IMG/VR virus record: IMGVR_UViG_3300020419_001132 | From: a virus | Lineage: Duplodnaviria > Caudoviricetes | Length of the DNA: 64,000 nucleotides | Direction: 5' to 3' (one strand) | Shown here: positions 1-64,000 of the stretch, one piece after another | Layout of the letters: each line of letters begins with the position of its first letter | Numbering within the stretch: position 1 is the stretch's first letter | Notes under the pieces: model-generated | Told to the model about the DNA's origin: nothing | Databases searched by the model: none | What the model saw: the letters and a program-made list of their open reading frames with translations, nothing else | Translations under genes and position numbers: made by a program

Positions 1-86
1 ACAATTTTAAAATTAGGCAAATTAGGTATAGGATGATTCCTATACATTTCTTTTATGCCAACTATTAATGGTTCAGATATTGCCAT
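1..86 (-). CDS. hypothetical protein, 5' part only (runs off window start)
   Basis: ATG at 86-84 overlaps the end of the upstream methyltransferase; the frame stays open to base 1 (MAISEPLIVGIKEMYRNHPIPNLPNFKI...). Read by hand, not in the ORF track. Confidence 0.4.
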   Translation of the reverse strand, partial: MAISEPLIVGIKEMYRNHPIPNLPNFKI

Positions 87-678
87 TTATAAAATACATT
101 CCTGTTTTCTGTACATATCTATGTTGCTTTTTTGTAGGAGGCATACCGTTATTTTTCATACCCATAGTTGAAACAATTCTTAATTCTCTTGTAAGGTCTG
201 CATGAAAATTAAATCCATACTTACGCATAATTTTTTTCCAGTAGTGTCTATCTCTACAGTTTACATGATGATGTCCTGGTGTTCCTGCAGGTGCATAGGT
301 CATTACAATGTTTCTACATTTTTGGAAAGCCTGTATATAATTTGGTATATATTGTTCATATACATGTTCAACAAACTCAACACACCATCCTATATCGTAA
401 AGTCCAGTTACAGGCGCAGGTCCAGTTGTAAAGTCGTGTATTAGAAAACTTGTAGGATCATGTCTAGTTACAGTATGGTCACCATCGATACCTAATGCCT
501 TCAACTTGTGTTGTTCAGCTAACTGTACCATTCCGCCTGGACCACATCCTATATCTAAAAAACTTCTATGGTTTAAAACATTACTAAACCACTCCATTGC
601 ACCTCTATCTTTATGTGTCTTATCTGCATGTCCTCCTAGATGTATAGGAATGTTTGGATTGATTCTCCCTTTAGCCAT
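73..678 (-). CDS. class I SAM-dependent methyltransferase
   Basis: SAM-binding motif FLDIGCGPG, then GIDGD, HDFT and CVEFVEHV; lies in a sugar-modification neighbourhood. Confidence 0.75.
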   Translation of the reverse strand: MAKGRINPNIPIHLGGHADKTHKDRGAMEWFSNVLNHRSFLDIGCGPGGMVQLAEQHKLKALGIDGDHTVTRHDPTSFLIHDFTTGPAPVTGLYDIGWCVEFVEHVYEQYIPNYIQAFQKCRNIVMTYAPAGTPGHHHVNCRDRHYWKKIMRKYGFNFHADLTRELRIVSTMGMKNNGMPPTKKQHRYVQKTGMYFINGNI

Positions 679-1540
679 TTAGTTGTCTTTCTAATTTGTA
701 TTGATCGTAACACATATCTTGTATACTTTTTGTAAGTAAAACTCTATTTGAAAGTTTATCAACTATATTTACTACAGAGTCGCCTGGTCTTCTAGGTGAT
801 ACGATTCTTATTATTTTTTGTCCTGTAACGTTTTCCATTGCATCGAGCACTTCGTTGACAGTATATCCTTGTTTTGATCCTAAACATTCATATGGAGTAT
901 TTGCAGGTCCTATCTTTATTGCATTTACTATTGCATCAGCAACATCTATGACATGTATATAATCTCTGATACACGTTCCGTCTCTAGTGTCATAGTCGTC
1001 TCCATATACTTTGACATGATCGGTTTTGCCCGATGCGGCCATTGCGGCTACTCTAATAAGATGAGTTGCTGGTCCAACTTGTTTATTAATACCGTCTGTA
1101 CCACTCACATTAAAGAAACGGAAAATAGTATGACTATTTGCTTTCTCTTTAATAATATCCTCAGCACCTACTTTGCTTCTTGCATATGGCGATGCCATTG
1201 CAAATGCACTACTTGAGCTGGCAAATATAAAATGATCTGTGTCTATGTTTTCAAGTAGGTTTAATGTGCCTAGTGTATTAACTCTGTAATATTCTGAAGG
1301 AGTTTTTAAACTTAATGGTACAACACTTCTTCCTGCTAAATGTATAACTGCATCAAATTCTCCATGCAAGTTATTTGATGTTATATCTGCAAGTACAAAT
1401 TCATCTACGTAGTTTTGTATGTCGTTATAAATTCCATGTATGTTAATATCACAACCTACTACATAATGACCGTGTTCTTTTAATGCTTTACAAAGATGGC
1501 TTCCTATGTATCCTGTTGCTCCTGTAACTAATGTTTTCAT
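671..1540 (-). CDS. galE: UDP-glucose 4-epimerase / NAD-dependent epimerase
   Basis: GATGYIG Rossmann motif, HLAG, YxxxK (YARSK), RFFNV, DGTCIRDYIHV, RRPGD. Confidence 0.85.
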   Translation of the reverse strand: MKTLVTGATGYIGSHLCKALKEHGHYVVGCDINIHGIYNDIQNYVDEFVLADITSNNLHGEFDAVIHLAGRSVVPLSLKTPSEYYRVNTLGTLNLLENIDTDHFIFASSSSAFAMASPYARSKVGAEDIIKEKANSHTIFRFFNVSGTDGINKQVGPATHLIRVAAMAASGKTDHVKVYGDDYDTRDGTCIRDYIHVIDVADAIVNAIKIGPANTPYECLGSKQGYTVNEVLDAMENVTGQKIIRIVSPRRPGDSVVNIVDKLSNRVLLTKSIQDMCYDQYKLERQLNG

Positions 1541-2187
1541 TGTATCTGTTGTACTGTTTGATTATAGATTTTTAGATATTTGTCTTTTGTTTTTTGTGCT
1601 CCTTTTAAAGTAAGGAATACACTTTGATGTCCATTTTTTCCTATACTCATCCAGTAGTGTTTTGGATACTGTTCTATATAGGCATACTTTTTACTAAGCT
1701 CTTCTAACACTATTTGATCGTGAAAAGGTGCCCAATCATTTATTGGAGTTTCTAATAATTTATTTGCAAGGTCTTGTCTGAACTGTTTATTACCAAATGT
1801 AACTAATCCTGCTAACCAATGAAAGTCCTTAAGGTGTCGTAACATTGTAATTTTATTTGCTATGTTCACAAATTTTTCGGGTGTAGTTTCTCTAGTGCAA
1901 ATAGTGTCAGCATCTAAAGTCATTACATAGTCCTGATCGTTAAACTTTTCTGCAACCTTTAAAAATCTTACACTCTGTAAATATCCTATTCTTACAGTTT
2001 CATTTGCAAAACTACGTTTTTCAGTAGTATACTTAACACCTTCAATTTTTCTATATTTTTTTGGATTTACAATGTGTACGTGACAAGTTAGCCACGGATT
2101 AAAATGCTTAAGACTTAATAGTAAGTTTATAGCCCAGTCGTTATAGTAATTTTGATCACATCCAATTAAAACATTATAATGTTGCAT
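1537..2187 (-). CDS. putative GT-A fold glycosyltransferase
   Basis: N-terminal strand with GCDQNY, DxD motif (LDADT), HDQ motif, directly upstream of galE. Confidence 0.55.
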   Translation of the reverse strand: MQHYNVLIGCDQNYYNDWAINLLLSLKHFNPWLTCHVHIVNPKKYRKIEGVKYTTEKRSFANETVRIGYLQSVRFLKVAEKFNDQDYVMTLDADTICTRETTPEKFVNIANKITMLRHLKDFHWLAGLVTFGNKQFRQDLANKLLETPINDWAPFHDQIVLEELSKKYAYIEQYPKHYWMSIGKNGHQSVFLTLKGAQKTKDKYLKIYNQTVQQIQ

Positions 2188-2629
2188 CTTCCATGCCTGC
2201 TACCCTTAACTTTACTATATTAGTTATCTGCCATTGTTTCTGGTCCAGTGCTTTTAAGACTCCTAGCCATTTATTTCGTAGCAGGGCAAATTCATTAATT
2301 ATTTTTTCATAATCAACAACATCAGCTTCACCGTCAACATACTTTTCTACATCTCTACTTGATAATGCACGTTGATAGTTTTCTAAATATTTTTTAAAAA
2401 AACCACTACGCAGTCTACGTAGTTCAATATTCATGTAATGTAGTATTGCTTCTATTTCTTGTAACTGATTAAATCTCTGTTCAACAAGGCCTGGCATAGC
2501 GGCAGAAGCTTTCTCTACATTGCCTGCTAGTTTAACTTCTTTACGAGCGTCAACTAGCTCTGACTCATAGTGTGCGATTGCTTCTGGTATCTTACTTATA
2601 TTTCTAGATACTTCGCTATACCATCCCAT
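2174..2629 (-). CDS. uvsY: recombination mediator UvsY
   Basis: Helical 151-aa protein with KKYLENYQRALSSRDVEKYVDGE and KQWQITNIVKLRVAGMED, two genes downstream of uvsX. Confidence 0.85.
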   Translation of the reverse strand: MGWYSEVSRNISKIPEAIAHYESELVDARKEVKLAGNVEKASAAMPGLVEQRFNQLQEIEAILHYMNIELRRLRSGFFKKYLENYQRALSSRDVEKYVDGEADVVDYEKIINEFALLRNKWLGVLKALDQKQWQITNIVKLRVAGMEDATL

Positions 2630-2862
2630 TAATAATCCTCACCGTACTCGTCTTCCTCAGTATAGTCTGTGTCTAAGTCGAGATAGTAAGTAATCGCTTC
2701 GTCTAGTATGTTACAACTACCTAATGCCGCTCTAAACTGTTCGTCGTCTGCTCCAAAGTCTGCACAAACTTCTATATACCGTTCAGCAGTAACGTCTACT
2801 TGCTTTTTATCAACAGCATCTTTAAAGACAGTCCAGATGTCAACAATCTGTTGTTCGTCCAT
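2629..2862 (-). CDS. small acidic hypothetical protein
   Basis: 77-aa ORF tightly coupled between uvsX and uvsY. Confidence 0.7.
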   Translation of the reverse strand: MDEQQIVDIWTVFKDAVDKKQVDVTAERYIEVCADFGADDEQFRAALGSCNILDEAITYYLDLDTDYTEEDEYGEDY

Positions 2863-2865
2863 TGG

Positions 2866-3936
2866 TTAAATCTCCTCTTCTTGCTTTGGGGTATTTACCA
2901 ATTTCTCCTCAAGTTGCTCGACTAATTTGTTACCGTCGGTATCTTTCATTACAAGATCTAACATCGCACCATCCCAGTTTTTCCTATACTCTTTATGTTC
3001 AACTCCGTTAGGATCAGTATACTTTAATCTATTACCGTCCTTAACTAAAATGCCTTGTTTCTCAAACAAGTCAACAAGACCACTATAAGGATTCATTCCA
3101 GTTTCATAAGGAATCTTAACCTGCACACCTTCAAAAGGTTTTGCATAACGTGTTTTCATTACCTTACAACCAGCACGAATACCTCTTACGTCAGTAACTT
3201 TGTTACCATCTTCGTCTTCTTTTAGTTTTAACTTCTTCATTGCAACAACAATACTTGATGCATAGATAAAGCCTTGACCACCTGATATCTTGTCATCAGG
3301 ATCAAACATATCCTGTGACGCATATGTGTGGTTAGTACATACTAGTCCTACATTATGTGAACCAATCATGTTAACTGTGTTACGAACAAGTGAGGTAAGT
3401 GCCTTTGGCTTTCTACCCATATCACCCTTCATATCACCTTTGTTAAATTGATCAACATCTGTAGGTGTTAGTAACATACCTAAACTGTCAATAACAAATA
3501 GTACTTTAGGTCTATCTTCTTCTGGCATGTCTCTGTAGTCTGACATAAACGTACTAATAGTTTTAGCAACGTCATCAATCATGGACATGTTTAGTTTAAG
3601 TAGCTTATCTTCACCTGTATCAACTTTAAGTGCATGTAGCCATTTTTCGTCAAGTGCATTTTCACTATCAATCAATACAACAAATATTCCTTGATCTTGT
3701 GCCGCTTTTACAATGTTACCTGCACAGATGTAACTTTTACCTGCGCCTGATTCTCCTGCAAAAACAGTTACCTTACCCATTGGCACACCTTTATGAAAGT
3801 CGCCACTAATAAGATAGTTGAGTGCATAATTACCTGTGCTAATCCAATCAGTAGGATCGTTAAATCCTGCACTCATGCCTGTAATAGACTTGGTTAACGC
3901 AGTTCTAAATTTGCTTGGGTCAAATGCCTTCGCCAT
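2866..3936 (-). CDS. uvsX: RecA-like recombinase UvsX
   Basis: Walker A GESGAGKS, Walker B region VIDSLG, SGGQGFIYASS, KTRYAKPF; Shine-Dalgarno GGAGA upstream. Confidence 0.95.
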   Translation of the reverse strand: MAKAFDPSKFRTALTKSITGMSAGFNDPTDWISTGNYALNYLISGDFHKGVPMGKVTVFAGESGAGKSYICAGNIVKAAQDQGIFVVLIDSENALDEKWLHALKVDTGEDKLLKLNMSMIDDVAKTISTFMSDYRDMPEEDRPKVLFVIDSLGMLLTPTDVDQFNKGDMKGDMGRKPKALTSLVRNTVNMIGSHNVGLVCTNHTYASQDMFDPDDKISGGQGFIYASSIVVAMKKLKLKEDEDGNKVTDVRGIRAGCKVMKTRYAKPFEGVQVKIPYETGMNPYSGLVDLFEKQGILVKDGNRLKYTDPNGVEHKEYRKNWDGAMLDLVMKDTDGNKLVEQLEEKLVNTPKQEEEI

Positions 3937-3957
3937 ATATTTTTCTCCTAAGTTAAT

Positions 3958-3983
3958 AGGGTGTTACACTTATGCAACACCCT
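3958..3983 (-). terminator. stem-loop between gp32 and uvsX (terminator or processing hairpin)
   Basis: AGGGTGTT...AACACCCT inverted repeat just after the gp32 stop; the U-tail is weak. Confidence 0.4.
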
Positions 3984-3992
3984 TAGCTATTT

Positions 3993-5006
3993 TTATTGGT
4001 TTTGCCTTGATCTAATCATTGCAAGAATATCCGAAGCATTACCTTCAGCTTTTGTATCTTCTACAGGTGCTTCAGCTTTAGGAGCTTCTGCAACTGTTTC
4101 TACAGGTGCTTCAGGAGTTACAGATTCTGTAACAGGTGTTTCGGATTTTACTTCAGGAGCAGTCATTGACGTTGCAGTACCGTTCCTTGAAGCCTTGTTT
4201 GGATCACCAGTTCTAGCACTCATGCCAGCTGGACGGAAGTATTGTGCGAATTTCTCCTCATCATATGCTTCACCGTCAACTGATGCTTCAAACATCTCTT
4301 GCATGACTTTCAGCTCAACCTCTGCAGGCTTTTTAGGAAGGAAGTCACTTAAATTGAATAGTCCATTTGTATTGACTGCTGACATTTCAGAGTCTGACAA
4401 CGGACGCTCTCTACGAGCCCAATTAGACGTGCTATAATCAGCATATCCACCTTTAGATGTTTTGTTTAATCTAAAGTCGACACCAGCAGTATAATCTGTT
4501 GGTAGTTCTTCCATATCAGGATCCATAAGAGCCTGTTTAATAATTTGAAAGATTTGTGGACCAATTATAAATCTACGGATAGGATTTTCTGGAGTAGTAT
4601 CTTCAGAAAGTGGGTTTTCAGTTACAAACCCTTGGAAAAGATAAGAACGCTTTTTCCAATATTTACGACCCATGTCTTCAAGACTTGGATCTTTAAACCA
4701 ACCACGTACTTCATTTAGAATGTTACAAGTTTCACCATACATTTCCATACATGGGATTTGTACCTGTACAGGTCTAGAATCAGTTTGACCTTTTACTCCA
4801 CTAAATGGAAGTTTGATCATCAAACGTTCTTTCCAGAAGAAAGTGTTCGAATCATCTCCATCAGGAAGGAATCGCAGTACTCCGCTTTCGCCTTCTCTAA
4901 TATTCCAAAATGGGTAAATTGCGTTGTCGCCGCCGCCGGTATTTGAACCACCTTGTCGTGATTCTTGCTCTTTGAGCTTTGCTCTTATTTCAGCTAATGA
5001 TGCCAT
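3993..5006 (-). CDS. T4 gp32-like single-stranded DNA-binding protein
   Basis: LRFLPDG, CMEMYGETC, RKYWKKRSY and an acidic C-terminal tail; start moved to MASLAEIRAK (5006), which has an AAGGAGG SD. Confidence 0.9.
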   Translation of the reverse strand: MASLAEIRAKLKEQESRQGGSNTGGGDNAIYPFWNIREGESGVLRFLPDGDDSNTFFWKERLMIKLPFSGVKGQTDSRPVQVQIPCMEMYGETCNILNEVRGWFKDPSLEDMGRKYWKKRSYLFQGFVTENPLSEDTTPENPIRRFIIGPQIFQIIKQALMDPDMEELPTDYTAGVDFRLNKTSKGGYADYSTSNWARRERPLSDSEMSAVNTNGLFNLSDFLPKKPAEVELKVMQEMFEASVDGEAYDEEKFAQYFRPAGMSARTGDPNKASRNGTATSMTAPEVKSETPVTESVTPEAPVETVAEAPKAEAPVEDTKAEGNASDILAMIRSRQNQ

Positions 5007-5073
5007 AATATGCCTCCTTTTATTGTTGCCTATAGCGTTTTGTGCCTTGCTGTGTAGCACGTTTATAATATAT

Positions 5074-5102
5074 ATACTACACAATTATATAGCAGAAGTC
5101 AA
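5074..5102 (-). promoter_or_regulatory. sigma70-type (early) promoter for gp32-uvsX-uvsY
   Basis: TTGACT-N17-TAGTAT on the minus strand, with TG just upstream of the -10. Confidence 0.7.
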
Positions 5103-5130
5103 CCTTTTTCTGCTAAATTCTTGAATTTAT

Positions 5131-7473
5131 TTAATATTTTTGGCCTGAGAGTTGAAGTATACTGTCCAATTCAGTGTTTGCCTTGGGTTCTTGTGTCATC
5201 ATCTGTTCGTATTTAGAATTAATAGCTTCGATAAACTTTTTGGCTGGAGTAATATACTGTTCGCCATAATCTTTTTCAATAGCAGTAAGTATGGCAGTTT
5301 CTCCTTTTGGAAACTGTCCTGTGTGTCTATCATACATTGAAAGAACAAATTCTGTAATTGGCATCTGCTTTTCTTCTGTACTTGCACCAGCAAGTTCCTT
5401 AATTCTATCTAATTCAGTGTCTTCGATACTGTCTTTTATTCCGTCTAAGGCATTGTCTCTAGCCTTACCTTGAGCATAAAAGTCTAGTTCTGGATCCATA
5501 AATAACCTTTTAGCTAATTGCGGATCTTTATAGCCTATAACAGTTTTGAATCTGCCAATAAGGGATTCTCTTACTGAAGTATCTAAACCAGCTGGCATCA
5601 TATGATCAACAATAGTTTCTATATCCATTGCTGGGTTTTGTAATATATGCTTAGGATATTCTAGCATGTCTTTGAGATCTCTTAAGTAAGGCATGACTTC
5701 ATAAATGTCGCCACCTTCTTCACCGTCATCGCCGCCTGCTCTATATTGTTCTATTTCCTTTTCAAGTTCTGCAATGTCCATAAGTATCTTTTTTTGAACA
5801 AGCATTACATGTGGTTTCAACTCTTCCCATGTTACACTTTCTCTATCGAAATCTTGCTCATCTTCATTAGTATCAGCTTCGCCCATTTCTATCTGTTTTA
5901 TAGCGGCCATTAATTCGCCGTATGTTGGATTTGTAATGCCTTTTTTCTTAAGCATGTCCATTGCACGTTCTTTGTTATAATGGCTGTCTCCTGGAGTTTT
6001 GTTCTCCATTACATCTGGAACACCATTTCCGTTTTCATCTCTCCACCATGATCCGGCCTCATCATGTGAATCATGTCCACACTTTGTAGTAGGCATATGC
6101 ATAGTGTCTTCGCAGTCTTTGCAATGATATTTTTTATAGCCTTTCATATAGCCTTCTTCAATAGTTTCGTCTTTTAAAGCAGACTCTACTGTGTCATCTG
6201 CCCATGACTCAAAGCTGTCAAACTGTCCATGATCATAATCGTCGCCACCATAAAGATCTTGATACTCGTCATATGAGCTGGGTTGTCCGTCATAGTCATC
6301 TGAATGATGTATGTCAACACCTATTTCTTCTACTGCTCTTGCTAACTCGTCCATCTCAATCATATGTGGATCGTCAACATTATCGCCGGCCCATTCTTCT
6401 AGATCTTCTATTGACATTGAATCACCATATCTAGAACTTATATCTTTAGCCATTTTGTTGTAGTCAAAATATGCATCATCTTCATTAAAGTTTTCAGGAC
6501 TTAATTCTTGTACCTTACTTGTTTCATTAACAAGGTTGTAAATGTATGGAAAAACATCCTTGAGTTCTTCGTTGAACTGTTTAATAGTTAACTGGTCAAT
6601 CCAATTAGATGCCACATCTTCTGGAACTTCTCGTACTTCTTTTACAGCATAGTTTTCAATTGCTTCTTTATATACTTTTTCTTTCTGCAATCCTTCTACT
6701 GTTTTTTTAACTGTTAATACTCTCTCGTTGACAACGTCCATATACTGAGCAAGTCCTTCTGCCATTACACCTGACCGATTCATGTAACTTTTAAATTTCT
6801 TTAGCTTATATAATTCTTCTGACAATCCTGTAATGTGTTTACCAAACTCGTCATGTGTTTTTCCGCCTTCACTAACATGTCTGGCCATTGCCCTTGCACC
6901 ATTTAAATGTTTAAACGGATACTTAAATCTTTCTCCTTCAGCACTTTCAATATAAATTGCATTGACATGCTGAGTTCGTCCACTAGCAAGTTCCTGATTA
7001 ATTGCTTGATTGTGCTTTAATGCTAACCTAGCAGTTCCTATATCTTGGTAACTTGTTCTACTTGTTCCATACATTTTTGATTCGGTCATTTTTTCCTCTC
7101 CGGAGTCTTTTGCTAAAAATTTATAATCCCTTTTATTTAAGTTGCTCTTAGTTATATCTCTAGTATCAAAGTTCAGTAATCTCTTTTTAGCAAAAAATCT
7201 AAGTTCTTTTAAAAAATCATACCAGTTATTTTTTGTAACTTCATCTTGTCCTTCGACAAAGTTATTACTATACATGACGCTTAAATTACTTTCATCTACA
7301 CTTATACTTATTTTTCCTAAAGACTTTGGGCCCTCTTTATAGTCAAAATCGAAAAAACGTGCTTCCTTAGGATCGTTAGTAACAACACCTTCTGTATTAC
7401 CTATAGTGACCGTAGGAAATCTTCCACGTATTTTATTAAAGAGTTCTTCGCTTATTAAATCAAGGTTTTTCAT
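5131..7473 (-). CDS. large hypothetical protein, probably virion/head associated
   Basis: About 780-aa ORF downstream of terL, acidic middle region, repeated ELDxIxxLxG motif; start MKNL (7473) chosen because a late box lies 5 nt upstream. Confidence 0.65.
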   Translation of the reverse strand: MKNLDLISEELFNKIRGRFPTVTIGNTEGVVTNDPKEARFFDFDYKEGPKSLGKISISVDESNLSVMYSNNFVEGQDEVTKNNWYDFLKELRFFAKKRLLNFDTRDITKSNLNKRDYKFLAKDSGEEKMTESKMYGTSRTSYQDIGTARLALKHNQAINQELASGRTQHVNAIYIESAEGERFKYPFKHLNGARAMARHVSEGGKTHDEFGKHITGLSEELYKLKKFKSYMNRSGVMAEGLAQYMDVVNERVLTVKKTVEGLQKEKVYKEAIENYAVKEVREVPEDVASNWIDQLTIKQFNEELKDVFPYIYNLVNETSKVQELSPENFNEDDAYFDYNKMAKDISSRYGDSMSIEDLEEWAGDNVDDPHMIEMDELARAVEEIGVDIHHSDDYDGQPSSYDEYQDLYGGDDYDHGQFDSFESWADDTVESALKDETIEEGYMKGYKKYHCKDCEDTMHMPTTKCGHDSHDEAGSWWRDENGNGVPDVMENKTPGDSHYNKERAMDMLKKKGITNPTYGELMAAIKQIEMGEADTNEDEQDFDRESVTWEELKPHVMLVQKKILMDIAELEKEIEQYRAGGDDGEEGGDIYEVMPYLRDLKDMLEYPKHILQNPAMDIETIVDHMMPAGLDTSVRESLIGRFKTVIGYKDPQLAKRLFMDPELDFYAQGKARDNALDGIKDSIEDTELDRIKELAGASTEEKQMPITEFVLSMYDRHTGQFPKGETAILTAIEKDYGEQYITPAKKFIEAINSKYEQMMTQEPKANTELDSILQLSGQKY

Positions 7474-7478
7474 ATTAA

Positions 7479-7486
7479 TATTTATC
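7479..7486 (-). promoter_or_regulatory. T4-like late promoter box GATAAATA
   Basis: TAAATA core 5 nt upstream of the ATG at 7473. Confidence 0.6.
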
Positions 7487-9065
7487 AATAATTGGTACTA
7501 ATGAAGATGGGCATGGGTGGTTCATAATCTTCTGTATCTTCTATGCTTTTAAACGTATTGTATATTCTAGGATCCCAGTCTTGTAATACTCCCATAATTC
7601 TAATAACAAGTAATATAGAAGATACTAGATCGTCAGTTTCTCCTGGTTTTGCTCTGTAGGTTGTTCCTGTTGCTACAAATCCTTTTAATTCAGATATAAG
7701 AGGTCCAGAGTTTACTTCCATTTTATCATTTTCTATCATGGTTTTTAATTTACTACATGCTGATATTTTTGTGCTATGTGTTGTGTTAAACCCTTTTCTA
7801 AACTTTCTTACATGTCCTTTTCTAATAGGTTCGCTTACAAATAAGCCCGGAATATTTTCTTCGCCATAATCACTTATTACTATTAAAGCCGCTTCACCAA
7901 TAGAATTGTTTTCTACACTCCAATAGATACTATTTGAGTTTCCTGTTTCCTTTTCTATAAAGTCACATATATCTTTTAGTATACGTATTTGTCCTGGTAT
8001 TGGTGTTGTATTATGTCGCCACTCTCCTACCTGCTTATATGTAGGAAGTTCAAATATCTGAATTGCGGCGTAATCTCCACCTGTACCCATACTAGGATCT
8101 AGTCCAATACAATACGTTGCATCTTTTTTAATTTTTCTGTACCAGCGAGTTTGCCCCATATTCATTATTACCTTTTTAGGTTCCATTGTCGCTAGTTTTA
8201 TACTGTTAATTAATGTTTCGTCGTATACTAAAAATTCACAACCATATTCCCGTCTAAATCTTTCTTCACCAATACGACCAATCTCTGCCTTCTTCCAATC
8301 CTCATCTCTATCTGGATGCTCGTCCCAGTTACAGGTAAAACTGTGAAATCCGTTTATGCCTACATCTTGTTCGTTGCCGTGTTCGTCGAACTTTTGTTCA
8401 GCTTGTTTCCAAATAGTTGCAAATGTATCTTCGTCTGAATTAGGAGTTGAAGTAATAATTGCACGACCACCTGTTGCTAGTGTAGGTGATATAGAAGTCC
8501 AAAATTCGTCTGCAATACTAGGCGCAACAAATGCAAACTCGTCACAGTATAGTAATGATATGGACATACCACGACCTGTATTTCCTGTAGTTGTTGCACT
8601 TACAATACGTGATCCATTTTCAAACTCAATACTACCTTTGTTATAGTTTACAACACCTGCCCTAATATGATCTGGACACATTTCATAAACATAACGTACA
8701 CGTTGCATAATTTCCTGTGCGCCTGTGTACTTGTGGGCCGCAATTAGTATTGTTTGGTCTGGATTAAACATTGCATACCAAGTTAGATATATTGCCGCAC
8801 AGGTAGTTTTTCCTGTTTGTCTAGGTAGCATGTTAATATTAAATCTATGATTATGGTAACTGGATAGTAGTCTTACTTGATATGTGTAAGGGTCAAATAA
8901 CAATTTTCCTTGTACAGGATGTTGTATAAATGCAAATGCTTTTGAAAAGTGCAAATATCCATCTTTTGTATTCATACACCTTGCTAGTTCATCGAGTTGT
9001 GCTTCTGTAAACGCTTCTCGTTGATTTGCTTTTTTGGTTAATACACCGTCTAAACTTTTGCTCAT
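7485..9065 (-). CDS. terL: terminase large subunit (T4 gp17-like)
   Basis: Walker A PRQTGKTT, Walker B LLYCDEFAFV, TSTPN, nuclease motif GLDPSMG, C-terminal DDLV. Confidence 0.95.
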   Translation of the reverse strand: MSKSLDGVLTKKANQREAFTEAQLDELARCMNTKDGYLHFSKAFAFIQHPVQGKLLFDPYTYQVRLLSSYHNHRFNINMLPRQTGKTTCAAIYLTWYAMFNPDQTILIAAHKYTGAQEIMQRVRYVYEMCPDHIRAGVVNYNKGSIEFENGSRIVSATTTGNTGRGMSISLLYCDEFAFVAPSIADEFWTSISPTLATGGRAIITSTPNSDEDTFATIWKQAEQKFDEHGNEQDVGINGFHSFTCNWDEHPDRDEDWKKAEIGRIGEERFRREYGCEFLVYDETLINSIKLATMEPKKVIMNMGQTRWYRKIKKDATYCIGLDPSMGTGGDYAAIQIFELPTYKQVGEWRHNTTPIPGQIRILKDICDFIEKETGNSNSIYWSVENNSIGEAALIVISDYGEENIPGLFVSEPIRKGHVRKFRKGFNTTHSTKISACSKLKTMIENDKMEVNSGPLISELKGFVATGTTYRAKPGETDDLVSSILLVIRIMGVLQDWDPRIYNTFKSIEDTEDYEPPMPIFISTNY

Positions 9066-9070
9066 GTATA

Positions 9071-9077
9071 TATTTAA
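9071..9077 (-). promoter_or_regulatory. late promoter box TTAAATA
   Basis: TAAATA core 5 nt upstream of the terL ATG. Confidence 0.55.
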
Positions 9078-9102
9078 CCAAAAAACAAAGGGTTATTTAG
9101 AA

Positions 9103-9624
9103 TTACGAGTACTCAACTCCTGAATAAAAAGGAATATTTCTATTCTTTATTATACTAGATCCTGGCAAATATGTCAAGTCCATAATACAAGCACAAGCAA
9201 TAACTTTTCCACCTAACGCTTCAACAATATCTATAGCCGCATTCATTGTTCCGCCAGTAGCCATCAAATCATCTATAATAATTACCTTATCATCTTTAGA
9301 TATTGCATCTGATTTAATTTCTAATGTAGCAGTACTATATTCTAACTGATACTCTTTAGACTCTGTAGGAGGTGGGAGCTTTCCCTTTTTTCTGGCCAAA
9401 ACTAATGGTCCTCTTGTCCTGTGAGCAAATACACTTGCAAAAATAAATCCTCTTGCATCTAAGCCTACAATTTTATCTACTGGACAATATTTTAACAATT
9501 TACTGTAAACAAAATTATTTGCCTCGGCAAAGCCTTCTGGACTTTGGCATAGACTTGCTGTGCATTTAAAGTCTATACCGTCTTTAGGAAAACCTTGATA
9601 ACTTCTTACATAATCTTTTATCAT
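9103..9624 (-). CDS. apt: adenine phosphoribosyltransferase
   Basis: FPKDGIDF, GLDARGFIF, RKKGKLP, LEYSTATLEI, PRPP motif IIDDLMATGGT; TAATG coupling to the upstream gene places the start at 9624. Confidence 0.92.
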   Translation of the reverse strand: MIKDYVRSYQGFPKDGIDFKCTASLCQSPEGFAEANNFVYSKLLKYCPVDKIVGLDARGFIFASVFAHRTRGPLVLARKKGKLPPPTESKEYQLEYSTATLEIKSDAISKDDKVIIIDDLMATGGTMNAAIDIVEALGGKVIACACIMDLTYLPGSSIIKNRNIPFYSGVEYS

Positions 9625-10481
9625 TAATAACTCTGTGCTAAACGCCACATTAGATATTCTTTGCTTTCGATAGGATCATACTTGTCTGGTTGGTCTGTTA
9701 GATTTTTTACTATAGTTCCAGGAGTAGGGTCTACAAAGTGTGGCATGCTGTGTCTAGGAATATGACAATGACTATTTTCAACTCTGTGTCGTGTGCTTTT
9801 AAAATAATCATTTGTCCAACGTTGTAACAAGTCTCCGATATTTACAACAACGCCATTCCATACATAAGGAACAGGATGCCATTTTCCATCTAAATCTTCA
9901 ACTTCTAATCCAGGTACGCTGTCTATCTGCCATAATAGTGTTATAGTTCCGTAATCGCTATGTTCACCAATTCTCATTTGTCTGTCTAATGTAGGCTTCA
10001 TTGCAGGATAATGTATGACTCTAGTTGTATTGTAAGGCTCTATATGTGCATCTACTAGTGTAGTTCCACTGTCTAGTATTGTATCAAATTTTGCCAAAAT
10101 ATCTAGCGTGAGTCTATCTGCAACGTCTATTGACTGCAATGCAGTTTCTTTAAATCCTTTGATGCTACTAGGCCAAAGATCATCAGGCATACGTGTATTG
10201 TTATAGTTAAAACTTTCTTTCATATCTTTAGGAGCAGTTGGATCTACATTTTCCGCACCTACTATACTGTAACCTAAATTGGTCTCTGTTCGGTAACTGT
10301 ATTTGTTTTTAGTTTCTTGATCTTGTTCAAAGAAACTTCTCATCAAGTCCCACCATACTTTCATAGTGTCCTGATCAGCATCTGAAAGTGCATGTTGGAA
10401 TACGGCGAAGCCTACCGTTGTATAGGCTTCGCGTATCTCTTCCAGTACTGTATTACTATTGTAATCAATTACTGGTATCAT
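9624..10481 (-). CDS. isopenicillin N synthase-family Fe(II)/2-oxoglutarate oxygenase
   Basis: IPVID N-terminus, HxD (EHSDYGTITLL), NIGDLLQRWTN, STRHRV, RxS (RHS); start MIPVID at 10481. Confidence 0.88.
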   Translation of the reverse strand: MIPVIDYNSNTVLEEIREAYTTVGFAVFQHALSDADQDTMKVWWDLMRSFFEQDQETKNKYSYRTETNLGYSIVGAENVDPTAPKDMKESFNYNNTRMPDDLWPSSIKGFKETALQSIDVADRLTLDILAKFDTILDSGTTLVDAHIEPYNTTRVIHYPAMKPTLDRQMRIGEHSDYGTITLLWQIDSVPGLEVEDLDGKWHPVPYVWNGVVVNIGDLLQRWTNDYFKSTRHRVENSHCHIPRHSMPHFVDPTPGTIVKNLTDQPDKYDPIESKEYLMWRLAQSY

Positions 10482-10482
10482 T

Positions 10483-11571
10483 TTAGTTTGGCACTTTTGC
10501 GTCGATGCCTTCAACATAGTATGTCATACTATCTAGATGAGCTCTACTAGCAACCTCACCGTCTTTAAGTTGAAGTTTGCCAGTATTATCTTTTAAAGGA
10601 CCTGTAAATGCAAAGTAAGTTCCGGCTTCAATAGCGGCTTTAACTTCTTCTGCTTTTGCTCTTACATCATCTGGCATGTTAGTAAACGGTGCCATTCCTA
10701 CTGCACAACCTGTTGCATCACATTCGCTGATGTCACCAAAGTATGTACCTGTTTCCCAAGTACCATCTAATACTGCACCTACTTTAGCAATATAATAAGG
10801 TGACCAGTTATCAATAGTTGCGGTTAACTGTGCTTTAGGAGCAAATCTGTATTGATCACTTGCTTGACCAAAACCAAATATACCTTGCTGTTGTGCAACC
10901 TGTATTGGAGCAGGCGAATCTGTATGTTGTGCAATTACATCACAACCTTGGCTAAACAACGCCTTGGCGGCGTCTGCTTCTTTACCTGGATCATACCATG
11001 TCATTACCCATACAATATCAATATCAACATCTGGGTTTACACTCTTGGCACCTAAGTAATAAGTGTTAATTTCTCTGATAACTTCAGGAATTGGATATGC
11101 GGCAACATAACAAATTTTGTTAGTCTTGGTCATCATACCTGCAATAACGCCCTGCACATGTCTAGCCTGGTACAGTTTTAAACCGTAATTAGCCATGTTA
11201 TCTGCTGTCTTATAACCAGTTGCATGTTCAAATTTTACATTTGGATATTCTTCTGCCACTTTTAACATACTGTCCATGTAACCAAAAGAAGTTGCAAATA
11301 TAATATCTACACCCTGCATAGCCATTTGACGCATTACACGAGATGCATCTGGACCATACTTTACGTTCTCAACGTATGTAGTTTCTACTCGATCACCAAA
11401 ATGTTTTTCGACATCCTGTCTACCAATGTCGTGTCTATAAGTCCAACCGTGATCACCTGTTGGTCCTACATATATAAAGCCTACTTTGACTTTGTCTTTA
11501 GGTTCATCAGCAAATGCTGATCCAGTAATTGCTAAAAAAATAGCAAATAGAGTTGAATAAAATAATTTCAT
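10483..11571 (-). CDS. BMP-family ABC transporter substrate-binding protein (purine nucleoside/nucleobase type)
   Basis: Signal peptide MKLFYSTLFAIFLAITGSAFA, KVGFIYVGPTGDHGWTYRH, IFATSFGY, WYDPGKE, QHTDS. Confidence 0.9.
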   Translation of the reverse strand: MKLFYSTLFAIFLAITGSAFADEPKDKVKVGFIYVGPTGDHGWTYRHDIGRQDVEKHFGDRVETTYVENVKYGPDASRVMRQMAMQGVDIIFATSFGYMDSMLKVAEEYPNVKFEHATGYKTADNMANYGLKLYQARHVQGVIAGMMTKTNKICYVAAYPIPEVIREINTYYLGAKSVNPDVDIDIVWVMTWYDPGKEADAAKALFSQGCDVIAQHTDSPAPIQVAQQQGIFGFGQASDQYRFAPKAQLTATIDNWSPYYIAKVGAVLDGTWETGTYFGDISECDATGCAVGMAPFTNMPDDVRAKAEEVKAAIEAGTYFAFTGPLKDNTGKLQLKDGEVASRAHLDSMTYYVEGIDAKVPN

Positions 11572-11601
11572 GTTTATCTCCTTCCGAGTTGTTATCTTAT
11601 T

Positions 11602-12063
11602 TTAAACAGGAGCATTCCACCAATGCTCCCAAGGAAAGTGTATCCAGATATCTTCCGTATCCTTAGCACATTCCTGTACATAATAATGAGGCTTGAATCC
11701 ACACTCATTATTCCACCAAAGAGATGCAAACCTAACCTCTACTTTCAGTTCAGTTGAACTCTCCATGTGTTCCTTAATTTTTATAAATGTTTCTCCCGAG
11801 TCGCATATATCATCTACAATCAATACACGTTCGTCGGTTTTTTTAGGTAAGTAATCTTCCCATTCTGGAAAATCTCTAAGGGAAGTTTTAATTGGCTTGA
11901 AAGGTTTCTTAAACCAATGAGACAACATTACTCCGGGGGTCAGTCCTCCCCTAGACAGCCCTACAATAACTTGAGGATCAAACTTGTCTAAAGTTACATG
12001 TCTACATAGAGCATTTACATCTCTACGCATCTCGTCCCATTTGTACCAGTGCTTGTGAGGCAT
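11602..12063 (-). CDS. xanthine/guanine phosphoribosyltransferase-like protein (type I PRTase)
   Basis: VGLSRGGL, PRPP motif LIVDDICDSGET, WIHFPWE C-terminus typical of Gpt-like enzymes. Confidence 0.82.
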   Translation of the reverse strand: MPHKHWYKWDEMRRDVNALCRHVTLDKFDPQVIVGLSRGGLTPGVMLSHWFKKPFKPIKTSLRDFPEWEDYLPKKTDERVLIVDDICDSGETFIKIKEHMESSTELKVEVRFASLWWNNECGFKPHYYVQECAKDTEDIWIHFPWEHWWNAPV

Positions 12064-12090
12064 TTTTACTTTCTGAAGTTGTCTACATGG

Positions 12091-12098
12091 TATTTATA
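12091..12098 (-). promoter_or_regulatory. perfect T4 late promoter TATAAATA upstream of the purine operon
   Basis: TATTTATA on plus is TATAAATA on minus, 27 nt upstream of the ATG at 12063 and downstream of a terminator. Confidence 0.65.
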
Positions 12099-12116
12099 AT
12101 ATTAGGAAATTTTGTC

Positions 12117-12144
12117 AAAAAAATAGGCTCCTTAGGAGCCTATT
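12117..12144 (-). terminator. intrinsic terminator
   Basis: 10-bp stem AATAGGCTCC/GGAGCCTATT followed by a T-run on minus, after the 12163-12543 gene. Confidence 0.8.
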
Positions 12145-12162
12145 ATACTTGGGGGGATATTA

Positions 12163-12543
12163 TTAAGCTACTGTTATGCTTGAAGCCGCTACTACATCTG
12201 TACCTGAAATGTCAATGTCATTAGGTCCAATTGAAGTTGTTGTTGCTCCTGCGTCTTTGCCAATAGTTCTTATTCTAGCTTGTAGTTCACTAGCACTTGA
12301 AATATTTGCATCCATTACTAAATGGATAACACCACTGTTATCATTAACAATAAAATATGCTAATGGATTTAATTCTTTTATAATTGCTTCTGCCGCTTCA
12401 TCTACTGCATCATCTTCTGCACGTAAATCAATTGCTGAGTTTGCGGCATTTTCTACTGTTACTTTGTAGCAATTAGCATTAGGTGAGTACATTGTACCAA
12501 CCGTGTTTGCCATTGATCCTACTCTTCTTGTTACTACTGCCAT
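12163..12543 (-). CDS. hypothetical protein, possibly a small virion protein
   Basis: 126-aa Ala/Asp/Thr-rich ORF with an SD and its own terminator. Confidence 0.7.
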   Translation of the reverse strand: MAVVTRRVGSMANTVGTMYSPNANCYKVTVENAANSAIDLRAEDDAVDEAAEAIIKELNPLAYFIVNDNSGVIHLVMDANISSASELQARIRTIGKDAGATTTSIGPNDIDISGTDVVAASSITVA

Positions 12544-12560
12544 TTTTTATCCCCTTATGT

Positions 12561-12806
12561 TTAAATTCCTAGCTTTGTTTCTTGGTTACTTAGAAATTGA
12601 TCCATTTTATCTAAGTTACCTTGAAATTTGTTTTGTAAACTTTGGAAATTCTTTTCCAAGTTTTTAAGTGCATCTCTAGCACCCATTTTATTTAGTATCT
12701 CTGCGAATCTACGCTTTAATTCTTCATCATTTATTTCTGTAGGCATTTGTATATCACTGCTTTTGCCTGTAAAGGTAGTTAGCTTTTCGATTTCATGTAA
12801 ACGCAT
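12561..12806 (-). CDS. hypothetical protein
   Basis: 81-aa ORF in operon context, starts MRLHEIE. Confidence 0.65.
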   Translation of the reverse strand: MRLHEIEKLTTFTGKSSDIQMPTEINDEELKRRFAEILNKMGARDALKNLEKNFQSLQNKFQGNLDKMDQFLSNQETKLGI

Positions 12807-12812
12807 TAAGCA

Positions 12813-15800
12813 TTACCCCATTTTTTTCAGTTTAGCTTGTTGCTCGGCTGTTCTAGCTTCTTTTTCACTCTTATATGTTTTACCACCAAACTCATATCCA
12901 TTAGCAGTCTTTTTATATGTGAACTTTCCGTATGCTTCTTCCAAACCCTTGGCAAGTTGAGCTCTGTATTTGTCTACTTCTTCATTATGTATTGCAGGAT
13001 CCTTAGCACGTAAAGCACCCGGTGGTTTTGGTCTATTTAATCCGCCAGCAATATCTCTAGTCATATAATCATCGTCTTTATATTCCTCATCTGGTGAATT
13101 ATCCCATTCTTCTCCGACATCTTCTTCACCCATTCCGCATGGACTCGGTGAATCCATTGGTCCTTCAGGATCCATCATTTGTATCTTGGATACCATGTCA
13201 TCATGTTTATCCTTGTACATTGGCATATCACTTACTGGTTCTGCCTTTTCCATTCCTGCGTTTCTAAGAAGTGCAACAAGTTCAGCAACTTCTGTAGAGT
13301 TATCGCCGTTCATTGATATGTTCATAGAAGCCGCTTCGTTTACTTTTTTAGTCATGTCGTACTCCTTATTTTCATTTTTTGGAGACCCATCTGGATTATG
13401 AGTTGCTCCGTATAGTCTATCCCATCTATCTTGCATCTTGTTTCTTCCGCCTTGGGTTAGTGGTCTAGGTTTTACACTTGCTTTTGGTTGTTTTGTTTTA
13501 TCTACTGTTTGGTTAGTAGTTGATGCCGCCGCGGCTCCCATTGCTTGTCCATCTTTATAAGCCGCCGCATTTGGATCAGATGTATTAACTTGGTCTTGGC
13601 CTTGACTAACTCCTCCGTCTTGATCAACTGCTTGTGATGTAGTAGTGTCTGACGCTTTTGGTTTACCTACTGTACTTCCGTCAGCTTTAGCTGATGCTAA
13701 GTTAGCAATCTTATCAAAAATTAATTGTTTAGCTGTACCTATAACTTTACCGTCTTTTTTGTAAAATTCTCCTGGATCTATTTCATCTTCTAAATCAGTA
13801 TATAGATCGCTCTTGAACTGTGCTAAGTATGATGCTGAAACTGCTTTGTATTGTTGATTTGTTGTTATCTGTTCAAACACCTCAAAAAGTGCAACTTCAT
13901 CAGTGCCTGCTCCAGTAAAGCCACCTTTCATTGCTTGATAAAGTTTAGCGGCCATTCCTGCTTCGCCGCCAGTTGCTTGGTCAACTTTTTTACTTGTGTT
14001 TTTATCTGATTGCTGGCCGTCTTGATCTTTTGCATCTGTTGACCCGTCATCTTTTGCATCTGTTGACCCGTCATCTTTTGCATCTGTTGACCCGTCATCT
14101 TTTGCATCACTTGCTGGCTTAGCATCACTGAGAGGAGTTGATAGATCCTCACTACCACTTTCTATGTAACCTTTAATGTCTTTACCGTAAGGTATACCTT
14201 GACCGTCTAAAAAGTCCTTAACCATCTGACCTTCAGGCTCAGTTACTTTAGCCATTGTTTGTGTATTTCTTACATAAACTTGCTTGCCGCCACTTATTGA
14301 TCTTACTCTATCTCTTTTACCAACAGGATCTTTTACAATATAAAAATCACTTTCGCTTTCATCCATTAGTGTATCAATGTAGAACGTTGCTGGAGGCAAT
14401 CCTAAGTAATCTAATATATCTTGTGGGAGCGGAATAAATCTACCTTTGCCTGCATCTGCATCTTGCCCAGCACCAGTAGCTGATGCTACCCCCTTAGGAT
14501 CATTTTTAATAACCTGACCCATTAAGTCTTTTACAGACTTAGGTAGTGTCATTTGATATTCTGTATCGTCGAACTTTGCTTTGTGCTTTGCTAACAAGTC
14601 TGAATATTCTTTCTGTTCTGCGGCTGATAATGCTTCAAGCAAATTACCACCTTCTAGAATATTCATAAAATATCTAAACTCTTGTGATTCAGCTTTTACT
14701 TGTTTGGATAATTCAGCCATTCTCTTTAGATCATCATAAAAAGTAATGACGCCGGGAATGTTACCCATTTTCTCCATTGCACCTATTGTGTTTGGTCCTG
14801 CATCACCGTCTTGTTTTGCTCCTAGCATTTCCTGTAAACGCTTCACAGCATCTACAGTACCTTTGCCATACTTTCCATCTATGGACATTTCAATGCCCAT
14901 ATCTTTTAATCTTGATTGTAATTCTTTGATAGCATCTACTTCGTCAGTATCATTGGCAAGTCCGCCTTTACCACTTTTGGCAAACTTTGCTAGAGCACCT
15001 CTTGGTGTGCTATCCTTTTTCTTTTTCTCTTTCTCTTTATCAAAGTCGGGATCAGTTATTGCTGGATCTCCATAAACATCTTTGTTAATGTCTTGGGCTG
15101 TTTTTTCACCATCTAAGTCTGCTTGTGCTGGATCCACGTCTGCATCTTTTCCTGCGGCTGACTTTGTCGCTTTTGCTTTGTTTGCCGCGGCATCAAAACT
15201 TGCTTTTGCTTTTTCTTTTTCAGCGGCTATTGCTATTTCTTTATCATACTTCCATTTATCTACAAGGTCCTGTGCAAAACCTATATTTGCATCATTAATT
15301 GTTTTATTTTTTATAGCAGAGTTCATTGCATCAACAATTTGTTGGAGTTCTAATTCTTCTGCATCTGATAACTTTTCTTCATTTAGCTGTTTGTATAGAT
15401 CACCAAATACAGATCTAAAATCTACATTAGCCATCATTACTTCGCCTTTTTGGGCTTTCTTTAGAAGTTCTTCGTATCTATCTATATACTTCATGATATT
15501 ATCATCAGTTATAGAAATTCCGCCTGCTTTGTCTGCATCTTTAGCTACATCTGTCTTTATTTCTTTACCAGGTACTTTAGTAGTACCTTTAATTTTTGCA
15601 TCGTCACCAAAGAATTTCTTTAACTGTTCTACAGTACCATATGTACGAACTTTTACATTATCTTTGTTAATCTTGTCTACATAGGGTGCAGTTCTGTCTA
15701 TGTTAAAATTACTACGTTTTCCGTTTGATTGTATTCTCCATTCTTTGCCTGGCTTAGAATCTTTTGCTTGAGCATCATCTGCCGCGCCTTTCATTTTTAA

Positions 15801-16241
15801 ATCAATCCTGTATTTTTTTGCAACTTTACCTGGAAGCAACCCTTTATTGTTTTGATCAATAGCATCGTCGTTGTCGCCTCTACCTAATTCATATCTATCA
15901 AATTCATCAACATCTGTAGTAATATATCTACCATTGTTCATGAACATGCCTTTTAATCCTAGGCGTTTTGCTATTTTACCAAAATATTGTCTTTCTAAGA
16001 AATCATCTGTAACTACAAAGTTTTTTATACCAGTAAATATATTATCATTATCTTTGCCGTCATCCAGTGCAAGTGCCATGTCGAAACCTTTGTTTAACAC
16101 AGCATCTCTATTAATCATTTTACCTTTGCTGTGTCCTGCAGATCCTCTAAGGACTGTAGCAACAATTTTATCTATCTCTTTATCAAATGTTGCTTCTGTA
16201 AGTATTTTGTGCCCTTCAGCAATGGTAATAAAATTTCTCAT
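12813..16241 (-). CDS. large putative internal virion protein with a peptidoglycan-binding domain and an annexin-like repeat
   Basis: PG_binding_1-like IKELQSRL...IDGKYGKGTVDAVKRLQ...QDGDAGPNT; annexin-like AAKLYQAMKGGFTGAGTDE; several [IL]xE motifs. Confidence 0.7.
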   Translation of the reverse strand: MRNFITIAEGHKILTEATFDKEIDKIVATVLRGSAGHSKGKMINRDAVLNKGFDMALALDDGKDNDNIFTGIKNFVVTDDFLERQYFGKIAKRLGLKGMFMNNGRYITTDVDEFDRYELGRGDNDDAIDQNNKGLLPGKVAKKYRIDLKMKGAADDAQAKDSKPGKEWRIQSNGKRSNFNIDRTAPYVDKINKDNVKVRTYGTVEQLKKFFGDDAKIKGTTKVPGKEIKTDVAKDADKAGGISITDDNIMKYIDRYEELLKKAQKGEVMMANVDFRSVFGDLYKQLNEEKLSDAEELELQQIVDAMNSAIKNKTINDANIGFAQDLVDKWKYDKEIAIAAEKEKAKASFDAAANKAKATKSAAGKDADVDPAQADLDGEKTAQDINKDVYGDPAITDPDFDKEKEKKKKDSTPRGALAKFAKSGKGGLANDTDEVDAIKELQSRLKDMGIEMSIDGKYGKGTVDAVKRLQEMLGAKQDGDAGPNTIGAMEKMGNIPGVITFYDDLKRMAELSKQVKAESQEFRYFMNILEGGNLLEALSAAEQKEYSDLLAKHKAKFDDTEYQMTLPKSVKDLMGQVIKNDPKGVASATGAGQDADAGKGRFIPLPQDILDYLGLPPATFYIDTLMDESESDFYIVKDPVGKRDRVRSISGGKQVYVRNTQTMAKVTEPEGQMVKDFLDGQGIPYGKDIKGYIESGSEDLSTPLSDAKPASDAKDDGSTDAKDDGSTDAKDDGSTDAKDQDGQQSDKNTSKKVDQATGGEAGMAAKLYQAMKGGFTGAGTDEVALFEVFEQITTNQQYKAVSASYLAQFKSDLYTDLEDEIDPGEFYKKDGKVIGTAKQLIFDKIANLASAKADGSTVGKPKASDTTTSQAVDQDGGVSQGQDQVNTSDPNAAAYKDGQAMGAAAASTTNQTVDKTKQPKASVKPRPLTQGGRNKMQDRWDRLYGATHNPDGSPKNENKEYDMTKKVNEAASMNISMNGDNSTEVAELVALLRNAGMEKAEPVSDMPMYKDKHDDMVSKIQMMDPEGPMDSPSPCGMGEEDVGEEWDNSPDEEYKDDDYMTRDIAGGLNRPKPPGALRAKDPAIHNEEVDKYRAQLAKGLEEAYGKFTYKKTANGYEFGGKTYKSEKEARTAEQQAKLKKMG
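14025..14108. repeat. 24-bp tandem repeat, 3.5 copies, in frame (DAKDDGST)
   Basis: ATCTTTTGCATCTGTTGACCCGTC at 14025, 14049 and 14073, plus a partial copy at 14097. Confidence 0.95.
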
Positions 16242-16810
16242 TATTTACTCCCTATAGGACTTTTGGTGTTTTCAGTATCGCCAATATCTTTTGATTCTCC
16301 TGGCTTTACACCTTCAACAGCGTCTATTTCTCTTTCTTTTCTTGCAGTTTCTAATTCTTTGAGTAGGTCCATAATCCTGTTACCACCTACCTTGTCTTGA
16401 CAATCAGGATCAGCTGATTCCATTTCTTCTGTGGTTAGTTTTGCTTCATATGGTTTTTTCTCTGGATTATCTGGTTGGTATTCTTCAACTGGGTCAAACT
16501 CTCCTCTTACAATACAATATCCGTGTGAGCAAGGAATTGAATCACATAAGTACTTCTCTAACAGGTGTGCTGTTACAGGGTAACCTACTTCTGCTTCAAA
16601 GTGTGTCACTTGTTGATTTTGTAATTGTGGAAAGTCCAACGGCTTTTCTGAAATTGGCGTTGTTTTCCCTTTTGAAAACCCTATAACTTCATATTTGTTA
16701 AGTGCTGTTTCCATTTTGTTTTCGCAATCTTCGGGCAATTCGCCTGCAATGCGTATTTTAAATTTATAAGTCTTTTTAGACTCTGTTAGATATTCTGCAA
16801 ATTTTTTCAT
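16241..16810 (-). CDS. hypothetical protein, probably virion
   Basis: 189-aa ORF starting MKKFAEYLTES, downstream of a late box. Confidence 0.7.
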   Translation of the reverse strand: MKKFAEYLTESKKTYKFKIRIAGELPEDCENKMETALNKYEVIGFSKGKTTPISEKPLDFPQLQNQQVTHFEAEVGYPVTAHLLEKYLCDSIPCSHGYCIVRGEFDPVEEYQPDNPEKKPYEAKLTTEEMESADPDCQDKVGGNRIMDLLKELETARKEREIDAVEGVKPGESKDIGDTENTKSPIGSK

Positions 16811-16829
16811 GATACTGATCCTATATTAT

Positions 16830-17327
16830 CTATTTATCCATATTCTTGAGTTTTTCTAATATGCTGTTACGATCTGCAACTATATAACCTTCGCCTTGAA
16901 CTATTTCACCGTTTGGATTTATGTCTTTATCCAGCTTTTCTTTTTTCAACTGTAGCTCTACCATTTTAAGTTTTTTTTCTAACTTAGCATTTTTTGCATC
17001 TAAATTTGTTTTCAGCATTTGCCCTGCTACTTCAAATATCCTACCGCTATATCGAGATTCTACATTCATACCCAAGTCCATAAGGTCTTCGTAAGCATCC
17101 ATGGATTTTACAGCTACTTCGTCTAGCTCACCATCGCCTAAATCTCCTAATCCTTTTACCTGTGGTAAAGCCGCTTGTATCTTATCAAGTTCCTGTATAC
17201 TACGTATAGTATCTTCTTGTTCTACAATAGCAGATTCTTTTTTTTCCTCTTTGTCCTGATCAATAATTTCTTTTGAATCAGGTAGATTGAGAAGGTCTTC
17301 GAGTTTTTTAGTCATAATAGTTTCCAT
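16830..17327 (-). CDS. terS: terminase small subunit (T4 gp16-like)
   Basis: Helical protein with RIFEVAGQMLK, resembling the RAYEVAGQLIK motif of T4-like gp16; true start may be MTKKL at 17315. Confidence 0.7.
   Translation of the reverse strand: METIMTKKLEDLLNLPDSKEIIDQDKEEKKESAIVEQEDTIRSIQELDKIQAALPQVKGLGDLGDGELDEVAVKSMDAYEDLMDLGMNVESRYSGRIFEVAGQMLKTNLDAKNAKLEKKLKMVELQLKKEKLDKDINPNGEIVQGEGYIVADRNSILEKLKNMDK
16831..16838 (-). promoter_or_regulatory. late promoter box GATAAATA
   Basis: TATTTATC on plus, 20 nt upstream of the ATG at 16810. Confidence 0.55.
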
Positions 17328-18013
17328 TAAATACTAGTATTATTTAGTGTTGATAGCGGATCCTCGGCCCATTCTTCTCTGTCAATTTTGACATACCAAG
17401 CTCTATAAGGCTTTCCGTAACCTTCAAATTTAGGGTTCCATAAGTATTTACGCATCCACTTATCATATCCTTTGCCTGACCCTGCGTTATTTGTTTTAAT
17501 AAAAACTCTTTTTACATGTTTAAAAACATCATTAAAGAAAAACACCCAGTCAAATCTTGTTCCTTGTTCTAGGTATTTCTTTGCTGGTCCGGCAGTTGCT
17601 AGTGAGTCAAACGTTGTTCTAGTAGCAGTAAACAAATCGTATTTTCCAGGAAACTTCATAGGCTTTCTATTATAGATGTACATAGGATGTACTTTGAGAT
17701 TTATAATTTCCCAGCACAATGGATATATTTCTCCTTCAAACTCGTCACCTATATCAGTAGCCTCTACTTGAATGCCTTCTTTCATTAACAACCAAGGAAG
17801 TAATCCGATTCCGGTACCGACATCGATAGCAGTTTTTATTCCGTCCAAATTACATCTCTGAACAAAGAATTCTTTCTCTTTTAAATAATGATCCCATTTA
17901 CGTAAAAACTTTGCTCCTACACCATACTTGTCAGGATATCCGTGATTAGTAGTTTCTATGTTTGGATTTCTTAATAATTTTTGTAATATTTCTTCTTTAT
18001 AGTCTATTATCAT
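17327..18013 (-). CDS. putative SAM-dependent methyltransferase
   Basis: IDVGTGIG motif I, ATDIG motif II, KYDLF. Confidence 0.6.
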   Translation of the reverse strand: MIIDYKEEILQKLLRNPNIETTNHGYPDKYGVGAKFLRKWDHYLKEKEFFVQRCNLDGIKTAIDVGTGIGLLPWLLMKEGIQVEATDIGDEFEGEIYPLCWEIINLKVHPMYIYNRKPMKFPGKYDLFTATRTTFDSLATAGPAKKYLEQGTRFDWVFFFNDVFKHVKRVFIKTNNAGSGKGYDKWMRKYLWNPKFEGYGKPYRAWYVKIDREEWAEDPLSTLNNTSI

Positions 18014-18450
18014 TATCTATTACCTCCTTGATGAAATATATCATTTTCAGTAACTACTCTAAAAGTTATCCTATTTTGTCTACACCAATGTCTCGCGGCT
18101 TCCCACTTTGCTTGGTTCAATATGTAACTTGCTTTGTTGTGATTACTTCTACCAACCTTTTCTCTCAATGCTTGGTTTGCAGGTTTTACTTCAATACATT
18201 CTGCTTTAGGTTTACCATTTCTATCAGTATATGCAATAAAAAAATCTGGTACATACACAGTATGTTTTCCTGTCAGTGGATTTCTATATGGTATCTTAAA
18301 TGCTTCCGAAGCCCATTGACTAACACTTGGATGCTCGTCGCAAAACCGCATGAAAGCAAATTCCCAACTGCTTCTATATGTTGGCGTTTTTCTACCTGAA
18401 TATTTTTCGGGATTCTTTAAGGTATATTTGCCTGAAGCAAACCTAGCCAT
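18013..18450 (-). CDS. head completion nuclease (T4 gp4-like, TnsA fold)
   Basis: KNPEKY...YRSSWE...WASE...YVPDF...IEVKP...KWEAA. Confidence 0.9.
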   Translation of the reverse strand: MARFASGKYTLKNPEKYSGRKTPTYRSSWEFAFMRFCDEHPSVSQWASEAFKIPYRNPLTGKHTVYVPDFFIAYTDRNGKPKAECIEVKPANQALREKVGRSNHNKASYILNQAKWEAARHWCRQNRITFRVVTENDIFHQGGNR

Positions 18451-18451
18451 A

Positions 18452-18823
18452 TTACACCACTACGTTTCTACGTTCACCGTACTCAAATGTAGGAGTAATT
18501 TTAAAACCTAATGTAGACGATTTGTTTCTTTGGAAGTTTAAAACTTGTGTTACTACTTTACTTAATTGTACTTCGTCAAATCCTTTTAACGTATCTAACA
18601 ATTGGAATACATTAACTTCATCTAGTTTAGCTTGTGTTAGTAATGCTTGACTTACAGAAATTGCGGCTGTTTTATCAAAATCTCTTTTTGTAAAAAATCC
18701 AACAACAGCATCAAAATCATTGGCGGAGAATTCTAATGTTTTATTAAAATAATTATTAAAAAATTCTACTACCCGTTGTTCTGACTTTTTTTCTTTGGGA
18801 GGTAACGCTGTATCTTCTGCCAT
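18452..18823 (-). CDS. hypothetical protein
   Basis: 123-aa ORF coupled between the tube-related gene and gp4. Confidence 0.7.
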   Translation of the reverse strand: MAEDTALPPKEKKSEQRVVEFFNNYFNKTLEFSANDFDAVVGFFTKRDFDKTAAISVSQALLTQAKLDEVNVFQLLDTLKGFDEVQLSKVVTQVLNFQRNKSSTLGFKITPTFEYGERRNVVV

Positions 18824-18834
18824 ATCAATATCCT

Positions 18835-19908
18835 TTACTTAGGAAAAATAGTATTTGCAACACCACTAACATCTGATCCACCGATGCCGCCTATGGTGTC
18901 TTTCAAAACACTAAATCCTCCTGCTCGTAAACCGCTTGAATTTAAATTTTGTACATTTCCTATTAAGTTTGCACCTGCTAGTATAGCTGATAATGGGCTA
19001 CTGAATCCTTTACCAGTTCTTGCATAATCAAATAAATCTATACCTGCACCTAGTATTCCGCCTAAGCCTACATTACCACCACCTGCTAGTGTAATTGGAC
19101 TAGGAGTAGTATCGTAATGTGAAGATTCTCCAAAGCCTTTAGGATCACCATTGGCACCTGCTGTTACAGGTCCACGATCATACCATACTGCTTCATATTT
19201 AACTGTCATTTGATTTTGCATAGTTCCACTGCCGTCAGCCATGTCAACTGAATCGTGTGCCCAGTTTTCTATAATTGGATTGACTAATGTATAGGTAGTA
19301 TATGTATGTCTGGATAGTTGACTAATTTGTATGTTTGTAAAAAAAGGATCTGTAGAATCGTTATCTAAACCGTAACGATATTTGTTTAGCTCTGGTCCAG
19401 CATATGTATTATCTCCTGGACTTGCAGAACCAAAAGATGATCCGTCTACTGCTGTTCCTGTAAAACTTCTATTATATGCAACAGGGTATTGTCCATATTG
19501 TCCGTCTACAAAGTAGTATCTGTAGTATGCTTCAAGCATAGCAGTTGTTATTCCAAGATTATCGTCATGGAATGTAATATTTACAGGTTCATAGGATATA
19601 CTTGTTTGTACATTTTTTACACGATTGTATTTTTTTCTAGTATCAACCATCGCAGAAAATTTAGGTAAGTCTGCTGACTTTACTAAAAGTCCTGCTTCTA
19701 ACTTATGTCTATTTTCAAATGTTGGAAAACTTTTTAATGCTAAATTACCAAATTGGAATGCTACATGAAAAAGGAATTTAGCTTTAGGAGCAAGCCTAAA
19801 CGAGTCGTCAACAAACGTGCGAGATGCATGACGAAAGTCTGCTAAGTTACCTTTTGGATTTAAAACACCTGATGCTAGGTTATCTAAAAATCCGTTAAAA
19901 TTAGCCAT
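18835..19908 (-). CDS. tail tube-related baseplate/tube junction protein (gp48/gp54-like)
   Basis: Tube-like segments ADLPKFS, PVNITFHDD and VKYE; directly downstream of the tail tube gene. Confidence 0.6.
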   Translation of the reverse strand: MANFNGFLDNLASGVLNPKGNLADFRHASRTFVDDSFRLAPKAKFLFHVAFQFGNLALKSFPTFENRHKLEAGLLVKSADLPKFSAMVDTRKKYNRVKNVQTSISYEPVNITFHDDNLGITTAMLEAYYRYYFVDGQYGQYPVAYNRSFTGTAVDGSSFGSASPGDNTYAGPELNKYRYGLDNDSTDPFFTNIQISQLSRHTYTTYTLVNPIIENWAHDSVDMADGSGTMQNQMTVKYEAVWYDRGPVTAGANGDPKGFGESSHYDTTPSPITLAGGGNVGLGGILGAGIDLFDYARTGKGFSSPLSAILAGANLIGNVQNLNSSGLRAGGFSVLKDTIGGIGGSDVSGVANTIFPK

Positions 19909-19930
19909 TAAATAAATCTCCTGTTACTAA

Positions 19931-19938
19931 TATTTATC
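19931..19938 (-). promoter_or_regulatory. late promoter box GATAAATA
   Basis: TATTTATC on plus, upstream of an SD and the ATG at 19908. Confidence 0.6.
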
Positions 19939-19967
19939 TTTTGAATTTAAGTGCGTATATAAAGAGA

Positions 19968-19989
19968 AAGGGGTGCCTAAACACCCCTT
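19968..19989 (-). terminator. intrinsic terminator after the tail tube gene
   Basis: AAGGGGTG/CACCCCTT 8-bp stem, 6-nt loop, pyrimidine-rich tail on minus. Confidence 0.7.
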
Positions 19990-20013
19990 CTAATAGATTA
20001 GGATTTGTTGCTG

Positions 20014-20643
20014 TTAGGCTCCAGCGCCTGTAACTAGCGTATTAACTGTTCTACCAACTGCTGTACCAATACCAGTACCTTGTGGTGTTTGAACAGCGTT
20101 GTCGTAACGTACAGCAAGTGTTACTGTAACTGGTTCTGTACCTGCTGAATATGCTAAAGTATTGTAGTTTGCACTTTCAAGGTAACAACCATAAAGTTCA
20201 AATGTTTCAAGTACAGTTGGTGTATTAGCACCGTTACCACCGTCTAGTATTTCAATTCTTGTTGCGAATTTGTAATCTAAACCTGATGCCGCACTTGATT
20301 GCTCGTAAAAGTCAAATTGTTTCTGTAGTTGCTCGCCAACAAGTTTTTGAACATTGTTATTAACATCTTCACGTAAATTAATAGTGATTGGCTCCCAAGT
20401 ATGTTTACCAGCTAGGTACACTCTTGAGTTGTAAATGTCAATTGTCATTTGATCAAAACTTACGTTTGGTCGAGTAACATCAACTACTTGTTTTGTTAGT
20501 TCTGTTGTTGGTGTTGAAACACCAAAGTTTTCTAAAGATAGCCTAAATCTATATTGCATTTTAGGCATTAACAGGCCTTGGTTACTAGCAGAATCGCCGC
20601 TTGCCAAAGGCACAGTCATTTTTGATAGTGTTGATATTGCCAT
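20014..20643 (-). CDS. tail tube protein (gp19-like)
   Basis: YLAGKHTWEPITINLREDV, FELYGCY, YNTLAYS, VTLAVRYDNA; directly downstream of the sheath. Confidence 0.85.
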   Translation of the reverse strand: MAISTLSKMTVPLASGDSASNQGLLMPKMQYRFRLSLENFGVSTPTTELTKQVVDVTRPNVSFDQMTIDIYNSRVYLAGKHTWEPITINLREDVNNNVQKLVGEQLQKQFDFYEQSSAASGLDYKFATRIEILDGGNGANTPTVLETFELYGCYLESANYNTLAYSAGTEPVTVTLAVRYDNAVQTPQGTGIGTAVGRTVNTLVTGAGA

Positions 20644-20665
20644 TATTTTGCTCCTAATCTAATAT

Positions 20666-20673
20666 TATTTATC
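20666..20673 (-). promoter_or_regulatory. late promoter box GATAAATA
   Basis: TATTTATC on plus, upstream of a GGAG SD and the tube gene ATG. Confidence 0.6.
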
Positions 20674-20677
20674 ATAA

Positions 20678-23600
20678 TTACAGTCCTGCTATTTCTCCAG
20701 TATTTTTGAGTCTTAGTGGAATGTATATGAATTCAACTGCCTTGACAGGTTCTACAGCAATATCTAAGTATAACTCATTTCTATCAATTCTTGCCGGAGT
20801 ATTGTTTGATTCGTCACACACTACTAAGAAGTCATATAATGCTCTTTGACCAACAAGTTCAAGCATCAAACTTTCAGCCGCTTGTTTAATTTCATCTCTA
20901 GTAATCTTATCGTTTGGTTCAAACAAGTAAGGTTTTGCAAGTGTATTAAGTTGGCTACGTAGATAAATTACAAGCCTAGCAACATTAATTCTATCTAATG
21001 AACTTGCTGTAAGTTGTCTAGTTTTTTGTCCAAAGTTCACTAAACCTGCACCTGTAATGAATGTAATTGGGTTAACATTATTTGCGTATAATGTGTCTCT
21101 CAATCCCTCATTAAGTGCAACTGATTTAAATTCGCCTTCTGCTGTAATAAACCCTGTTGAACTTGCGTTTGTAATTCCGCCTCTTCTTGTACCTGCTGGT
21201 GCAAACCATGGAAACGAAACTTGATCACTAAGTGCAATAGTTCTAAGCATCATGTGGCTCGGTGGTACTACAACATTTTTACCAAAGTTGTCGCTAGTAA
21301 ATCCACCTGGATAAAATACTGCTAAGTATGGATCCGATGTTACCAATCCGTTGTCATTATCTTCAACGGCTTTGTTAACATTAGTAGCCCAGTTATTAAT
21401 ATCTGTTGCGTTAGCTTTTAATCTAAACGGTGAATCTCCAACTACAAATGCTGTAAGTCCTCTATCGTAGTTTAGTGATTTCATTTCGCCGATTAGTTCT
21501 GGATAACCAGGGCATGCCATCATATTAAAGATTCTTGATTCGTCATCTCTAATATCATCATTACTATTAACCATTGCTTGTAATGATTGTATAATAACTT
21601 TACGCTGAGCTTTTCTACCAAAACTACCAGAACCATCTGGTTGATTTGCTGATTCAGTTACCCAACGATCTGCATGATAGCCAGCCATTGACTGGTCGTT
21701 AAATCTAGTATTGTTTGTTGCTGTGTTAATATAGTTTCTCTTGTACTTCTTAACATTAAATCCACTTCTTCTTGTATTGAAAAGCAACATGCCTTTTGGA
21801 TACAATGCTGGATCTGGAGCGTCTGGGTCCATATAGTCACTTGCCATTAAGTCTGCAATAGTTCCTGGTGTGGAAGAGTTTGCTCCTTGTGTATTGTATC
21901 TAGCATCAGCAAACAGTATACCTTCGTCTGTTGTTTGGTCTCCTGTATCCATTGCAAACCATCTGTTTGCAATAGGAAGATCAGTTCTATCAGCATTATG
22001 TTTGTAAATTTTTGGATAATTTTCTAAGTCTGAAGTGTCAATCCATAAGTCTCCAGTTACTAGTGCAGTTCCGTCACTTTGTAACACTGGCGCTGTTGCA
22101 GAAACTGTAGGACCTTCTGGATCTGGAGTTTTTGTGCTATCTGCATTATAAAATGGAGATGCTGTTGAACTCTGTCCACTTGATCCATCATAAACATAAC
22201 CTACAAACTCACTGCCGTTGTGAACTAAAATATCTGCTTCGTCAACTGTTGAATTGTACCATAGTGTACCTTCAGTAGTTGTAGCAGTAACTTGTGTGTC
22301 ACTAGCTGTGTAGCTTAATACTCTCCAAGTAGTTGCTTGAAGTTGTAATGGATTTGTTGATCCTGATGTTCCCTGTGCATATTGCAGATTAGGTGTTCCG
22401 CTTGTAGCTGAAACATAAGGTGAAAATCCTGCATTTGTTAGTACACTATTTGTATCAACAAATTTCATTTCACCACCTAATGCATGTGATATAACAACAG
22501 TATTAGTTGCGGTAACTGTAGCACTAACATTCTCAATATTAGCTGTGTTAATTGCACCTGCTAATACTCCTGCATCACTAACTGCACCTGTATAAGTTGC
22601 AGAAACTGTTATTGCCGCGTTAAATGCTAGTTGTGTATTATCTGTTGAAGCTACAGTAAATGTTTTAGTTCCTGAAGAAATGCTTCCTGAAATAATTTTG
22701 TTACTTGTAATAACTGTAGGAGCAACACCTTGTCTTCTAAATATTTTAAAAGTACCTAAAGGCTTTGTATCGCCTGCAACATTACTTTGTACATAAAGGT
22801 CTCCGGTAAGCATATTTGTTCCACCACCGGTTTTATCCATTTCATAAATTGCTTCTCTATGTGAAGGATAAATTCCAGGGTTTACTGTTTCCCAAAGCTG
22901 TGTACTGTTATTCCATTTTTTAACTGAATATTTTGCACCAAGATTGGCTGTGGTTGTTTTGATCCATACAGAACCTGTTGGTCTTGAGTAAGTATCAGCA
23001 GTTTTATATTCTGGAATATTTGTATGTTTTGCAATAGTTAATGCTGGCGGATAAAACGTACCAGCAGTTATTCCTAACTCTGTAAGTTTAGTTGAATCGC
23101 CACCTATTAGCACATCACCTGCTGTAGTTGAATCTTCAGCGGCACTACCTGTACCGTCACTGTAAATCTCTAACTTACCGTCAACTGCTTCTGCTGTAAC
23201 TCCTGTAATAGAAAGTCCATTAATTGTAGAAGCAACGTTTGCTACTGTATTAGCTGACGATATTGATACTGATGTACCATTAATACTTATTGAAGCAGTT
23301 CCAGCAAATGTTGGATTTGCTACAGAACCTTGTATTGTAGGCCAACTCTTGCACCAAGGATCACTACCTACTAGTACCCATGTACCACTTGTATTTCTGT
23401 AAAATACTTTATTTAACGTAGAAGTTGCAACAACAGCATAATCACCAACTTTACCGACTGTGCTGGCAGGGATGTCGCCGGAAAATCCGTTAGTACCTAA
23501 TGAACCTGTGTTAACAACTTTTGTTGTATCTGTAATTACAATTGGAACCTTGTTTGTAAACACTTGACCTTTGTTTAATACAGAAGCACCGTTCCATTCT

Positions 23601-24043
23601 TGAACGCCCCATAATGTATTTGCTGTGTCAAGCCAATAAGTTCCATCTGCAGGTGTTGCCGCAGGAGCTGTTGTCGAAGCATCTAGTTGACTTGTGTCAA
23701 CGTCTGCTCTCACTACATAAGCTCTGTTTGCAATACCTAAATATGAATAAGCCGCTTGTAATCCATACTCGTTTAATTCGCTTCCGTGTATTGGATTATT
23801 GCTTGTATCAGTTTTGAAGACCGGATCTCCAAAATTGTCTACTAAATCTCTTTGTGAAGTTAATAAGTACACCTTGCCTGCGTTTGTAGCTAATGTACCT
23901 GGTGCTGTTCCTGTACCTGCACCGTTTTTCTTGTTTGCCGCACTAGCGACAAATATCATTGGAAGGGTACCTGGTTCCGCGGGTGTATAGAAACTTTCAT
24001 CTACTACGCTAACCGATACTCCTGGTGATACTAATCCTGCCAT
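20678..24043 (-). CDS. contractile tail sheath protein (gp18-like), enlarged
   Basis: SPGVSVSVVDES N-terminus, PWFAPAGTRRG, LYANNVNPI, LDRINVARL, FEPND, KAVEFIYI. Confidence 0.95.
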   Translation of the reverse strand: MAGLVSPGVSVSVVDESFYTPAEPGTLPMIFVASAANKKNGAGTGTAPGTLATNAGKVYLLTSQRDLVDNFGDPVFKTDTSNNPIHGSELNEYGLQAAYSYLGIANRAYVVRADVDTSQLDASTTAPAATPADGTYWLDTANTLWGVQEWNGASVLNKGQVFTNKVPIVITDTTKVVNTGSLGTNGFSGDIPASTVGKVGDYAVVATSTLNKVFYRNTSGTWVLVGSDPWCKSWPTIQGSVANPTFAGTASISINGTSVSISSANTVANVASTINGLSITGVTAEAVDGKLEIYSDGTGSAAEDSTTAGDVLIGGDSTKLTELGITAGTFYPPALTIAKHTNIPEYKTADTYSRPTGSVWIKTTTANLGAKYSVKKWNNSTQLWETVNPGIYPSHREAIYEMDKTGGGTNMLTGDLYVQSNVAGDTKPLGTFKIFRRQGVAPTVITSNKIISGSISSGTKTFTVASTDNTQLAFNAAITVSATYTGAVSDAGVLAGAINTANIENVSATVTATNTVVISHALGGEMKFVDTNSVLTNAGFSPYVSATSGTPNLQYAQGTSGSTNPLQLQATTWRVLSYTASDTQVTATTTEGTLWYNSTVDEADILVHNGSEFVGYVYDGSSGQSSTASPFYNADSTKTPDPEGPTVSATAPVLQSDGTALVTGDLWIDTSDLENYPKIYKHNADRTDLPIANRWFAMDTGDQTTDEGILFADARYNTQGANSSTPGTIADLMASDYMDPDAPDPALYPKGMLLFNTRRSGFNVKKYKRNYINTATNNTRFNDQSMAGYHADRWVTESANQPDGSGSFGRKAQRKVIIQSLQAMVNSNDDIRDDESRIFNMMACPGYPELIGEMKSLNYDRGLTAFVVGDSPFRLKANATDINNWATNVNKAVEDNDNGLVTSDPYLAVFYPGGFTSDNFGKNVVVPPSHMMLRTIALSDQVSFPWFAPAGTRRGGITNASSTGFITAEGEFKSVALNEGLRDTLYANNVNPITFITGAGLVNFGQKTRQLTASSLDRINVARLVIYLRSQLNTLAKPYLFEPNDKITRDEIKQAAESLMLELVGQRALYDFLVVCDESNNTPARIDRNELYLDIAVEPVKAVEFIYIPLRLKNTGEIAGL

Positions 24044-24079
24044 GTTAATCTCCTATCGTGGACGTCATCATTCTACTTG

Positions 24080-24086
24080 TATTTAG
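24080..24086 (-). promoter_or_regulatory. late promoter box CTAAATA for the sheath gene
   Basis: TATTTAG on plus in the intergenic region upstream of the sheath. Confidence 0.55.
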
Positions 24087-24143
24087 CAAACAAAGTTGAA
24101 AACACCCATACAAACCTGCATGAAAAGGGGCGGAAAAGGTGAG

Positions 24144-24150
24144 CTAAATA
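24144..24150 (+). promoter_or_regulatory. late promoter box CTAAATA for the HNH gene
   Basis: TAAATA ends 4 nt before the ATG at 24155. Confidence 0.55.
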
Positions 24151-24154
24151 CAAC

Positions 24155-24496
24155 ATGAGACCGATATGTACGTTATGTGTTACTAGACCCGCCGCTATAA
24201 ATTACAAAAAAAATAATAGAACATACTATAGAAAAAAATGTGAAGTATGTTTAAAACATAGTGGTGCAAACTATGGAACTCCTAGATGGAAACAAGTTGG
24301 CTACGAAAAGAAAAACAGTTGCGAAAAATGTGGATATAAAAGTTCTCATTCAGAACAGTTTAATGTATTTCATATAGATGGAAATTTAACTAACTGTAAT
24401 TATAGTAATTTAAAAACTATCTGTGCTAACTGTCAACGTCTTATACAAAAAAACGGTGTCAGATGGAAACAAGGTGATCTTTTACCAGACTTTTAA
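24155..24496 (+). CDS. zinc-binding HNH endonuclease-like protein
   Basis: Four CxxC pairs and HIDGNLTNCNYSNLKTICANC. Confidence 0.75.
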   Translation: MRPICTLCVTRPAAINYKKNNRTYYRKKCEVCLKHSGANYGTPRWKQVGYEKKNSCEKCGYKSSHSEQFNVFHIDGNLTNCNYSNLKTICANCQRLIQKNGVRWKQGDLLPDF

Positions 24497-25052
24497 GATC
24501 TTCAGTAGTTCCGTCGTTTGCTAAAATGTAATCCATTTGTACATTGGCCCAAGCCCATTCAGACTTATGTACATCAGTAGGTTCTTGGCCTAGATCTTTG
24601 TACAATCTAAACCAAAGTGGATCAGGACCTCTTCTAACTTGGCATATTCTTCCACCTAACGATCTAATCATTTTAGCTTCATTCTCAAATCGCACGTCTG
24701 GAATAACATAGTTTTTATCTTTGTTGTTTAATAATTGTTGTTTTACTAAACTTACCCAGATGCCATCATAAAAACCATTACGCATACAATCAGTACCAAA
24801 TAGTTGAAGGATAAGGCGCGGTGTAATTTCTTCACTAGTTTCTTTTGTCCAGAATTCGTCTTGTTGTTCTCGCCACTTTCTTGAGTCATCTGTGTCTCCT
24901 TCTAACATTTGCCTGTCCCAACCAAACACAGAGCTAACTCCGTCTTTTAGTTTATCTGCAAATGAAAGTTTTTCGTAGCTATGTTCTTCGACTAAAATGT
25001 CAGCGACTGTACCTTTTCCTGAGCCAATCAGTCCACAAATACCTATAATCAT
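24459..25052 (-). CDS. deoxynucleoside monophosphate kinase (T4 gp1-like)
   Basis: P-loop GLIGSGKGT, SFADKLK, TPRLILQLFGTD, VIPDVRFENE, HKSE. Confidence 0.92.
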   Translation of the reverse strand: MIIGICGLIGSGKGTVADILVEEHSYEKLSFADKLKDGVSSVFGWDRQMLEGDTDDSRKWREQQDEFWTKETSEEITPRLILQLFGTDCMRNGFYDGIWVSLVKQQLLNNKDKNYVIPDVRFENEAKMIRSLGGRICQVRRGPDPLWFRLYKDLGQEPTDVHKSEWAWANVQMDYILANDGTTEDLKSLVKDHLVSI

Positions 25053-25074
25053 AGTGAGTCCTTTAATTGTATAT

Positions 25075-25103
25075 ATTATACGATATTATAGGGTGTTTGT
25101 CAA
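25075..25103 (-). promoter_or_regulatory. perfect-consensus sigma70 promoter for the dNMP kinase
   Basis: TTGACA-N17-TATAAT on the minus strand, followed by an AAGGA SD. Confidence 0.85.
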
Positions 25104-25110
25104 GTGGTTT

Positions 25111-25869
25111 TTAACCTATGCTAAATCCGTAGCCCATACCGCCTGGTATTGCTGTAGATACTTCAGACTCTAGTTTTTCCATCTCTTGTTGTGCTTCTGA
25201 CTTTAGTGTGTCACCATTAAGTTGTCCACCACCTTGTGGTCCAGCTATTGTTGCAAACTTGCTTCTAGCTTCGCCTAACATGTATTTGCATGTTGCTACA
25301 GTATAGTCTTTCAACCATTGCTTTGCAAGGTAATCATCTAATAACTGCTCATCTGGTCTGTAATTATAGCAAAATAAAAGTAAATCTTCTTCAGCTCTTG
25401 GACGTTGGAGAAGTGTAAGTTTTTTCGTAGTGCTATTCCATTTGAATTCTATAAATGATCCAAACATTCTGCCTACTAATTCTTGGTACTGACTAAACAT
25501 GTCATATGTAGCTAATCCGCCCATATTACTACTTGATAAAAGATAGGTATTCGTATATGCCAAGTTAAATGGTTCGAATAGTGTTCCGCCGTCGCCTCCA
25601 CCTGTCCTAGATCCTATGCTTCTTCTAAACAGTCTTCTTACTTCCATTATCTCACTTGGTAATGTATATTCATTTTGATCTATAACAGTTGGCATAAAAA
25701 AGTAGGATTCTTCTACAGAATTATCAGAACGTTGTCTAAATCTTGTTAATGCTTTTGTAAGTGCAGTTTCATAGTGGTCGGGGTCTAACTCAACGTCAAC
25801 CATACCGCCACCTAGCATGTTATATGCGTAATCAAACACTTCTTGCTTCTTAGTTGCTAATGTTGCCAT
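25111..25869 (-). CDS. neck protein (gp13-like)
   Basis: VDVELDPDHY, WLKDYTVATCK...LGEARSKF, GPQGGGQLNG motifs. Confidence 0.8.
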   Translation of the reverse strand: MATLATKKQEVFDYAYNMLGGGMVDVELDPDHYETALTKALTRFRQRSDNSVEESYFFMPTVIDQNEYTLPSEIMEVRRLFRRSIGSRTGGGDGGTLFEPFNLAYTNTYLLSSSNMGGLATYDMFSQYQELVGRMFGSFIEFKWNSTTKKLTLLQRPRAEEDLLLFCYNYRPDEQLLDDYLAKQWLKDYTVATCKYMLGEARSKFATIAGPQGGGQLNGDTLKSEAQQEMEKLESEVSTAIPGGMGYGFSIG

Positions 25870-25887
25870 ATACTTCTGTCTCCGTAG

Positions 25888-25907
25888 TATTTATCGTTCG
25901 ATAAATA
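25888..25907. promoter_or_regulatory. back-to-back late promoters forming an inverted repeat
   Basis: TATTTATCG-TT-CGATAAATA gives GATAAATA on each strand, between divergent gp13 and gp14. Confidence 0.7.
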
Positions 25908-25912
25908 TGTAT

Positions 25913-27076
25913 ATGCCGAGACTGTCTTTATACAAACCCGAAAAAGGGAAAGATTTCGAATTTATAGATAACAGAATCTATGAGATGTTTACTGTTGGTG
26001 GAACTGATGTAAACATACACAAATACCTTGGTCCCAAGCAAGTAGATAGTGCTAACGCAACTGCGGATCAGCCTGCATACAACGCTGTAGCGGAAACAAA
26101 TATACAAGATTTATTGTTTTTAGAAAATCGAGATAGAAAATATGATCAAGATGTATACACTATAAGAGGTGTATACAATGTTGCAGATATAGACTTTAAT
26201 TTATCACAGTTTGGACTATTTTTAAGTAACGATACGTTGTTTATGACTGTGCATATAAGCTCTAGTGTAAAAACTATTGGTAGAAAGTTGATGTCTGGCG
26301 ATGTTATAGAATTACCACATCTGAAAGATGAATATGCATTAGATGATTTTTCTTTGGCATTGAAAAGATTTTATGTTATTGAGGAGGTAAGTAGAGCTTC
26401 TGAAGGATTTAGTCCAACATGGTATCCTCATTTATATAGAATTAAATTGAAACAAGTAATGGATAGTCAAGAATATAAGGATATCTTTGATCAACCAGCA
26501 GACGAAGAAGTCCCGGGTGGAGATACACTACGTGACTTGATGTCAAATTACAATAAACAAAAAGAAATTAATGATGCTGTTGTAAAACAAGCAGAAGCTG
26601 ACGCAAAATCTGCGGGCTATGATACTACTAATTTGTTTACACTAGCTACAGATGACAATGGTAAAATCGATATTGTTACTACAGATACTAGTGAACTTGA
26701 TGCAAGTGTAGCAACAGAACTAGCTGACAGAGTAATGCAAACACCAAAACGTACAGGATACGATGGTTACTTAATTGGTGACGGAATAGCACCAAATGGA
26801 GAAGCATTTGGGCATGGTATTGCTTTTCCTTCAGGACAATCAGAAGGCGATTTCTTCTTAAGGACAGATATGTTACCTAATAGATTATTTAGATACGATG
26901 GTAGAAGATGGATTAAACAAGAAGATAATGTTAGAATGACCATGAGTCAAACTGATTCCAAATCTACACAAAAAGCAAGTTTTGTTAATAACATAAACAC
27001 AAATAGCATTGCAGGGGAAACTGTACAAGAAAGACAAAGTTTAAGTAAAGCATTGAAACCTAAGGCAGATAACTAA
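25913..27076 (+). CDS. neck/head-closure protein (gp14-like)
   Basis: IQDLLFLENRDRKYD, FNLSQFGLFL, GDVIELPHL, WYPHL; divergent from gp13; start MPRL at 25913. Confidence 0.75.
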   Translation: MPRLSLYKPEKGKDFEFIDNRIYEMFTVGGTDVNIHKYLGPKQVDSANATADQPAYNAVAETNIQDLLFLENRDRKYDQDVYTIRGVYNVADIDFNLSQFGLFLSNDTLFMTVHISSSVKTIGRKLMSGDVIELPHLKDEYALDDFSLALKRFYVIEEVSRASEGFSPTWYPHLYRIKLKQVMDSQEYKDIFDQPADEEVPGGDTLRDLMSNYNKQKEINDAVVKQAEADAKSAGYDTTNLFTLATDDNGKIDIVTTDTSELDASVATELADRVMQTPKRTGYDGYLIGDGIAPNGEAFGHGIAFPSGQSEGDFFLRTDMLPNRLFRYDGRRWIKQEDNVRMTMSQTDSKSTQKASFVNNINTNSIAGETVQERQSLSKALKPKADN

Positions 27077-27348
27077 TGATTGACTTTATAATATTCGGTA
27101 TTGTTGACAATGCTGTTGTGATACTAGGGGCTATGACAGGCCTAACAATAGAAAAATACTTACCGAGTCAATTTCAAAAAGGACTCGGAGCAGTTGTTGG
27201 TGCTGGTTTAGGAAATGCAGTTAGTGACTGGCTAGGTGGTGCATCAACGCTAAGTTGGGATCTAGCTTTTGGTACTGCAATCGGATGTCTGATAGGATTA
27301 ATTTTTATTCCCATATTTAGATTAATAGAGAAATGGTGGAAGAAGTAA
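27076..27348 (+). CDS. small membrane protein, TMEM65/VIT-like motifs
   Basis: Three hydrophobic segments with FGIVDNA and GLGNAVSD. Confidence 0.55.
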   Translation: MIDFIIFGIVDNAVVILGAMTGLTIEKYLPSQFQKGLGAVVGAGLGNAVSDWLGGASTLSWDLAFGTAIGCLIGLIFIPIFRLIEKWWKK

Positions 27349-28815
27349 ATGCAACATTTTTATGACGGACAAATTAGAAGATATCTAACACAAATAATAA
27401 GAATGTTAAGTAATTTTAGCTATAAGGATTCTGAAGAAAAACTTGTGCAAGTACCAGTTATGTATGGAGATATGACTAGACAGGTTGCTTCTATTATTAA
27501 TGGTAATTCGGAAAACAAAGTGCCGTCTGCACCTCGTATAGCTGTATATGTAACAGGACTTGAAATGGATACTGCGAGATTAGCAGACAGTAGTTATGTT
27601 AGTAAACTTAATATAAGAGAACGTGCTTACGATGAATCTGGTAATGAATATCTTAACACACAGGGAAAAAATTATACTGTTGAAAGATTAATGCCTACAC
27701 CATATACTTTGACTGTTAATGCTGACATTTGGTCTACAAATACTGATCAAAAATTACAAATTTTAGAACAGATATTAATGTTGTTTAATCCTAGTTTAGA
27801 AATACAAACAACAGATAACTATGTTGACTGGACTAGTTTATCTGTAGTTAATTTAACCACTACAACTTTCAGCAGTAGAAGTATTCCAATGGGCACAGAG
27901 ACTGAGATAGATGTTGCAACTTTAGGATTTACAACACCTATATACATATCTCCTCCTACGAAAGTAAAACAGTTAGGTGTTGTAACAAATATTGTTACAA
28001 GTATTTTTGATGAATCAAAAGGAACAATAGATTTAAGGATGTCAATGCCTGAAATTAAAGCATTTCAGGATACTAGTAGACCAGAAGCTGATATTAAGCC
28101 AAAAGTTTATATTGATGCAGATGGAGTTGAGCAAAGAGATTATGGTTATATGGACAATATTAAACAAGATACTACGGCTGTTGTATCAACTACCTATAAG
28201 AACTACGATTTATTAGTACTAAACACAAGTTTGAAACTAATTGAAAATGGAATAGCAGGTAAAATAACTTGGGATGAATATACACAAGCATTTAACCAAC
28301 CATATCAGGCAGGAATTACACAGATAAGATTAAAGAGAAGTGATTTAGATAACGAGATTGCAGGTACAGTAACTATTAATCCGTTAGACGAATTTACAAT
28401 GGTTGTAAACTGGGATCCTGATACATTGCCAACAGATACAATAATAGCAGGACCTACAGGTAACAATAGTAAAATAAACTTTATAATAGATCCTTTAAAA
28501 ACAAGTCCTGTAAATTTAAAAACAACAGGTATTAGGATCTTATTGTTAGATGAAAATTTAGGAGATGCTGGAAATACTGATGGTGCTGATGCATGGAAAA
28601 ATGCAGATGGTTCCGACTTTGTTGCAAGTGCTAACGATATTGTAGAATGGGATGGTTCTAAATGGAGCATTGTATTTAATGCAAGTGAAAGTGCTGACCA
28701 AACCGTTTATACTACCAACTTAAATACAGGTGTGCAATATAAGTTTCATAAGGGTGAATGGTTACTAGCATTTGAAGGTGAATATCCACATGGCACCTGG
28801 AGGCTAAAATTTTAA
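27349..28815 (+). CDS. tail terminator / sheath stabiliser (gp15-like) with C-terminal extension
   Basis: HFYDGQIRRY, VPVMYG, MPTPY, QILEQILMLFNP. Confidence 0.75.
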   Translation: MQHFYDGQIRRYLTQIIRMLSNFSYKDSEEKLVQVPVMYGDMTRQVASIINGNSENKVPSAPRIAVYVTGLEMDTARLADSSYVSKLNIRERAYDESGNEYLNTQGKNYTVERLMPTPYTLTVNADIWSTNTDQKLQILEQILMLFNPSLEIQTTDNYVDWTSLSVVNLTTTTFSSRSIPMGTETEIDVATLGFTTPIYISPPTKVKQLGVVTNIVTSIFDESKGTIDLRMSMPEIKAFQDTSRPEADIKPKVYIDADGVEQRDYGYMDNIKQDTTAVVSTTYKNYDLLVLNTSLKLIENGIAGKITWDEYTQAFNQPYQAGITQIRLKRSDLDNEIAGTVTINPLDEFTMVVNWDPDTLPTDTIIAGPTGNNSKINFIIDPLKTSPVNLKTTGIRILLLDENLGDAGNTDGADAWKNADGSDFVASANDIVEWDGSKWSIVFNASESADQTVYTTNLNTGVQYKFHKGEWLLAFEGEYPHGTWRLKF

Positions 28816-28828
28816 GATAACTATATAC

Positions 28829-29260
28829 ATGCAGAATGTAGTATGTAGTGGTGCATTATTTTATACCAAAAAAACCAAAAGATTTCTATTTTTACATAGG
28901 ACACAAGGTAAGCATAAGGACTTGTGGGGATTAGTTGGTGGCACTAACGAAGATAAAGAAACTCCTTGGACAGCATTGCAAAGAGAAATAAAAGAAGAAA
29001 TTGGTAGTGTTGATATTAAAAAAACTATACCATTAGAAACTTTTATTAGTAACGATAATAAGTTTTTGTTTCATACGTATCTATGCGTTGTTGAAGATGA
29101 ATTTATACCTTCCTTAAATAAAGAACATAATGGCTATGCTTGGACTAGTTTTAACAATTGGCCCAAACCTTTGCACCTTGGATTAAGAAATACTTTAAAT
29201 AGTAAAATAAATTTAACAAAGTTAGAAACAGTTTTTAAACTGATAGACTTATTAGAGTAA
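28829..29260 (+). CDS. Nudix hydrolase
   Basis: Complete Nudix box G-TNEDK-E-TPWTALQ-REIKEEIG. Confidence 0.9.
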   Translation: MQNVVCSGALFYTKKTKRFLFLHRTQGKHKDLWGLVGGTNEDKETPWTALQREIKEEIGSVDIKKTIPLETFISNDNKFLFHTYLCVVEDEFIPSLNKEHNGYAWTSFNNWPKPLHLGLRNTLNSKINLTKLETVFKLIDLLE

Positions 29261-29263
29261 AAT

Positions 29264-29638
29264 ATGGAACAGACAAATTTAAAAGATGATGTAAAAAAAT
29301 ACGACTGGGGTAGTGAACTAACCTGGGCTAAAGGGGATAACTACACAGGCAAAATTTTAGTTTTTGAAAAATTACATGCAAAAACTTCTATGCAATTTTT
29401 CAAAGATAGTAACAAAACAATTTTTGTTAATAATGGTAAGTTTAAGATAAGATGGATTAATACACAAAATGCAGAAGTTTTTGAAACGGAGTTAGACGAG
29501 GGACAGACATTCGAATTTAAAGCATTAGTACCTCATCAAATAATTACTCTTTCACAAGGAGGGTCTATTACAGAAGTTGGTGATAAAACTGATGACAATC
29601 ACATATACCATGTAGTAAAAGCGGATAATGTAGGATAA
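29264..29638 (+). CDS. cupin-fold protein with an apparently degenerate metal site
   Basis: WGSELTWA...YTGKIL...SMQFFKDSNKT...PHQI resembles phage cupins. Confidence 0.55.
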   Translation: MEQTNLKDDVKKYDWGSELTWAKGDNYTGKILVFEKLHAKTSMQFFKDSNKTIFVNNGKFKIRWINTQNAEVFETELDEGQTFEFKALVPHQIITLSQGGSITEVGDKTDDNHIYHVVKADNVG

Positions 29639-29913
29639 TGTTACCTAATTTAGCAAATAGTCAACAAGTTCAAGAAAGTATACAAGACTATAGAAAAAAA
29701 TCAGAATACCTTACAAACGATAATGCAAAAGAAATAGTAAACAAACTTATTAACAAATTAGAAGAAGAAGTAAAAATTATAGATCAAGCACATAGAATTA
29801 GAAGTGCCGGCGAATTAAAGCCAAATCTGTTTATGTCTAATAGAGAAAAAGTACACAATCTTAGAAAACAGATTATTACAATTTACAAAGAAAATAATAT
29901 AATTAGATATTAG
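29638..29913 (+). CDS. hypothetical protein
   Basis: 91-aa helical ORF coupled to the cupin gene. Confidence 0.65.
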   Translation: MLPNLANSQQVQESIQDYRKKSEYLTNDNAKEIVNKLINKLEEEVKIIDQAHRIRSAGELKPNLFMSNREKVHNLRKQIITIYKENNIIRY

Positions 29914-31529
29914 ATAGGTGTTAGGCTTATAAGCCCATTCATACCACCGTGTGATGTACACTGGTATCTATAAACTGATCCTGCACCTGAAGGTATATTC
30001 CAATAAAGTGTTCCACTAGTCTTTCCTTGTGCAGAACTTCCTGTGCTTACTGTGCCGTTAGTTGTTACATGAACCAACCCTGTGTTATATGCAGATCCTC
30101 CTGAATCTTGTATTTCAAAAGGATGTCCTCCTGCACTAGATAAGTCAAATGCAAGTGTAGTACCTTTAAAAGCAGAAATTGTAGGATTACTACCTGAATA
30201 GTGACTATTAAATGTGTATGCACTTGAACCTATTGCGGCAACTTCTAGCATAGCAATAGCAGGGCGATATATTTGAGATACATCTAATGAAGCCGACGAC
30301 ACATCAGTTAATCCTGAAAATGAAGTTGCTCCTGATGATGACGTATTAGTTATGGTAATAGTATCTGTACCTGCATTTGTAGTAATACTAATTCCTGAAC
30401 CAGCTGAAAAGTTCAATGTATCTGTTGTACTATCTGCTTCAACATTACTTTGTCCAGAAACTGCGATAGTGTTAAATGCATTTTGATTTGCTTCTCCGCC
30501 GCCACCTCCTGATACTGTAGATGGTTTCCAGTAACCGTTTCCGTTGTCCCACATTAGAACTTGTCCATCTGATGGTGCTACTGTAGTTGTGTTAACATCA
30601 CTCAATGCATCCACACTAATAGCTGACAAGTTACTTCCAGATATAGATGTTAGATAACTTCCTAAGTCACTTATTTGGCTTTCAGTTATAGATAACGCTG
30701 ACTGATGTTGTGTTACAGAAGTTTGTGTAATATTAGCATTAGGAACATTAGCCCAGGTAACTGCCGCTGTAAGATCGTTTATTTCTGCTGTTAACGCACC
30801 TATACCTGCCGCTGTAGGAGGCCTATATCTAAAAACTCCAGTAGTATTATCGTAAGATATTGCACCGTCACCAAGTGGAGACAATTCAACACCTATACTT
30901 AAAGCTGATAGAGCTAGTATTGTAGGTTTATTGTTTAAGTTATTGTAGTCTAGATAATAAGAACCGTCTTGACCGTCTAGTGTATCAGCATCAGTACCTG
31001 CACCGCCGGTAGTTGCATCTATGCCAGGAGCCCATTTGGCTCCATCCCATTTTAATACATTTCCTGATGATGGTGGTGATGAGGTTGTATCAACATCAGA
31101 TAAAAAGTTAATACTATGTGCAGTCATATTAACAGTAACATTTTTGGTATCAGTTGCAACGGCTGTTGCTATATTAGTTCCGCCTAAAACGCTTAATGTG
31201 TCTGTTGACCCAGATGCTACAGCAGAACCGTCATCACTAGTTACAGTTTTAAATACATCACCTGCTCCGCCACTGCCTGATCCTGTATATGCAATAACAA
31301 CTTTGTCACCTGTAATTGCTGTGCTAATATCGGTTCCGCCTTCAAGTGTAAACGAATCATTTACTGCGTCGGCTGTGGTTGTACCTGTGTCAGCTAAGAA
31401 AGTTTTAAAAACAGTATTAGAAACTGTAGAATCTTTTATGGCCCAGCCTGTGCCGTTGTATTGCCAGGTTGTAGTTCCTTGAGTAAAAGTATCGCCATTT
31501 GAAGGAGTGCCTGGAAAATTAATTGCCAT
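29910..31529 (-). CDS. tail fibre-like structural protein with a C-terminal cupredoxin-like module
   Basis: Ser/Thr/Gly-rich, MAINFP start, two LKWDG/LMWDNG fibre motifs, GHPF...YQCTSHGGM. Confidence 0.65.
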   Translation of the reverse strand: MAINFPGTPSNGDTFTQGTTTWQYNGTGWAIKDSTVSNTVFKTFLADTGTTTADAVNDSFTLEGGTDISTAITGDKVVIAYTGSGSGGAGDVFKTVTSDDGSAVASGSTDTLSVLGGTNIATAVATDTKNVTVNMTAHSINFLSDVDTTSSPPSSGNVLKWDGAKWAPGIDATTGGAGTDADTLDGQDGSYYLDYNNLNNKPTILALSALSIGVELSPLGDGAISYDNTTGVFRYRPPTAAGIGALTAEINDLTAAVTWANVPNANITQTSVTQHQSALSITESQISDLGSYLTSISGSNLSAISVDALSDVNTTTVAPSDGQVLMWDNGNGYWKPSTVSGGGGGEANQNAFNTIAVSGQSNVEADSTTDTLNFSAGSGISITTNAGTDTITITNTSSSGATSFSGLTDVSSASLDVSQIYRPAIAMLEVAAIGSSAYTFNSHYSGSNPTISAFKGTTLAFDLSSAGGHPFEIQDSGGSAYNTGLVHVTTNGTVSTGSSAQGKTSGTLYWNIPSGAGSVYRYQCTSHGGMNGLISLTPI

Positions 31530-31692
31530 CTAGTTCACCGTATCTGTCGTGTAATTGTTCATGATATTCCCATTCACCAGTCATATATTCAAGTTCTAAT
31601 GCTAACATTGTTATTGCTCCTAGCAAATAAAACATCACCAAAAATCCTATAATAATTCCTTGTATACCTAAAATAACTTTTATTTTACCCAT
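31519..31692 (-). CDS. 57-aa single-pass membrane peptide (below the ORF-track cutoff)
   Basis: MGKIKVILGIQGIIIGFLVMFYLLGAITMLALELEYMTGEWEYHEQLHDRYGELDGN; fills the gap and overlaps both neighbours. Confidence 0.55.
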   Translation of the reverse strand: MGKIKVILGIQGIIIGFLVMFYLLGAITMLALELEYMTGEWEYHEQLHDRYGELDGN

Positions 31693-33301
31693 TTGATTTA
31701 AATCCTATTGCAGTATTTATTACACTCACTCCTCCACGAGTAGTATAAGGTTGTCTATTATACCTATTAAAAAGCATGTTATTAGATGCACCCATTAAAC
31801 TTGTGGTGGTATTTCCATAATCATTATCAGCACCTGTATCAAATATAACGTTTTTTGCGTCTGCTATAATTTTGGCTTTAAGTTGTGCGGGAGTAAGAGT
31901 AGGTTCAACTCCTAAATGTAAAGCACCTAGTCCACAAACTTGAGGTGATGCCATTGATGTTCCGCTGATACTCATAATTTTATAACTTGCATTGTCGGGG
32001 TGATTAACTGGAGCATATAGTGAATCATAAATATTTGAACATGCACTAACTATTGAACTTCCAGGTGCCCATATTTGCACCCTTGCACCTTTACTGCTAG
32101 ATCCTCGTGGTCTATCTCTATATATTGAACCATCTAATTGTGCAGGTGAATCTATATTACCAACAATAAATGCATTATCGCTATGAGGACTGCTTCCTCT
32201 ATGATAGTAATACGTAGTAGAACCAAAAACTACAGTATTATTATAATCAGTTCCTGTTGAAAGATCTCCTTTGTGATAATCGTTACCAGCCGCAATACAA
32301 ACATGTATGCCATCTGATATCATATCATCTACTTCTGTATCAACAGAAGGTACCCTTAGTGGCACTCTCCTTGCTGTTCCGCCACTAACTAATTGTGTAA
32401 CTATTCCTGTGCTTGTCCATAATATAGTATTATCTGAATAATCTGTAGGCCAAGTCCAACCTGTTCCTCTGTAGTTGCCACTTACTGGATCGCCAGAAAG
32501 TGTGCTTCCATATCCCCAACTCATATTAACTATGGTAGGTCTTTTTACTCCTGTAACAGGATTTACAGGTTTATTATTATGCCATAGTCTAATAGTATCA
32601 AATACATTAGACACACTGATTCCTGTGCCAGCGTCACCGGCTCCTTCTAAACCAGATACTTTCTGTGCGTATATAGCAGAATTTTTTGCCCAACCATATG
32701 TTTTTCCAGCCGATATTCCTGCACAATGGGTACCATGTCCGTCATGATCTCTATAATGATTTACGTTTTGTGTACCTGTTACGCCGCTTTCAGTGTACCA
32801 ATCTATTTGTCGTAATCTAGAGCCTCCTTGCTCGTCAAGCCACTCCGGGTGTCCAACTTGTATACCACTATCTTGTATTACAACATCTACTCCGTCACCG
32901 TCAACAGCATATTCAAATTTATTTGTTCCTGCTGTACTGCTATTACCATATTCGTTTTCTTCCCAGTTGCAACGTCTTAATCCCCAATTTACTAAATTAG
33001 AAGTTAATGTTCCAGGTTTTGTAAATTCACTTGTTTGTGTTTTACGTAACTCTATACTAATATCATCTCTTTGTTCTGGTGGAATTTCCACAGATAGTAT
33101 TCTTGAATCTGCAGATAAAGCAGATGCTTCGTCTTCTGTTAATGCAAAATGCGTTTGTCTAGTACTACCAGGACGTGGATTTACTATGTCTACTTTTCTT
33201 GATGGTATGGGTCCAGAACCTGAAGTTGCTGTAAGTTCTGTTTCAATGTCTGCTAAATCAGATCTATCTTTTACAATTACTGTGTATTCTTTTTCACTCA
33301 T
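31685..33301 (-). CDS. S8 subtilisin-like serine protease with N-terminal prodomain
   Basis: Catalytic Asp VDVVIQDSG, His DGHGTHCAG, oxyanion AAGND, Ser SGTSMASP. Confidence 0.92.
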   Translation of the reverse strand: MSEKEYTVIVKDRSDLADIETELTATSGSGPIPSRKVDIVNPRPGSTRQTHFALTEDEASALSADSRILSVEIPPEQRDDISIELRKTQTSEFTKPGTLTSNLVNWGLRRCNWEENEYGNSSTAGTNKFEYAVDGDGVDVVIQDSGIQVGHPEWLDEQGGSRLRQIDWYTESGVTGTQNVNHYRDHDGHGTHCAGISAGKTYGWAKNSAIYAQKVSGLEGAGDAGTGISVSNVFDTIRLWHNNKPVNPVTGVKRPTIVNMSWGYGSTLSGDPVSGNYRGTGWTWPTDYSDNTILWTSTGIVTQLVSGGTARRVPLRVPSVDTEVDDMISDGIHVCIAAGNDYHKGDLSTGTDYNNTVVFGSTTYYYHRGSSPHSDNAFIVGNIDSPAQLDGSIYRDRPRGSSSKGARVQIWAPGSSIVSACSNIYDSLYAPVNHPDNASYKIMSISGTSMASPQVCGLGALHLGVEPTLTPAQLKAKIIADAKNVIFDTGADNDYGNTTTSLMGASNNMLFNRYNRQPYTTRGGVSVINTAIGFKSNG

Positions 33302-34905
33302 TATGTTACCTTGTATATCACTAGAAATACTTTGGCGTCTACACCACCACCTGTGTCATCTTCTACTTTTACTCTAATTTGTGATGTGCTTGGTTTTGAA
33401 ATTGTAACCATATGACCTGAAGTCTTATCCTGAATTGTTGCTAGTACCTGAAAATCATCTACAGTAGCTCCAAGAGCAGATGTAAAACTTATAGTTATAT
33501 CTCCTGTTCCATTATCAGTAAAGCCATTTGCTCCGCCACCTGAGAAACTTCTAACAGTTTGATCTAACACGCCCATTTTGAAAGGTGCTGGAAAACTGTT
33601 CATAAACACTCCGTCGGGTGCTTTTATTGTTAATGTTGTAGCACTATCTATCTCCGGAGCACCAGCTCCTGTGTTTACAAATTCTCCTGCATATATGCTG
33701 TTTGAAGCTCTTATATCATTCTCAACATTTAGGTCACTGCTCATTGTCACAGCCGGCGTAATAGTAATACCACTACTATCAGCAGTATCTAATGTGCTAC
33801 CTACAAATGTAAAGTTTCCACCAGCGGCATCTGTGATTCCGTATCCAGATACAGTTGTTGGAGTTCCATCAATTGCTGTCCAAGGAACTTTACCAGTACT
33901 TGAATTTACAATAACTGACGAATCATCAGCAACAATATTAATCCTATAATTGCTACCCTCTACTATACCTAAGCCTCCGCCTTCGCCGAAACTAAAATTA
34001 CCATTGCCATCTGTTTTTAATACTTGACCTGCTGTTCCGTCTACTATGCTTAAATCCGTTAATGATGTTACAGCGGCAGGAATAGTTGGTTTGTTAGTTA
34101 AATTATTATAATCTAATGATAAATTACCTGTGCTTGGTTGAACCCATTGGCTTCCGTCTGGATCTGTATAGTAAACATATAATATACCTGTTGTACTATT
34201 AAACCAAATTGCTCCGTTTGACGGACTACTCGGTGCTGTATCACTTACACTAATACTTGCACCACCACTTCCACTTCCGGGATTACTACAAGCAATACTG
34301 TTACCCATATTTAGATGCTGTTGACACCAATAATATAGTGTAGTAGGTGTACTGCTAGTAACAGTTATTTGGACACTTCGCTGTGTAGCACCTGTAAACT
34401 TGCTCCAGTATACAGCTTGTGTTACTACATCATTATCAAGTTTATATAGCACATTTGTAGTATAACTTGTTCCTCCACCTAGTAATCCGTTAGCATTATC
34501 TGCACTGAAGTTCAACGGATGTTGATTAATTGTTCCTCCATCGGGATTTGGATAGTAAACATTTGTTTGATCACTTTGGTCAAAGACATAAGTGTAGCCT
34601 ACAACTAAACTTAATTCAGGCTTGTAACTTCCATCTATAAAATATTTATTTCCACTATCTGCTCCTTGTGCAGAACCTACTGTAACTGCATATGTAACAA
34701 CTGAAACTCCGCTAATACTTAGTTTTTCCTGGATATTTAGATCAGTTATAACCGTTGTGCCTCCGGTTAACTTACCACTGTAAAGACGTAAGGTGTCTGC
34801 TTGTTGATCGTAAAAGACCTCTCCACTACTACCAACATTACGATCAAGAAAATCGTCGGGTCTTGGTATAATTCTTACCCTATCAAATATAGCACTTGTT
34901 GTCAT
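33301..34905 (-). CDS. tail fibre-like structural protein with a cupredoxin-like module
   Basis: QHPLNF...LYYWCQQHLNMG; APSSPSNGAIWFNS; LDYNNLTNKPTI shared with 29910-31529; GQVLKTDGNG. Confidence 0.65.
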   Translation of the reverse strand: MTTSAIFDRVRIIPRPDDFLDRNVGSSGEVFYDQQADTLRLYSGKLTGGTTVITDLNIQEKLSISGVSVVTYAVTVGSAQGADSGNKYFIDGSYKPELSLVVGYTYVFDQSDQTNVYYPNPDGGTINQHPLNFSADNANGLLGGGTSYTTNVLYKLDNDVVTQAVYWSKFTGATQRSVQITVTSSTPTTLYYWCQQHLNMGNSIACSNPGSGSGGASISVSDTAPSSPSNGAIWFNSTTGILYVYYTDPDGSQWVQPSTGNLSLDYNNLTNKPTIPAAVTSLTDLSIVDGTAGQVLKTDGNGNFSFGEGGGLGIVEGSNYRINIVADDSSVIVNSSTGKVPWTAIDGTPTTVSGYGITDAAGGNFTFVGSTLDTADSSGITITPAVTMSSDLNVENDIRASNSIYAGEFVNTGAGAPEIDSATTLTIKAPDGVFMNSFPAPFKMGVLDQTVRSFSGGGANGFTDNGTGDITISFTSALGATVDDFQVLATIQDKTSGHMVTISKPSTSQIRVKVEDDTGGGVDAKVFLVIYKVT

Positions 34906-34924
34906 TTAAATCTCCAGCTATACA

Positions 34925-34932
34925 TATTTATT
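34925..34932 (-). promoter_or_regulatory. late promoter box AATAAATA
   Basis: TATTTATT on plus, upstream of a GGAG SD and the ATG at 34905. Confidence 0.55.
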
Positions 34933-34963
34933 CAAAAAAGTTTTCTACTATGATAATATCAAA

Positions 34964-34969
34964 TAAGTA
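34964..34969 (+). promoter_or_regulatory. late-type box TAAGTA for the plus-strand oxygenase/halogenase operon
   Basis: TAANTA variant exactly 5 nt before the ATG at 34975, the same spacing as at terL, the 7473 gene and gp14. Confidence 0.45.
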
Positions 34970-34974
34970 GTAGT

Positions 34975-35586
34975 ATGAAGAAAGTTAATATTTTTCCTAC
35001 ACCTATTTATGAATTCCACAATAGTGACATAGATAATGACGATATTGTAGAAAAACTATCTAAGGAAACGCTTAGAGAGCATACTGCACTTAGCTCATTG
35101 GAAGATTTGCACACTAAAGAAGGATATGAGGACTTATTTTTATGGTTTGACGAATGTTTAGACAAAATACACAAAGAAATGCGTTATGACTGTGATAAAA
35201 TAACAATTACTAGTAGTTGGTGTAATAAACAATATGCCCAGTCAGGAATGTATCATTCTCCCCATAAACATACAATGAGCATGTTAAGTGGAGTATACTA
35301 CTGCACTCATGGCGCACCTACATGCTTTCAAGATCCTGTAACACAACGCACAGAAGCACAAATAGAAGTACTACAACACGATTTTACACCTTTTGAATAC
35401 ATAGAAGCTGTGCCAGGAAAACTTATTATCTTTCCAAGTTGGATGTATCATTCTACAACTAGAAGTGTAGAAGAGGTTGATAGATGGAGTATAGCATTTA
35501 ACACATTTCCTGATGGAAAAATAAACTATAATATTGCAAGAGATAGTGTAGTAACACTAAAAGTAGGACAACAAGCTATTAAATGA
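34975..35586 (+). CDS. putative Fe(II)/2OG oxygenase (TIGR02466-like)
   Basis: HSPHKH...LSGVYY...LIIFPSWMYH...RWSIAFN. Confidence 0.75.
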   Translation: MKKVNIFPTPIYEFHNSDIDNDDIVEKLSKETLREHTALSSLEDLHTKEGYEDLFLWFDECLDKIHKEMRYDCDKITITSSWCNKQYAQSGMYHSPHKHTMSMLSGVYYCTHGAPTCFQDPVTQRTEAQIEVLQHDFTPFEYIEAVPGKLIIFPSWMYHSTTRSVEEVDRWSIAFNTFPDGKINYNIARDSVVTLKVGQQAIK

Positions 35587-37055
35587 TTAAAACTATTACT
35601 ATATTAGGTGGAGGTACAGCAGGGCTTATTTCTGCACTAATGTTACGATCTACATTTCACTCTTTAAAAATTACAATAGTTGAATCTAGCGAATATGGTA
35701 TAGTAGGTGTAGGAGAAGGAAGTACCGAGCATTGGGTAGGATTTATGGAACATTGTAATATTAGTGTTCAGGAGTTAATAAAAGAAACAGGTGCTACCTA
35801 CAAGACAGGAATAAATTTTCAAGATTGGAACGGTGTTGGCACATGCTATTGGCATAGTTTAGCTGAAAATGTTTTTGAACAAGATAGTCAAACTGGTGTT
35901 TATGCAAATTTAATAAAACAAATAGCAGACAATAGTGATCCATTAGATTCTGTGTTACCTACAGCATTAAAATCTATGCATACAGAACCTTTCCATAAGA
36001 GCTTTGCCCAATATCATTTTGATACAAACAAGCTAAACACTTTTTTACACAAGTTATGTATGGATAGAAATATTCAAATTGTAGACGACATTGTTGAAAA
36101 TGTTACATTAAGGGACGGTTTTGTTACACATTTGGTAGGTAAAAAGCAATCTTATACTTCAGACTTTTTTATTGATTCAAGCGGATTTAGGAGAGTTATA
36201 GATACTAAGTTACAAGGTACTTGGATAGATTGTAAAAAACAACTTCCTATGAATTCTGCTTATGCGGCGCCTAGTCCTTACGAGGAAAATATTCCGTCAC
36301 ACACGTTAGCAAAAGCATTAAGCTCAGGATGGATGTGGCGTATTCCTACACAGGATCGTTTTGGAAATGGTTATGTATATTGTGATGATTTTATAAGTGA
36401 CGATGACGCTGAAATAGAATTTAGAAATCAGTTTCAACATGACATAAAAATAGCAAAACATATTAAGTTCAATGCAGGATACGTTGATCAGTTTTGGAAT
36501 AAAAATTGTTTAAGTGTAGGACTATCCGGAATGTTTGTAGAGCCTTTAGAAGCAACAAGTATTGGATTTACTATACAACAGATGTTTAGTTTTTGTTCTG
36601 GTATACTTAATTGGAACAATCAAAATCAAATCCCTGCAAAAACATATAACTCCGATTTCAAGAAGGTAGCTGAAAACATTATCGACTTTGTCCAACTACA
36701 CTATATTACAAAAAGGAATGACACAGAGTTTTGGAAGTGGGTAAATACTGGGATACAATTGACAGACTTTAACAAAGAAAATTTAGAAAATTTTAAAAGT
36801 ACGCTACCTGGAAGATATAATTTCAATTATAACTATACCATGTTTAAGGAGTTAAATTGGTTACAAATTATGCACGGACTAGGTATGTTTAACATAGAAA
36901 AAATAAACAAATTATTTTATGACAATCTATATCATACTATTCCTTTTATTAAGCAACATAAAGAGCAACAAGAATATTATAGACGCCAAAACACCTATGT
37001 TCTACATAGGCAGGCCTTAAATACTATTTTAGAAAGAGAAACACATGCATATTAA
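35583..37055 (+). CDS. flavin-dependent (tryptophan-halogenase family) halogenase 1
   Basis: GGGTAG, GVGEGS, catalytic-Lys region ATYKTGI, FFIDSSGF, WMWRIP, FVEPLEAT. Confidence 0.9.
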   Translation: MIKTITILGGGTAGLISALMLRSTFHSLKITIVESSEYGIVGVGEGSTEHWVGFMEHCNISVQELIKETGATYKTGINFQDWNGVGTCYWHSLAENVFEQDSQTGVYANLIKQIADNSDPLDSVLPTALKSMHTEPFHKSFAQYHFDTNKLNTFLHKLCMDRNIQIVDDIVENVTLRDGFVTHLVGKKQSYTSDFFIDSSGFRRVIDTKLQGTWIDCKKQLPMNSAYAAPSPYEENIPSHTLAKALSSGWMWRIPTQDRFGNGYVYCDDFISDDDAEIEFRNQFQHDIKIAKHIKFNAGYVDQFWNKNCLSVGLSGMFVEPLEATSIGFTIQQMFSFCSGILNWNNQNQIPAKTYNSDFKKVAENIIDFVQLHYITKRNDTEFWKWVNTGIQLTDFNKENLENFKSTLPGRYNFNYNYTMFKELNWLQIMHGLGMFNIEKINKLFYDNLYHTIPFIKQHKEQQEYYRRQNTYVLHRQALNTILERETHAY

Positions 37056-38550
37056 TTCGCTTGTAATACTAGGTGGTGGAACAGCAGGCCTTATTTCTGC
37101 ATTGATGGCTAAACACAGCTTTCCACATTTAAAAGTAACTGTAATAGAGTCAAAAGAAATAGGAATAATAGGAGTTGGCGAAGGTTCTACAGAGCAATGG
37201 CAGACATTTATGAATCATATAGATCTAAATGCACAAGATTTGCTTATGAATACTGGCGCTACATACAAGATTGGAATAAAATTTACTAACTGGCATGGAG
37301 ATAATACTGCATACTGGCACAGTTTAGCTGAATGGATGGGTGCCCGAGATAACAGGAATGGAACATACTTTATGTTTCAAAAGTTTATAAGTGAAGGGTA
37401 TGAAAATGAAGTATCTGTCTCTGATACTTATAAGGAAAATAGGCATACTGCTCCTTATGATACAGAAACAAATCAATGGCACTTTGATACAAATAAATTA
37501 AATAGTTATTTTCATCATCTTGCCAAATACAAAGGTGTCATTTTTGAAGATGATACCGTACAAGATGTTATATTAGACAATGAAGGCTTTGTATCTTCTT
37601 TAGTAGGAAAACAAGGACAAAAATATGAAGCAGATTTTTTTATAGACTGTAGCGGTTTTAGAAGAGTAATAGCAAGTAAACTCAATACTAAGTGGATAGA
37701 TTGTAAAAAGCAACTTCCTATGAATAGTGCTATTGCATTTCCTACAGGATATGAAGAGGACATTCCTTCGTATACTGAATCAACTGCACTTAGCAGTGGG
37801 TGGACTTGGCGTATTCCTACTCAGGAACGTTTTGGAAACGGATATGTATACTGCGACGACTTTATTAGTGACGATGATGCATTTAAAGAAGTGTCTATGA
37901 GGCACAAGGAAACTATAGAAATAGGTAAAAAAATTAAATTTGGCGCAGGGTATGTAGATAAGTTTTGGAATAAAAATTGTATATCTATGGGGTTAGCAGG
38001 CATGTTTGTAGAACCTTTAGAGGCAACAAGTATTGGAAGTACAATAGAACAAGGTTTCGGATTTCTTACTAGTATTCCTTATTGGAGTAGGCATGATACT
38101 ATACAAGAAAAACAATATAATAAAGTATTTAAGGAAGTAGCTGAAAATATAATATCTTTTGTACAAATACATTACATTACAGAACGTAGAGATAGCGAAT
38201 TTTGGCGTTGTGTAAACAATGATTTACAACTAACCGAATTCAATAAAGAATACTTAGAGTCATTTAAGCAACACATGCCAAGTTTAAATATGTTTACTAA
38301 TGATTTTATATTGTTTAAATGTGTAAATTGGACACAGGTAATGTGGGGTCTTAGAATGTATAATGATAGGGAACTAATAAAACAAAACTATAACAAACAT
38401 TTTTCTTATATGAATGATTGGTTCGAAAAAGAAAAAGCCTGGAGACCAAAAGTAGCACTAAAGCATCGAGAGTGTCTTGCAAAGATTATGAAAGGCGAAG
38501 ATTGTCAGCACGTAAATTATGATCGTAGCACTGATCCTAATTTTAATTGA
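37045..38550 (+). CDS. flavin-dependent halogenase 2 (tandem paralogue)
   Basis: GGGTAG, GVGEGS, ATYKIGI, FFIDCSGF, WTWRIP, FVEPLEAT. Confidence 0.9.
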   Translation: MHINSLVILGGGTAGLISALMAKHSFPHLKVTVIESKEIGIIGVGEGSTEQWQTFMNHIDLNAQDLLMNTGATYKIGIKFTNWHGDNTAYWHSLAEWMGARDNRNGTYFMFQKFISEGYENEVSVSDTYKENRHTAPYDTETNQWHFDTNKLNSYFHHLAKYKGVIFEDDTVQDVILDNEGFVSSLVGKQGQKYEADFFIDCSGFRRVIASKLNTKWIDCKKQLPMNSAIAFPTGYEEDIPSYTESTALSSGWTWRIPTQERFGNGYVYCDDFISDDDAFKEVSMRHKETIEIGKKIKFGAGYVDKFWNKNCISMGLAGMFVEPLEATSIGSTIEQGFGFLTSIPYWSRHDTIQEKQYNKVFKEVAENIISFVQIHYITERRDSEFWRCVNNDLQLTEFNKEYLESFKQHMPSLNMFTNDFILFKCVNWTQVMWGLRMYNDRELIKQNYNKHFSYMNDWFEKEKAWRPKVALKHRECLAKIMKGEDCQHVNYDRSTDPNFN

Positions 38551-39146
38551 TCTTGTAATTCTTCCTCAACAAACTCACTTTTATAACCAAATGGTAATCC
38601 TAACTTAGGTCTACCATCATAGATTAAATCTGCGTTTTCACCATTAACATCAACATATTGAATAAAAACTTGAATTTGTTCATCACCTTCATATGGTCCT
38701 TCTCTCCAATGAGAAAATTTTGCTCCACTGTATACTAACATATCACCAACAGAAAGATCTGCACATAATGGATTATCACTGTCAGGTCCGTCTGCACATA
38801 GAAACCATGGTGTATTTCCTTTTTCTAAACATATAGATACGCTAAATTCACTACTACGTCGATCAAAGTGTTTGTTGAGTCTTGCTCCTGGTCTATATAT
38901 TCTTCCGTAAGAGTAAGATGGTGCTAGTTCTTTGTCTACAAGTTTTTCAATAATTGGCTTAACTGTTAAACTTAAAGCTTCAAGACATGGTGGACAGTAA
39001 GCATTATAACTGTCACCAAATTCTGGTTCTTGTCGTATAGATTGTGGGTCTAGCTCTTGTATAACACCTTCCATTATTCTCATTTCTGTACTAATAAATT
39101 TACATAATTCTTCGCTTACCTGTTTACATAAAATTACTGGATTCAT
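38517..39146 (-). CDS. Fe(II)/2OG oxygenase
   Basis: YSYGRIY, HxD (KHFDR), SVSICL, HWRE. Confidence 0.8.
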   Translation of the reverse strand: MNPVILCKQVSEELCKFISTEMRIMEGVIQELDPQSIRQEPEFGDSYNAYCPPCLEALSLTVKPIIEKLVDKELAPSYSYGRIYRPGARLNKHFDRRSSEFSVSICLEKGNTPWFLCADGPDSDNPLCADLSVGDMLVYSGAKFSHWREGPYEGDEQIQVFIQYVDVNGENADLIYDGRPKLGLPFGYKSEFVEEELQDQLKLGSVLRS

Positions 39147-39415
39147 ATGCTTATTCCTTTTGATTTTTCTATAGCATCTATAATCTCATCTGAACGTACA
39201 CATTTTACTGATTGTATTTTTCCTGGTGGCATACCTTTATAGTCACTCAAAAGGTTTGCAACTAATCCGGGGTAGACGGCTGGATCGGTTATATCAGCTT
39301 GACACAATACTTCCTCTTGGTAAAAAGGTTGAGCAAATACATACATATTTTTTGTACCGTCTGCATTTAGACCGGAAAAAGTAACAACAATCATGAATAC
39401 TATCTCTTTTATCAT
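39143..39415 (-). CDS. small hypothetical protein with a hydrophobic N-terminus
   Basis: 90-aa ORF, signal-like MIKEIVFMIVVTFSGL, two Cys. Confidence 0.55.
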   Translation of the reverse strand: MIKEIVFMIVVTFSGLNADGTKNMYVFAQPFYQEEVLCQADITDPAVYPGLVANLLSDYKGMPPGKIQSVKCVRSDEIIDAIEKSKGISI

Positions 39416-39954
39416 ATCGGCATTAGGCTGAACTGTTGATAGGGAAAGTCCGGCTCCTCATGTATATCAAAACCAAGGGTAATTCTTGGTGTTGTAAACG
39501 GTTCTATAACTTCAACCTTATGCATTCTATTACCAGGTCCAATGTAAATATTTCCTAATTCGTTCTTTATTTTATAATTATCAAAAACTGTTTCTGTATT
39601 TTTAGGATCAATAGAAATATACCCATGGTATGGCCATTCGTGATTATGCCAGTCTAAAACTTCTTCTGGTTTGTGGAAGTTTAACCAACTTTGCATCCAT
39701 AATGGATTCTCATGTCCAATAAATTCTCTAATATATTTTTTTAATTCTACTAATAAATCGTACCATAAAGGACTAGGTGAAGTAGCACAGAATATATTAT
39801 AAAGGTTGTAAGACCAAGTACTATCTTTTTCCGGAAAAGACTTTTTAAAAAATTCATGTACAGCATATAAATCAGTTATCATTTGTCCACTGTATTTGAC
39901 AATGAGTTCTGATTTATATACCTTATAATCACATGACATTTTGCATTCTCGCAA
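39412..39954 (-). CDS. putative Fe(II)/2OG oxygenase
   Basis: SWLNFH, WHNH, HGYISI, HKV, RITLGFD; true start probably downstream of 39954. Confidence 0.65.
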   Translation of the reverse strand: MRECKMSCDYKVYKSELIVKYSGQMITDLYAVHEFFKKSFPEKDSTWSYNLYNIFCATSPSPLWYDLLVELKKYIREFIGHENPLWMQSWLNFHKPEEVLDWHNHEWPYHGYISIDPKNTETVFDNYKIKNELGNIYIGPGNRMHKVEVIEPFTTPRITLGFDIHEEPDFPYQQFSLMPI

Positions 39955-40570
39955 AATTAATATTTAATAGTATTCTGTAAGGTGTGTGTTTATTTGGACT
40001 ACTAGAATGATAATAAAATCCTGGAAATGCAACAATCTTTCCTTGCTTTGGTGTAATTTTATGCTTTACTGTAAACTTTGTGTTAGTTACATAGTCTTGA
40101 TCGTTGGTATCATATTCTTTATTTGTTTCATTAAAAATATAAGTTTCTCCTGAACTATCATTTAGATAATAAATTACATTCCAGTGTTCGTACCAAGAAT
40201 CAATATGCGGTAAATGATGTTCTTGTGGATTATCTCTTACACGTTCATTTAAGTTTAATCTCATTCTTTCTAAACTATTGTTAGGAAATAATTCTAAATC
40301 TTGTATTGTCATCACTAACGGATGGAATATATCAAACATTGGACTTATAATTTTTTGTTCCTCAAATAAAAAGTGATTCCATCCAACAGGATTATAATCA
40401 CTATCTTTTGTAAACATATCTGATGAAACTTGATGTTTATTTAAGTACCAAGGAAATTGTTTATCTGTAACTCTTTCTAAAAGAGTTTTTTGGTATGTTT
40501 TTCCTATAACATTTTCTATTTCAATTATATCATCTGTCATATTATCCTCCTGCATGGGCATAAAACACAA
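39929..40570 (-). CDS. putative Fe(II)/2OG oxygenase
   Basis: PHID, IYYLNDSSGET, YYHSSS, RILLNIN; true start probably MTDD. Confidence 0.75.
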   Translation of the reverse strand: MCFMPMQEDNMTDDIIEIENVIGKTYQKTLLERVTDKQFPWYLNKHQVSSDMFTKDSDYNPVGWNHFLFEEQKIISPMFDIFHPLVMTIQDLELFPNNSLERMRLNLNERVRDNPQEHHLPHIDSWYEHWNVIYYLNDSSGETYIFNETNKEYDTNDQDYVTNTKFTVKHKITPKQGKIVAFPGFYYHSSSPNKHTPYRILLNINFARMQNVM

Positions 40571-41240
40571 GAGTCAGTCTCGATGTTTCTTTACTGTTTC
40601 CAAAAAAGTTATCCGCACTATGCCAAGTTTTTGGATCAAACAAAACACATCTATTAAAAACATTATCTATATTAACACTAGGAGTAAAATAAGAACGTTG
40701 TTTATTTCTATGTTTTGTTGCTTGTTGTCTTTGTTCAGGTGTAGAATTTAAACAATCCTGTTGTATTAATTTATGATATTCTCCATACTCTTCTGATATT
40801 CTATCATCGTATAATGTTGTTCCTGAGTTTAACGGAGCGTTGCCATTAAGATATATAATACCTGTAATTGTTGTATCAGGATCGTCATCATGTACCCAGC
40901 CGTTAACAAAAGTTTCGTCTACCATAAAAAAAGAAGCATTTAAATAATAAAATCCTGTGTACATTGGTAACAATTCTAATAATCTTTCACCAAAAGAATC
41001 AAACAATCCTTTGTCGATTTCAGCTAATGGTGTTGATCTTTGTCCCGGATATGTAGTTACTGTTGCTGGATAATATTTTTGTTGTAGAGCAATATGCCTC
41101 CATAGATGTGGTTCAGGAAAAAAGTCTTCTATAATTCTAGTAGGAAACCTTGGAAATTTTTTTCTATTTTTTAAATCTAACTGATTAATTTTTGTAGATG
41201 CATTTACTGAACTTTGATCTATAAAATCTATATCTGCCAT
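40542..41240 (-). CDS. putative Fe(II)/2OG oxygenase (DUF6445-like)
   Basis: IIEDFF, YPGQRS, WVHDD, GIIYLN, SGT, FNRCVLFD, WHSA, RLTLVFY. Confidence 0.72.
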   Translation of the reverse strand: MADIDFIDQSSVNASTKINQLDLKNRKKFPRFPTRIIEDFFPEPHLWRHIALQQKYYPATVTTYPGQRSTPLAEIDKGLFDSFGERLLELLPMYTGFYYLNASFFMVDETFVNGWVHDDDPDTTITGIIYLNGNAPLNSGTTLYDDRISEEYGEYHKLIQQDCLNSTPEQRQQATKHRNKQRSYFTPSVNIDNVFNRCVLFDPKTWHSADNFFGNSKETSRLTLVFYAHAGG

Positions 41241-41929
41241 TTAAATACTCCATTACAAAAAAAGACTAGAGTCATTCTTGCATCAGCAGACTCTTTACCA
41301 AAAAAGTTTTCTGCACTATGCCATTGCCTAGGATCAAACATAATACATCTGTTAAATCTTGATTCAGCTGTAATTGTTGTTTTAAAAAACGAACGCTGTT
41401 CTAATCTATGATTTCTAAATTTTTCTGGATCATCTCCACAGACATCTTGATGAAATATATCTGTATATTTCTGCATATTAACATCACCTTGTTGGTTATA
41501 TATTACTGTGCCAGATCCTTGAATAACAATATCATTCAAATATATTACACCTGCAAGGTCGTGTGATTCATCATCGTCATGCACCCAACCACTACCAAAG
41601 TTTTCAGGAATAATTTGAAAGGTCATGTCAGATGCAGTAAAGGAGTGAAATAAGCCAGATGCTTTTAACAACTTGCTTTCTATTGTTTCAACTAAGTCAG
41701 GATCTAAATCTTTTATCATAGGGGAACGTAATCCAGGCCAGGATCCTCTATCTCCTTTGTAATATTCTAATCCAATAGCATATTGTCTTACTAGTTGTGG
41801 CAATTCAAAAAAATCGTCTATAACTATAGTAGGGTGCAATGGTTTTTTCTGTTTTCCTTTAAAATTTCTCATTATAGTGTAAAGTTTACTGTTAAAACTA
41901 CTCTCTTTGTGTGTATTTTTGGGCAACAA
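41228..41929 (-). CDS. putative Fe(II)/2OG oxygenase (DUF6445-like, paralogue of 40542-41240)
   Basis: VIDDFF, WPGLRS, WVHDD, GVIYLN, FNRCIMFD, WHSA, RMTLVFF; true start probably MRNF. Confidence 0.72.
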   Translation of the reverse strand: MLPKNTHKESSFNSKLYTIMRNFKGKQKKPLHPTIVIDDFFELPQLVRQYAIGLEYYKGDRGSWPGLRSPMIKDLDPDLVETIESKLLKASGLFHSFTASDMTFQIIPENFGSGWVHDDDESHDLAGVIYLNDIVIQGSGTVIYNQQGDVNMQKYTDIFHQDVCGDDPEKFRNHRLEQRSFFKTTITAESRFNRCIMFDPRQWHSAENFFGKESADARMTLVFFCNGVFKWQI

Positions 41930-42435
41930 CTTGCATGATATCTAGATCCGTCAAACACAACTGCACTATTGATATCACCTTCAAATACTTCATGTGTGGT
42001 GTATTTGTCTACTTTTTCAGTTTCATTGAAAACATGTGTTCTACCATCACTATGCCAAAAATGATAACACGCAGTAATATGTGGGAAGTCTGCATCTATA
42101 TGTGGTTCGTTAAACGCATATGGTTCATGGGGTGTTATGTATCTAGTGTTCATTAAAAGTCCTAAACGCATTCTAAAAACTTTTTTAGGTTGTACATCTA
42201 GTTGATCTATTATACCTTGGTATACAGGTGTAAACCTATCTAAATACTCACTCCTGTGCTGATTGTGTAATAACAAGTGTGCAAATGCAGGTGTTGACCT
42301 ACTTTTTTTATCAGACCGTTCGTATGTTGTATCTTCTAAATAATACCAAGGAAAATCTAAACTAGTTATTAAATTGCACAATTCTTGGTGTGTATTTGTA
42401 TCAACAACACCTGCTAGTTTTTTAGTTTCAAACAT
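41872..42435 (-). CDS. putative Fe(II)/2OG oxygenase
   Basis: FPWYY, PHID, SDGRT, FDGSRYHAS, RVVLTVN. Confidence 0.72.
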   Translation of the reverse strand: MFETKKLAGVVDTNTHQELCNLITSLDFPWYYLEDTTYERSDKKSRSTPAFAHLLLHNQHRSEYLDRFTPVYQGIIDQLDVQPKKVFRMRLGLLMNTRYITPHEPYAFNEPHIDADFPHITACYHFWHSDGRTHVFNETEKVDKYTTHEVFEGDINSAVVFDGSRYHASCCPKIHTKRVVLTVNFTL

Positions 42436-43165
42436 TTTTTCTCCTATGTATGTGATATATATTTCTATCCACGCTTGTGTTAGGTCTGTCTGTTGCTAGT
42501 TTGTTCCAGCAAGGCACACTGACACTAATTCTTTCTCCTTTAGGTTTTGCACAATGATATGCCCTTGAAGGAATATATAATGCATCTCCTGGTTTCAAGT
42601 TTACCTTTAATTCTACTTCTAAATCTTCTTCTTTTAACTTTCCGTTCATTAATCCTGATTTGTATAGATAGCTAATTCTATTTTTAAATAAAGTCCACTC
42701 TGTCTCTCCTTCTATTTGAAAAATAAAATTAGCAGGATAATCATCATGTATTGTAAAAGATTTTGTGTCCTGCATTCCACAATAAACATGAGCGGCGGCA
42801 TGTATATCAAACATTTGTTCCAAGTTATTTAATAACTCTGTAATAGGCTTATTATGAAATCCGTAGTTCATAATGATAAGAGTATTACCGGTGTTAAATC
42901 TATTAAACAAGAACTGTTTATCTTGTACTAATTTCCCGCCAAACTCCCATGCTTTTTCAGACATAGGTATATCAATTTTATTATTGTGTTGATCTATCAT
43001 TTCAAAATTATAAAAATGAGGATTATTTAAGCAGTCTTCGATATCTTGCCAAGAGACAAGAGATTTGTAGCTTTCATTGACAAGTAAATTTTCAAAAAAA
43101 TGTGGCTTGTCTTCATAGAATAGGTTTGTAGTGTTCATGAAAACTTGCCCAATGTTATTAAACAT
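42428..43165 (-). CDS. JmjC/cupin-4 family oxygenase
   Basis: SFTIHDD (HxD), FIFQIEGETEW, LKPGDALYIPSRAYHCA. Confidence 0.82.
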   Translation of the reverse strand: MFNNIGQVFMNTTNLFYEDKPHFFENLLVNESYKSLVSWQDIEDCLNNPHFYNFEMIDQHNNKIDIPMSEKAWEFGGKLVQDKQFLFNRFNTGNTLIIMNYGFHNKPITELLNNLEQMFDIHAAAHVYCGMQDTKSFTIHDDYPANFIFQIEGETEWTLFKNRISYLYKSGLMNGKLKEEDLEVELKVNLKPGDALYIPSRAYHCAKPKGERISVSVPCWNKLATDRPNTSVDRNIYHIHRRKNV

Positions 43166-43781
43166 TTTCTTCTATCCTTAAATTAAAAGCTAAAGAAATT
43201 CTAGGCTCTTCTGATTCACTTGGTAAAACACCATGTTGTAACCATGCTGGAAACAGCACTACTCTACCTTCTCTTGGTGGATATCTCGCTGTTACTCCAC
43301 TTAATGCTGTGTATCTATCATACGAAGCTGTAATTGTTGCTAGTGCAAATTCTTCTAGATAATTTCTATAAAAAATTATATCGCCTGATCCTTTTGGTAT
43401 TTTAAGATAATATGTTCCGGCAATAAAAGACCCGCCGTGTATATGCAACTGATTTATATCTCTTCCTTTATTTTCATTAAACCAAATATTTCCACAAGTG
43501 AGTCTATATCTTTCTGGGTTCAAACCAAAGTCTTCCAAACAGCTTGTGCCAAATGATTGTATCCATTTTATGAATTTCTCTGTTGCTGGAAAGTCACTAG
43601 GCATAAAATTTCTAGTTTGATAGCCGCCAAAGTTACTTAACCAAACTCCTTTGGGATCATCTTCTTTTAAAAATTTAAATAATTCTAATAGTTCTGTATT
43701 GTCGTAGGAAGTATCACTCCACCAGATTGGCGTTGGAAAATAAAAATCACAGTTTAATCTCTTATCCGTGGGCAAACGCAT
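43158..43781 (-). CDS. putative Fe(II)/2OG oxygenase (TIGR02466-like)
   Basis: IWFNEN, LHIHG, AGTYY, LFPAWLQHGV, RISLAFN. Confidence 0.78.
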   Translation of the reverse strand: MRLPTDKRLNCDFYFPTPIWWSDTSYDNTELLELFKFLKEDDPKGVWLSNFGGYQTRNFMPSDFPATEKFIKWIQSFGTSCLEDFGLNPERYRLTCGNIWFNENKGRDINQLHIHGGSFIAGTYYLKIPKGSGDIIFYRNYLEEFALATITASYDRYTALSGVTARYPPREGRVVLFPAWLQHGVLPSESEEPRISLAFNLRIEENV

Positions 43782-44550
43782 ATGTATGGCTCCATCTAAA
43801 GTTTACTGATTTTTCTACATATGCTAAATGACAAATATCGGACTTATATACAGTCATAGTATTTTGGACACAATCGGCCATTCCTAAATATTCAAATCCA
43901 AATCTTTGTAGTTCTTTATCATCGAAGTTAAACCAGCTATTATTTCTTCCTTGTCTAAGCATGTCCTGATATTCGTCATACAGTTTATGCTTAGGATCAA
44001 CTGCAAAATCATAACCGCCAGAAAGTTTGTTACCTATATACTTATAGAACTTTGTTCCTGACGTTCCTTTTTCATGGTTTGTGAACCATAAATTTCCAAC
44101 CATTCCTTGAGGATAATCTATGTGTGGTATTCTATATCCAATAATAGGTTTAGCTCTATCTTTATAATACACATTCCCCCATTCAAATACACGTGGATTT
44201 TTAAAGTTATTTAAAGCGTAATCTAAACTCCAATGGCCACTAAAATGCTGTTGTATATAAAAATCTCTAAGTAATAAACAGATATCTTTGTGTAACCAAT
44301 CGGGTATATGTATAGTATCAAAAGGATTAGGGTCTGGATTATCGGGCCTATTGTTATCTTTAGATATAGGAAAACAAGATACTAATTCTTTGTACAATTC
44401 AAATGTATCATTTTCAAAAGGTGATTGTAGTATCCAGTACCCAATATCTTTATCAAGACTTACATATTGGTGCTTTATGTCTTTTGCATTTTTAAACTTT
44501 ACCACATTTGGAAAAGTATTTGCATCAGGCTTGCATACTTTGAACTGCAT
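43762..44550 (-). CDS. putative Fe(II)/2OG oxygenase-like protein
   Basis: PHID, GNLW, SGTKFY, CHLAY, RWSH. Confidence 0.55.
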   Translation of the reverse strand: MQFKVCKPDANTFPNVVKFKNAKDIKHQYVSLDKDIGYWILQSPFENDTFELYKELVSCFPISKDNNRPDNPDPNPFDTIHIPDWLHKDICLLLRDFYIQQHFSGHWSLDYALNNFKNPRVFEWGNVYYKDRAKPIIGYRIPHIDYPQGMVGNLWFTNHEKGTSGTKFYKYIGNKLSGGYDFAVDPKHKLYDEYQDMLRQGRNNSWFNFDDKELQRFGFEYLGMADCVQNTMTVYKSDICHLAYVEKSVNFRWSHTYAFAHG

Positions 44551-45136
44551 TTGGTGTTCCTACATTTATAGTTAATACTACTCTTTCTTCTTCTGAGTTG
44601 TTGGGTTGAACTCTATGTTTTAACCACCCAGGAAAAATTAATATATCATTTGTTTTACAAGGAATGGCTGTCCAAAGATCTGTTTCTGGATTAATATAAG
44701 AGTTTGCTTTGTGATATTCTAAAGGATCTCTGAATTCTATAAATCCACCGTTGTCTGGTAGATTTAGATAACAAGTAACTACAAAGTCAACAAGGTTATG
44801 AGAATGCTCTAATGTTTCTCCTCCTAGTCCATGTGTGTTTATCCAGGATTGTAATAAACAATTTTCTTTGTCTAATATCCTATGTTCTGTATATATTCTT
44901 TTTAGTGTAATTAAAAGTTCTGCACAAAAGTCTTTAAATTCTGGCCATAAATGTGGAGGATTAGATTGATGTGCAACTGTTGAATATGCTACGCCTTTTT
45001 CAAGAAGAGATGTGTTATTTGGGCGTTCTGAGATATACTCTTGGACTGTGGATTTTATATTTTTATAATTGAGATCGTATGAGGTTTTAAAAAGTAGTGT
45101 AGCCCAGGGATTAATATATACTCCATTAGATAGCAT
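44525..45136 (-). CDS. putative Fe(II)/2OG oxygenase (TIGR02466-like)
   Basis: SWINTH, EHSH, CYLNLP, IFPGWLKHRV, RVVLTIN. Confidence 0.78.
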   Translation of the reverse strand: MLSNGVYINPWATLLFKTSYDLNYKNIKSTVQEYISERPNNTSLLEKGVAYSTVAHQSNPPHLWPEFKDFCAELLITLKRIYTEHRILDKENCLLQSWINTHGLGGETLEHSHNLVDFVVTCYLNLPDNGGFIEFRDPLEYHKANSYINPETDLWTAIPCKTNDILIFPGWLKHRVQPNNSEEERVVLTINVGTPNAVQSMQA

Positions 45137-45371
45137 TTTCTTGACAAGTTTCTATAGCTAATTGCAAACCCATCATAGTGCCTTCCATTTTCATTATATC
45201 TTCCATTAGCTCTTGTCTTTCTGAAAAGTCAATAGTAGTAACACCATAAGGATTAAGTTTTGTATCGTGTAAATTTTCCTCAACTGTTTTTAATTTTTCT
45301 TCTGTCTTCTCTTTTGTAATTTTAATATTAGCACAGACTTTTTCCAATTGTTCTATGATTTTTTCACTCAT
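45126..45371 (-). CDS. small coiled-coil hypothetical protein
   Basis: 81-aa Glu/Lys-rich ORF coupled within the operon. Confidence 0.6.
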   Translation of the reverse strand: MSEKIIEQLEKVCANIKITKEKTEEKLKTVEENLHDTKLNPYGVTTIDFSERQELMEDIMKMEGTMMGLQLAIETCQENAI

Positions 45372-46177
45372 TTTTTTCTCCTATTACTACGATACTTATC
45401 GATAACTTTACGCACTCTAACTAAGCGTGACTTTAATGAATCAAACTTGTAAATTACAGAACTTAATGTATAATTAAAAGATCTTTCCATTTTCCTATCT
45501 TCGTCGGTCGCTTCATCACATATAAAATTAAAATGTGAAGAAACATATGCTTTTCTTGGAATAGGAATGTACTGTATTAAAGGGGTTCCTGCTTTAACTA
45601 GTTCTTCTCCATTTAACACATGCCAAAATAGTTGCACATTAAGAACGTGTGCATATCTAGGATCTAGTAATCCTGTTGCTGGTGTGAATCTTTTTTCATT
45701 TGAATAGTGTACAGGAACTTGTAAAAGTAAGTAATCGTCATCTAATTCTACTCTCCACGGTGTGTGTATTTTCACTACTGTTTTTAAACTTTTACTTGGA
45801 TCATCTAGTATTCTTTCTGTTTGATTTTGATCATGAAAGTCTATATATTTGTCTTGTCCATAACCTTGTTCAAGATTAAATCGTTGGGCTTCGCTATATT
45901 TAAAATTTACACCATCACCGTCTGTTGTAATAATAAAATCTGCAGGTGCTGTTAGTACCCAACCTGCATTTAACATTAATTTTATACCGGGACAATTTTT
46001 TGTAGCAATACTACCGTCGTTTGGATGAGGATTACTAGGTAATTTAATCCAAGGACGTTTTACAGATGCTGTCGGAATAATAGGATGTAAGTCTGCAACA
46101 CCTTCTTGCAAACTATAAAATCTAGCTATAGGTTTCTTTTTTTTAAAAAGATTAAACATCATGCTCGTCAACGCCAC
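45368..46177 (-). CDS. hypothetical protein (DUF6065-like beta-rich fold)
   Basis: CPGI...GWVLTAPAD...KIHTPW...GTPLIQYIPI pattern typical of phage oxygenase clusters. Confidence 0.5.
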   Translation of the reverse strand: MALTSMMFNLFKKKKPIARFYSLQEGVADLHPIIPTASVKRPWIKLPSNPHPNDGSIATKNCPGIKLMLNAGWVLTAPADFIITTDGDGVNFKYSEAQRFNLEQGYGQDKYIDFHDQNQTERILDDPSKSLKTVVKIHTPWRVELDDDYLLLQVPVHYSNEKRFTPATGLLDPRYAHVLNVQLFWHVLNGEELVKAGTPLIQYIPIPRKAYVSSHFNFICDEATDEDRKMERSFNYTLSSVIYKFDSLKSRLVRVRKVIDKYRSNRRKK

Positions 46178-47777
46178 CGTAAATATTATCTTTCAAATAT
46201 TCATAATGTGTTGGTAAAGTTTTAATATACTTTATATACTTTTCTTTTTCGTTTAAGAATCTATTTTTTATCTGTTCTAAGTCTCTTCTTCTTTGTTGTT
46301 CAATTTCTGGACTTTTTCCATGTTTAGCAGTAAACATATGTTCACTAGAAACAGGTCTAACACCCATTCCTGCCATTATAAAGTTCATTCCCTGCATCTG
46401 CGGGTTCATAGCTTGATCGCCATAAACTGTACTGTATGCCATTGCATTGTAATCGTCTCTTGGTACATGAATACCGTTAAGCTCTGGGTCATAATCATTT
46501 GTCTGTGTTGCCCAACGCCAATACGGTGTATCTTGTCTCATTGATAGTCCATAATGGTTTGAAACAAATCTAGCAAATTGGTCTATCGATCTGTTTACAG
46601 TAAAATTATAAACTTCTCTCTCAGTTCTTGATACATAACCTTGTCTTTGATTTAATATACCAATTAAAGAAATAATATTTTCGTGTGTTGTTAACAATCC
46701 TGTTGATTCTAAAGGTTCAACAAACCCGTAACTAAGTCCAATACCAAGTACATTGCCCACCCATGCTTTGACTCTCTTTCCATGTTTAATAGGTATGTTA
46801 AAGTAATCTAATTCTTCTACATTAACGTTTTTATGTACTGTTTTAAGGTGTGCTTTAAATTCTTTTAGTGCTACATCCTTGTGTACAAATCTACTACTGT
46901 AAACATATCCAGTTCCAATTCTATTCCATAATGGAATATTCCATACCCAACCGTTTCCTAATGCATGACAATCGGTAACGTTATGCATTTGTTCTTTTCT
47001 ATTACTATAGGGTAATCTTACAGCCCAAGCATAATCATTTGCTAGTATACCTTTGTAAGAATGGAATATAGATCCTTGCCAACCTTCTAACATAAAAGAT
47101 TTAAAACCAGAACAGTCAATAAATAGATCTGCACCTATGTCTTTGTCTCCTTCAATTAACAAAGAGTGTGTAAAACCTTTATCATCGTGTTTTCTAGCTA
47201 CTACATTTGCCTTTATGTGTGTTACTCCTGCAGGAATACATACCTTGTCACGTAAATATATTCCAAATGCTGTTGCGTCCATATGATAGGCTGTATCATA
47301 ATTAAAATTAAAATATCGTAGTTTGTTGTTTTTATTATCAGTTTGTCTATTATGTGTTGCAAGTAAAGTATTACTTAGTGCATGGAATTCAGCAAACGAC
47401 TTAGGACCAAATTCTTCTGGATATAAAGCAGACAATTCAGACCAAGTAATTAAATTATCTCCTCCTGAGTAGCTATAATCATAGTCATCAACAAAAGGAT
47501 ACTCAAAATGTGTTCCATTATTTTCTCTAAAATTTGTAAATCTGATTGAATTCTTATATGTAGCATTACAAGCAGGCATCCAGTCTTCATCTTTAAGACC
47601 TAACAACCTCATATATCTGTTGATATGTCCTAGTGTAGATTCGCCAACGCCTACAGTTTTAATATTGGGTGATTCAACTAGTGTTACTTTAATGTGAGGA
47701 CAAAGTTTTGCAATGGCCGCGGCAGTCATCCAACCGCTGGATCCTCCTCCTACTACGCATACTCTTTTAATTTTCAT
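46152..47777 (-). CDS. flavin-dependent halogenase 3
   Basis: GGGSSG, GVGEST, ATYKNSI, FIDCSGF, WVWNIP, FVEPLESTG; ATG start MKIK at 47777. Confidence 0.92.
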   Translation of the reverse strand: MKIKRVCVVGGGSSGWMTAAAIAKLCPHIKVTLVESPNIKTVGVGESTLGHINRYMRLLGLKDEDWMPACNATYKNSIRFTNFRENNGTHFEYPFVDDYDYSYSGGDNLITWSELSALYPEEFGPKSFAEFHALSNTLLATHNRQTDNKNNKLRYFNFNYDTAYHMDATAFGIYLRDKVCIPAGVTHIKANVVARKHDDKGFTHSLLIEGDKDIGADLFIDCSGFKSFMLEGWQGSIFHSYKGILANDYAWAVRLPYSNRKEQMHNVTDCHALGNGWVWNIPLWNRIGTGYVYSSRFVHKDVALKEFKAHLKTVHKNVNVEELDYFNIPIKHGKRVKAWVGNVLGIGLSYGFVEPLESTGLLTTHENIISLIGILNQRQGYVSRTEREVYNFTVNRSIDQFARFVSNHYGLSMRQDTPYWRWATQTNDYDPELNGIHVPRDDYNAMAYSTVYGDQAMNPQMQGMNFIMAGMGVRPVSSEHMFTAKHGKSPEIEQQRRRDLEQIKNRFLNEKEKYIKYIKTLPTHYEYLKDNIYGGVDEHDV

Positions 47778-47804
47778 ATACAATCATTCCTTTAAATGCT
47801 CGTA

Positions 47805-47811
47805 TATTTAC
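47805..47811 (-). promoter_or_regulatory. late promoter box GTAAATA heading the halogenase 3 / oxygenase operon
   Basis: TATTTAC on plus, upstream of an AAGGAA SD. Confidence 0.55.
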
Positions 47812-47844
47812 TTAAAAATGCTATAGGCAGGTTATAAAAGCGAT

Positions 47845-48093
47845 TTAGGACTCTATTGCTGTAAATGTTGGATTTGAAGCCCTAAACAGATTACCGTTCC
47901 ATGTTGTTTTGTAATTAAGATCATCTGTATCGTAATGTAAAGTAATAGTTTGTCCTGCCGCTACTCCTCTTGGAATAGTTATAGACATCTTAACTTTTTT
48001 TTCAAAACTAACCAATGTACAGTCTTCAAAGATCTTTCCTGTAGAATAATTTTCACAAATAACTGGACTTTTTGGTATAAATGTAACTGGCAT
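47845..48093 (-). CDS. hypothetical protein
   Basis: 82-aa ORF coupled to the upstream gene. Confidence 0.6.
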   Translation of the reverse strand: MPVTFIPKSPVICENYSTGKIFEDCTLVSFEKKVKMSITIPRGVAAGQTITLHYDTDDLNYKTTWNGNLFRASNPTFTAIES

Positions 48094-48593
48094 TAGCTAT
48101 CTCCCTTATTGTAGCCCCACCAAGCAGGACATCTTTTCCATGCTGGCATCTGTTCGCTTGAAATTTTCATTGGCTGGTCTACACTAGGTTCTCTAATTTC
48201 ATCATATGCTCTTTGCTCTTCAGGTGATAAGTTTTCTCCAGTTGTCTTATCTGGTGCAGGTATGCTTGTTTTAATTAAATCAATATGATTAACCCAAGAA
48301 CCGCCGGCCATATTATTTGCTTTTATATCGTGATATAACATATCTAATTGTGCGCCTACGTCTCCGTATGCAACTTTTCTTTGCATTTCTCTATCAGGAT
48401 GTGGTTCGTCTCTTTCAACCCAAACCATTTCTCCTTTAGATGGACTATACTCTAGTGTCCACATTAATGTGATGTTGTCGGGTGCATCTACCCATTGAAA
48501 CGTTGCATCAGGGCCATTGTAGATCTCAAAATCATCTCCTGGATCTTCAATTTGCATCACATACCCTGCCGCACCTACGATTGCTTTTTTCAT
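48093..48593 (-). CDS. putative tail-fibre assembly/chaperone-like protein
   Basis: RKVAYGDVGAQLDMLYHDI...WVNHIDLIK motif, directly downstream of three fibre-tip paralogues. Confidence 0.45.
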   Translation of the reverse strand: MKKAIVGAAGYVMQIEDPGDDFEIYNGPDATFQWVDAPDNITLMWTLEYSPSKGEMVWVERDEPHPDREMQRKVAYGDVGAQLDMLYHDIKANNMAGGSWVNHIDLIKTSIPAPDKTTGENLSPEEQRAYDEIREPSVDQPMKISSEQMPAWKRCPAWWGYNKGDS

Positions 48594-49450
48594 TATCTAT
48601 ACTCCGTAATTACGATCATGCCGACTCGTCCATCAGCACCTCTAAAGCCACTAAAGTACCCACCAGTACCTCCACTGCCTGGAGCGGCGTGACTTTGATG
48701 ATTGTGTGAAAAGTTTCCGCCCTGTGGGTGTCCTGCGGCGGTATTACCACCCCAATATGAATGCCCACCTGGACCGTGACTTTGGTGATGACTACCACCT
48801 CCTCCACAGTGGATGTTTAAGTTTCCCCCGGAACCGCTACCACTAACGCCTCCTGAGTGTTGATTATTTCTGTTACCACCATATCCTCCGCCTGCTGATA
48901 GATAAGGTCCAAATGATGAACTTGACCCATTACCAGCACCGCCGGAATAGTAAGTACCACCACCTCCACCACCTATCGTACAATAGACGTTTGATATACT
49001 TGTAACATTAATAATTTCTTCTGAATAGCCTCCAGCACCACCTGACTCTCCGTGACCTCCGCCACCTCCTCCACCGCCCATTACCTGAACGTGAATATAT
49101 CTGGTTCCTGATTGTCTGTACCAAGTAGTACTACCTGTGTATACAGCCTGTCTTACTATTCCAAAATTGTTTACCCATTCTAGTCCATTTCCGCTAGAAT
49201 TTGTTCTTAACATATTACCACTACTTCCAATAGAAGTAATGCCAGATCCACCTTTGTTTGTTGCTAGTGTACCTGAGGTTGTATCTGTGTTTAGACCAAC
49301 TGCTCCGGTTCCTATTTTACCAGATGTAACCTGATTGTTTCCAATTTTTCCTGTTTTTACTTCTGAATTTCCAATGTCAGCTGTTTTGACTTGATCATTA
49401 ATCACTGCTGTAGCTGTTAGTTTTTTTAATGTTTGATAATTAAATGCCAT
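48593..49450 (-). CDS. Gly/His-rich fibre-tip (adhesin-like) protein, paralogue C
   Basis: MAFNYQTLKK; polyGly runs; GHGESGG, NRNNQHSGG, GHPQGGNFSHNHQSH. Confidence 0.7.
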   Translation of the reverse strand: MAFNYQTLKKLTATAVINDQVKTADIGNSEVKTGKIGNNQVTSGKIGTGAVGLNTDTTSGTLATNKGGSGITSIGSSGNMLRTNSSGNGLEWVNNFGIVRQAVYTGSTTWYRQSGTRYIHVQVMGGGGGGGGHGESGGAGGYSEEIINVTSISNVYCTIGGGGGGTYYSGGAGNGSSSSFGPYLSAGGGYGGNRNNQHSGGVSGSGSGGNLNIHCGGGGSHHQSHGPGGHSYWGGNTAAGHPQGGNFSHNHQSHAAPGSGGTGGYFSGFRGADGRVGMIVITEYR

Positions 49451-49460
49451 GTGTTAATCC

Positions 49461-50318
49461 TTAATAAAACTCATATACAACGATCATACCGTTTCTGCCA
49501 TTAGCACCTCGAAAGCCACTAAAATATCCACTAGTACCTCCACTGCCTGGTGCGGCATGTCCTTGATGATTGTGTGAAAAATTACCACCTTGTGGGTGTC
49601 CTGCGGCAGTATTACCACCCCAGTATGATGGACCTCCAACGGAAGATCTAGTGTGATGAGCTTGTCCGCCACCACCGTATACATTTAAGTTACCTCCTGA
49701 TCCGTTAACACTAAGTCCGCCTGAGTGTTGATTATTTCTATTTGCTCCATAACCGCCTCCACCTGACAAATAAGGGCCAAATGATGATGATGATCCATTG
49801 CCTGCGGCACCGGAATAATATGTTCCTCCTCCACCGCCACCAATTGTAATAGATACACTACTAATTCCTGTAACATCTAAAACTTCTTCTGCATATCCAC
49901 CGCCACCGCCGGATTCTCCGTGGCCACCGCCACCTCCTCCTCCGCCTACAACGCAGACTTTTACATAACGTACTCCACTTGGTCTACTCCAAGTTGAACT
50001 ACCTGTATAAACACTCATGCTTCTAATTCCGTATGGACGATATTGTAATGCTGATCCGCCATCGTTATATCCTAAAGCATAATAAGCATTACTAGGATTA
50101 CTACTTAAACCTGTACCTCCAGAACTAACAGGTAATGTTCCTGTTACTATCGATCCGGTCATACTAACAGAACCTGTAGCAAGTTTATCAGAAGTTACTG
50201 CGCCATCATTAATATCTGCAGTTTGTACAGTTAAGTTAGCAAGATCTGCTTCTTTAATTTCTCCGTCGATAATTGACTCTGATTTAACTTTTTTTAATGT
50301 TTGATAATTAAATGCCAT
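49461..50318 (-). CDS. Gly/His-rich fibre-tip protein, paralogue B
   Basis: MAFNYQTLKK; the same invariant motifs, HNHQGH. Confidence 0.7.
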   Translation of the reverse strand: MAFNYQTLKKVKSESIIDGEIKEADLANLTVQTADINDGAVTSDKLATGSVSMTGSIVTGTLPVSSGGTGLSSNPSNAYYALGYNDGGSALQYRPYGIRSMSVYTGSSTWSRPSGVRYVKVCVVGGGGGGGGHGESGGGGGYAEEVLDVTGISSVSITIGGGGGGTYYSGAAGNGSSSSFGPYLSGGGGYGANRNNQHSGGLSVNGSGGNLNVYGGGGQAHHTRSSVGGPSYWGGNTAAGHPQGGNFSHNHQGHAAPGSGGTSGYFSGFRGANGRNGMIVVYEFY

Positions 50319-50323
50319 TTTTT

Positions 50324-51175
50324 CTACCTAAAATTTGTAACAACTACAACTCCGTGCCTACCATTAGCTCCTCTAAAGCCACTGTGATAACCGCTTGTGC
50401 CACCACTTCCGTATGCAGAATGGTTTTGGTGATTGTGTGCAAAGTTTCCACCCTGTGGGTGTCCTGCCGCTGTGTTTCCACCGAAAAAGCCCATTCCTCC
50501 GTAACCTGTTCTGTTGTGATGATTTCCACCACCGCCTGTATGAATATTTAGCGATCCACCTGATCCTGAACCACTTACTCCTCCTGAGTGTTGGTTATTT
50601 CTGTTTGCACCGTATCCTAAACTAGCTGATAGATAAGGACCAAATGAACTTGCACCTCCATTACCTCCAGCACTTGAATAATATGTGCCTCCACCTCCAC
50701 CACCTATTGTGACAGATACACTTGATATACTTGAAACATCAATATACTCTTCTGAATATCCTCCAGCACCACCAGATTCTCCGTGACCGCTTCCGCCGCC
50801 ACCTCCACCGCTTACTTGTACCTTAATCCATTTGACTCCACTAGGCCTATTCCAAGTACCATTGCTAGTGTAAACATTCATACTATACAATCCATGTCCT
50901 TGTGAAGTCCAACTACTACCATTTGAAACAATTACACCAGCATTAAATCCTCCTGGATTAGTAGTTCCTGTGCCACCTTTGTTTGTTGGCAATGTTCCTG
51001 AAACCTTATTACTTGCTAGATCAACTGAGCCTGTACCCAATTTATCGCTACTTACTGCATCTGTATTAATCTTATTACTAGTTACTCCTAGTGCTTCTAT
51101 CTGAGTGCCTGTAATAGTTCCATCAACAAATGATTCTGATTTGTATTTTTTTAAAGTTTCGTAGTTAAAAGCCAT
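50324..51175 (-). CDS. Gly/His-rich fibre-tip protein, paralogue A
   Basis: MAFNYETLKK; the same invariant motifs, HNHQNH. Confidence 0.7.
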   Translation of the reverse strand: MAFNYETLKKYKSESFVDGTITGTQIEALGVTSNKINTDAVSSDKLGTGSVDLASNKVSGTLPTNKGGTGTTNPGGFNAGVIVSNGSSWTSQGHGLYSMNVYTSNGTWNRPSGVKWIKVQVSGGGGGGSGHGESGGAGGYSEEYIDVSSISSVSVTIGGGGGGTYYSSAGGNGGASSFGPYLSASLGYGANRNNQHSGGVSGSGSGGSLNIHTGGGGNHHNRTGYGGMGFFGGNTAAGHPQGGNFAHNHQNHSAYGSGGTSGYHSGFRGANGRHGVVVVTNFR

Positions 51176-51184
51176 CGTCTTTCC

Positions 51185-51640
51185 TTAAATTACTTCAACC
51201 TTCCAACCTGCTGTGTCACCATGAAATATCAATGTGAATGATGCTCCTGGAGTATCTACAGTCATATTGTCTGCTGTACCTGCTATCAATTTGCCATTAC
51301 GGTCTATTGTTAATGCATTTGATCCAAACGTATTATGAGAATCTGCAAACTTAATTCTATCGTATTGAGCAGGAGAAGCAGGTAATGATGCAGTAACAGC
51401 ACCGCCAGTTGTATCAACCCAATAACTTCTATTAGATGAAACTCCTGCACTAGATGTTAATGCCGCATTCAATGTTTCATGAATAGCATGCCATCCAGAG
51501 CCATTATATATTTCTAACTGATTGCTATCTGTGTTAAAAAATTTAACACCAGCATTTGCAGTTGTAGGTCGATCAGCCAGTTGTCCTGTCAATGTACTGT
51601 CGGTTTGTGGATATATACCTAAACTTATTTTTCTGCCCAT
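51185..51640 (-). CDS. tail/baseplate-associated structural protein
   Basis: YWVDTTGGAVTASLPASP...IKFAD...NALTIDRNG...GWKV module typical of T4-like fibre/baseplate proteins. Confidence 0.55.
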   Translation of the reverse strand: MGRKISLGIYPQTDSTLTGQLADRPTTANAGVKFFNTDSNQLEIYNGSGWHAIHETLNAALTSSAGVSSNRSYWVDTTGGAVTASLPASPAQYDRIKFADSHNTFGSNALTIDRNGKLIAGTADNMTVDTPGASFTLIFHGDTAGWKVEVI

Positions 51641-51656
51641 GTCACTTCCTTTTTCC

Positions 51657-51977
51657 TTATGCTGTAGATGTTTCTACACCCATAACTACTGCAGAACAGT
51701 TAGCTAGTGTAGATCTTACTACTATTTTTTTAGTTGTGTCCAAGACTATACCTGTTCTTTCAACGACACCTTTTGGTAAAAGTTGTGCGTCATACTCTAT
51801 AAATTCAGCGTTTGTCGGCGTGTCTGCCGCCGCAACTGCAATTCTTACTGCTGAAGTGCTTGTTCCTCTGTTACAAATACTAACAGAGACAACACTAAAA
51901 GTAGTTGCAGGAACTGTGTATATAGTAGTATTAGTAGCCGGTGATAAATCTCCTGAACCTAATATTCCTGTTGCCAT
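51657..51977 (-). CDS. small beta-rich virion protein
   Basis: 106-aa ORF, IYTVPA...SICNR...IEYD...ERTGIVL, directly downstream of the giant fibre gene. Confidence 0.55.
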   Translation of the reverse strand: MATGILGSGDLSPATNTTIYTVPATTFSVVSVSICNRGTSTSAVRIAVAAADTPTNAEFIEYDAQLLPKGVVERTGIVLDTTKKIVVRSTLANCSAVVMGVETSTA

Positions 51978-51993
51978 TTTTCTCTCTCCAATG

Positions 51994-54900
51994 TTATCTT
52001 AACATATAGTTAATTGCTAGTGGTAATCCTACGACCCCACCTTTAAAGTTAACTGTAGCATTGATATTTATCGTAGTACCAGTCACGGTGGTAATCTGAT
52101 TGGTACCAATAAAAATATCTCCAGCTGTTACAGTATTAACGTTTAGTGACGCACCACCGCCACCAATTTGTGCCTCTATGTATGCCTTAACTGCACGTTG
52201 GGTTGGAACAACACTATCTGAATTTGCAGTCATAAACTGATCTGTACTAAATTCTGAAACTGCCGCAGAGTTACCGCCTAGTGTAACCTCTCCCAATGAA
52301 AGTTCTTGTAATCCTGCAATATTAAATGCGTCTGCATTCAATGTAGCAACACCTGTTGCTTGTTCAACGTTAAACAAGTCACCAACTCTAAAGTTACCAT
52401 CTTGGTCAGTTGATGTAAAGAACACCCTACCGCCGTTATTTTGATTAGTTTCTTGAGCTGGTATCGGTGCTATTGCAGGTGTTCCAGGATAATTTGTAGA
52501 TGTAAATCCTCCTGTACCAATATCTAAGAAATCGTGTCCTGTTAAACGTACTTGAGAATATCTAATTCTCATTGTAGTTGGATCACCATGTGGTGGTGAT
52601 AAAGCATGTGTCATGTTAGGCGAAACATTAAGGAATGTTGTATAACTTCCGTCCTGTGTACCAAGGAACGTAACTGTGTTTACTAGTTTGTATACCTGAT
52701 TAGGTATGCTATCAAACACAACATTTGACCCTGGTGTTGGTCTTTCAGTAAGTTGTCTAACTGCAACAAATGTGCCTGTCTGGAAGAAGTCTGCAAAACC
52801 ATTGTTTCCAGTGCTTGACAATTCAGCTGATGCCGCCGCGTATCCACTACCTCTATTAGTAAATGTTGGATTACCTAAACATCCACTTCCTAATCTTACT
52901 GTAGTTTGAACATCAAATACATTGTTAGGATCTGTTATTGTCATTGTAGGTGCACCACTAACATATCCACAACCTGGCTCAACTAATCTTACTTCAAAAA
53001 TCTTTTCACTTGCAACTCCAGCTCTACCAATTGCTGTAACACCTGTTTGCATCCTTGCAATATGTTGTTCTGTTGTACCATTACCTTTGGCCATCCAGTA
53101 ACCTACTTGATTTGGATTACCAAAACAAACTGCCTGGTAACCTGTAATAGCACCATCTGGGTCGCCTATTGCAGTTCTAGTTGTCCAATTTGCTCCGTCT
53201 TCAGTTACTGAAACTGAATTGTATGCTTCTAAATCTGATGCGTTTCCTGGTCCAACTGCCATAAACAGTCCTTGTCCGTACTTAATGTGTGTATACTGTA
53301 CTATACTAGAACCGTCTACGCTTGGAGCTGTAGCATCAATCCAAGTAGCTCCTCTATCCTGACTATATGCCGCTTTGTTGTCGTCACTAGCAATAGTAAT
53401 AAATCTGTTCTTACCAAATGCAACACCCACCCAAGCACTTGTACCTGGTAGTGTAGTAGTTGTCCATGTATCTGCATTATTAAATGCCGCATATGCCGCA
53501 GTAGTTGTTCCGCCTCTAACAGCAACAACTCTTTCTGCCCCATATGCTATGCCTGTATAACCAGTTGTAGCTAATGCATTACTATTCTGTACCCATGTTG
53601 CACCACCGTCACCTGATTCAAAAACATGTCTTGAGCCTTCAAATATTAAGAAGAACTTGTTTTTACCAAAACATATATGTGGTTCTGAATTGTAAGGTCC
53701 GCCTGGAAGATCATTTGCGTTAGTCCAAGTAGTATTGTCTGCACTATACCATACAGGTTTAGTGCTAACACTCGCTTGTGATACAATTACTGTTGAACTT
53801 GTTCTTTCTGTTGACGATCCGTCATTTAATACTCCTGTGCAAAGTTTAACAGATCCTGTAGGTGCTGTTCCTGGTAATGTAGCTGAGGTCCAGTTTGCAC
53901 CAAAGTCTACACTCTTACGAACATCTGCTGATGCACTTGCAACTTCTAGGAATGCTCCTGAAAGGCCTAAGCCATCTGAGTCAACAACAGTTATTGCACC
54001 AGTCGTACTGTTTATACTTGTAACAGTTAGTGTCAAATCATTTGCTGGTGTTGCACCGCCTAAACTTGTTCCTGGTATAACTATTGTGTCGCCCCGTGCA
54101 TATGATGTTCCACCGTTCTGTACTGTTACAACATATTTGCTTGTGTTCCTATAAACTGTAAATCTAGAACTAGTACCAGCTGTTGTTGTCTCTGTACCTT
54201 GAATATTACTATAGATATTTGCTGTTTCACAATACTCCATGTCAGTAGTATTTCTATTTGCACCTAAAACTTGTGCAACTGAGGTATGTGGTGGAGCACT
54301 AAACTCTATGCAAGGTTCTATCAAGTAAATTGATGTTGCATTAGGAGCAACAATAGGTGTTCCTGGATTTAGATGTTCCCAACCAGAGGTTCCGTCATTT
54401 TTAAGTACCGCGGCCAATTTCGCACCACTGTTGTATGTGCTAATTTTACCATACTGTCCTACAGCTTGTCCGCCTGTAATAACAACTCTCATTCCTACAT
54501 ATGCACTATCTGATCTACCATCAGTTGCCGCAATAGTAATTGCAGATGTTGTTCCTGTTTGTGCAGTATTTGTTGTTACAATGTATCCTTTACCGCCTAA
54601 ATCTCCACTGGAATCATCAAGATCTAAAATTCTAATTCTATTAACAGCATTGTCTCTAAACTCGTCTGCTTCAGTTTTTGCTCCAGTACCAGAACCAAAT
54701 ATGCCAATAGCAGATTCTGTGTAATTATTACCTGCATGATCGAATTCAATTGTTATTGGTTGATTACCATCTGTTTCTACTTTTGTTGCAGTAGCTTTGA
54801 ATTGGAATTTGTTATCAACAATTCCTGTTACAGCTATTTCAGTGTTGTCTACACCTTCTGCAACAGATCCAAATGTTCCGTATGAGTTGTTACCATTTGT

Positions 54901-57900
54901 TGCACGTATTCTACCGCCTGCTTCAGCTAAGTAACCAATGTGTGAATAGTAAGTAAACACAGACACAAGCTCAGCTCTACCATTGTTAGTAATCCAAGCA
55001 CCTATACCATCTGATATAACCTGTGTAAAGTCGTTTGACACGATTGAATCGTTACCACCGTTGTGTAATGCACCATCAATCTTTTGACCTATTGCCGCAT
55101 TACCAAATGTAGTTACGTTTTGTACATACGGTGATCTTTCAGTAATCCATACTCTCTTATCATCTGGTCCCCAACCTGGATCAAGTGATGCATAAGCACC
55201 TGCACTAACTCTGCTAGTACCATATGCGTTTGCTTGTAATAAATCACCATTTAAATCTTTAAGTGATTGTAATCTTAATCCTGTTGCATTTCTCAAGTAG
55301 TACATATCTTCTTCTTGAGATCCCATTACAGCATTAATATAATACCTTGCTGAAAATTTTGATCTGTAGTTTGCTGGTAATACAAGTTCAACATCATGTG
55401 AGAAAGAGCATGTATATGGTCTAGTATAATCTTTAGGATAAACTAGATCCCATTTCATTCCATCTACAATTTCTCTAACGTCTCTTGAACATGCAGTTGT
55501 AAATTGATGATCATATATTGGTTGTACAGTACAATTTGATTGGCTTTCAAGAATTGTTTTCTTAGAACCGCCAGGTGTTTCTGAAATTGTAAACTCGTTA
55601 TCATTTACAACTTCTTTAACATAATAAGTTGTTCCTGCAACTAATCCTAAATCTGATACAGAAGTACTAGAGTCTCCTTCGTCTACAAATTTAACTGCAA
55701 GATGTTCTTCTAACCAAGTTGCGTTTTGAGTCATTACAGAGTTTGCAGTAGAACTTACAAAAGTATGGGTATATCTTTGCCCAACTGGTGATGATCCAAC
55801 GTCAACTGTAATTGTATATGTTGTTGCGGCTCTAACTCTTAATAGTGTATCATGGGCCATATCCGAAACTCTTGGATATGGATGATTACTACTATGACCG
55901 TCGAACGAGCAAGTAAACACTAAGCTATCTTTTTTAATTTTTACATGATCGTTAGTTGTAAGGTTGTGTGCTGTAGGAAATGTTAATACCATTATACCTG
56001 TAGTAGCATTGTAAGTTACTGCATTAGGAGTAAAGTTTCTACCAACACTAATCTGTGAACTTGTAACGTTTGTAGATTCAATGGTAGACTTAAAGTGAGT
56101 ATCTACATAACTAGTTGCTTCTTCAACTAAAAACTCTTTGTTAAGTTCGAGCATTCTTTGAGCCGCAAAATTATTAAGTTCTGAAATTTGTTTATTGTTT
56201 GCTTCGTTACCTGCTCCAAAAATTATGTCTGATATCCATTCCCAAGTAAAGTTTATTCCTGAGACCGCAGTTGCATTAAAGTTAACTTTTTTCAGTGCCG
56301 CTTTTCTTTCAAACTCTAAAGCCGCTAATGAAAAATCTTTTTGACTTCCTATAGTTTTTTTAGATGCAGTATTTCGTAGGTATGCATATGCCGCAAACAT
56401 ACTGGCCATATTTGTACCTAACATGAAATCATATCTACACGCATCCACTATGTATTTTAAATCTCTAGTACACTTTGCATGATCGTATACTAGCTTTTGG
56501 TATGTATCACTTATGTATTGTACAACACCTCTAATAGTTTCTTCTAAATCACTTTCTATGTTAGCAAATGCAGTTTGATATTCAGAATCTGCCCAAGTAA
56601 TTGCAGGGTATGTAATAGGTTTAGCTTGTAATACTAATATGCTATCTGCTACACCACTCACAAATGAGTGTGCTGATGTATTTTGAGATTGGCCAACATT
56701 AACAGTAATTGTTGTCGCTGTTTCTGCTGTAATTCTTAATCTTTTCTTATGTGCTGGATCTGTAGATCTTGGATAATCATGATTTGTTGCATTACCGTCC
56801 ATTGCACAAGTAAATCTAATTGCATTATCAGCAATTCTTACTTCGCCGCCTACTTCTAAATTATGAGCACCAATAGTTACAACCATGTCACCTGTGAAGG
56901 GATTATAAGTTGCGCCTGATGGTGTTCTAGTTTGTAAAACATCAAGTGTAAGATCAACACCTGCTTGTACCGAAGCCGCTTCAGTTGCTGTAGCCGCCGC
57001 TCCGTAAGTTACCTGTGTTTCACTGTTTCCTGTTTGTTTTGTGATTGAACTTTCTTGTACAATGTCGTCTAAGATAGACTTCATGTGTGTATATGCACCT
57101 CTTACAACGGCTGTTCCGCTTCCGTCTACACCGTATGTAAGAATTAAGTCGTCATCGATAAAACTATCTGCAATTCTTGACGCCGCTTGATTACCACCAT
57201 ATAGCACGTCATATGCTAACGCATCAATTAGATATTCTGTATCTCTAGTACACTTTGCAACAGTATGAGAATGACTTCCATGATTGACTGCTACCCAAGC
57301 ATTAACGTCTGCTACTATAAATGCTTTATTTCCTATTAACAAGTTTTTAGCATCAACTTTGTCCTGTACAACACCTGCAGGACTCGGTAATGTCAATGCA
57401 TCAGCTACACCGTCTCCTGGTTTAGTATTTGATAATACACCAAGTTCAATAATATTTGTTACTTCGTTAAATGCTGTAGTAATTCTACTTGAAGCATTAC
57501 TTGATCCAGTTGCACTGGATCCATCAGTTGTGACAGAAACTTTTAACAAATCTCTTGCTTTGTTTATTCCAGCAATAGTTTGTGTCATCTGTGTAGATTG
57601 CGTATATTGTGCGTTTCCTCTTTTATAAGAAATACCTGTATATACAGCATTAAAATTTGTACCCATTGCTACGTCATATTTTAAATCTTTAACAATTTTT
57701 CTAATATCTCTTCTGCAATAGTAGCTTTTATGTCTGTATGTTCCGAAGTTTTCACTAACAAAGTCTATAGCATCTTCAGCAATTTCTACAACAGATTCCC
57801 TAAGACTGTTAGAAGCATCTATTAACGCAGAATTTACTCCTGATGTATCAGGATATGTAATACTTGCGGCTGTTGGACCGTTATTAATAATATCAATTAT

Positions 57901-60690
57901 ACCTTGCATCAAAGTAGCAATAGTACTTGCTACGCCTGATGTACTGTTATTTGATCCTGTCTTTTGAGTGTATAAAGAGTTTAACACAGGACTAAGTGTA
58001 AAGTTTTGTCCTACTGTTTGTAAAATTGTTTTTAAGTAGCCATATGCACCTAGTGTAGCAGTTTTTTCTGTTAAGTTTTGTGATAAAACATTTGTACCAC
58101 TCCAGTATGCTAAACCTGCATTTTGCATTTGCCAGTTTCCGCCATAAGTTAAATCATATGCCAATGCATCTAGTATGTAACAAACATCTCTTCTACATTT
58201 TGTTTTACTATATTTTATTGTTGTATAATTTGCAGAAATATATGAAATAATTTCTTCTTGTAAAAATTCTTTGTTTAACAAGATATTATTTCTAGCATAT
58301 CCTTTAGCTGGAGTTGACATATCATACGCAGGAGTGTAAATGGCCTCAACCATTGTTTGAACACCTTTGTCTATGTTACGTTTTATAACTCTACCTAATA
58401 ATTCTGCAGATTTCTTTTCCTTATGATCTCCGATAGGCCATGTTACATCTTGTGTGTTTGTCATTGTAGCTTTTGTTCCGGTTATGCCTGCTCCAGAAAC
58501 TACATGTCCTACAACTTCTGATAATCTATCAATTGCTTTTAAACTCCATTTTGCATCAACTTTTTCAGTTGCAATAGAGTCTGCTTTTGTTTGTGGACTT
58601 ACACTTACTGCACGAAGTTCGTCACCCATTACACAGCAAAGTGCTGGTACTCTAATAGGTAATACTTCTTTATAAGTTCCAGTTGCTACTCTAACAAGTG
58701 TATTCTTTTCGATTCTTGCTGGAACATTTGTATTAACACCTGCTGTAATAGCATCTGTAATAATTTTAATATTAGCATCTATACCAAGTGCAGTAGAAGT
58801 TCCTTCTGCTATTAATGAAGATTGCTTATATTGTACTACTATAGCTGTTGAATTATCACCGTTCGTTGTTTGATAATTTGTTGAAGGATCTGTTTGTGCT
58901 AAAACATTACCTATAACTGTTAATCCATAATTAATAGCGGCAACCGTTTCTTCTTTTTGTCCTTGCAAATAAAAGTTAGGAGCATTGTCAGTATATTCTA
59001 ACGCTGACTCTCTACTTTTAACATTTCCGCCGTGACACAGATCGTATATAATTGCATCAACAATATACCCCATGTCTCTTTCACATTTTGTTTGTTCGTA
59101 TTTGTAAGAACCTGTAAATGGAGAAATAGTATTAGCTACTTGATATTCTACCCATTCTACAATTTCTCTTTGTATAAAAATTCTGTTTAATTCTAAAAGT
59201 CTTCTTGCTTCTGGATACTTTGTGCCATTTTCAATCTGCATACAAGCAAATCTAATCGTTTTGAACGGAGATTCTATTGTTGTACCTCTAACTGGAGCTT
59301 TTGCATCAACTCCGTTTGGTGAAACATAATACACATCTGGATTTTCTCCAAAATATGTCCATTCTGGAACTCCACTATTTGAAACTCTAAGCACCTGTCC
59401 GTCAGTACCAATAGGCAATCTAGTTGGTCCAGATCCACCATAGTAAACCAAGTCACCTGTAGTTGTAAGTACACTTGTTTCAGATCCTGTAACTAACAAG
59501 TTCCAAAATGTTCCTGTACTATCTAAATCTGGTTTAGAGTTTTGTGCTCCACCGCCTGCACCAGTTCTAGTTTCAGTTGAGTAATCATCGCCTTCTGATA
59601 CATGTGATTTTACACAAACATAAGCATTGGTGCCAAATCTTATAACATCGCCAATGACATAATAAGCATCGTCCATCCACTGGCCTCTAAATTTAAATCC
59701 GTAATTTAGTAAGTCCCAATATGTTGTCCAGTCACCTGCATATCCTGGTTCTTTGTTATTACTATCAGCTTTTGCCATGTATGTATGGCCACCTACAGTA
59801 ACAACATCACCTGTTAAATAATCTTGTGAGGAAGAGTCATCACCCCATATTCCTCTAAAATTCATTCCTTTTGAAAATACTTGCCAGTCTGCTGTACTTG
59901 ATGTACACTTAACATCTGTATTTTGTCTAAGTGCAATATACTGATAGCCGCCCCATCTGACTATATCACCTTTTTGGTAGATTCCTCCAGGCGCCCAAAC
60001 ATTTTCAAATTGAATGCCTTCTACAAACTCGCTCCAATTTGCACTATCCCCAGCAAATGTGCTTGAAGTATGTGCTGATGTTGCAATGTATAGTCCACCA
60101 CCGTATTTTACAACGTCATTTACTTTATATCTTATACCTGTTGCCCAAGCAGTTTTATATTCTACTCCAGGATTAAATGAATCCCATTTTGCTTGGTCAG
60201 CTTCTAATCCGCTTGATGCTGAAGCATTTGATGTATGGTGTGTATTACAAACATAAGTTTGTCCTCCATATCTGACTAAATCGTTTGCTTTATATCTTGT
60301 ATTAGTCGACCAAGTGCTTTTCCAATCAAGCCCTGCGCCAAATAAATCCCAATTAGCTATGTCTGCTTCTAATCCAGCAGTTGCAGAAGAGTTTGAAGTG
60401 TGTACTGCTTTAGCTATATAAAGATTTGCACCGTATTTTACAATATCATTATAAACATAAGAAGTACTTATTGCCCAATCGCCCTTCCATGATTGACCAT
60501 CACTTACTAGATTCCATTTTGTTGGTGAAACATCTAAGTCTGTAAAAAAGTCTGCCGCCGCTGTGTGGCCTGTTACACAAATGTATACCCTGCCTCCAAA
60601 GCGTATAACGTCATCTCTATAATAAGATGTGCCAGTTACCCACGCATCTTTCCAAACAAATCTAATTCTACCTAATTTAAATTCTGCCAT
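51994..60690 (-). CDS. giant (2898 aa) tail fibre/baseplate protein: CBM-like repeats, phycobiliprotein-like repeats, beta-helix, Asp-box propeller
   Basis: Seven N-terminal W...Y..xDxV.[YF]G..Y repeats, six C-x-R-D helical repeats, SPYVQN...NDFTQVISDG segment, SxDxGxTW boxes. Confidence 0.75.
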   Translation of the reverse strand: MAEFKLGRIRFVWKDAWVTGTSYYRDDVIRFGGRVYICVTGHTAAADFFTDLDVSPTKWNLVSDGQSWKGDWAISTSYVYNDIVKYGANLYIAKAVHTSNSSATAGLEADIANWDLFGAGLDWKSTWSTNTRYKANDLVRYGGQTYVCNTHHTSNASASSGLEADQAKWDSFNPGVEYKTAWATGIRYKVNDVVKYGGGLYIATSAHTSSTFAGDSANWSEFVEGIQFENVWAPGGIYQKGDIVRWGGYQYIALRQNTDVKCTSSTADWQVFSKGMNFRGIWGDDSSSQDYLTGDVVTVGGHTYMAKADSNNKEPGYAGDWTTYWDLLNYGFKFRGQWMDDAYYVIGDVIRFGTNAYVCVKSHVSEGDDYSTETRTGAGGGAQNSKPDLDSTGTFWNLLVTGSETSVLTTTGDLVYYGGSGPTRLPIGTDGQVLRVSNSGVPEWTYFGENPDVYYVSPNGVDAKAPVRGTTIESPFKTIRFACMQIENGTKYPEARRLLELNRIFIQREIVEWVEYQVANTISPFTGSYKYEQTKCERDMGYIVDAIIYDLCHGGNVKSRESALEYTDNAPNFYLQGQKEETVAAINYGLTVIGNVLAQTDPSTNYQTTNGDNSTAIVVQYKQSSLIAEGTSTALGIDANIKIITDAITAGVNTNVPARIEKNTLVRVATGTYKEVLPIRVPALCCVMGDELRAVSVSPQTKADSIATEKVDAKWSLKAIDRLSEVVGHVVSGAGITGTKATMTNTQDVTWPIGDHKEKKSAELLGRVIKRNIDKGVQTMVEAIYTPAYDMSTPAKGYARNNILLNKEFLQEEIISYISANYTTIKYSKTKCRRDVCYILDALAYDLTYGGNWQMQNAGLAYWSGTNVLSQNLTEKTATLGAYGYLKTILQTVGQNFTLSPVLNSLYTQKTGSNNSTSGVASTIATLMQGIIDIINNGPTAASITYPDTSGVNSALIDASNSLRESVVEIAEDAIDFVSENFGTYRHKSYYCRRDIRKIVKDLKYDVAMGTNFNAVYTGISYKRGNAQYTQSTQMTQTIAGINKARDLLKVSVTTDGSSATGSSNASSRITTAFNEVTNIIELGVLSNTKPGDGVADALTLPSPAGVVQDKVDAKNLLIGNKAFIVADVNAWVAVNHGSHSHTVAKCTRDTEYLIDALAYDVLYGGNQAASRIADSFIDDDLILTYGVDGSGTAVVRGAYTHMKSILDDIVQESSITKQTGNSETQVTYGAAATATEAASVQAGVDLTLDVLQTRTPSGATYNPFTGDMVVTIGAHNLEVGGEVRIADNAIRFTCAMDGNATNHDYPRSTDPAHKKRLRITAETATTITVNVGQSQNTSAHSFVSGVADSILVLQAKPITYPAITWADSEYQTAFANIESDLEETIRGVVQYISDTYQKLVYDHAKCTRDLKYIVDACRYDFMLGTNMASMFAAYAYLRNTASKKTIGSQKDFSLAALEFERKAALKKVNFNATAVSGINFTWEWISDIIFGAGNEANNKQISELNNFAAQRMLELNKEFLVEEATSYVDTHFKSTIESTNVTSSQISVGRNFTPNAVTYNATTGIMVLTFPTAHNLTTNDHVKIKKDSLVFTCSFDGHSSNHPYPRVSDMAHDTLLRVRAATTYTITVDVGSSPVGQRYTHTFVSSTANSVMTQNATWLEEHLAVKFVDEGDSSTSVSDLGLVAGTTYYVKEVVNDNEFTISETPGGSKKTILESQSNCTVQPIYDHQFTTACSRDVREIVDGMKWDLVYPKDYTRPYTCSFSHDVELVLPANYRSKFSARYYINAVMGSQEEDMYYLRNATGLRLQSLKDLNGDLLQANAYGTSRVSAGAYASLDPGWGPDDKRVWITERSPYVQNVTTFGNAAIGQKIDGALHNGGNDSIVSNDFTQVISDGIGAWITNNGRAELVSVFTYYSHIGYLAEAGGRIRATNGNNSYGTFGSVAEGVDNTEIAVTGIVDNKFQFKATATKVETDGNQPITIEFDHAGNNYTESAIGIFGSGTGAKTEADEFRDNAVNRIRILDLDDSSGDLGGKGYIVTTNTAQTGTTSAITIAATDGRSDSAYVGMRVVITGGQAVGQYGKISTYNSGAKLAAVLKNDGTSGWEHLNPGTPIVAPNATSIYLIEPCIEFSAPPHTSVAQVLGANRNTTDMEYCETANIYSNIQGTETTTAGTSSRFTVYRNTSKYVVTVQNGGTSYARGDTIVIPGTSLGGATPANDLTLTVTSINSTTGAITVVDSDGLGLSGAFLEVASASADVRKSVDFGANWTSATLPGTAPTGSVKLCTGVLNDGSSTERTSSTVIVSQASVSTKPVWYSADNTTWTNANDLPGGPYNSEPHICFGKNKFFLIFEGSRHVFESGDGGATWVQNSNALATTGYTGIAYGAERVVAVRGGTTTAAYAAFNNADTWTTTTLPGTSAWVGVAFGKNRFITIASDDNKAAYSQDRGATWIDATAPSVDGSSIVQYTHIKYGQGLFMAVGPGNASDLEAYNSVSVTEDGANWTTRTAIGDPDGAITGYQAVCFGNPNQVGYWMAKGNGTTEQHIARMQTGVTAIGRAGVASEKIFEVRLVEPGCGYVSGAPTMTITDPNNVFDVQTTVRLGSGCLGNPTFTNRGSGYAAASAELSSTGNNGFADFFQTGTFVAVRQLTERPTPGSNVVFDSIPNQVYKLVNTVTFLGTQDGSYTTFLNVSPNMTHALSPPHGDPTTMRIRYSQVRLTGHDFLDIGTGGFTSTNYPGTPAIAPIPAQETNQNNGGRVFFTSTDQDGNFRVGDLFNVEQATGVATLNADAFNIAGLQELSLGEVTLGGNSAAVSEFSTDQFMTANSDSVVPTQRAVKAYIEAQIGGGGASLNVNTVTAGDIFIGTNQITTVTGTTININATVNFKGGVVGLPLAINYMLR

Positions 60691-60709
60691 TTAATTGCTC
60701 CAACTGTAA

Positions 60710-60717
60710 TATTTATC
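60710..60717 (-). promoter_or_regulatory. late promoter box GATAAATA
   Basis: TATTTATC on plus, upstream of a GGAG SD and the ATG at 60690. Confidence 0.6.
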
Positions 60718-60737
60718 AATATCGAAAAACAACATAC

Positions 60738-63700
60738 TTAATCTTCCTTCAAAAATAGTCGCATTGCGAGTGGCATTCCAGTAACTCCTGCATATTGTCC
60801 TGCAAAATTTGTAGTTTTCGGAAATTGTATTTCAAACGCTGTTCCCGGCACAGTTCCACTTACGAGTCCGCCATCTCCAGTATGTTGAATAATATCATTT
60901 TCACCGCCTATTTTAACTAAACCTGCTGTTAAGTCATTAGTTTCTATTTCTGATCCACCTTCTGACAATCGTGTTGCTAAGAAAGTTACGACTGCTTTTT
61001 GCGTAGGCACAATGTTATTAGAATCTTCAATAAACAATGGGTCTGTAGAAAATTCTCTAACTACAGTACCACTACCGCCTAATCTAACGCCGCCGAGTGC
61101 TAATTCAGAAAGCCCGTCTAGGTCAAAGAAATCAGCACTAATTGTTACGATGCCAGTTCCTTGTTCAACACTGAACAATTCACCAGCCCTAAAGTTACCA
61201 TCTTGGTCTGTTGATGTATAAAACACCCTTCCACCATCGTCTTCATAAGTTTCATTTTCTGGATAAACATCATATACATTTCCAGCAACATACAGTTCAG
61301 GATAATTTGTTTGTGTAAAGTTACCACTGCCTATGTCAAGAAGATCATGTCCAGAAATTCTACACTGACTATATAGTTCTCTAATTGAAACTGCTGTTCC
61401 GTGAGCTAAATTATCTGAATTTTCCAACTTTGGTGATATCCTAAATAATACTCTTTTAGTTCCATTACCAGACCCGTCATCTCCAAGCTCGGTGACTTTC
61501 ACTGCTGTAAACGCTCTTAGATCTGTTAAATCTTCTGTCGTATCAGTATTCATTACTCCGGTAATAGATATTTGTGCTCCAGGTCCTGGATAAGCTCCTG
61601 ATAATCCTACAACAGTTAAGTCAGTTGAGTTAGATGGTATCTTATCTGCATATCCGTCACCTGTTAAAGTAACAGTTGTTGTACTAGTTCTATAACCTAT
61701 ACCTCTGTTTATAAAGGTTGGTTGTGCAAGTACGCCATCACCTATTCTCATCTGTACCTGAGCGTCTGTTGTTCCTTTGTTGTCAAAAATAGTTAAAGTT
61801 GGCGCACTAGTGTATCCTGAACCAGGATCCCAAATCTTTAAGAAACCAATTACTCCAGTTGATATATTTGCTATAACTTTTGCTTTTGCTCCTTGTCCTA
61901 CTGCTAATGCAGTATTGCCGCCTTTTGCTAATACAAGCCAATTTTTATTATACTTGCCATATGCACAAGAACTAAACTTATTCGAAAATGTTAAATCACG
62001 TTTGGTCCATGTATATCCATCAGGTGATGATGCCGCTATGGTAGTTGGTCCTGTTGTTGCATCTCCTGCTATAATTCTATTTCCAGTATCACACACAGCA
62101 AAAAATACCCCGTTTCCGTATCTTACTTTGTTCCAATTCATGTGTGTAGAATCATCTAGGTTTGGCATGTTAGATGTCTGCCATGTTTCCGTTACCGGAT
62201 CTCCAATGCAGTATATTGCTTGACCAGTATTTTTTGATACTGCTACAAATCTTCCATTACCAAAAGTTAAGTTACACCAGTCATATGCTCCGCCTGGCGT
62301 TGGAAGTTTATCTTCTGTCACTGTCCAAGTAATTCCATCACTAGATGTTGCAATAGCTCTGTCACTTCCAGATAATGCAACCCATTTTCCGTAACCATAA
62401 CTTACACCTTGCCACTGTTTGGAAGATGATGATAAGTCATCTGATGTACTTGCTGGAATACTGGTTTGAGCCCATGTAGTTCCGTTAGCACTATAAAATA
62501 CTCTATTATCATCTTCGCACACTATGATAAATTGTCCATTGGCATAATGTATATCTTTTAGTGGTGCCGAAGAAGGTAGTGTTGTCACAGCCCATGTTTT
62601 TCCTGTTCGACTATAATTTATAACATCAGTAACAGTATTTGATATCGCAACAAATGTTGTTCCGCCGTGTGCTATAGTCTTCCATGTTTGCGTTGATGCA
62701 GTAAATATTTCACTCCAGGATGTTCCGTCATCGGAGTATGCACTATAATTACCTTCAGCTACTGCTAACCATCTTCCTGCAAATCCAGATCCTTGTACAG
62801 TTACAGTAACAATACTGTTTGTACTATCATCAGAAACTGATGCAACTCTTATTATACAATCGTTTGTAGGACTAGTTCCACCTAATGCTGTTCCTGCAAT
62901 AGTAGTAGTATCACCAACTGCATATCCAATTCCAGTACTCTGTAAAACCGCTGTGTATGTAGCACCAGTTTTAATTATTCTAATAACAGCCGGAGCAGGA
63001 GTTGTATCTATAGTTGTTCCAGTACCTGTACTCATCACATTATTATCATATTGTTCTCTTGTCTCTCCCCATGCCGCGTCAACCCATTCCTTAGGTGATG
63101 TAGGCATTGAATTAGGTAATGTTCTAGTATTAACTGTAAACGGTGGTTCAGATACTGTTATCCTTGGTTGAATTCTATATTGTGTATTTGTTTGTAATGA
63201 TGCTGAAATTTCAAATCCAGGAATAATATGATCCCATCCTGCAGTACCGTCTGTGTGTTTATATATTTGTGCTACTTTTGTACTATCGTTGTATGCTTGT
63301 ATATAACCATATTGTCCTGTTCCTACACCAGAGGTTAAAACTATAAGTTGTCCTATGTAATCTGCTGTTACAGCTGAATCATTACTTGCAAGTGTAATAC
63401 TTGTTGTATTTCCTGTTTGTGCATTGTTACCTACATTTGTATAGTTTGCACCACCTATGTTAGCACTATCGTCTGCTTGTATTAATCTTGCTTCGAATAA
63501 TGAGTCGTCTCTAATATCGTCAAATGATGTGTTTACAAAATTTCCAGAACCAACTACATTGATTGATGCAGAGGTATAATTTTCTCCACAATGTCTATAT
63601 TCAAATGCAAGTATTTTATCTGTAACTTCTCCAGCAAACGCAAATGCAACTTCGGCTTCGTTGTTTCTATTATCAACAGTTGCAGTTTTAGGAGTTTCTG

Positions 63701-64000
63701 TAGAATCAATTCCTAATGCTACTGATCCATAATTTCCGTATGAGTTGTTACCGTTAGTAGCTCTTATCTTTCCGCCTGCTTCAGCTAAGTACCCCATGTG
63801 TGCATAATACGTAAACACAGAAACAAGTTCTGCTCTACCATTGTTAGTTATATGAGCTCCTAGGCCATCTGATATAACCTGTGTAAAGTCGTTTGATACC
63901 ATTGACTTGTTACCACCGTTATGCAAAGCACCGTCAATTTTTTGTCCTGTACATGCTGTACCGATTGTTGTTACACCCTGTATATAGGGTGATCTTGTAG
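60738..64000 (-). CDS. second giant fibre/baseplate protein, paralogue of 51994-60690; C-terminal part only
   Basis: The frame is open from the window end (TRSPYIQGVTTIGTACTGQKIDGALHNGG...); shares NDFTQVISDG, RATNGNNSYG and TSTDQDGNFR with the 2898-aa protein. Confidence 0.8.
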   Translation of the reverse strand, partial: TRSPYIQGVTTIGTACTGQKIDGALHNGGNKSMVSNDFTQVISDGLGAHITNNGRAELVSVFTYYAHMGYLAEAGGKIRATNGNNSYGNYGSVALGIDSTETPKTATVDNRNNEAEVAFAFAGEVTDKILAFEYRHCGENYTSASINVVGSGNFVNTSFDDIRDDSLFEARLIQADDSANIGGANYTNVGNNAQTGNTTSITLASNDSAVTADYIGQLIVLTSGVGTGQYGYIQAYNDSTKVAQIYKHTDGTAGWDHIIPGFEISASLQTNTQYRIQPRITVSEPPFTVNTRTLPNSMPTSPKEWVDAAWGETREQYDNNVMSTGTGTTIDTTPAPAVIRIIKTGATYTAVLQSTGIGYAVGDTTTIAGTALGGTSPTNDCIIRVASVSDDSTNSIVTVTVQGSGFAGRWLAVAEGNYSAYSDDGTSWSEIFTASTQTWKTIAHGGTTFVAISNTVTDVINYSRTGKTWAVTTLPSSAPLKDIHYANGQFIIVCEDDNRVFYSANGTTWAQTSIPASTSDDLSSSSKQWQGVSYGYGKWVALSGSDRAIATSSDGITWTVTEDKLPTPGGAYDWCNLTFGNGRFVAVSKNTGQAIYCIGDPVTETWQTSNMPNLDDSTHMNWNKVRYGNGVFFAVCDTGNRIIAGDATTGPTTIAASSPDGYTWTKRDLTFSNKFSSCAYGKYNKNWLVLAKGGNTALAVGQGAKAKVIANISTGVIGFLKIWDPGSGYTSAPTLTIFDNKGTTDAQVQMRIGDGVLAQPTFINRGIGYRTSTTTVTLTGDGYADKIPSNSTDLTVVGLSGAYPGPGAQISITGVMNTDTTEDLTDLRAFTAVKVTELGDDGSGNGTKRVLFRISPKLENSDNLAHGTAVSIRELYSQCRISGHDLLDIGSGNFTQTNYPELYVAGNVYDVYPENETYEDDGGRVFYTSTDQDGNFRAGELFSVEQGTGIVTISADFFDLDGLSELALGGVRLGGSGTVVREFSTDPLFIEDSNNIVPTQKAVVTFLATRLSEGGSEIETNDLTAGLVKIGGENDIIQHTGDGGLVSGTVPGTAFEIQFPKTTNFAGQYAGVTGMPLAMRLFLKED

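What the first reader, a model, noticed from the sequence alone, without database searches (positions are those of the whole stretch)
55429..59088. Six phycobiliprotein-like C-x-R-D repeats inside a 2898-aa virion protein: a possible bilin-binding phage particle
Seen in sequence: six 22-aa repeats. 59023-59088 KCERDMGYIVDAIIYDLCHGGN; 58135-58200 KCRRDVCYILDALAYDLTYGGN; 57655-57720 YCRRDIRKIVKDLKYDVAMGTN; 57190-57255 KCTRDTEYLIDALAYDVLYGGN; 56410-56475 KCTRDLKYIVDACRYDFMLGTN; 55429-55494 ACSRDVREIVDGMKWDL. Several are preceded by a helix of the form LL.LN..FI..E, e.g. ARRLLELNRIFIQREI. Established: the chromophore helix of alpha-phycocyanin reads roughly [22 protein letters not shown] (bilin-attachment Cys, Arg, and the Asp that binds the pyrrole nitrogens), and phycobiliproteins have an upstream A..L..N...I helix. 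The spacing matches position for position, including the GG. Also established: marine phages carry bilin-synthesis genes (ho1/hemO, pebS, pcyA, pcyX, cpeT) whose acceptor proteins are unclear. Inference: these are globin-fold, phycobiliprotein-like domains in a structural protein that could carry tetrapyrroles, for photoprotection, light-gated infection or haem/bilin binding at the host surface.
Basis: partly seen in the sequence, partly recalled or inferred. Interest (0 to 1): 0.9.

Follow-up and report, generated by a model that had tools for sequence, protein, structure and literature searches.

The report
Phycobiliprotein-fold repeats in phage fibre
A giant tail-fibre-like protein of a marine jumbo phage contains a rod of domains with the fold and pigment-attachment motif of cyanobacterial light-harvesting phycobiliproteins, which makes them a candidate acceptor for phage-made bilin pigments, although pigment binding is untested.

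Summary
ORF 51994-60690(-) encodes a 2898-aa tail-fibre-like protein with six C-x-R-D motifs at exactly the stated coordinates; 0.06 are expected by composition. Five sit in complete ~150-aa helical units. The sixth unit is split by a ~195-aa insertion.

The phycobiliprotein likeness is real:
- Profiles of the units searched against all PDB sequences return almost only phycobiliproteins (38 of 39 hits, best E 9e-4).
- The only NCBIfam hit is C-phycocyanin alpha.

The unit defines a large phage family: 1360 representative proteins with up to 35 units each, found in cyanomyoviruses and uncultured aquatic phages. Across ~1600 units, Cys, Arg and Asp are 94-98% conserved. They co-vary with a Tyr, a Gln/Glu and a Thr, which relax together when the Cys is lost, as expected of one functional site.

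Bilin binding itself is untested. A bin holding a close relative of this phage carries both the units and a clpS-hemO-bilin reductase cassette. However, two bilin-reductase phages lack the unit.

The scan reached the same reading on two other genomes. I found no paper describing it.

The parts
51994..60690 (-). 2898-aa tail-fibre-like structural protein (P0001)
   Evidence: ORF list and translation. PHROG tail-fibre and virion-protein families 9851, 5342, 701 and 4527. Neighbouring genes are fibre and fibre-assembly families.
58735..59223 (-). Phycobiliprotein-like unit 1 (aa 490-652; Cys536)
   Evidence: HMM match i-E 6e-43 over profile positions 5-149; motif coordinates.
57868..58320 (-). 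Phycobiliprotein-like unit 2 (aa 791-941; Cys832), the unit that was modelled
   Evidence: HMM i-E 3e-52. AF2 pLDDT 92.7, pTM 0.88. Foldseek and VIA-align best matches are phycobiliproteins. NCBIfam TIGR01338 C-phycocyanin alpha matches aa 819-857.
57430..57843 (-). Phycobiliprotein-like unit 3 (aa 950-1087; Cys992)
   Evidence: HMM i-E 8e-26. Modelled in tandem with unit 2: pLDDT 89.5, pTM 0.87.
56917..57378 (-). Phycobiliprotein-like unit 4 (aa 1105-1258; Cys1147)
   Evidence: HMM i-E 2e-40.
56164..56598 (-). Phycobiliprotein-like unit 5 (aa 1365-1509; Cys1407)
   Evidence: HMM i-E 4e-31.
56053..56184 (-). Unit 6, first part: the A..LL.LN..F...E helix only (aa 1503-1546)
   Evidence: HMM positions 7-35, conditional E 3.6e-5.
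55429..55524 (-). Unit 6, second part: the C-x-R-D helix only (aa 1723-1754; Cys1734). About 195 aa are inserted between the two parts, and the GGN is replaced.
   Evidence: HMM positions 40-60, conditional E 3.5e-5; motif.
59491..60690 (-). N-terminal array of CBM_5_12-like carbohydrate-binding repeats (about aa 1-400)
   Evidence: Pfam PF02839, E 4e-25, four stretches. PDB sequence matches to chitin-binding modules.
51997..55428 (-). C-terminal part (aa 1755-2898): beta-rich fibre region with weak BNR/sortilin-like matches
   Evidence: PHROG 17885 and 3442 matches at aa 1845-1953. Weak Pfam Sortilin-Vps10 and BNR hits. The beta-helix character is my reading of the sequence only.

Best explanation
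The gene encodes a tail-fibre-like virion protein of a marine jumbo myovirus of roughly 350 kb. Between an N-terminal carbohydrate-binding array and a beta-rich C-terminal part it carries five complete all-helical units of about 150 aa, plus one split unit.

Shown: each unit is a divergent member of the bilin-binding globin lineage (phycobiliproteins and their BBAG paralogues). It lacks the N-terminal X-Y hairpin and is joined head to tail into what the model predicts as a rigid rod.

Shown: each unit keeps the chromophore site at the start of the helix equivalent to phycobiliprotein helix E. This comprises the thioether Cys plus the Arg and Asp that hold the bilin in phycobiliproteins. The site also behaves as one coupled unit with a Tyr, a Gln/Glu and a Thr further on.

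Inferred: the units attach a linear tetrapyrrole covalently and without a lyase, as BBAG-1/-3 do. The pigment would be made in the infected cell by the phage's own hemO-pcyX cassette, or by the host in the case of cyanophages. Virions would then carry bilins on their fibres.

My odds: shared fold and common ancestry with phycobiliproteins/BBAGs about 0.9; a conserved functional site at the Cys about 0.75; a bilin as its ligand about 0.45. The confidence given for this explanation is that of the whole chain, including bilin binding.
For: Fold and homology:
- A profile of the five units against 177,635 PDB sequences gave 31 hits at E<=10, all phycobiliproteins.
- A 138-unit profile gave 38 of 39 hits as phycobiliproteins, best E 9.4e-4. 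The alignments cover the upstream helix, the loop and the Cys84 helix.
- The only NCBIfam hit of the whole protein is C-phycocyanin alpha, E 1.9e-4.
- The AF2 model has pLDDT 92.7.
- In Foldseek, ranks 1-38 are phycobiliprotein-type entries (one, 8u0f, is titled only 'Bacterial fluorescent protein'), with TM 0.53-0.65.

Functional site:
- In 1609 units from 151 proteins, Cys is 94%, Arg 94% and Asp 98% conserved, against 25% mean column identity.
- In units with Cys (n=1444): Arg 97%, Asp 100%, Tyr 99.7%, Gln/Glu 96%, Thr 90%.
- In units without Cys (n=73, from 40 proteins): 53, 68, 70, 56 and 41% respectively (Fisher p 1e-22 to 1e-32).
- Four other conserved positions do not change, and identity to the consensus outside the site drops only from 0.41 to 0.37.

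Rod: the two-unit model has pTM 0.87.

Context:
- Among deposited phage genomes the units occur only in cyanophages plus 10 'Marine' records (332 records).
- BFVD matches are cyanomyovirus tail and structural proteins.
- Bin G009 holds a TerL 75-82% identical to this window's TerL, 19 unit matches, and a clpS-hemO-FDBR cassette with a 29-nt overlap. This matches an unchecked first-reader note for this genome.
- BBAG-1/-3 carry CXRD and self-attach bilins (PMC10151467).
- The role of phage hemO/pcyX is unresolved (PMC11480375).
Against: - No chromophore was or could be tested.
- Pfam PF00502 does not match any unit, and the sequence scores are marginal.
- The C-terminal half of the unit alone retrieves no phycobiliprotein by sequence. 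Likeness of that half, which forms part of the bilin pocket in phycobiliproteins, therefore rests on the predicted fold only.
- Pelagimyophage Mosig and a complete 218-kb IMG/VR phage carry a bilin reductase but no unit (positive control). Phage bilin synthesis therefore does not require these units.
- No S- or T-type lyase was found in the records of relatives.
- No bilin genes were found in the 69-146 kb fragments of relatives. These are only 20-41% complete.
- The hemO-pcyX cassette of this very genome is known only from an unchecked note.
- Co-occurrence within a metagenomic bin does not prove the genes share one genome.
- The co-variation counts are not phylogenetically independent.
- To my knowledge, coloured cyanophage particles have not been reported.
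Confidence: 0.45

Rival explanations
1. Same ancestry and fold, but purely architectural. A bilin-binding globin was captured by phages and now serves only as a rigid helical spacer in fibres. The Cys, Arg, Asp, Tyr, Gln/Glu and Thr form an internal packing or hydrogen-bond network, and no chromophore is bound.
For: - The units are multiplied up to 35 times per protein, like shaft modules.
- The tandem model is rigid, pTM 0.87.
- The C-terminal half shows no sequence likeness to phycobiliproteins.
- The X-Y hairpin is lost.
- Bilin-reductase phages without units exist.
- No lyase was found.
Against: - A single unpaired Cys kept in 94% of about 1600 units at 25% mean identity is hard to explain by packing.
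- The six residues are lost together while other conserved positions stay. This is the pattern of a ligand or reaction site rather than a core.
- The retained residues are exactly those that hold the bilin in phycobiliproteins (PMC10151467).
Confidence: 0.3
2. The conserved Cys site does chemistry other than bilin attachment. Possibilities include an intramolecular or inter-chain cross-link (disulfide, Cys-Tyr or thioester-type), or binding of another small molecule or host surface component, to stabilise the fibre or fix it to the host.
For: - The co-varying set includes a Tyr (99.7%) and a Gln/Glu (96%) that have no established phycobiliprotein counterpart in my analysis.
- The protein is extracellular, and the window is rich in protein-modifying enzymes (halogenase and 2OG oxygenases).
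Against: - Arg and Asp next to the Cys have a direct precedent only in bilin binding.
- Glu replaces Gln in 38% of units, which argues against a Cys-Gln thioester.
- There is one Cys per unit, and units lie in a rod, so regular disulfide pairing is not obvious.
- No metal-ligand His is conserved.
Confidence: 0.2
3. Convergence: the unit is an unrelated helical bundle that happens to share a short motif with phycobiliproteins.
For: - Sequence E-values are marginal (best 9.4e-4).
- Pfam PF00502 does not match.
Against: - 38 of 39 sequence hits in the whole PDB are phycobiliproteins, and the alignments extend about 57-68 residues beyond the motif.
- Independent reverse hit from the C-phycocyanin alpha model.
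- The top eight structural matches of 48,161 chains are all phycobiliprotein-type domains and cover up to 147 of 161 residues.
Confidence: 0.05

Closest known systems
Phycobiliprotein alpha/beta subunits (Pfam PF00502; C-phycocyanin alpha, phycoerythrin beta, allophycocyanin)
- Collinear sequence match of the upstream helix, the loop and the Cys84 helix.
- K-C-x-R-D...Y..L..GG matches position for position.

   Different: - No X-Y N-terminal hairpin.
- Below every curated family threshold.
- The C-terminal half is not recognisable by sequence.
- An extra invariant Asp (in Y-D), plus a Tyr, a Gln/Glu and a Thr.
- Units are fused in tandem inside a 2898-aa virion protein rather than forming free alpha-beta subunits in discs.
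- Chromophore unknown.
BBAG-1/BBAG-3, bilin biosynthesis-associated globins of heterotrophic bacteria (Rockwell et al. 2023, PMC10151467)
   Same: - Phycobiliprotein paralogues outside photosynthesis that carry the CXRD motif.
- They attach bilins without a lyase and are associated with haem oxygenase and a PcyA-type reductase.
- BBAG-1 POZ53552 appears among the AFDB structural matches.
   Different: - BBAGs are small stand-alone cytoplasmic proteins next to their biosynthesis genes.
- Here the unit is repeated in a structural protein, far from the cassette.
- The structural match to BBAG-1 is weak (E 1.2, TM 0.50).
- No phylogeny was made.
Bilin-binding domain of the phycobilisome core-membrane linker ApcE
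   Different: - One domain per protein.
- It is part of the phycobilisome.
- The remainder of the ApcE protein is unrelated.
Giant tail, tail-fibre and structural proteins of T4-like cyanomyoviruses (e.g. S-PM2 Q5GQW5, S-WAM2 tail protein, P-HM1 'gp7')
   Same: They contain the same unit (BFVD TM up to 0.86; tblastn 25-43% identity). They fall in the same PHROG families.
   Different: They are annotated only as tail or structural proteins. I found no paper noting the phycobiliprotein relationship. The present phage is not a T4-like cyanophage: its TerL is nearest to PA5oct-like and other jumbo phages.

Membership tests
Phycobiliproteins (PF00502) | Globin-like phycobiliprotein fold | tested here: met
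Phycobiliproteins (PF00502) | Sequence match above the curated family threshold | tested here: not met
   No PF00502 hit for the protein or any unit, even at E<=10. TIGR01338 scores 21 bits against a cut-off of 269. The unit profile against PDB reaches only E 9.4e-4.
Phycobiliproteins (PF00502) | Cys84-equivalent in a C-x-R-D motif at the start of helix E | tested here: met
   HMMER aligns the unit's K-C-x-R-D to K-C-A-R-D of C-phycocyanin alpha without gaps. Cys, Arg and Asp are 94, 94 and 98% conserved.
Phycobiliproteins (PF00502) | N-terminal X-Y helix hairpin that builds the alpha-beta monomer | tested here: not met
   Alignments begin at phycobiliprotein residues 24-45 and 37-40. Only about 10 residues separate one unit's last helix from the next unit's first helix.
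Phycobiliproteins (PF00502) | Covalently bound bilin | not testable with these tools
   Needs expression with bilin synthesis genes, Zn-blot, spectroscopy and mass spectrometry.
BBAG-1/-3 bilin biosynthesis-associated globins | CXRD motif in a phycobiliprotein-related globin | tested here: met
   The motif is described for BBAG-1/-3 in PMC10151467.
BBAG-1/-3 bilin biosynthesis-associated globins | Association with haem oxygenase and a PcyA-family reductase | tested here: inconclusive
   Bin G009 holds a TerL 75-82% identical to this phage's TerL, 19 units and a clpS-hemO-FDBR cassette. For this genome itself there is only an unchecked note. Fragments of relatives lack the genes. Two FDBR phages lack the unit.
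BBAG-1/-3 bilin biosynthesis-associated globins | Small stand-alone protein | tested here: not met
   The units are repeats inside proteins of 790-6382 aa. Only 9 short proteins were found, and at least one (P0163) lies in a run of short called genes that looks like a fragmented giant gene.
Haem globins / globin-coupled sensors | Conserved proximal His ligand | tested here: not met
   No profile position has more than 10% His in 1609 units. These families rank below phycobiliproteins.
Phage tail-fibre / virion structural proteins | Match to fibre families and a fibre gene neighbourhood | tested here: met
   PHROG 9851 E 6e-182, plus 5342, 701 and 4527. Flanking fibre and fibre-assembly genes. 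Presence in the particle itself was not tested.

The most novel reading that the evidence does not exclude
Phage particles carry covalently bound bilins on their fibres. The phycobiliprotein-like units self-attach phycoerythrobilin or biliverdin made by the phage's hemO-pcyX cassette, or host bilins in cyanophages. This would explain why phages of non-photosynthetic hosts make 'light-harvesting' pigments and boost tetrapyrrole supply. It could also make fibres light-responsive, as a photoreceptor behind the light-dependent adsorption of some cyanomyoviruses, or as photoprotection.
Probability: 0.35. Interest if true: 0.95.

Novelty: new variant of a known kind. Interest (0 to 1): 0.8.

Why it matters
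Phages have been known for two decades to carry haem oxygenase and bilin reductase genes. For phages of heterotrophs such as the pelagimyophages, no acceptor protein or purpose is established (PMC11480375). Some cyanomyoviruses adsorb only in the light. This does not depend on host photosynthesis, and 'light-sensitive tail fibres' has been offered as an explanation without a candidate molecule (PMC6628666).

A very large, phage-specific family of fibre domains descends from the bilin-binding globins and keeps the attachment site as a coupled functional unit. That gives both questions a concrete, cheaply testable candidate. It also adds a third branch, alongside phycobiliproteins and BBAGs, to the history of bilin-binding globins (PMC10151467).

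If the units bind no pigment, they are still a clear case of a host-type light-harvesting fold recruited as a building block of virions.

Tried and rejected
- Megablast of the gene against deposited phages: no match.
- Pfam on single units at E<=10: no phycobilisome family.
- Profile of the C-terminal half of the unit alone against PDB sequences: no phycobiliprotein, only a pilin and an adhesin fragment at E>0.03.
A narrower alignment, A3, worked.
- Names of the best family members: all are unnamed metagenomic proteins.
- Haem oxygenase and bilin reductase in the nearest record G001 and in five related IMG/VR fragments: none, but these are 20-41% complete.
- The 326-kb ENA contig carrying a short family member could not be searched because the record is not held.
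- Viral contigs related to two PcyX-type reductases were mostly too short to test linkage with fibre genes.
- Pelagimyophage HTVC008M has neither a unit nor a reductase, which is uninformative.
- S- and T-type bilin lyase families: not found in G001, G002, G004, G007 or G009.
- Homotrimer prediction of one unit (three copies): no verdict, score 0.00. It is not used as evidence either way.
I therefore could not measure the pocket, the exposure of the Cys, or the distances between the co-varying residues.
- I could not obtain phycobiliprotein or BBAG sequences through the tools, so no profile-profile comparison or tree was made.
- Haem binding was considered and rejected because no His is conserved.
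Full report
**What is there**

The minus-strand ORF 51994-60690 encodes a 2898-aa protein. It matches phage tail-fibre and virion-protein families (PHROG 9851 at E 6e-182, plus 5342, 701 and 4527). Its N-terminus carries four detectable CBM_5_12 carbohydrate-binding repeats. Its neighbours are another fibre-like protein upstream, and downstream a small fibre-like gene, a tail-protein-like gene and three paralogous fibre-assembly-like genes.

The large terminase in the window is 53% identical to that of Pseudomonas phage PA5oct, and 44-48% identical to other jumbo phages of 350-470 kb. The nearest held record is a 117-kb fragment rated 33% complete. The phage is therefore a marine jumbo myovirus of roughly 350 kb, not a T4-like cyanophage. 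Its host is unknown.

**The observation**

C-x-R-D occurs six times, at Cys 536, 832, 992, 1147, 1407 and 1734. Composition predicts 0.06 occurrences. The motifs lie in true repeats: pairwise BLASTP between their surroundings reaches E 1e-16.

A profile defines five complete units of about 150 aa, at aa 490-652, 791-941, 950-1087, 1105-1258 and 1365-1509. The sixth unit is split. Its first helix is at aa 1507-1535 and its Cys helix at aa 1731-1751, with about 195 residues inserted between them. Nothing recognisable follows.

**Relationship to phycobiliproteins**

- A profile of only the five units, searched against all 177,635 distinct PDB sequences, gave 31 hits at E<=10, every one a phycobiliprotein (best E 0.023).
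- With 138 units from the wider family, 38 of 39 hits are phycobiliproteins and the best E improves to 9.4e-4. The alignments run from the upstream A..L..N helix through the loop (phage Y-D-Q against phycocyanin Y-D-Q) to K-C-x-R-D...GG. They cover 57-68 phycobiliprotein residues, and a few extend to residue 180.
- In the reverse direction, the only one of 18,950 NCBIfam models to touch the protein is C-phycocyanin alpha, E 1.9e-4 and far below its cut-off.
- Pfam PF00502 does not match.
- The C-terminal half of the unit alone retrieves no phycobiliprotein. The sequence signal is therefore confined to the N-terminal half.
- An AlphaFold2 model of unit 2, made without templates from the 138-sequence alignment, is confident (pLDDT 92.7, pTM 0.88).
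- In Foldseek against the PDB, ranks 1-38 are phycobiliprotein-type entries, one of them (8u0f) titled only 'Bacterial fluorescent protein', with TM 0.53-0.65.
- Alignments start at phycobiliprotein residues 24-45, so the X-Y hairpin used for alpha-beta assembly is absent.

I conclude that the unit shares fold and very probably ancestry with the bilin-binding globins (odds about 0.9). It is not a member of PF00502 by that family's own threshold.

**The family**

An exhaustive profile search of 1.84 billion representative proteins found 1360 proteins at E<=1e-3. Among the 150 listed, lengths range from 790 to 6382 aa, with up to 35 units each.

Among deposited phage genomes the units occur in 332 records. 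All are Synechococcus or Prochlorococcus phages or 'Cyanophage', apart from 10 named 'Marine'. BFVD shows the same fold in cyanomyovirus tail and structural proteins, including one of S-PM2.

A pattern-limited scan of 185,579 species genomes found only five loci, in three metagenomic or single-cell bins. They encode giant multi-unit proteins, most likely on co-binned phage contigs; bin G007 alone holds seven T4-like terminase genes. The family therefore appears to be phage-specific.

**The conserved site**

Over 1609 units from 151 proteins, mean column identity is about 25%. Yet Cys is 94%, Arg 94% and Asp 98% conserved. A second Asp (in Y-D) is 99% and a Tyr 30 residues after the Cys is 97% conserved.

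The informative result is co-variation:

| Residue | Units with Cys (n=1444) | Units without Cys (n=73, from 40 proteins) |
|---|---|---|
| Arg | 97% | 53% |
| Asp | 100% | 68% |
| Tyr | 99.7% | 70% |
| Gln/Glu | 96% | 56% |
| Thr | 90% | 41% |

Fisher p values are 1e-22 to 1e-32. In contrast, the Y-D Asp, the G-G-N Gly and Asn, and the upstream Asn are unchanged (p 0.15-1). Identity to the consensus elsewhere falls only from 0.41 to 0.37.

Six residues that are kept together and lost together behave like one ligand or reaction site, not like core packing. The counts are not phylogenetically independent, and I could not check that the six residues are neighbours in space, because model coordinates are not exposed. 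No His is conserved (maximum 10%), which argues against haem.

**Arrangement**

A model of units 2 and 3 together, made with 122 tandem pairs as alignment, has pLDDT 89.5 and pTM 0.87. This indicates a fixed relative orientation, that is, a rod of stacked globin units.

**Bilin supply**

I could not read the rest of this genome, and the related fragments lack haem oxygenase and bilin reductase. First-reader notes of this scan, unchecked, report a clpS-hemO-pcyX unit in this genome with hemO overlapping pcyX by 29 nt, a phage HemC, and a second giant protein with two units.

Independent support comes from bin G009:
- A terminase 75-82% identical to this window's.
- 19 unit matches.
- A contig with ClpS, haem oxygenase and a ferredoxin-dependent bilin reductase in that order, the last two overlapping by 29 nt.

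Bin G007 has three multi-unit fibre contigs and three hemO-reductase contigs, one of them next to a T4-like DNA polymerase. It also holds seven terminases, so it is a mixture.

Against a strict link, pelagimyophage Mosig and a complete 218-kb IMG/VR phage have the reductase but no unit. The positive control for that search worked. No S- or T-type lyase was found in the relatives, so attachment would have to be autocatalytic. BBAG-1 and BBAG-3, which carry the CXRD motif, are documented to attach bilins without a lyase (PMC10151467).

**Mechanism proposed**

Shown:
- A fibre protein with a rigid array of phycobiliprotein-fold units.
- Each unit keeps the bilin-attachment triad as part of a coupled six-residue site.

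Inferred:
- During late infection the units self-attach a bilin through the Cys. The likely bilin is phycoerythrobilin or biliverdin from hemO-pcyX, or host bilins in cyanophages.
- The released particles carry pigments on their fibres.

What the pigment would do is open. Candidates are light sensing that gates adsorption, photoprotection, or simply stabilising the fold. Light-dependent, photosynthesis-independent adsorption of S-PM2 and P-HM1/P-HM2 has been attributed to host receptors and/or tail fibres (PMC6628666), and P-HM1 and S-PM2 have the units. However, nearly all cyanomyoviruses seem to have them, so this is only a lead.

My odds: bilin binding 0.45; purely architectural use 0.30; other chemistry at the Cys 0.20; convergence 0.05.

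**Novelty**

Full-text searches found no paper linking phage fibre or virion proteins to phycobiliprotein-like or globin domains. The library does not cover subscription journals. Within this scan, two follow-up reports on other genomes (e1-5337015, e1-5324153) reached the same fold-level conclusion, so this window is a further member of a recurring feature rather than a unique case.

New here are:
- The co-variation test.
- The tandem-rod model.
- The split sixth unit.
- The jumbo-phage setting.
- The clpS-hemO-reductase link through bin G009.
- The two counter-examples.

Noticed in passing
window 56656-56919 and 55756-56043 (aa 1258-1345 and 1550-1645 of P0001): Two copies of a beta-rich module of about 85 aa. 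One lies between units 4 and 5, the other inside the split unit 6. Both share the pattern H-N-L ... F-T-C-x-x-D-G ... Y-P-R ... V-x-V-G. The first matches PHROG 1276 (unknown function). Neither has a Pfam hit.
   Followed up: partly
window 60738-63998 (minus strand, runs off the window end): The upstream gene is another tail-fibre-like protein (PHROG 9851, 17885). In the nearest record, G001, its frame is 1848 aa and contains one further phycobiliprotein-like unit, which would lie just beyond the window end (G001:95584-96075).
   Followed up: partly
window 48593-51175 (minus strand): Three tandem paralogous genes of 283-285 aa matching PHROG 863 (tail fibre assembly) and the C-terminus of fibre family 21412. 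They lie directly downstream of the giant gene.
   Followed up: no
window 44525-47783 (minus strand): A tryptophan-halogenase-like gene (PHROG 2928, E 5e-150) and a 2OG-Fe(II) oxygenase next to the fibre genes. They could modify virion proteins.
   Followed up: no
window 7485-9065 (minus strand): The large terminase is closest to PA5oct-like Pseudomonas jumbo phages (53%), Sinorhizobium phage Phosso (48%) and jumbo phages of Vibrio, Erwinia, Serratia, Cronobacter and Pectobacterium (about 44%), not to cyanophages. The phage is a jumbo myovirus of unknown host.
   Followed up: partly
G009:C329:16450-19383 (bin with a relative of this phage): The terminase homologue (75-82% identical) is in two pieces about 1.3 kb apart. 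This suggests an intron, intein or homing-endonuclease insertion.
   Followed up: no
window 58360-58551 (aa 714-777 of P0001): A weak match to only the C-terminal half of the unit profile (conditional E 0.0018), between units 1 and 2. It may be a remnant of a degraded unit.
   Followed up: no
L113 (ENA ERZ1699695 contig_5971, 326,593 bp): A 326-kb metagenomic contig carries a short family member among many small called genes with CBM_5_12 hits. It looks like a fragmented giant fibre gene in a near-complete jumbo phage genome. The record could not be searched.
   Followed up: partly
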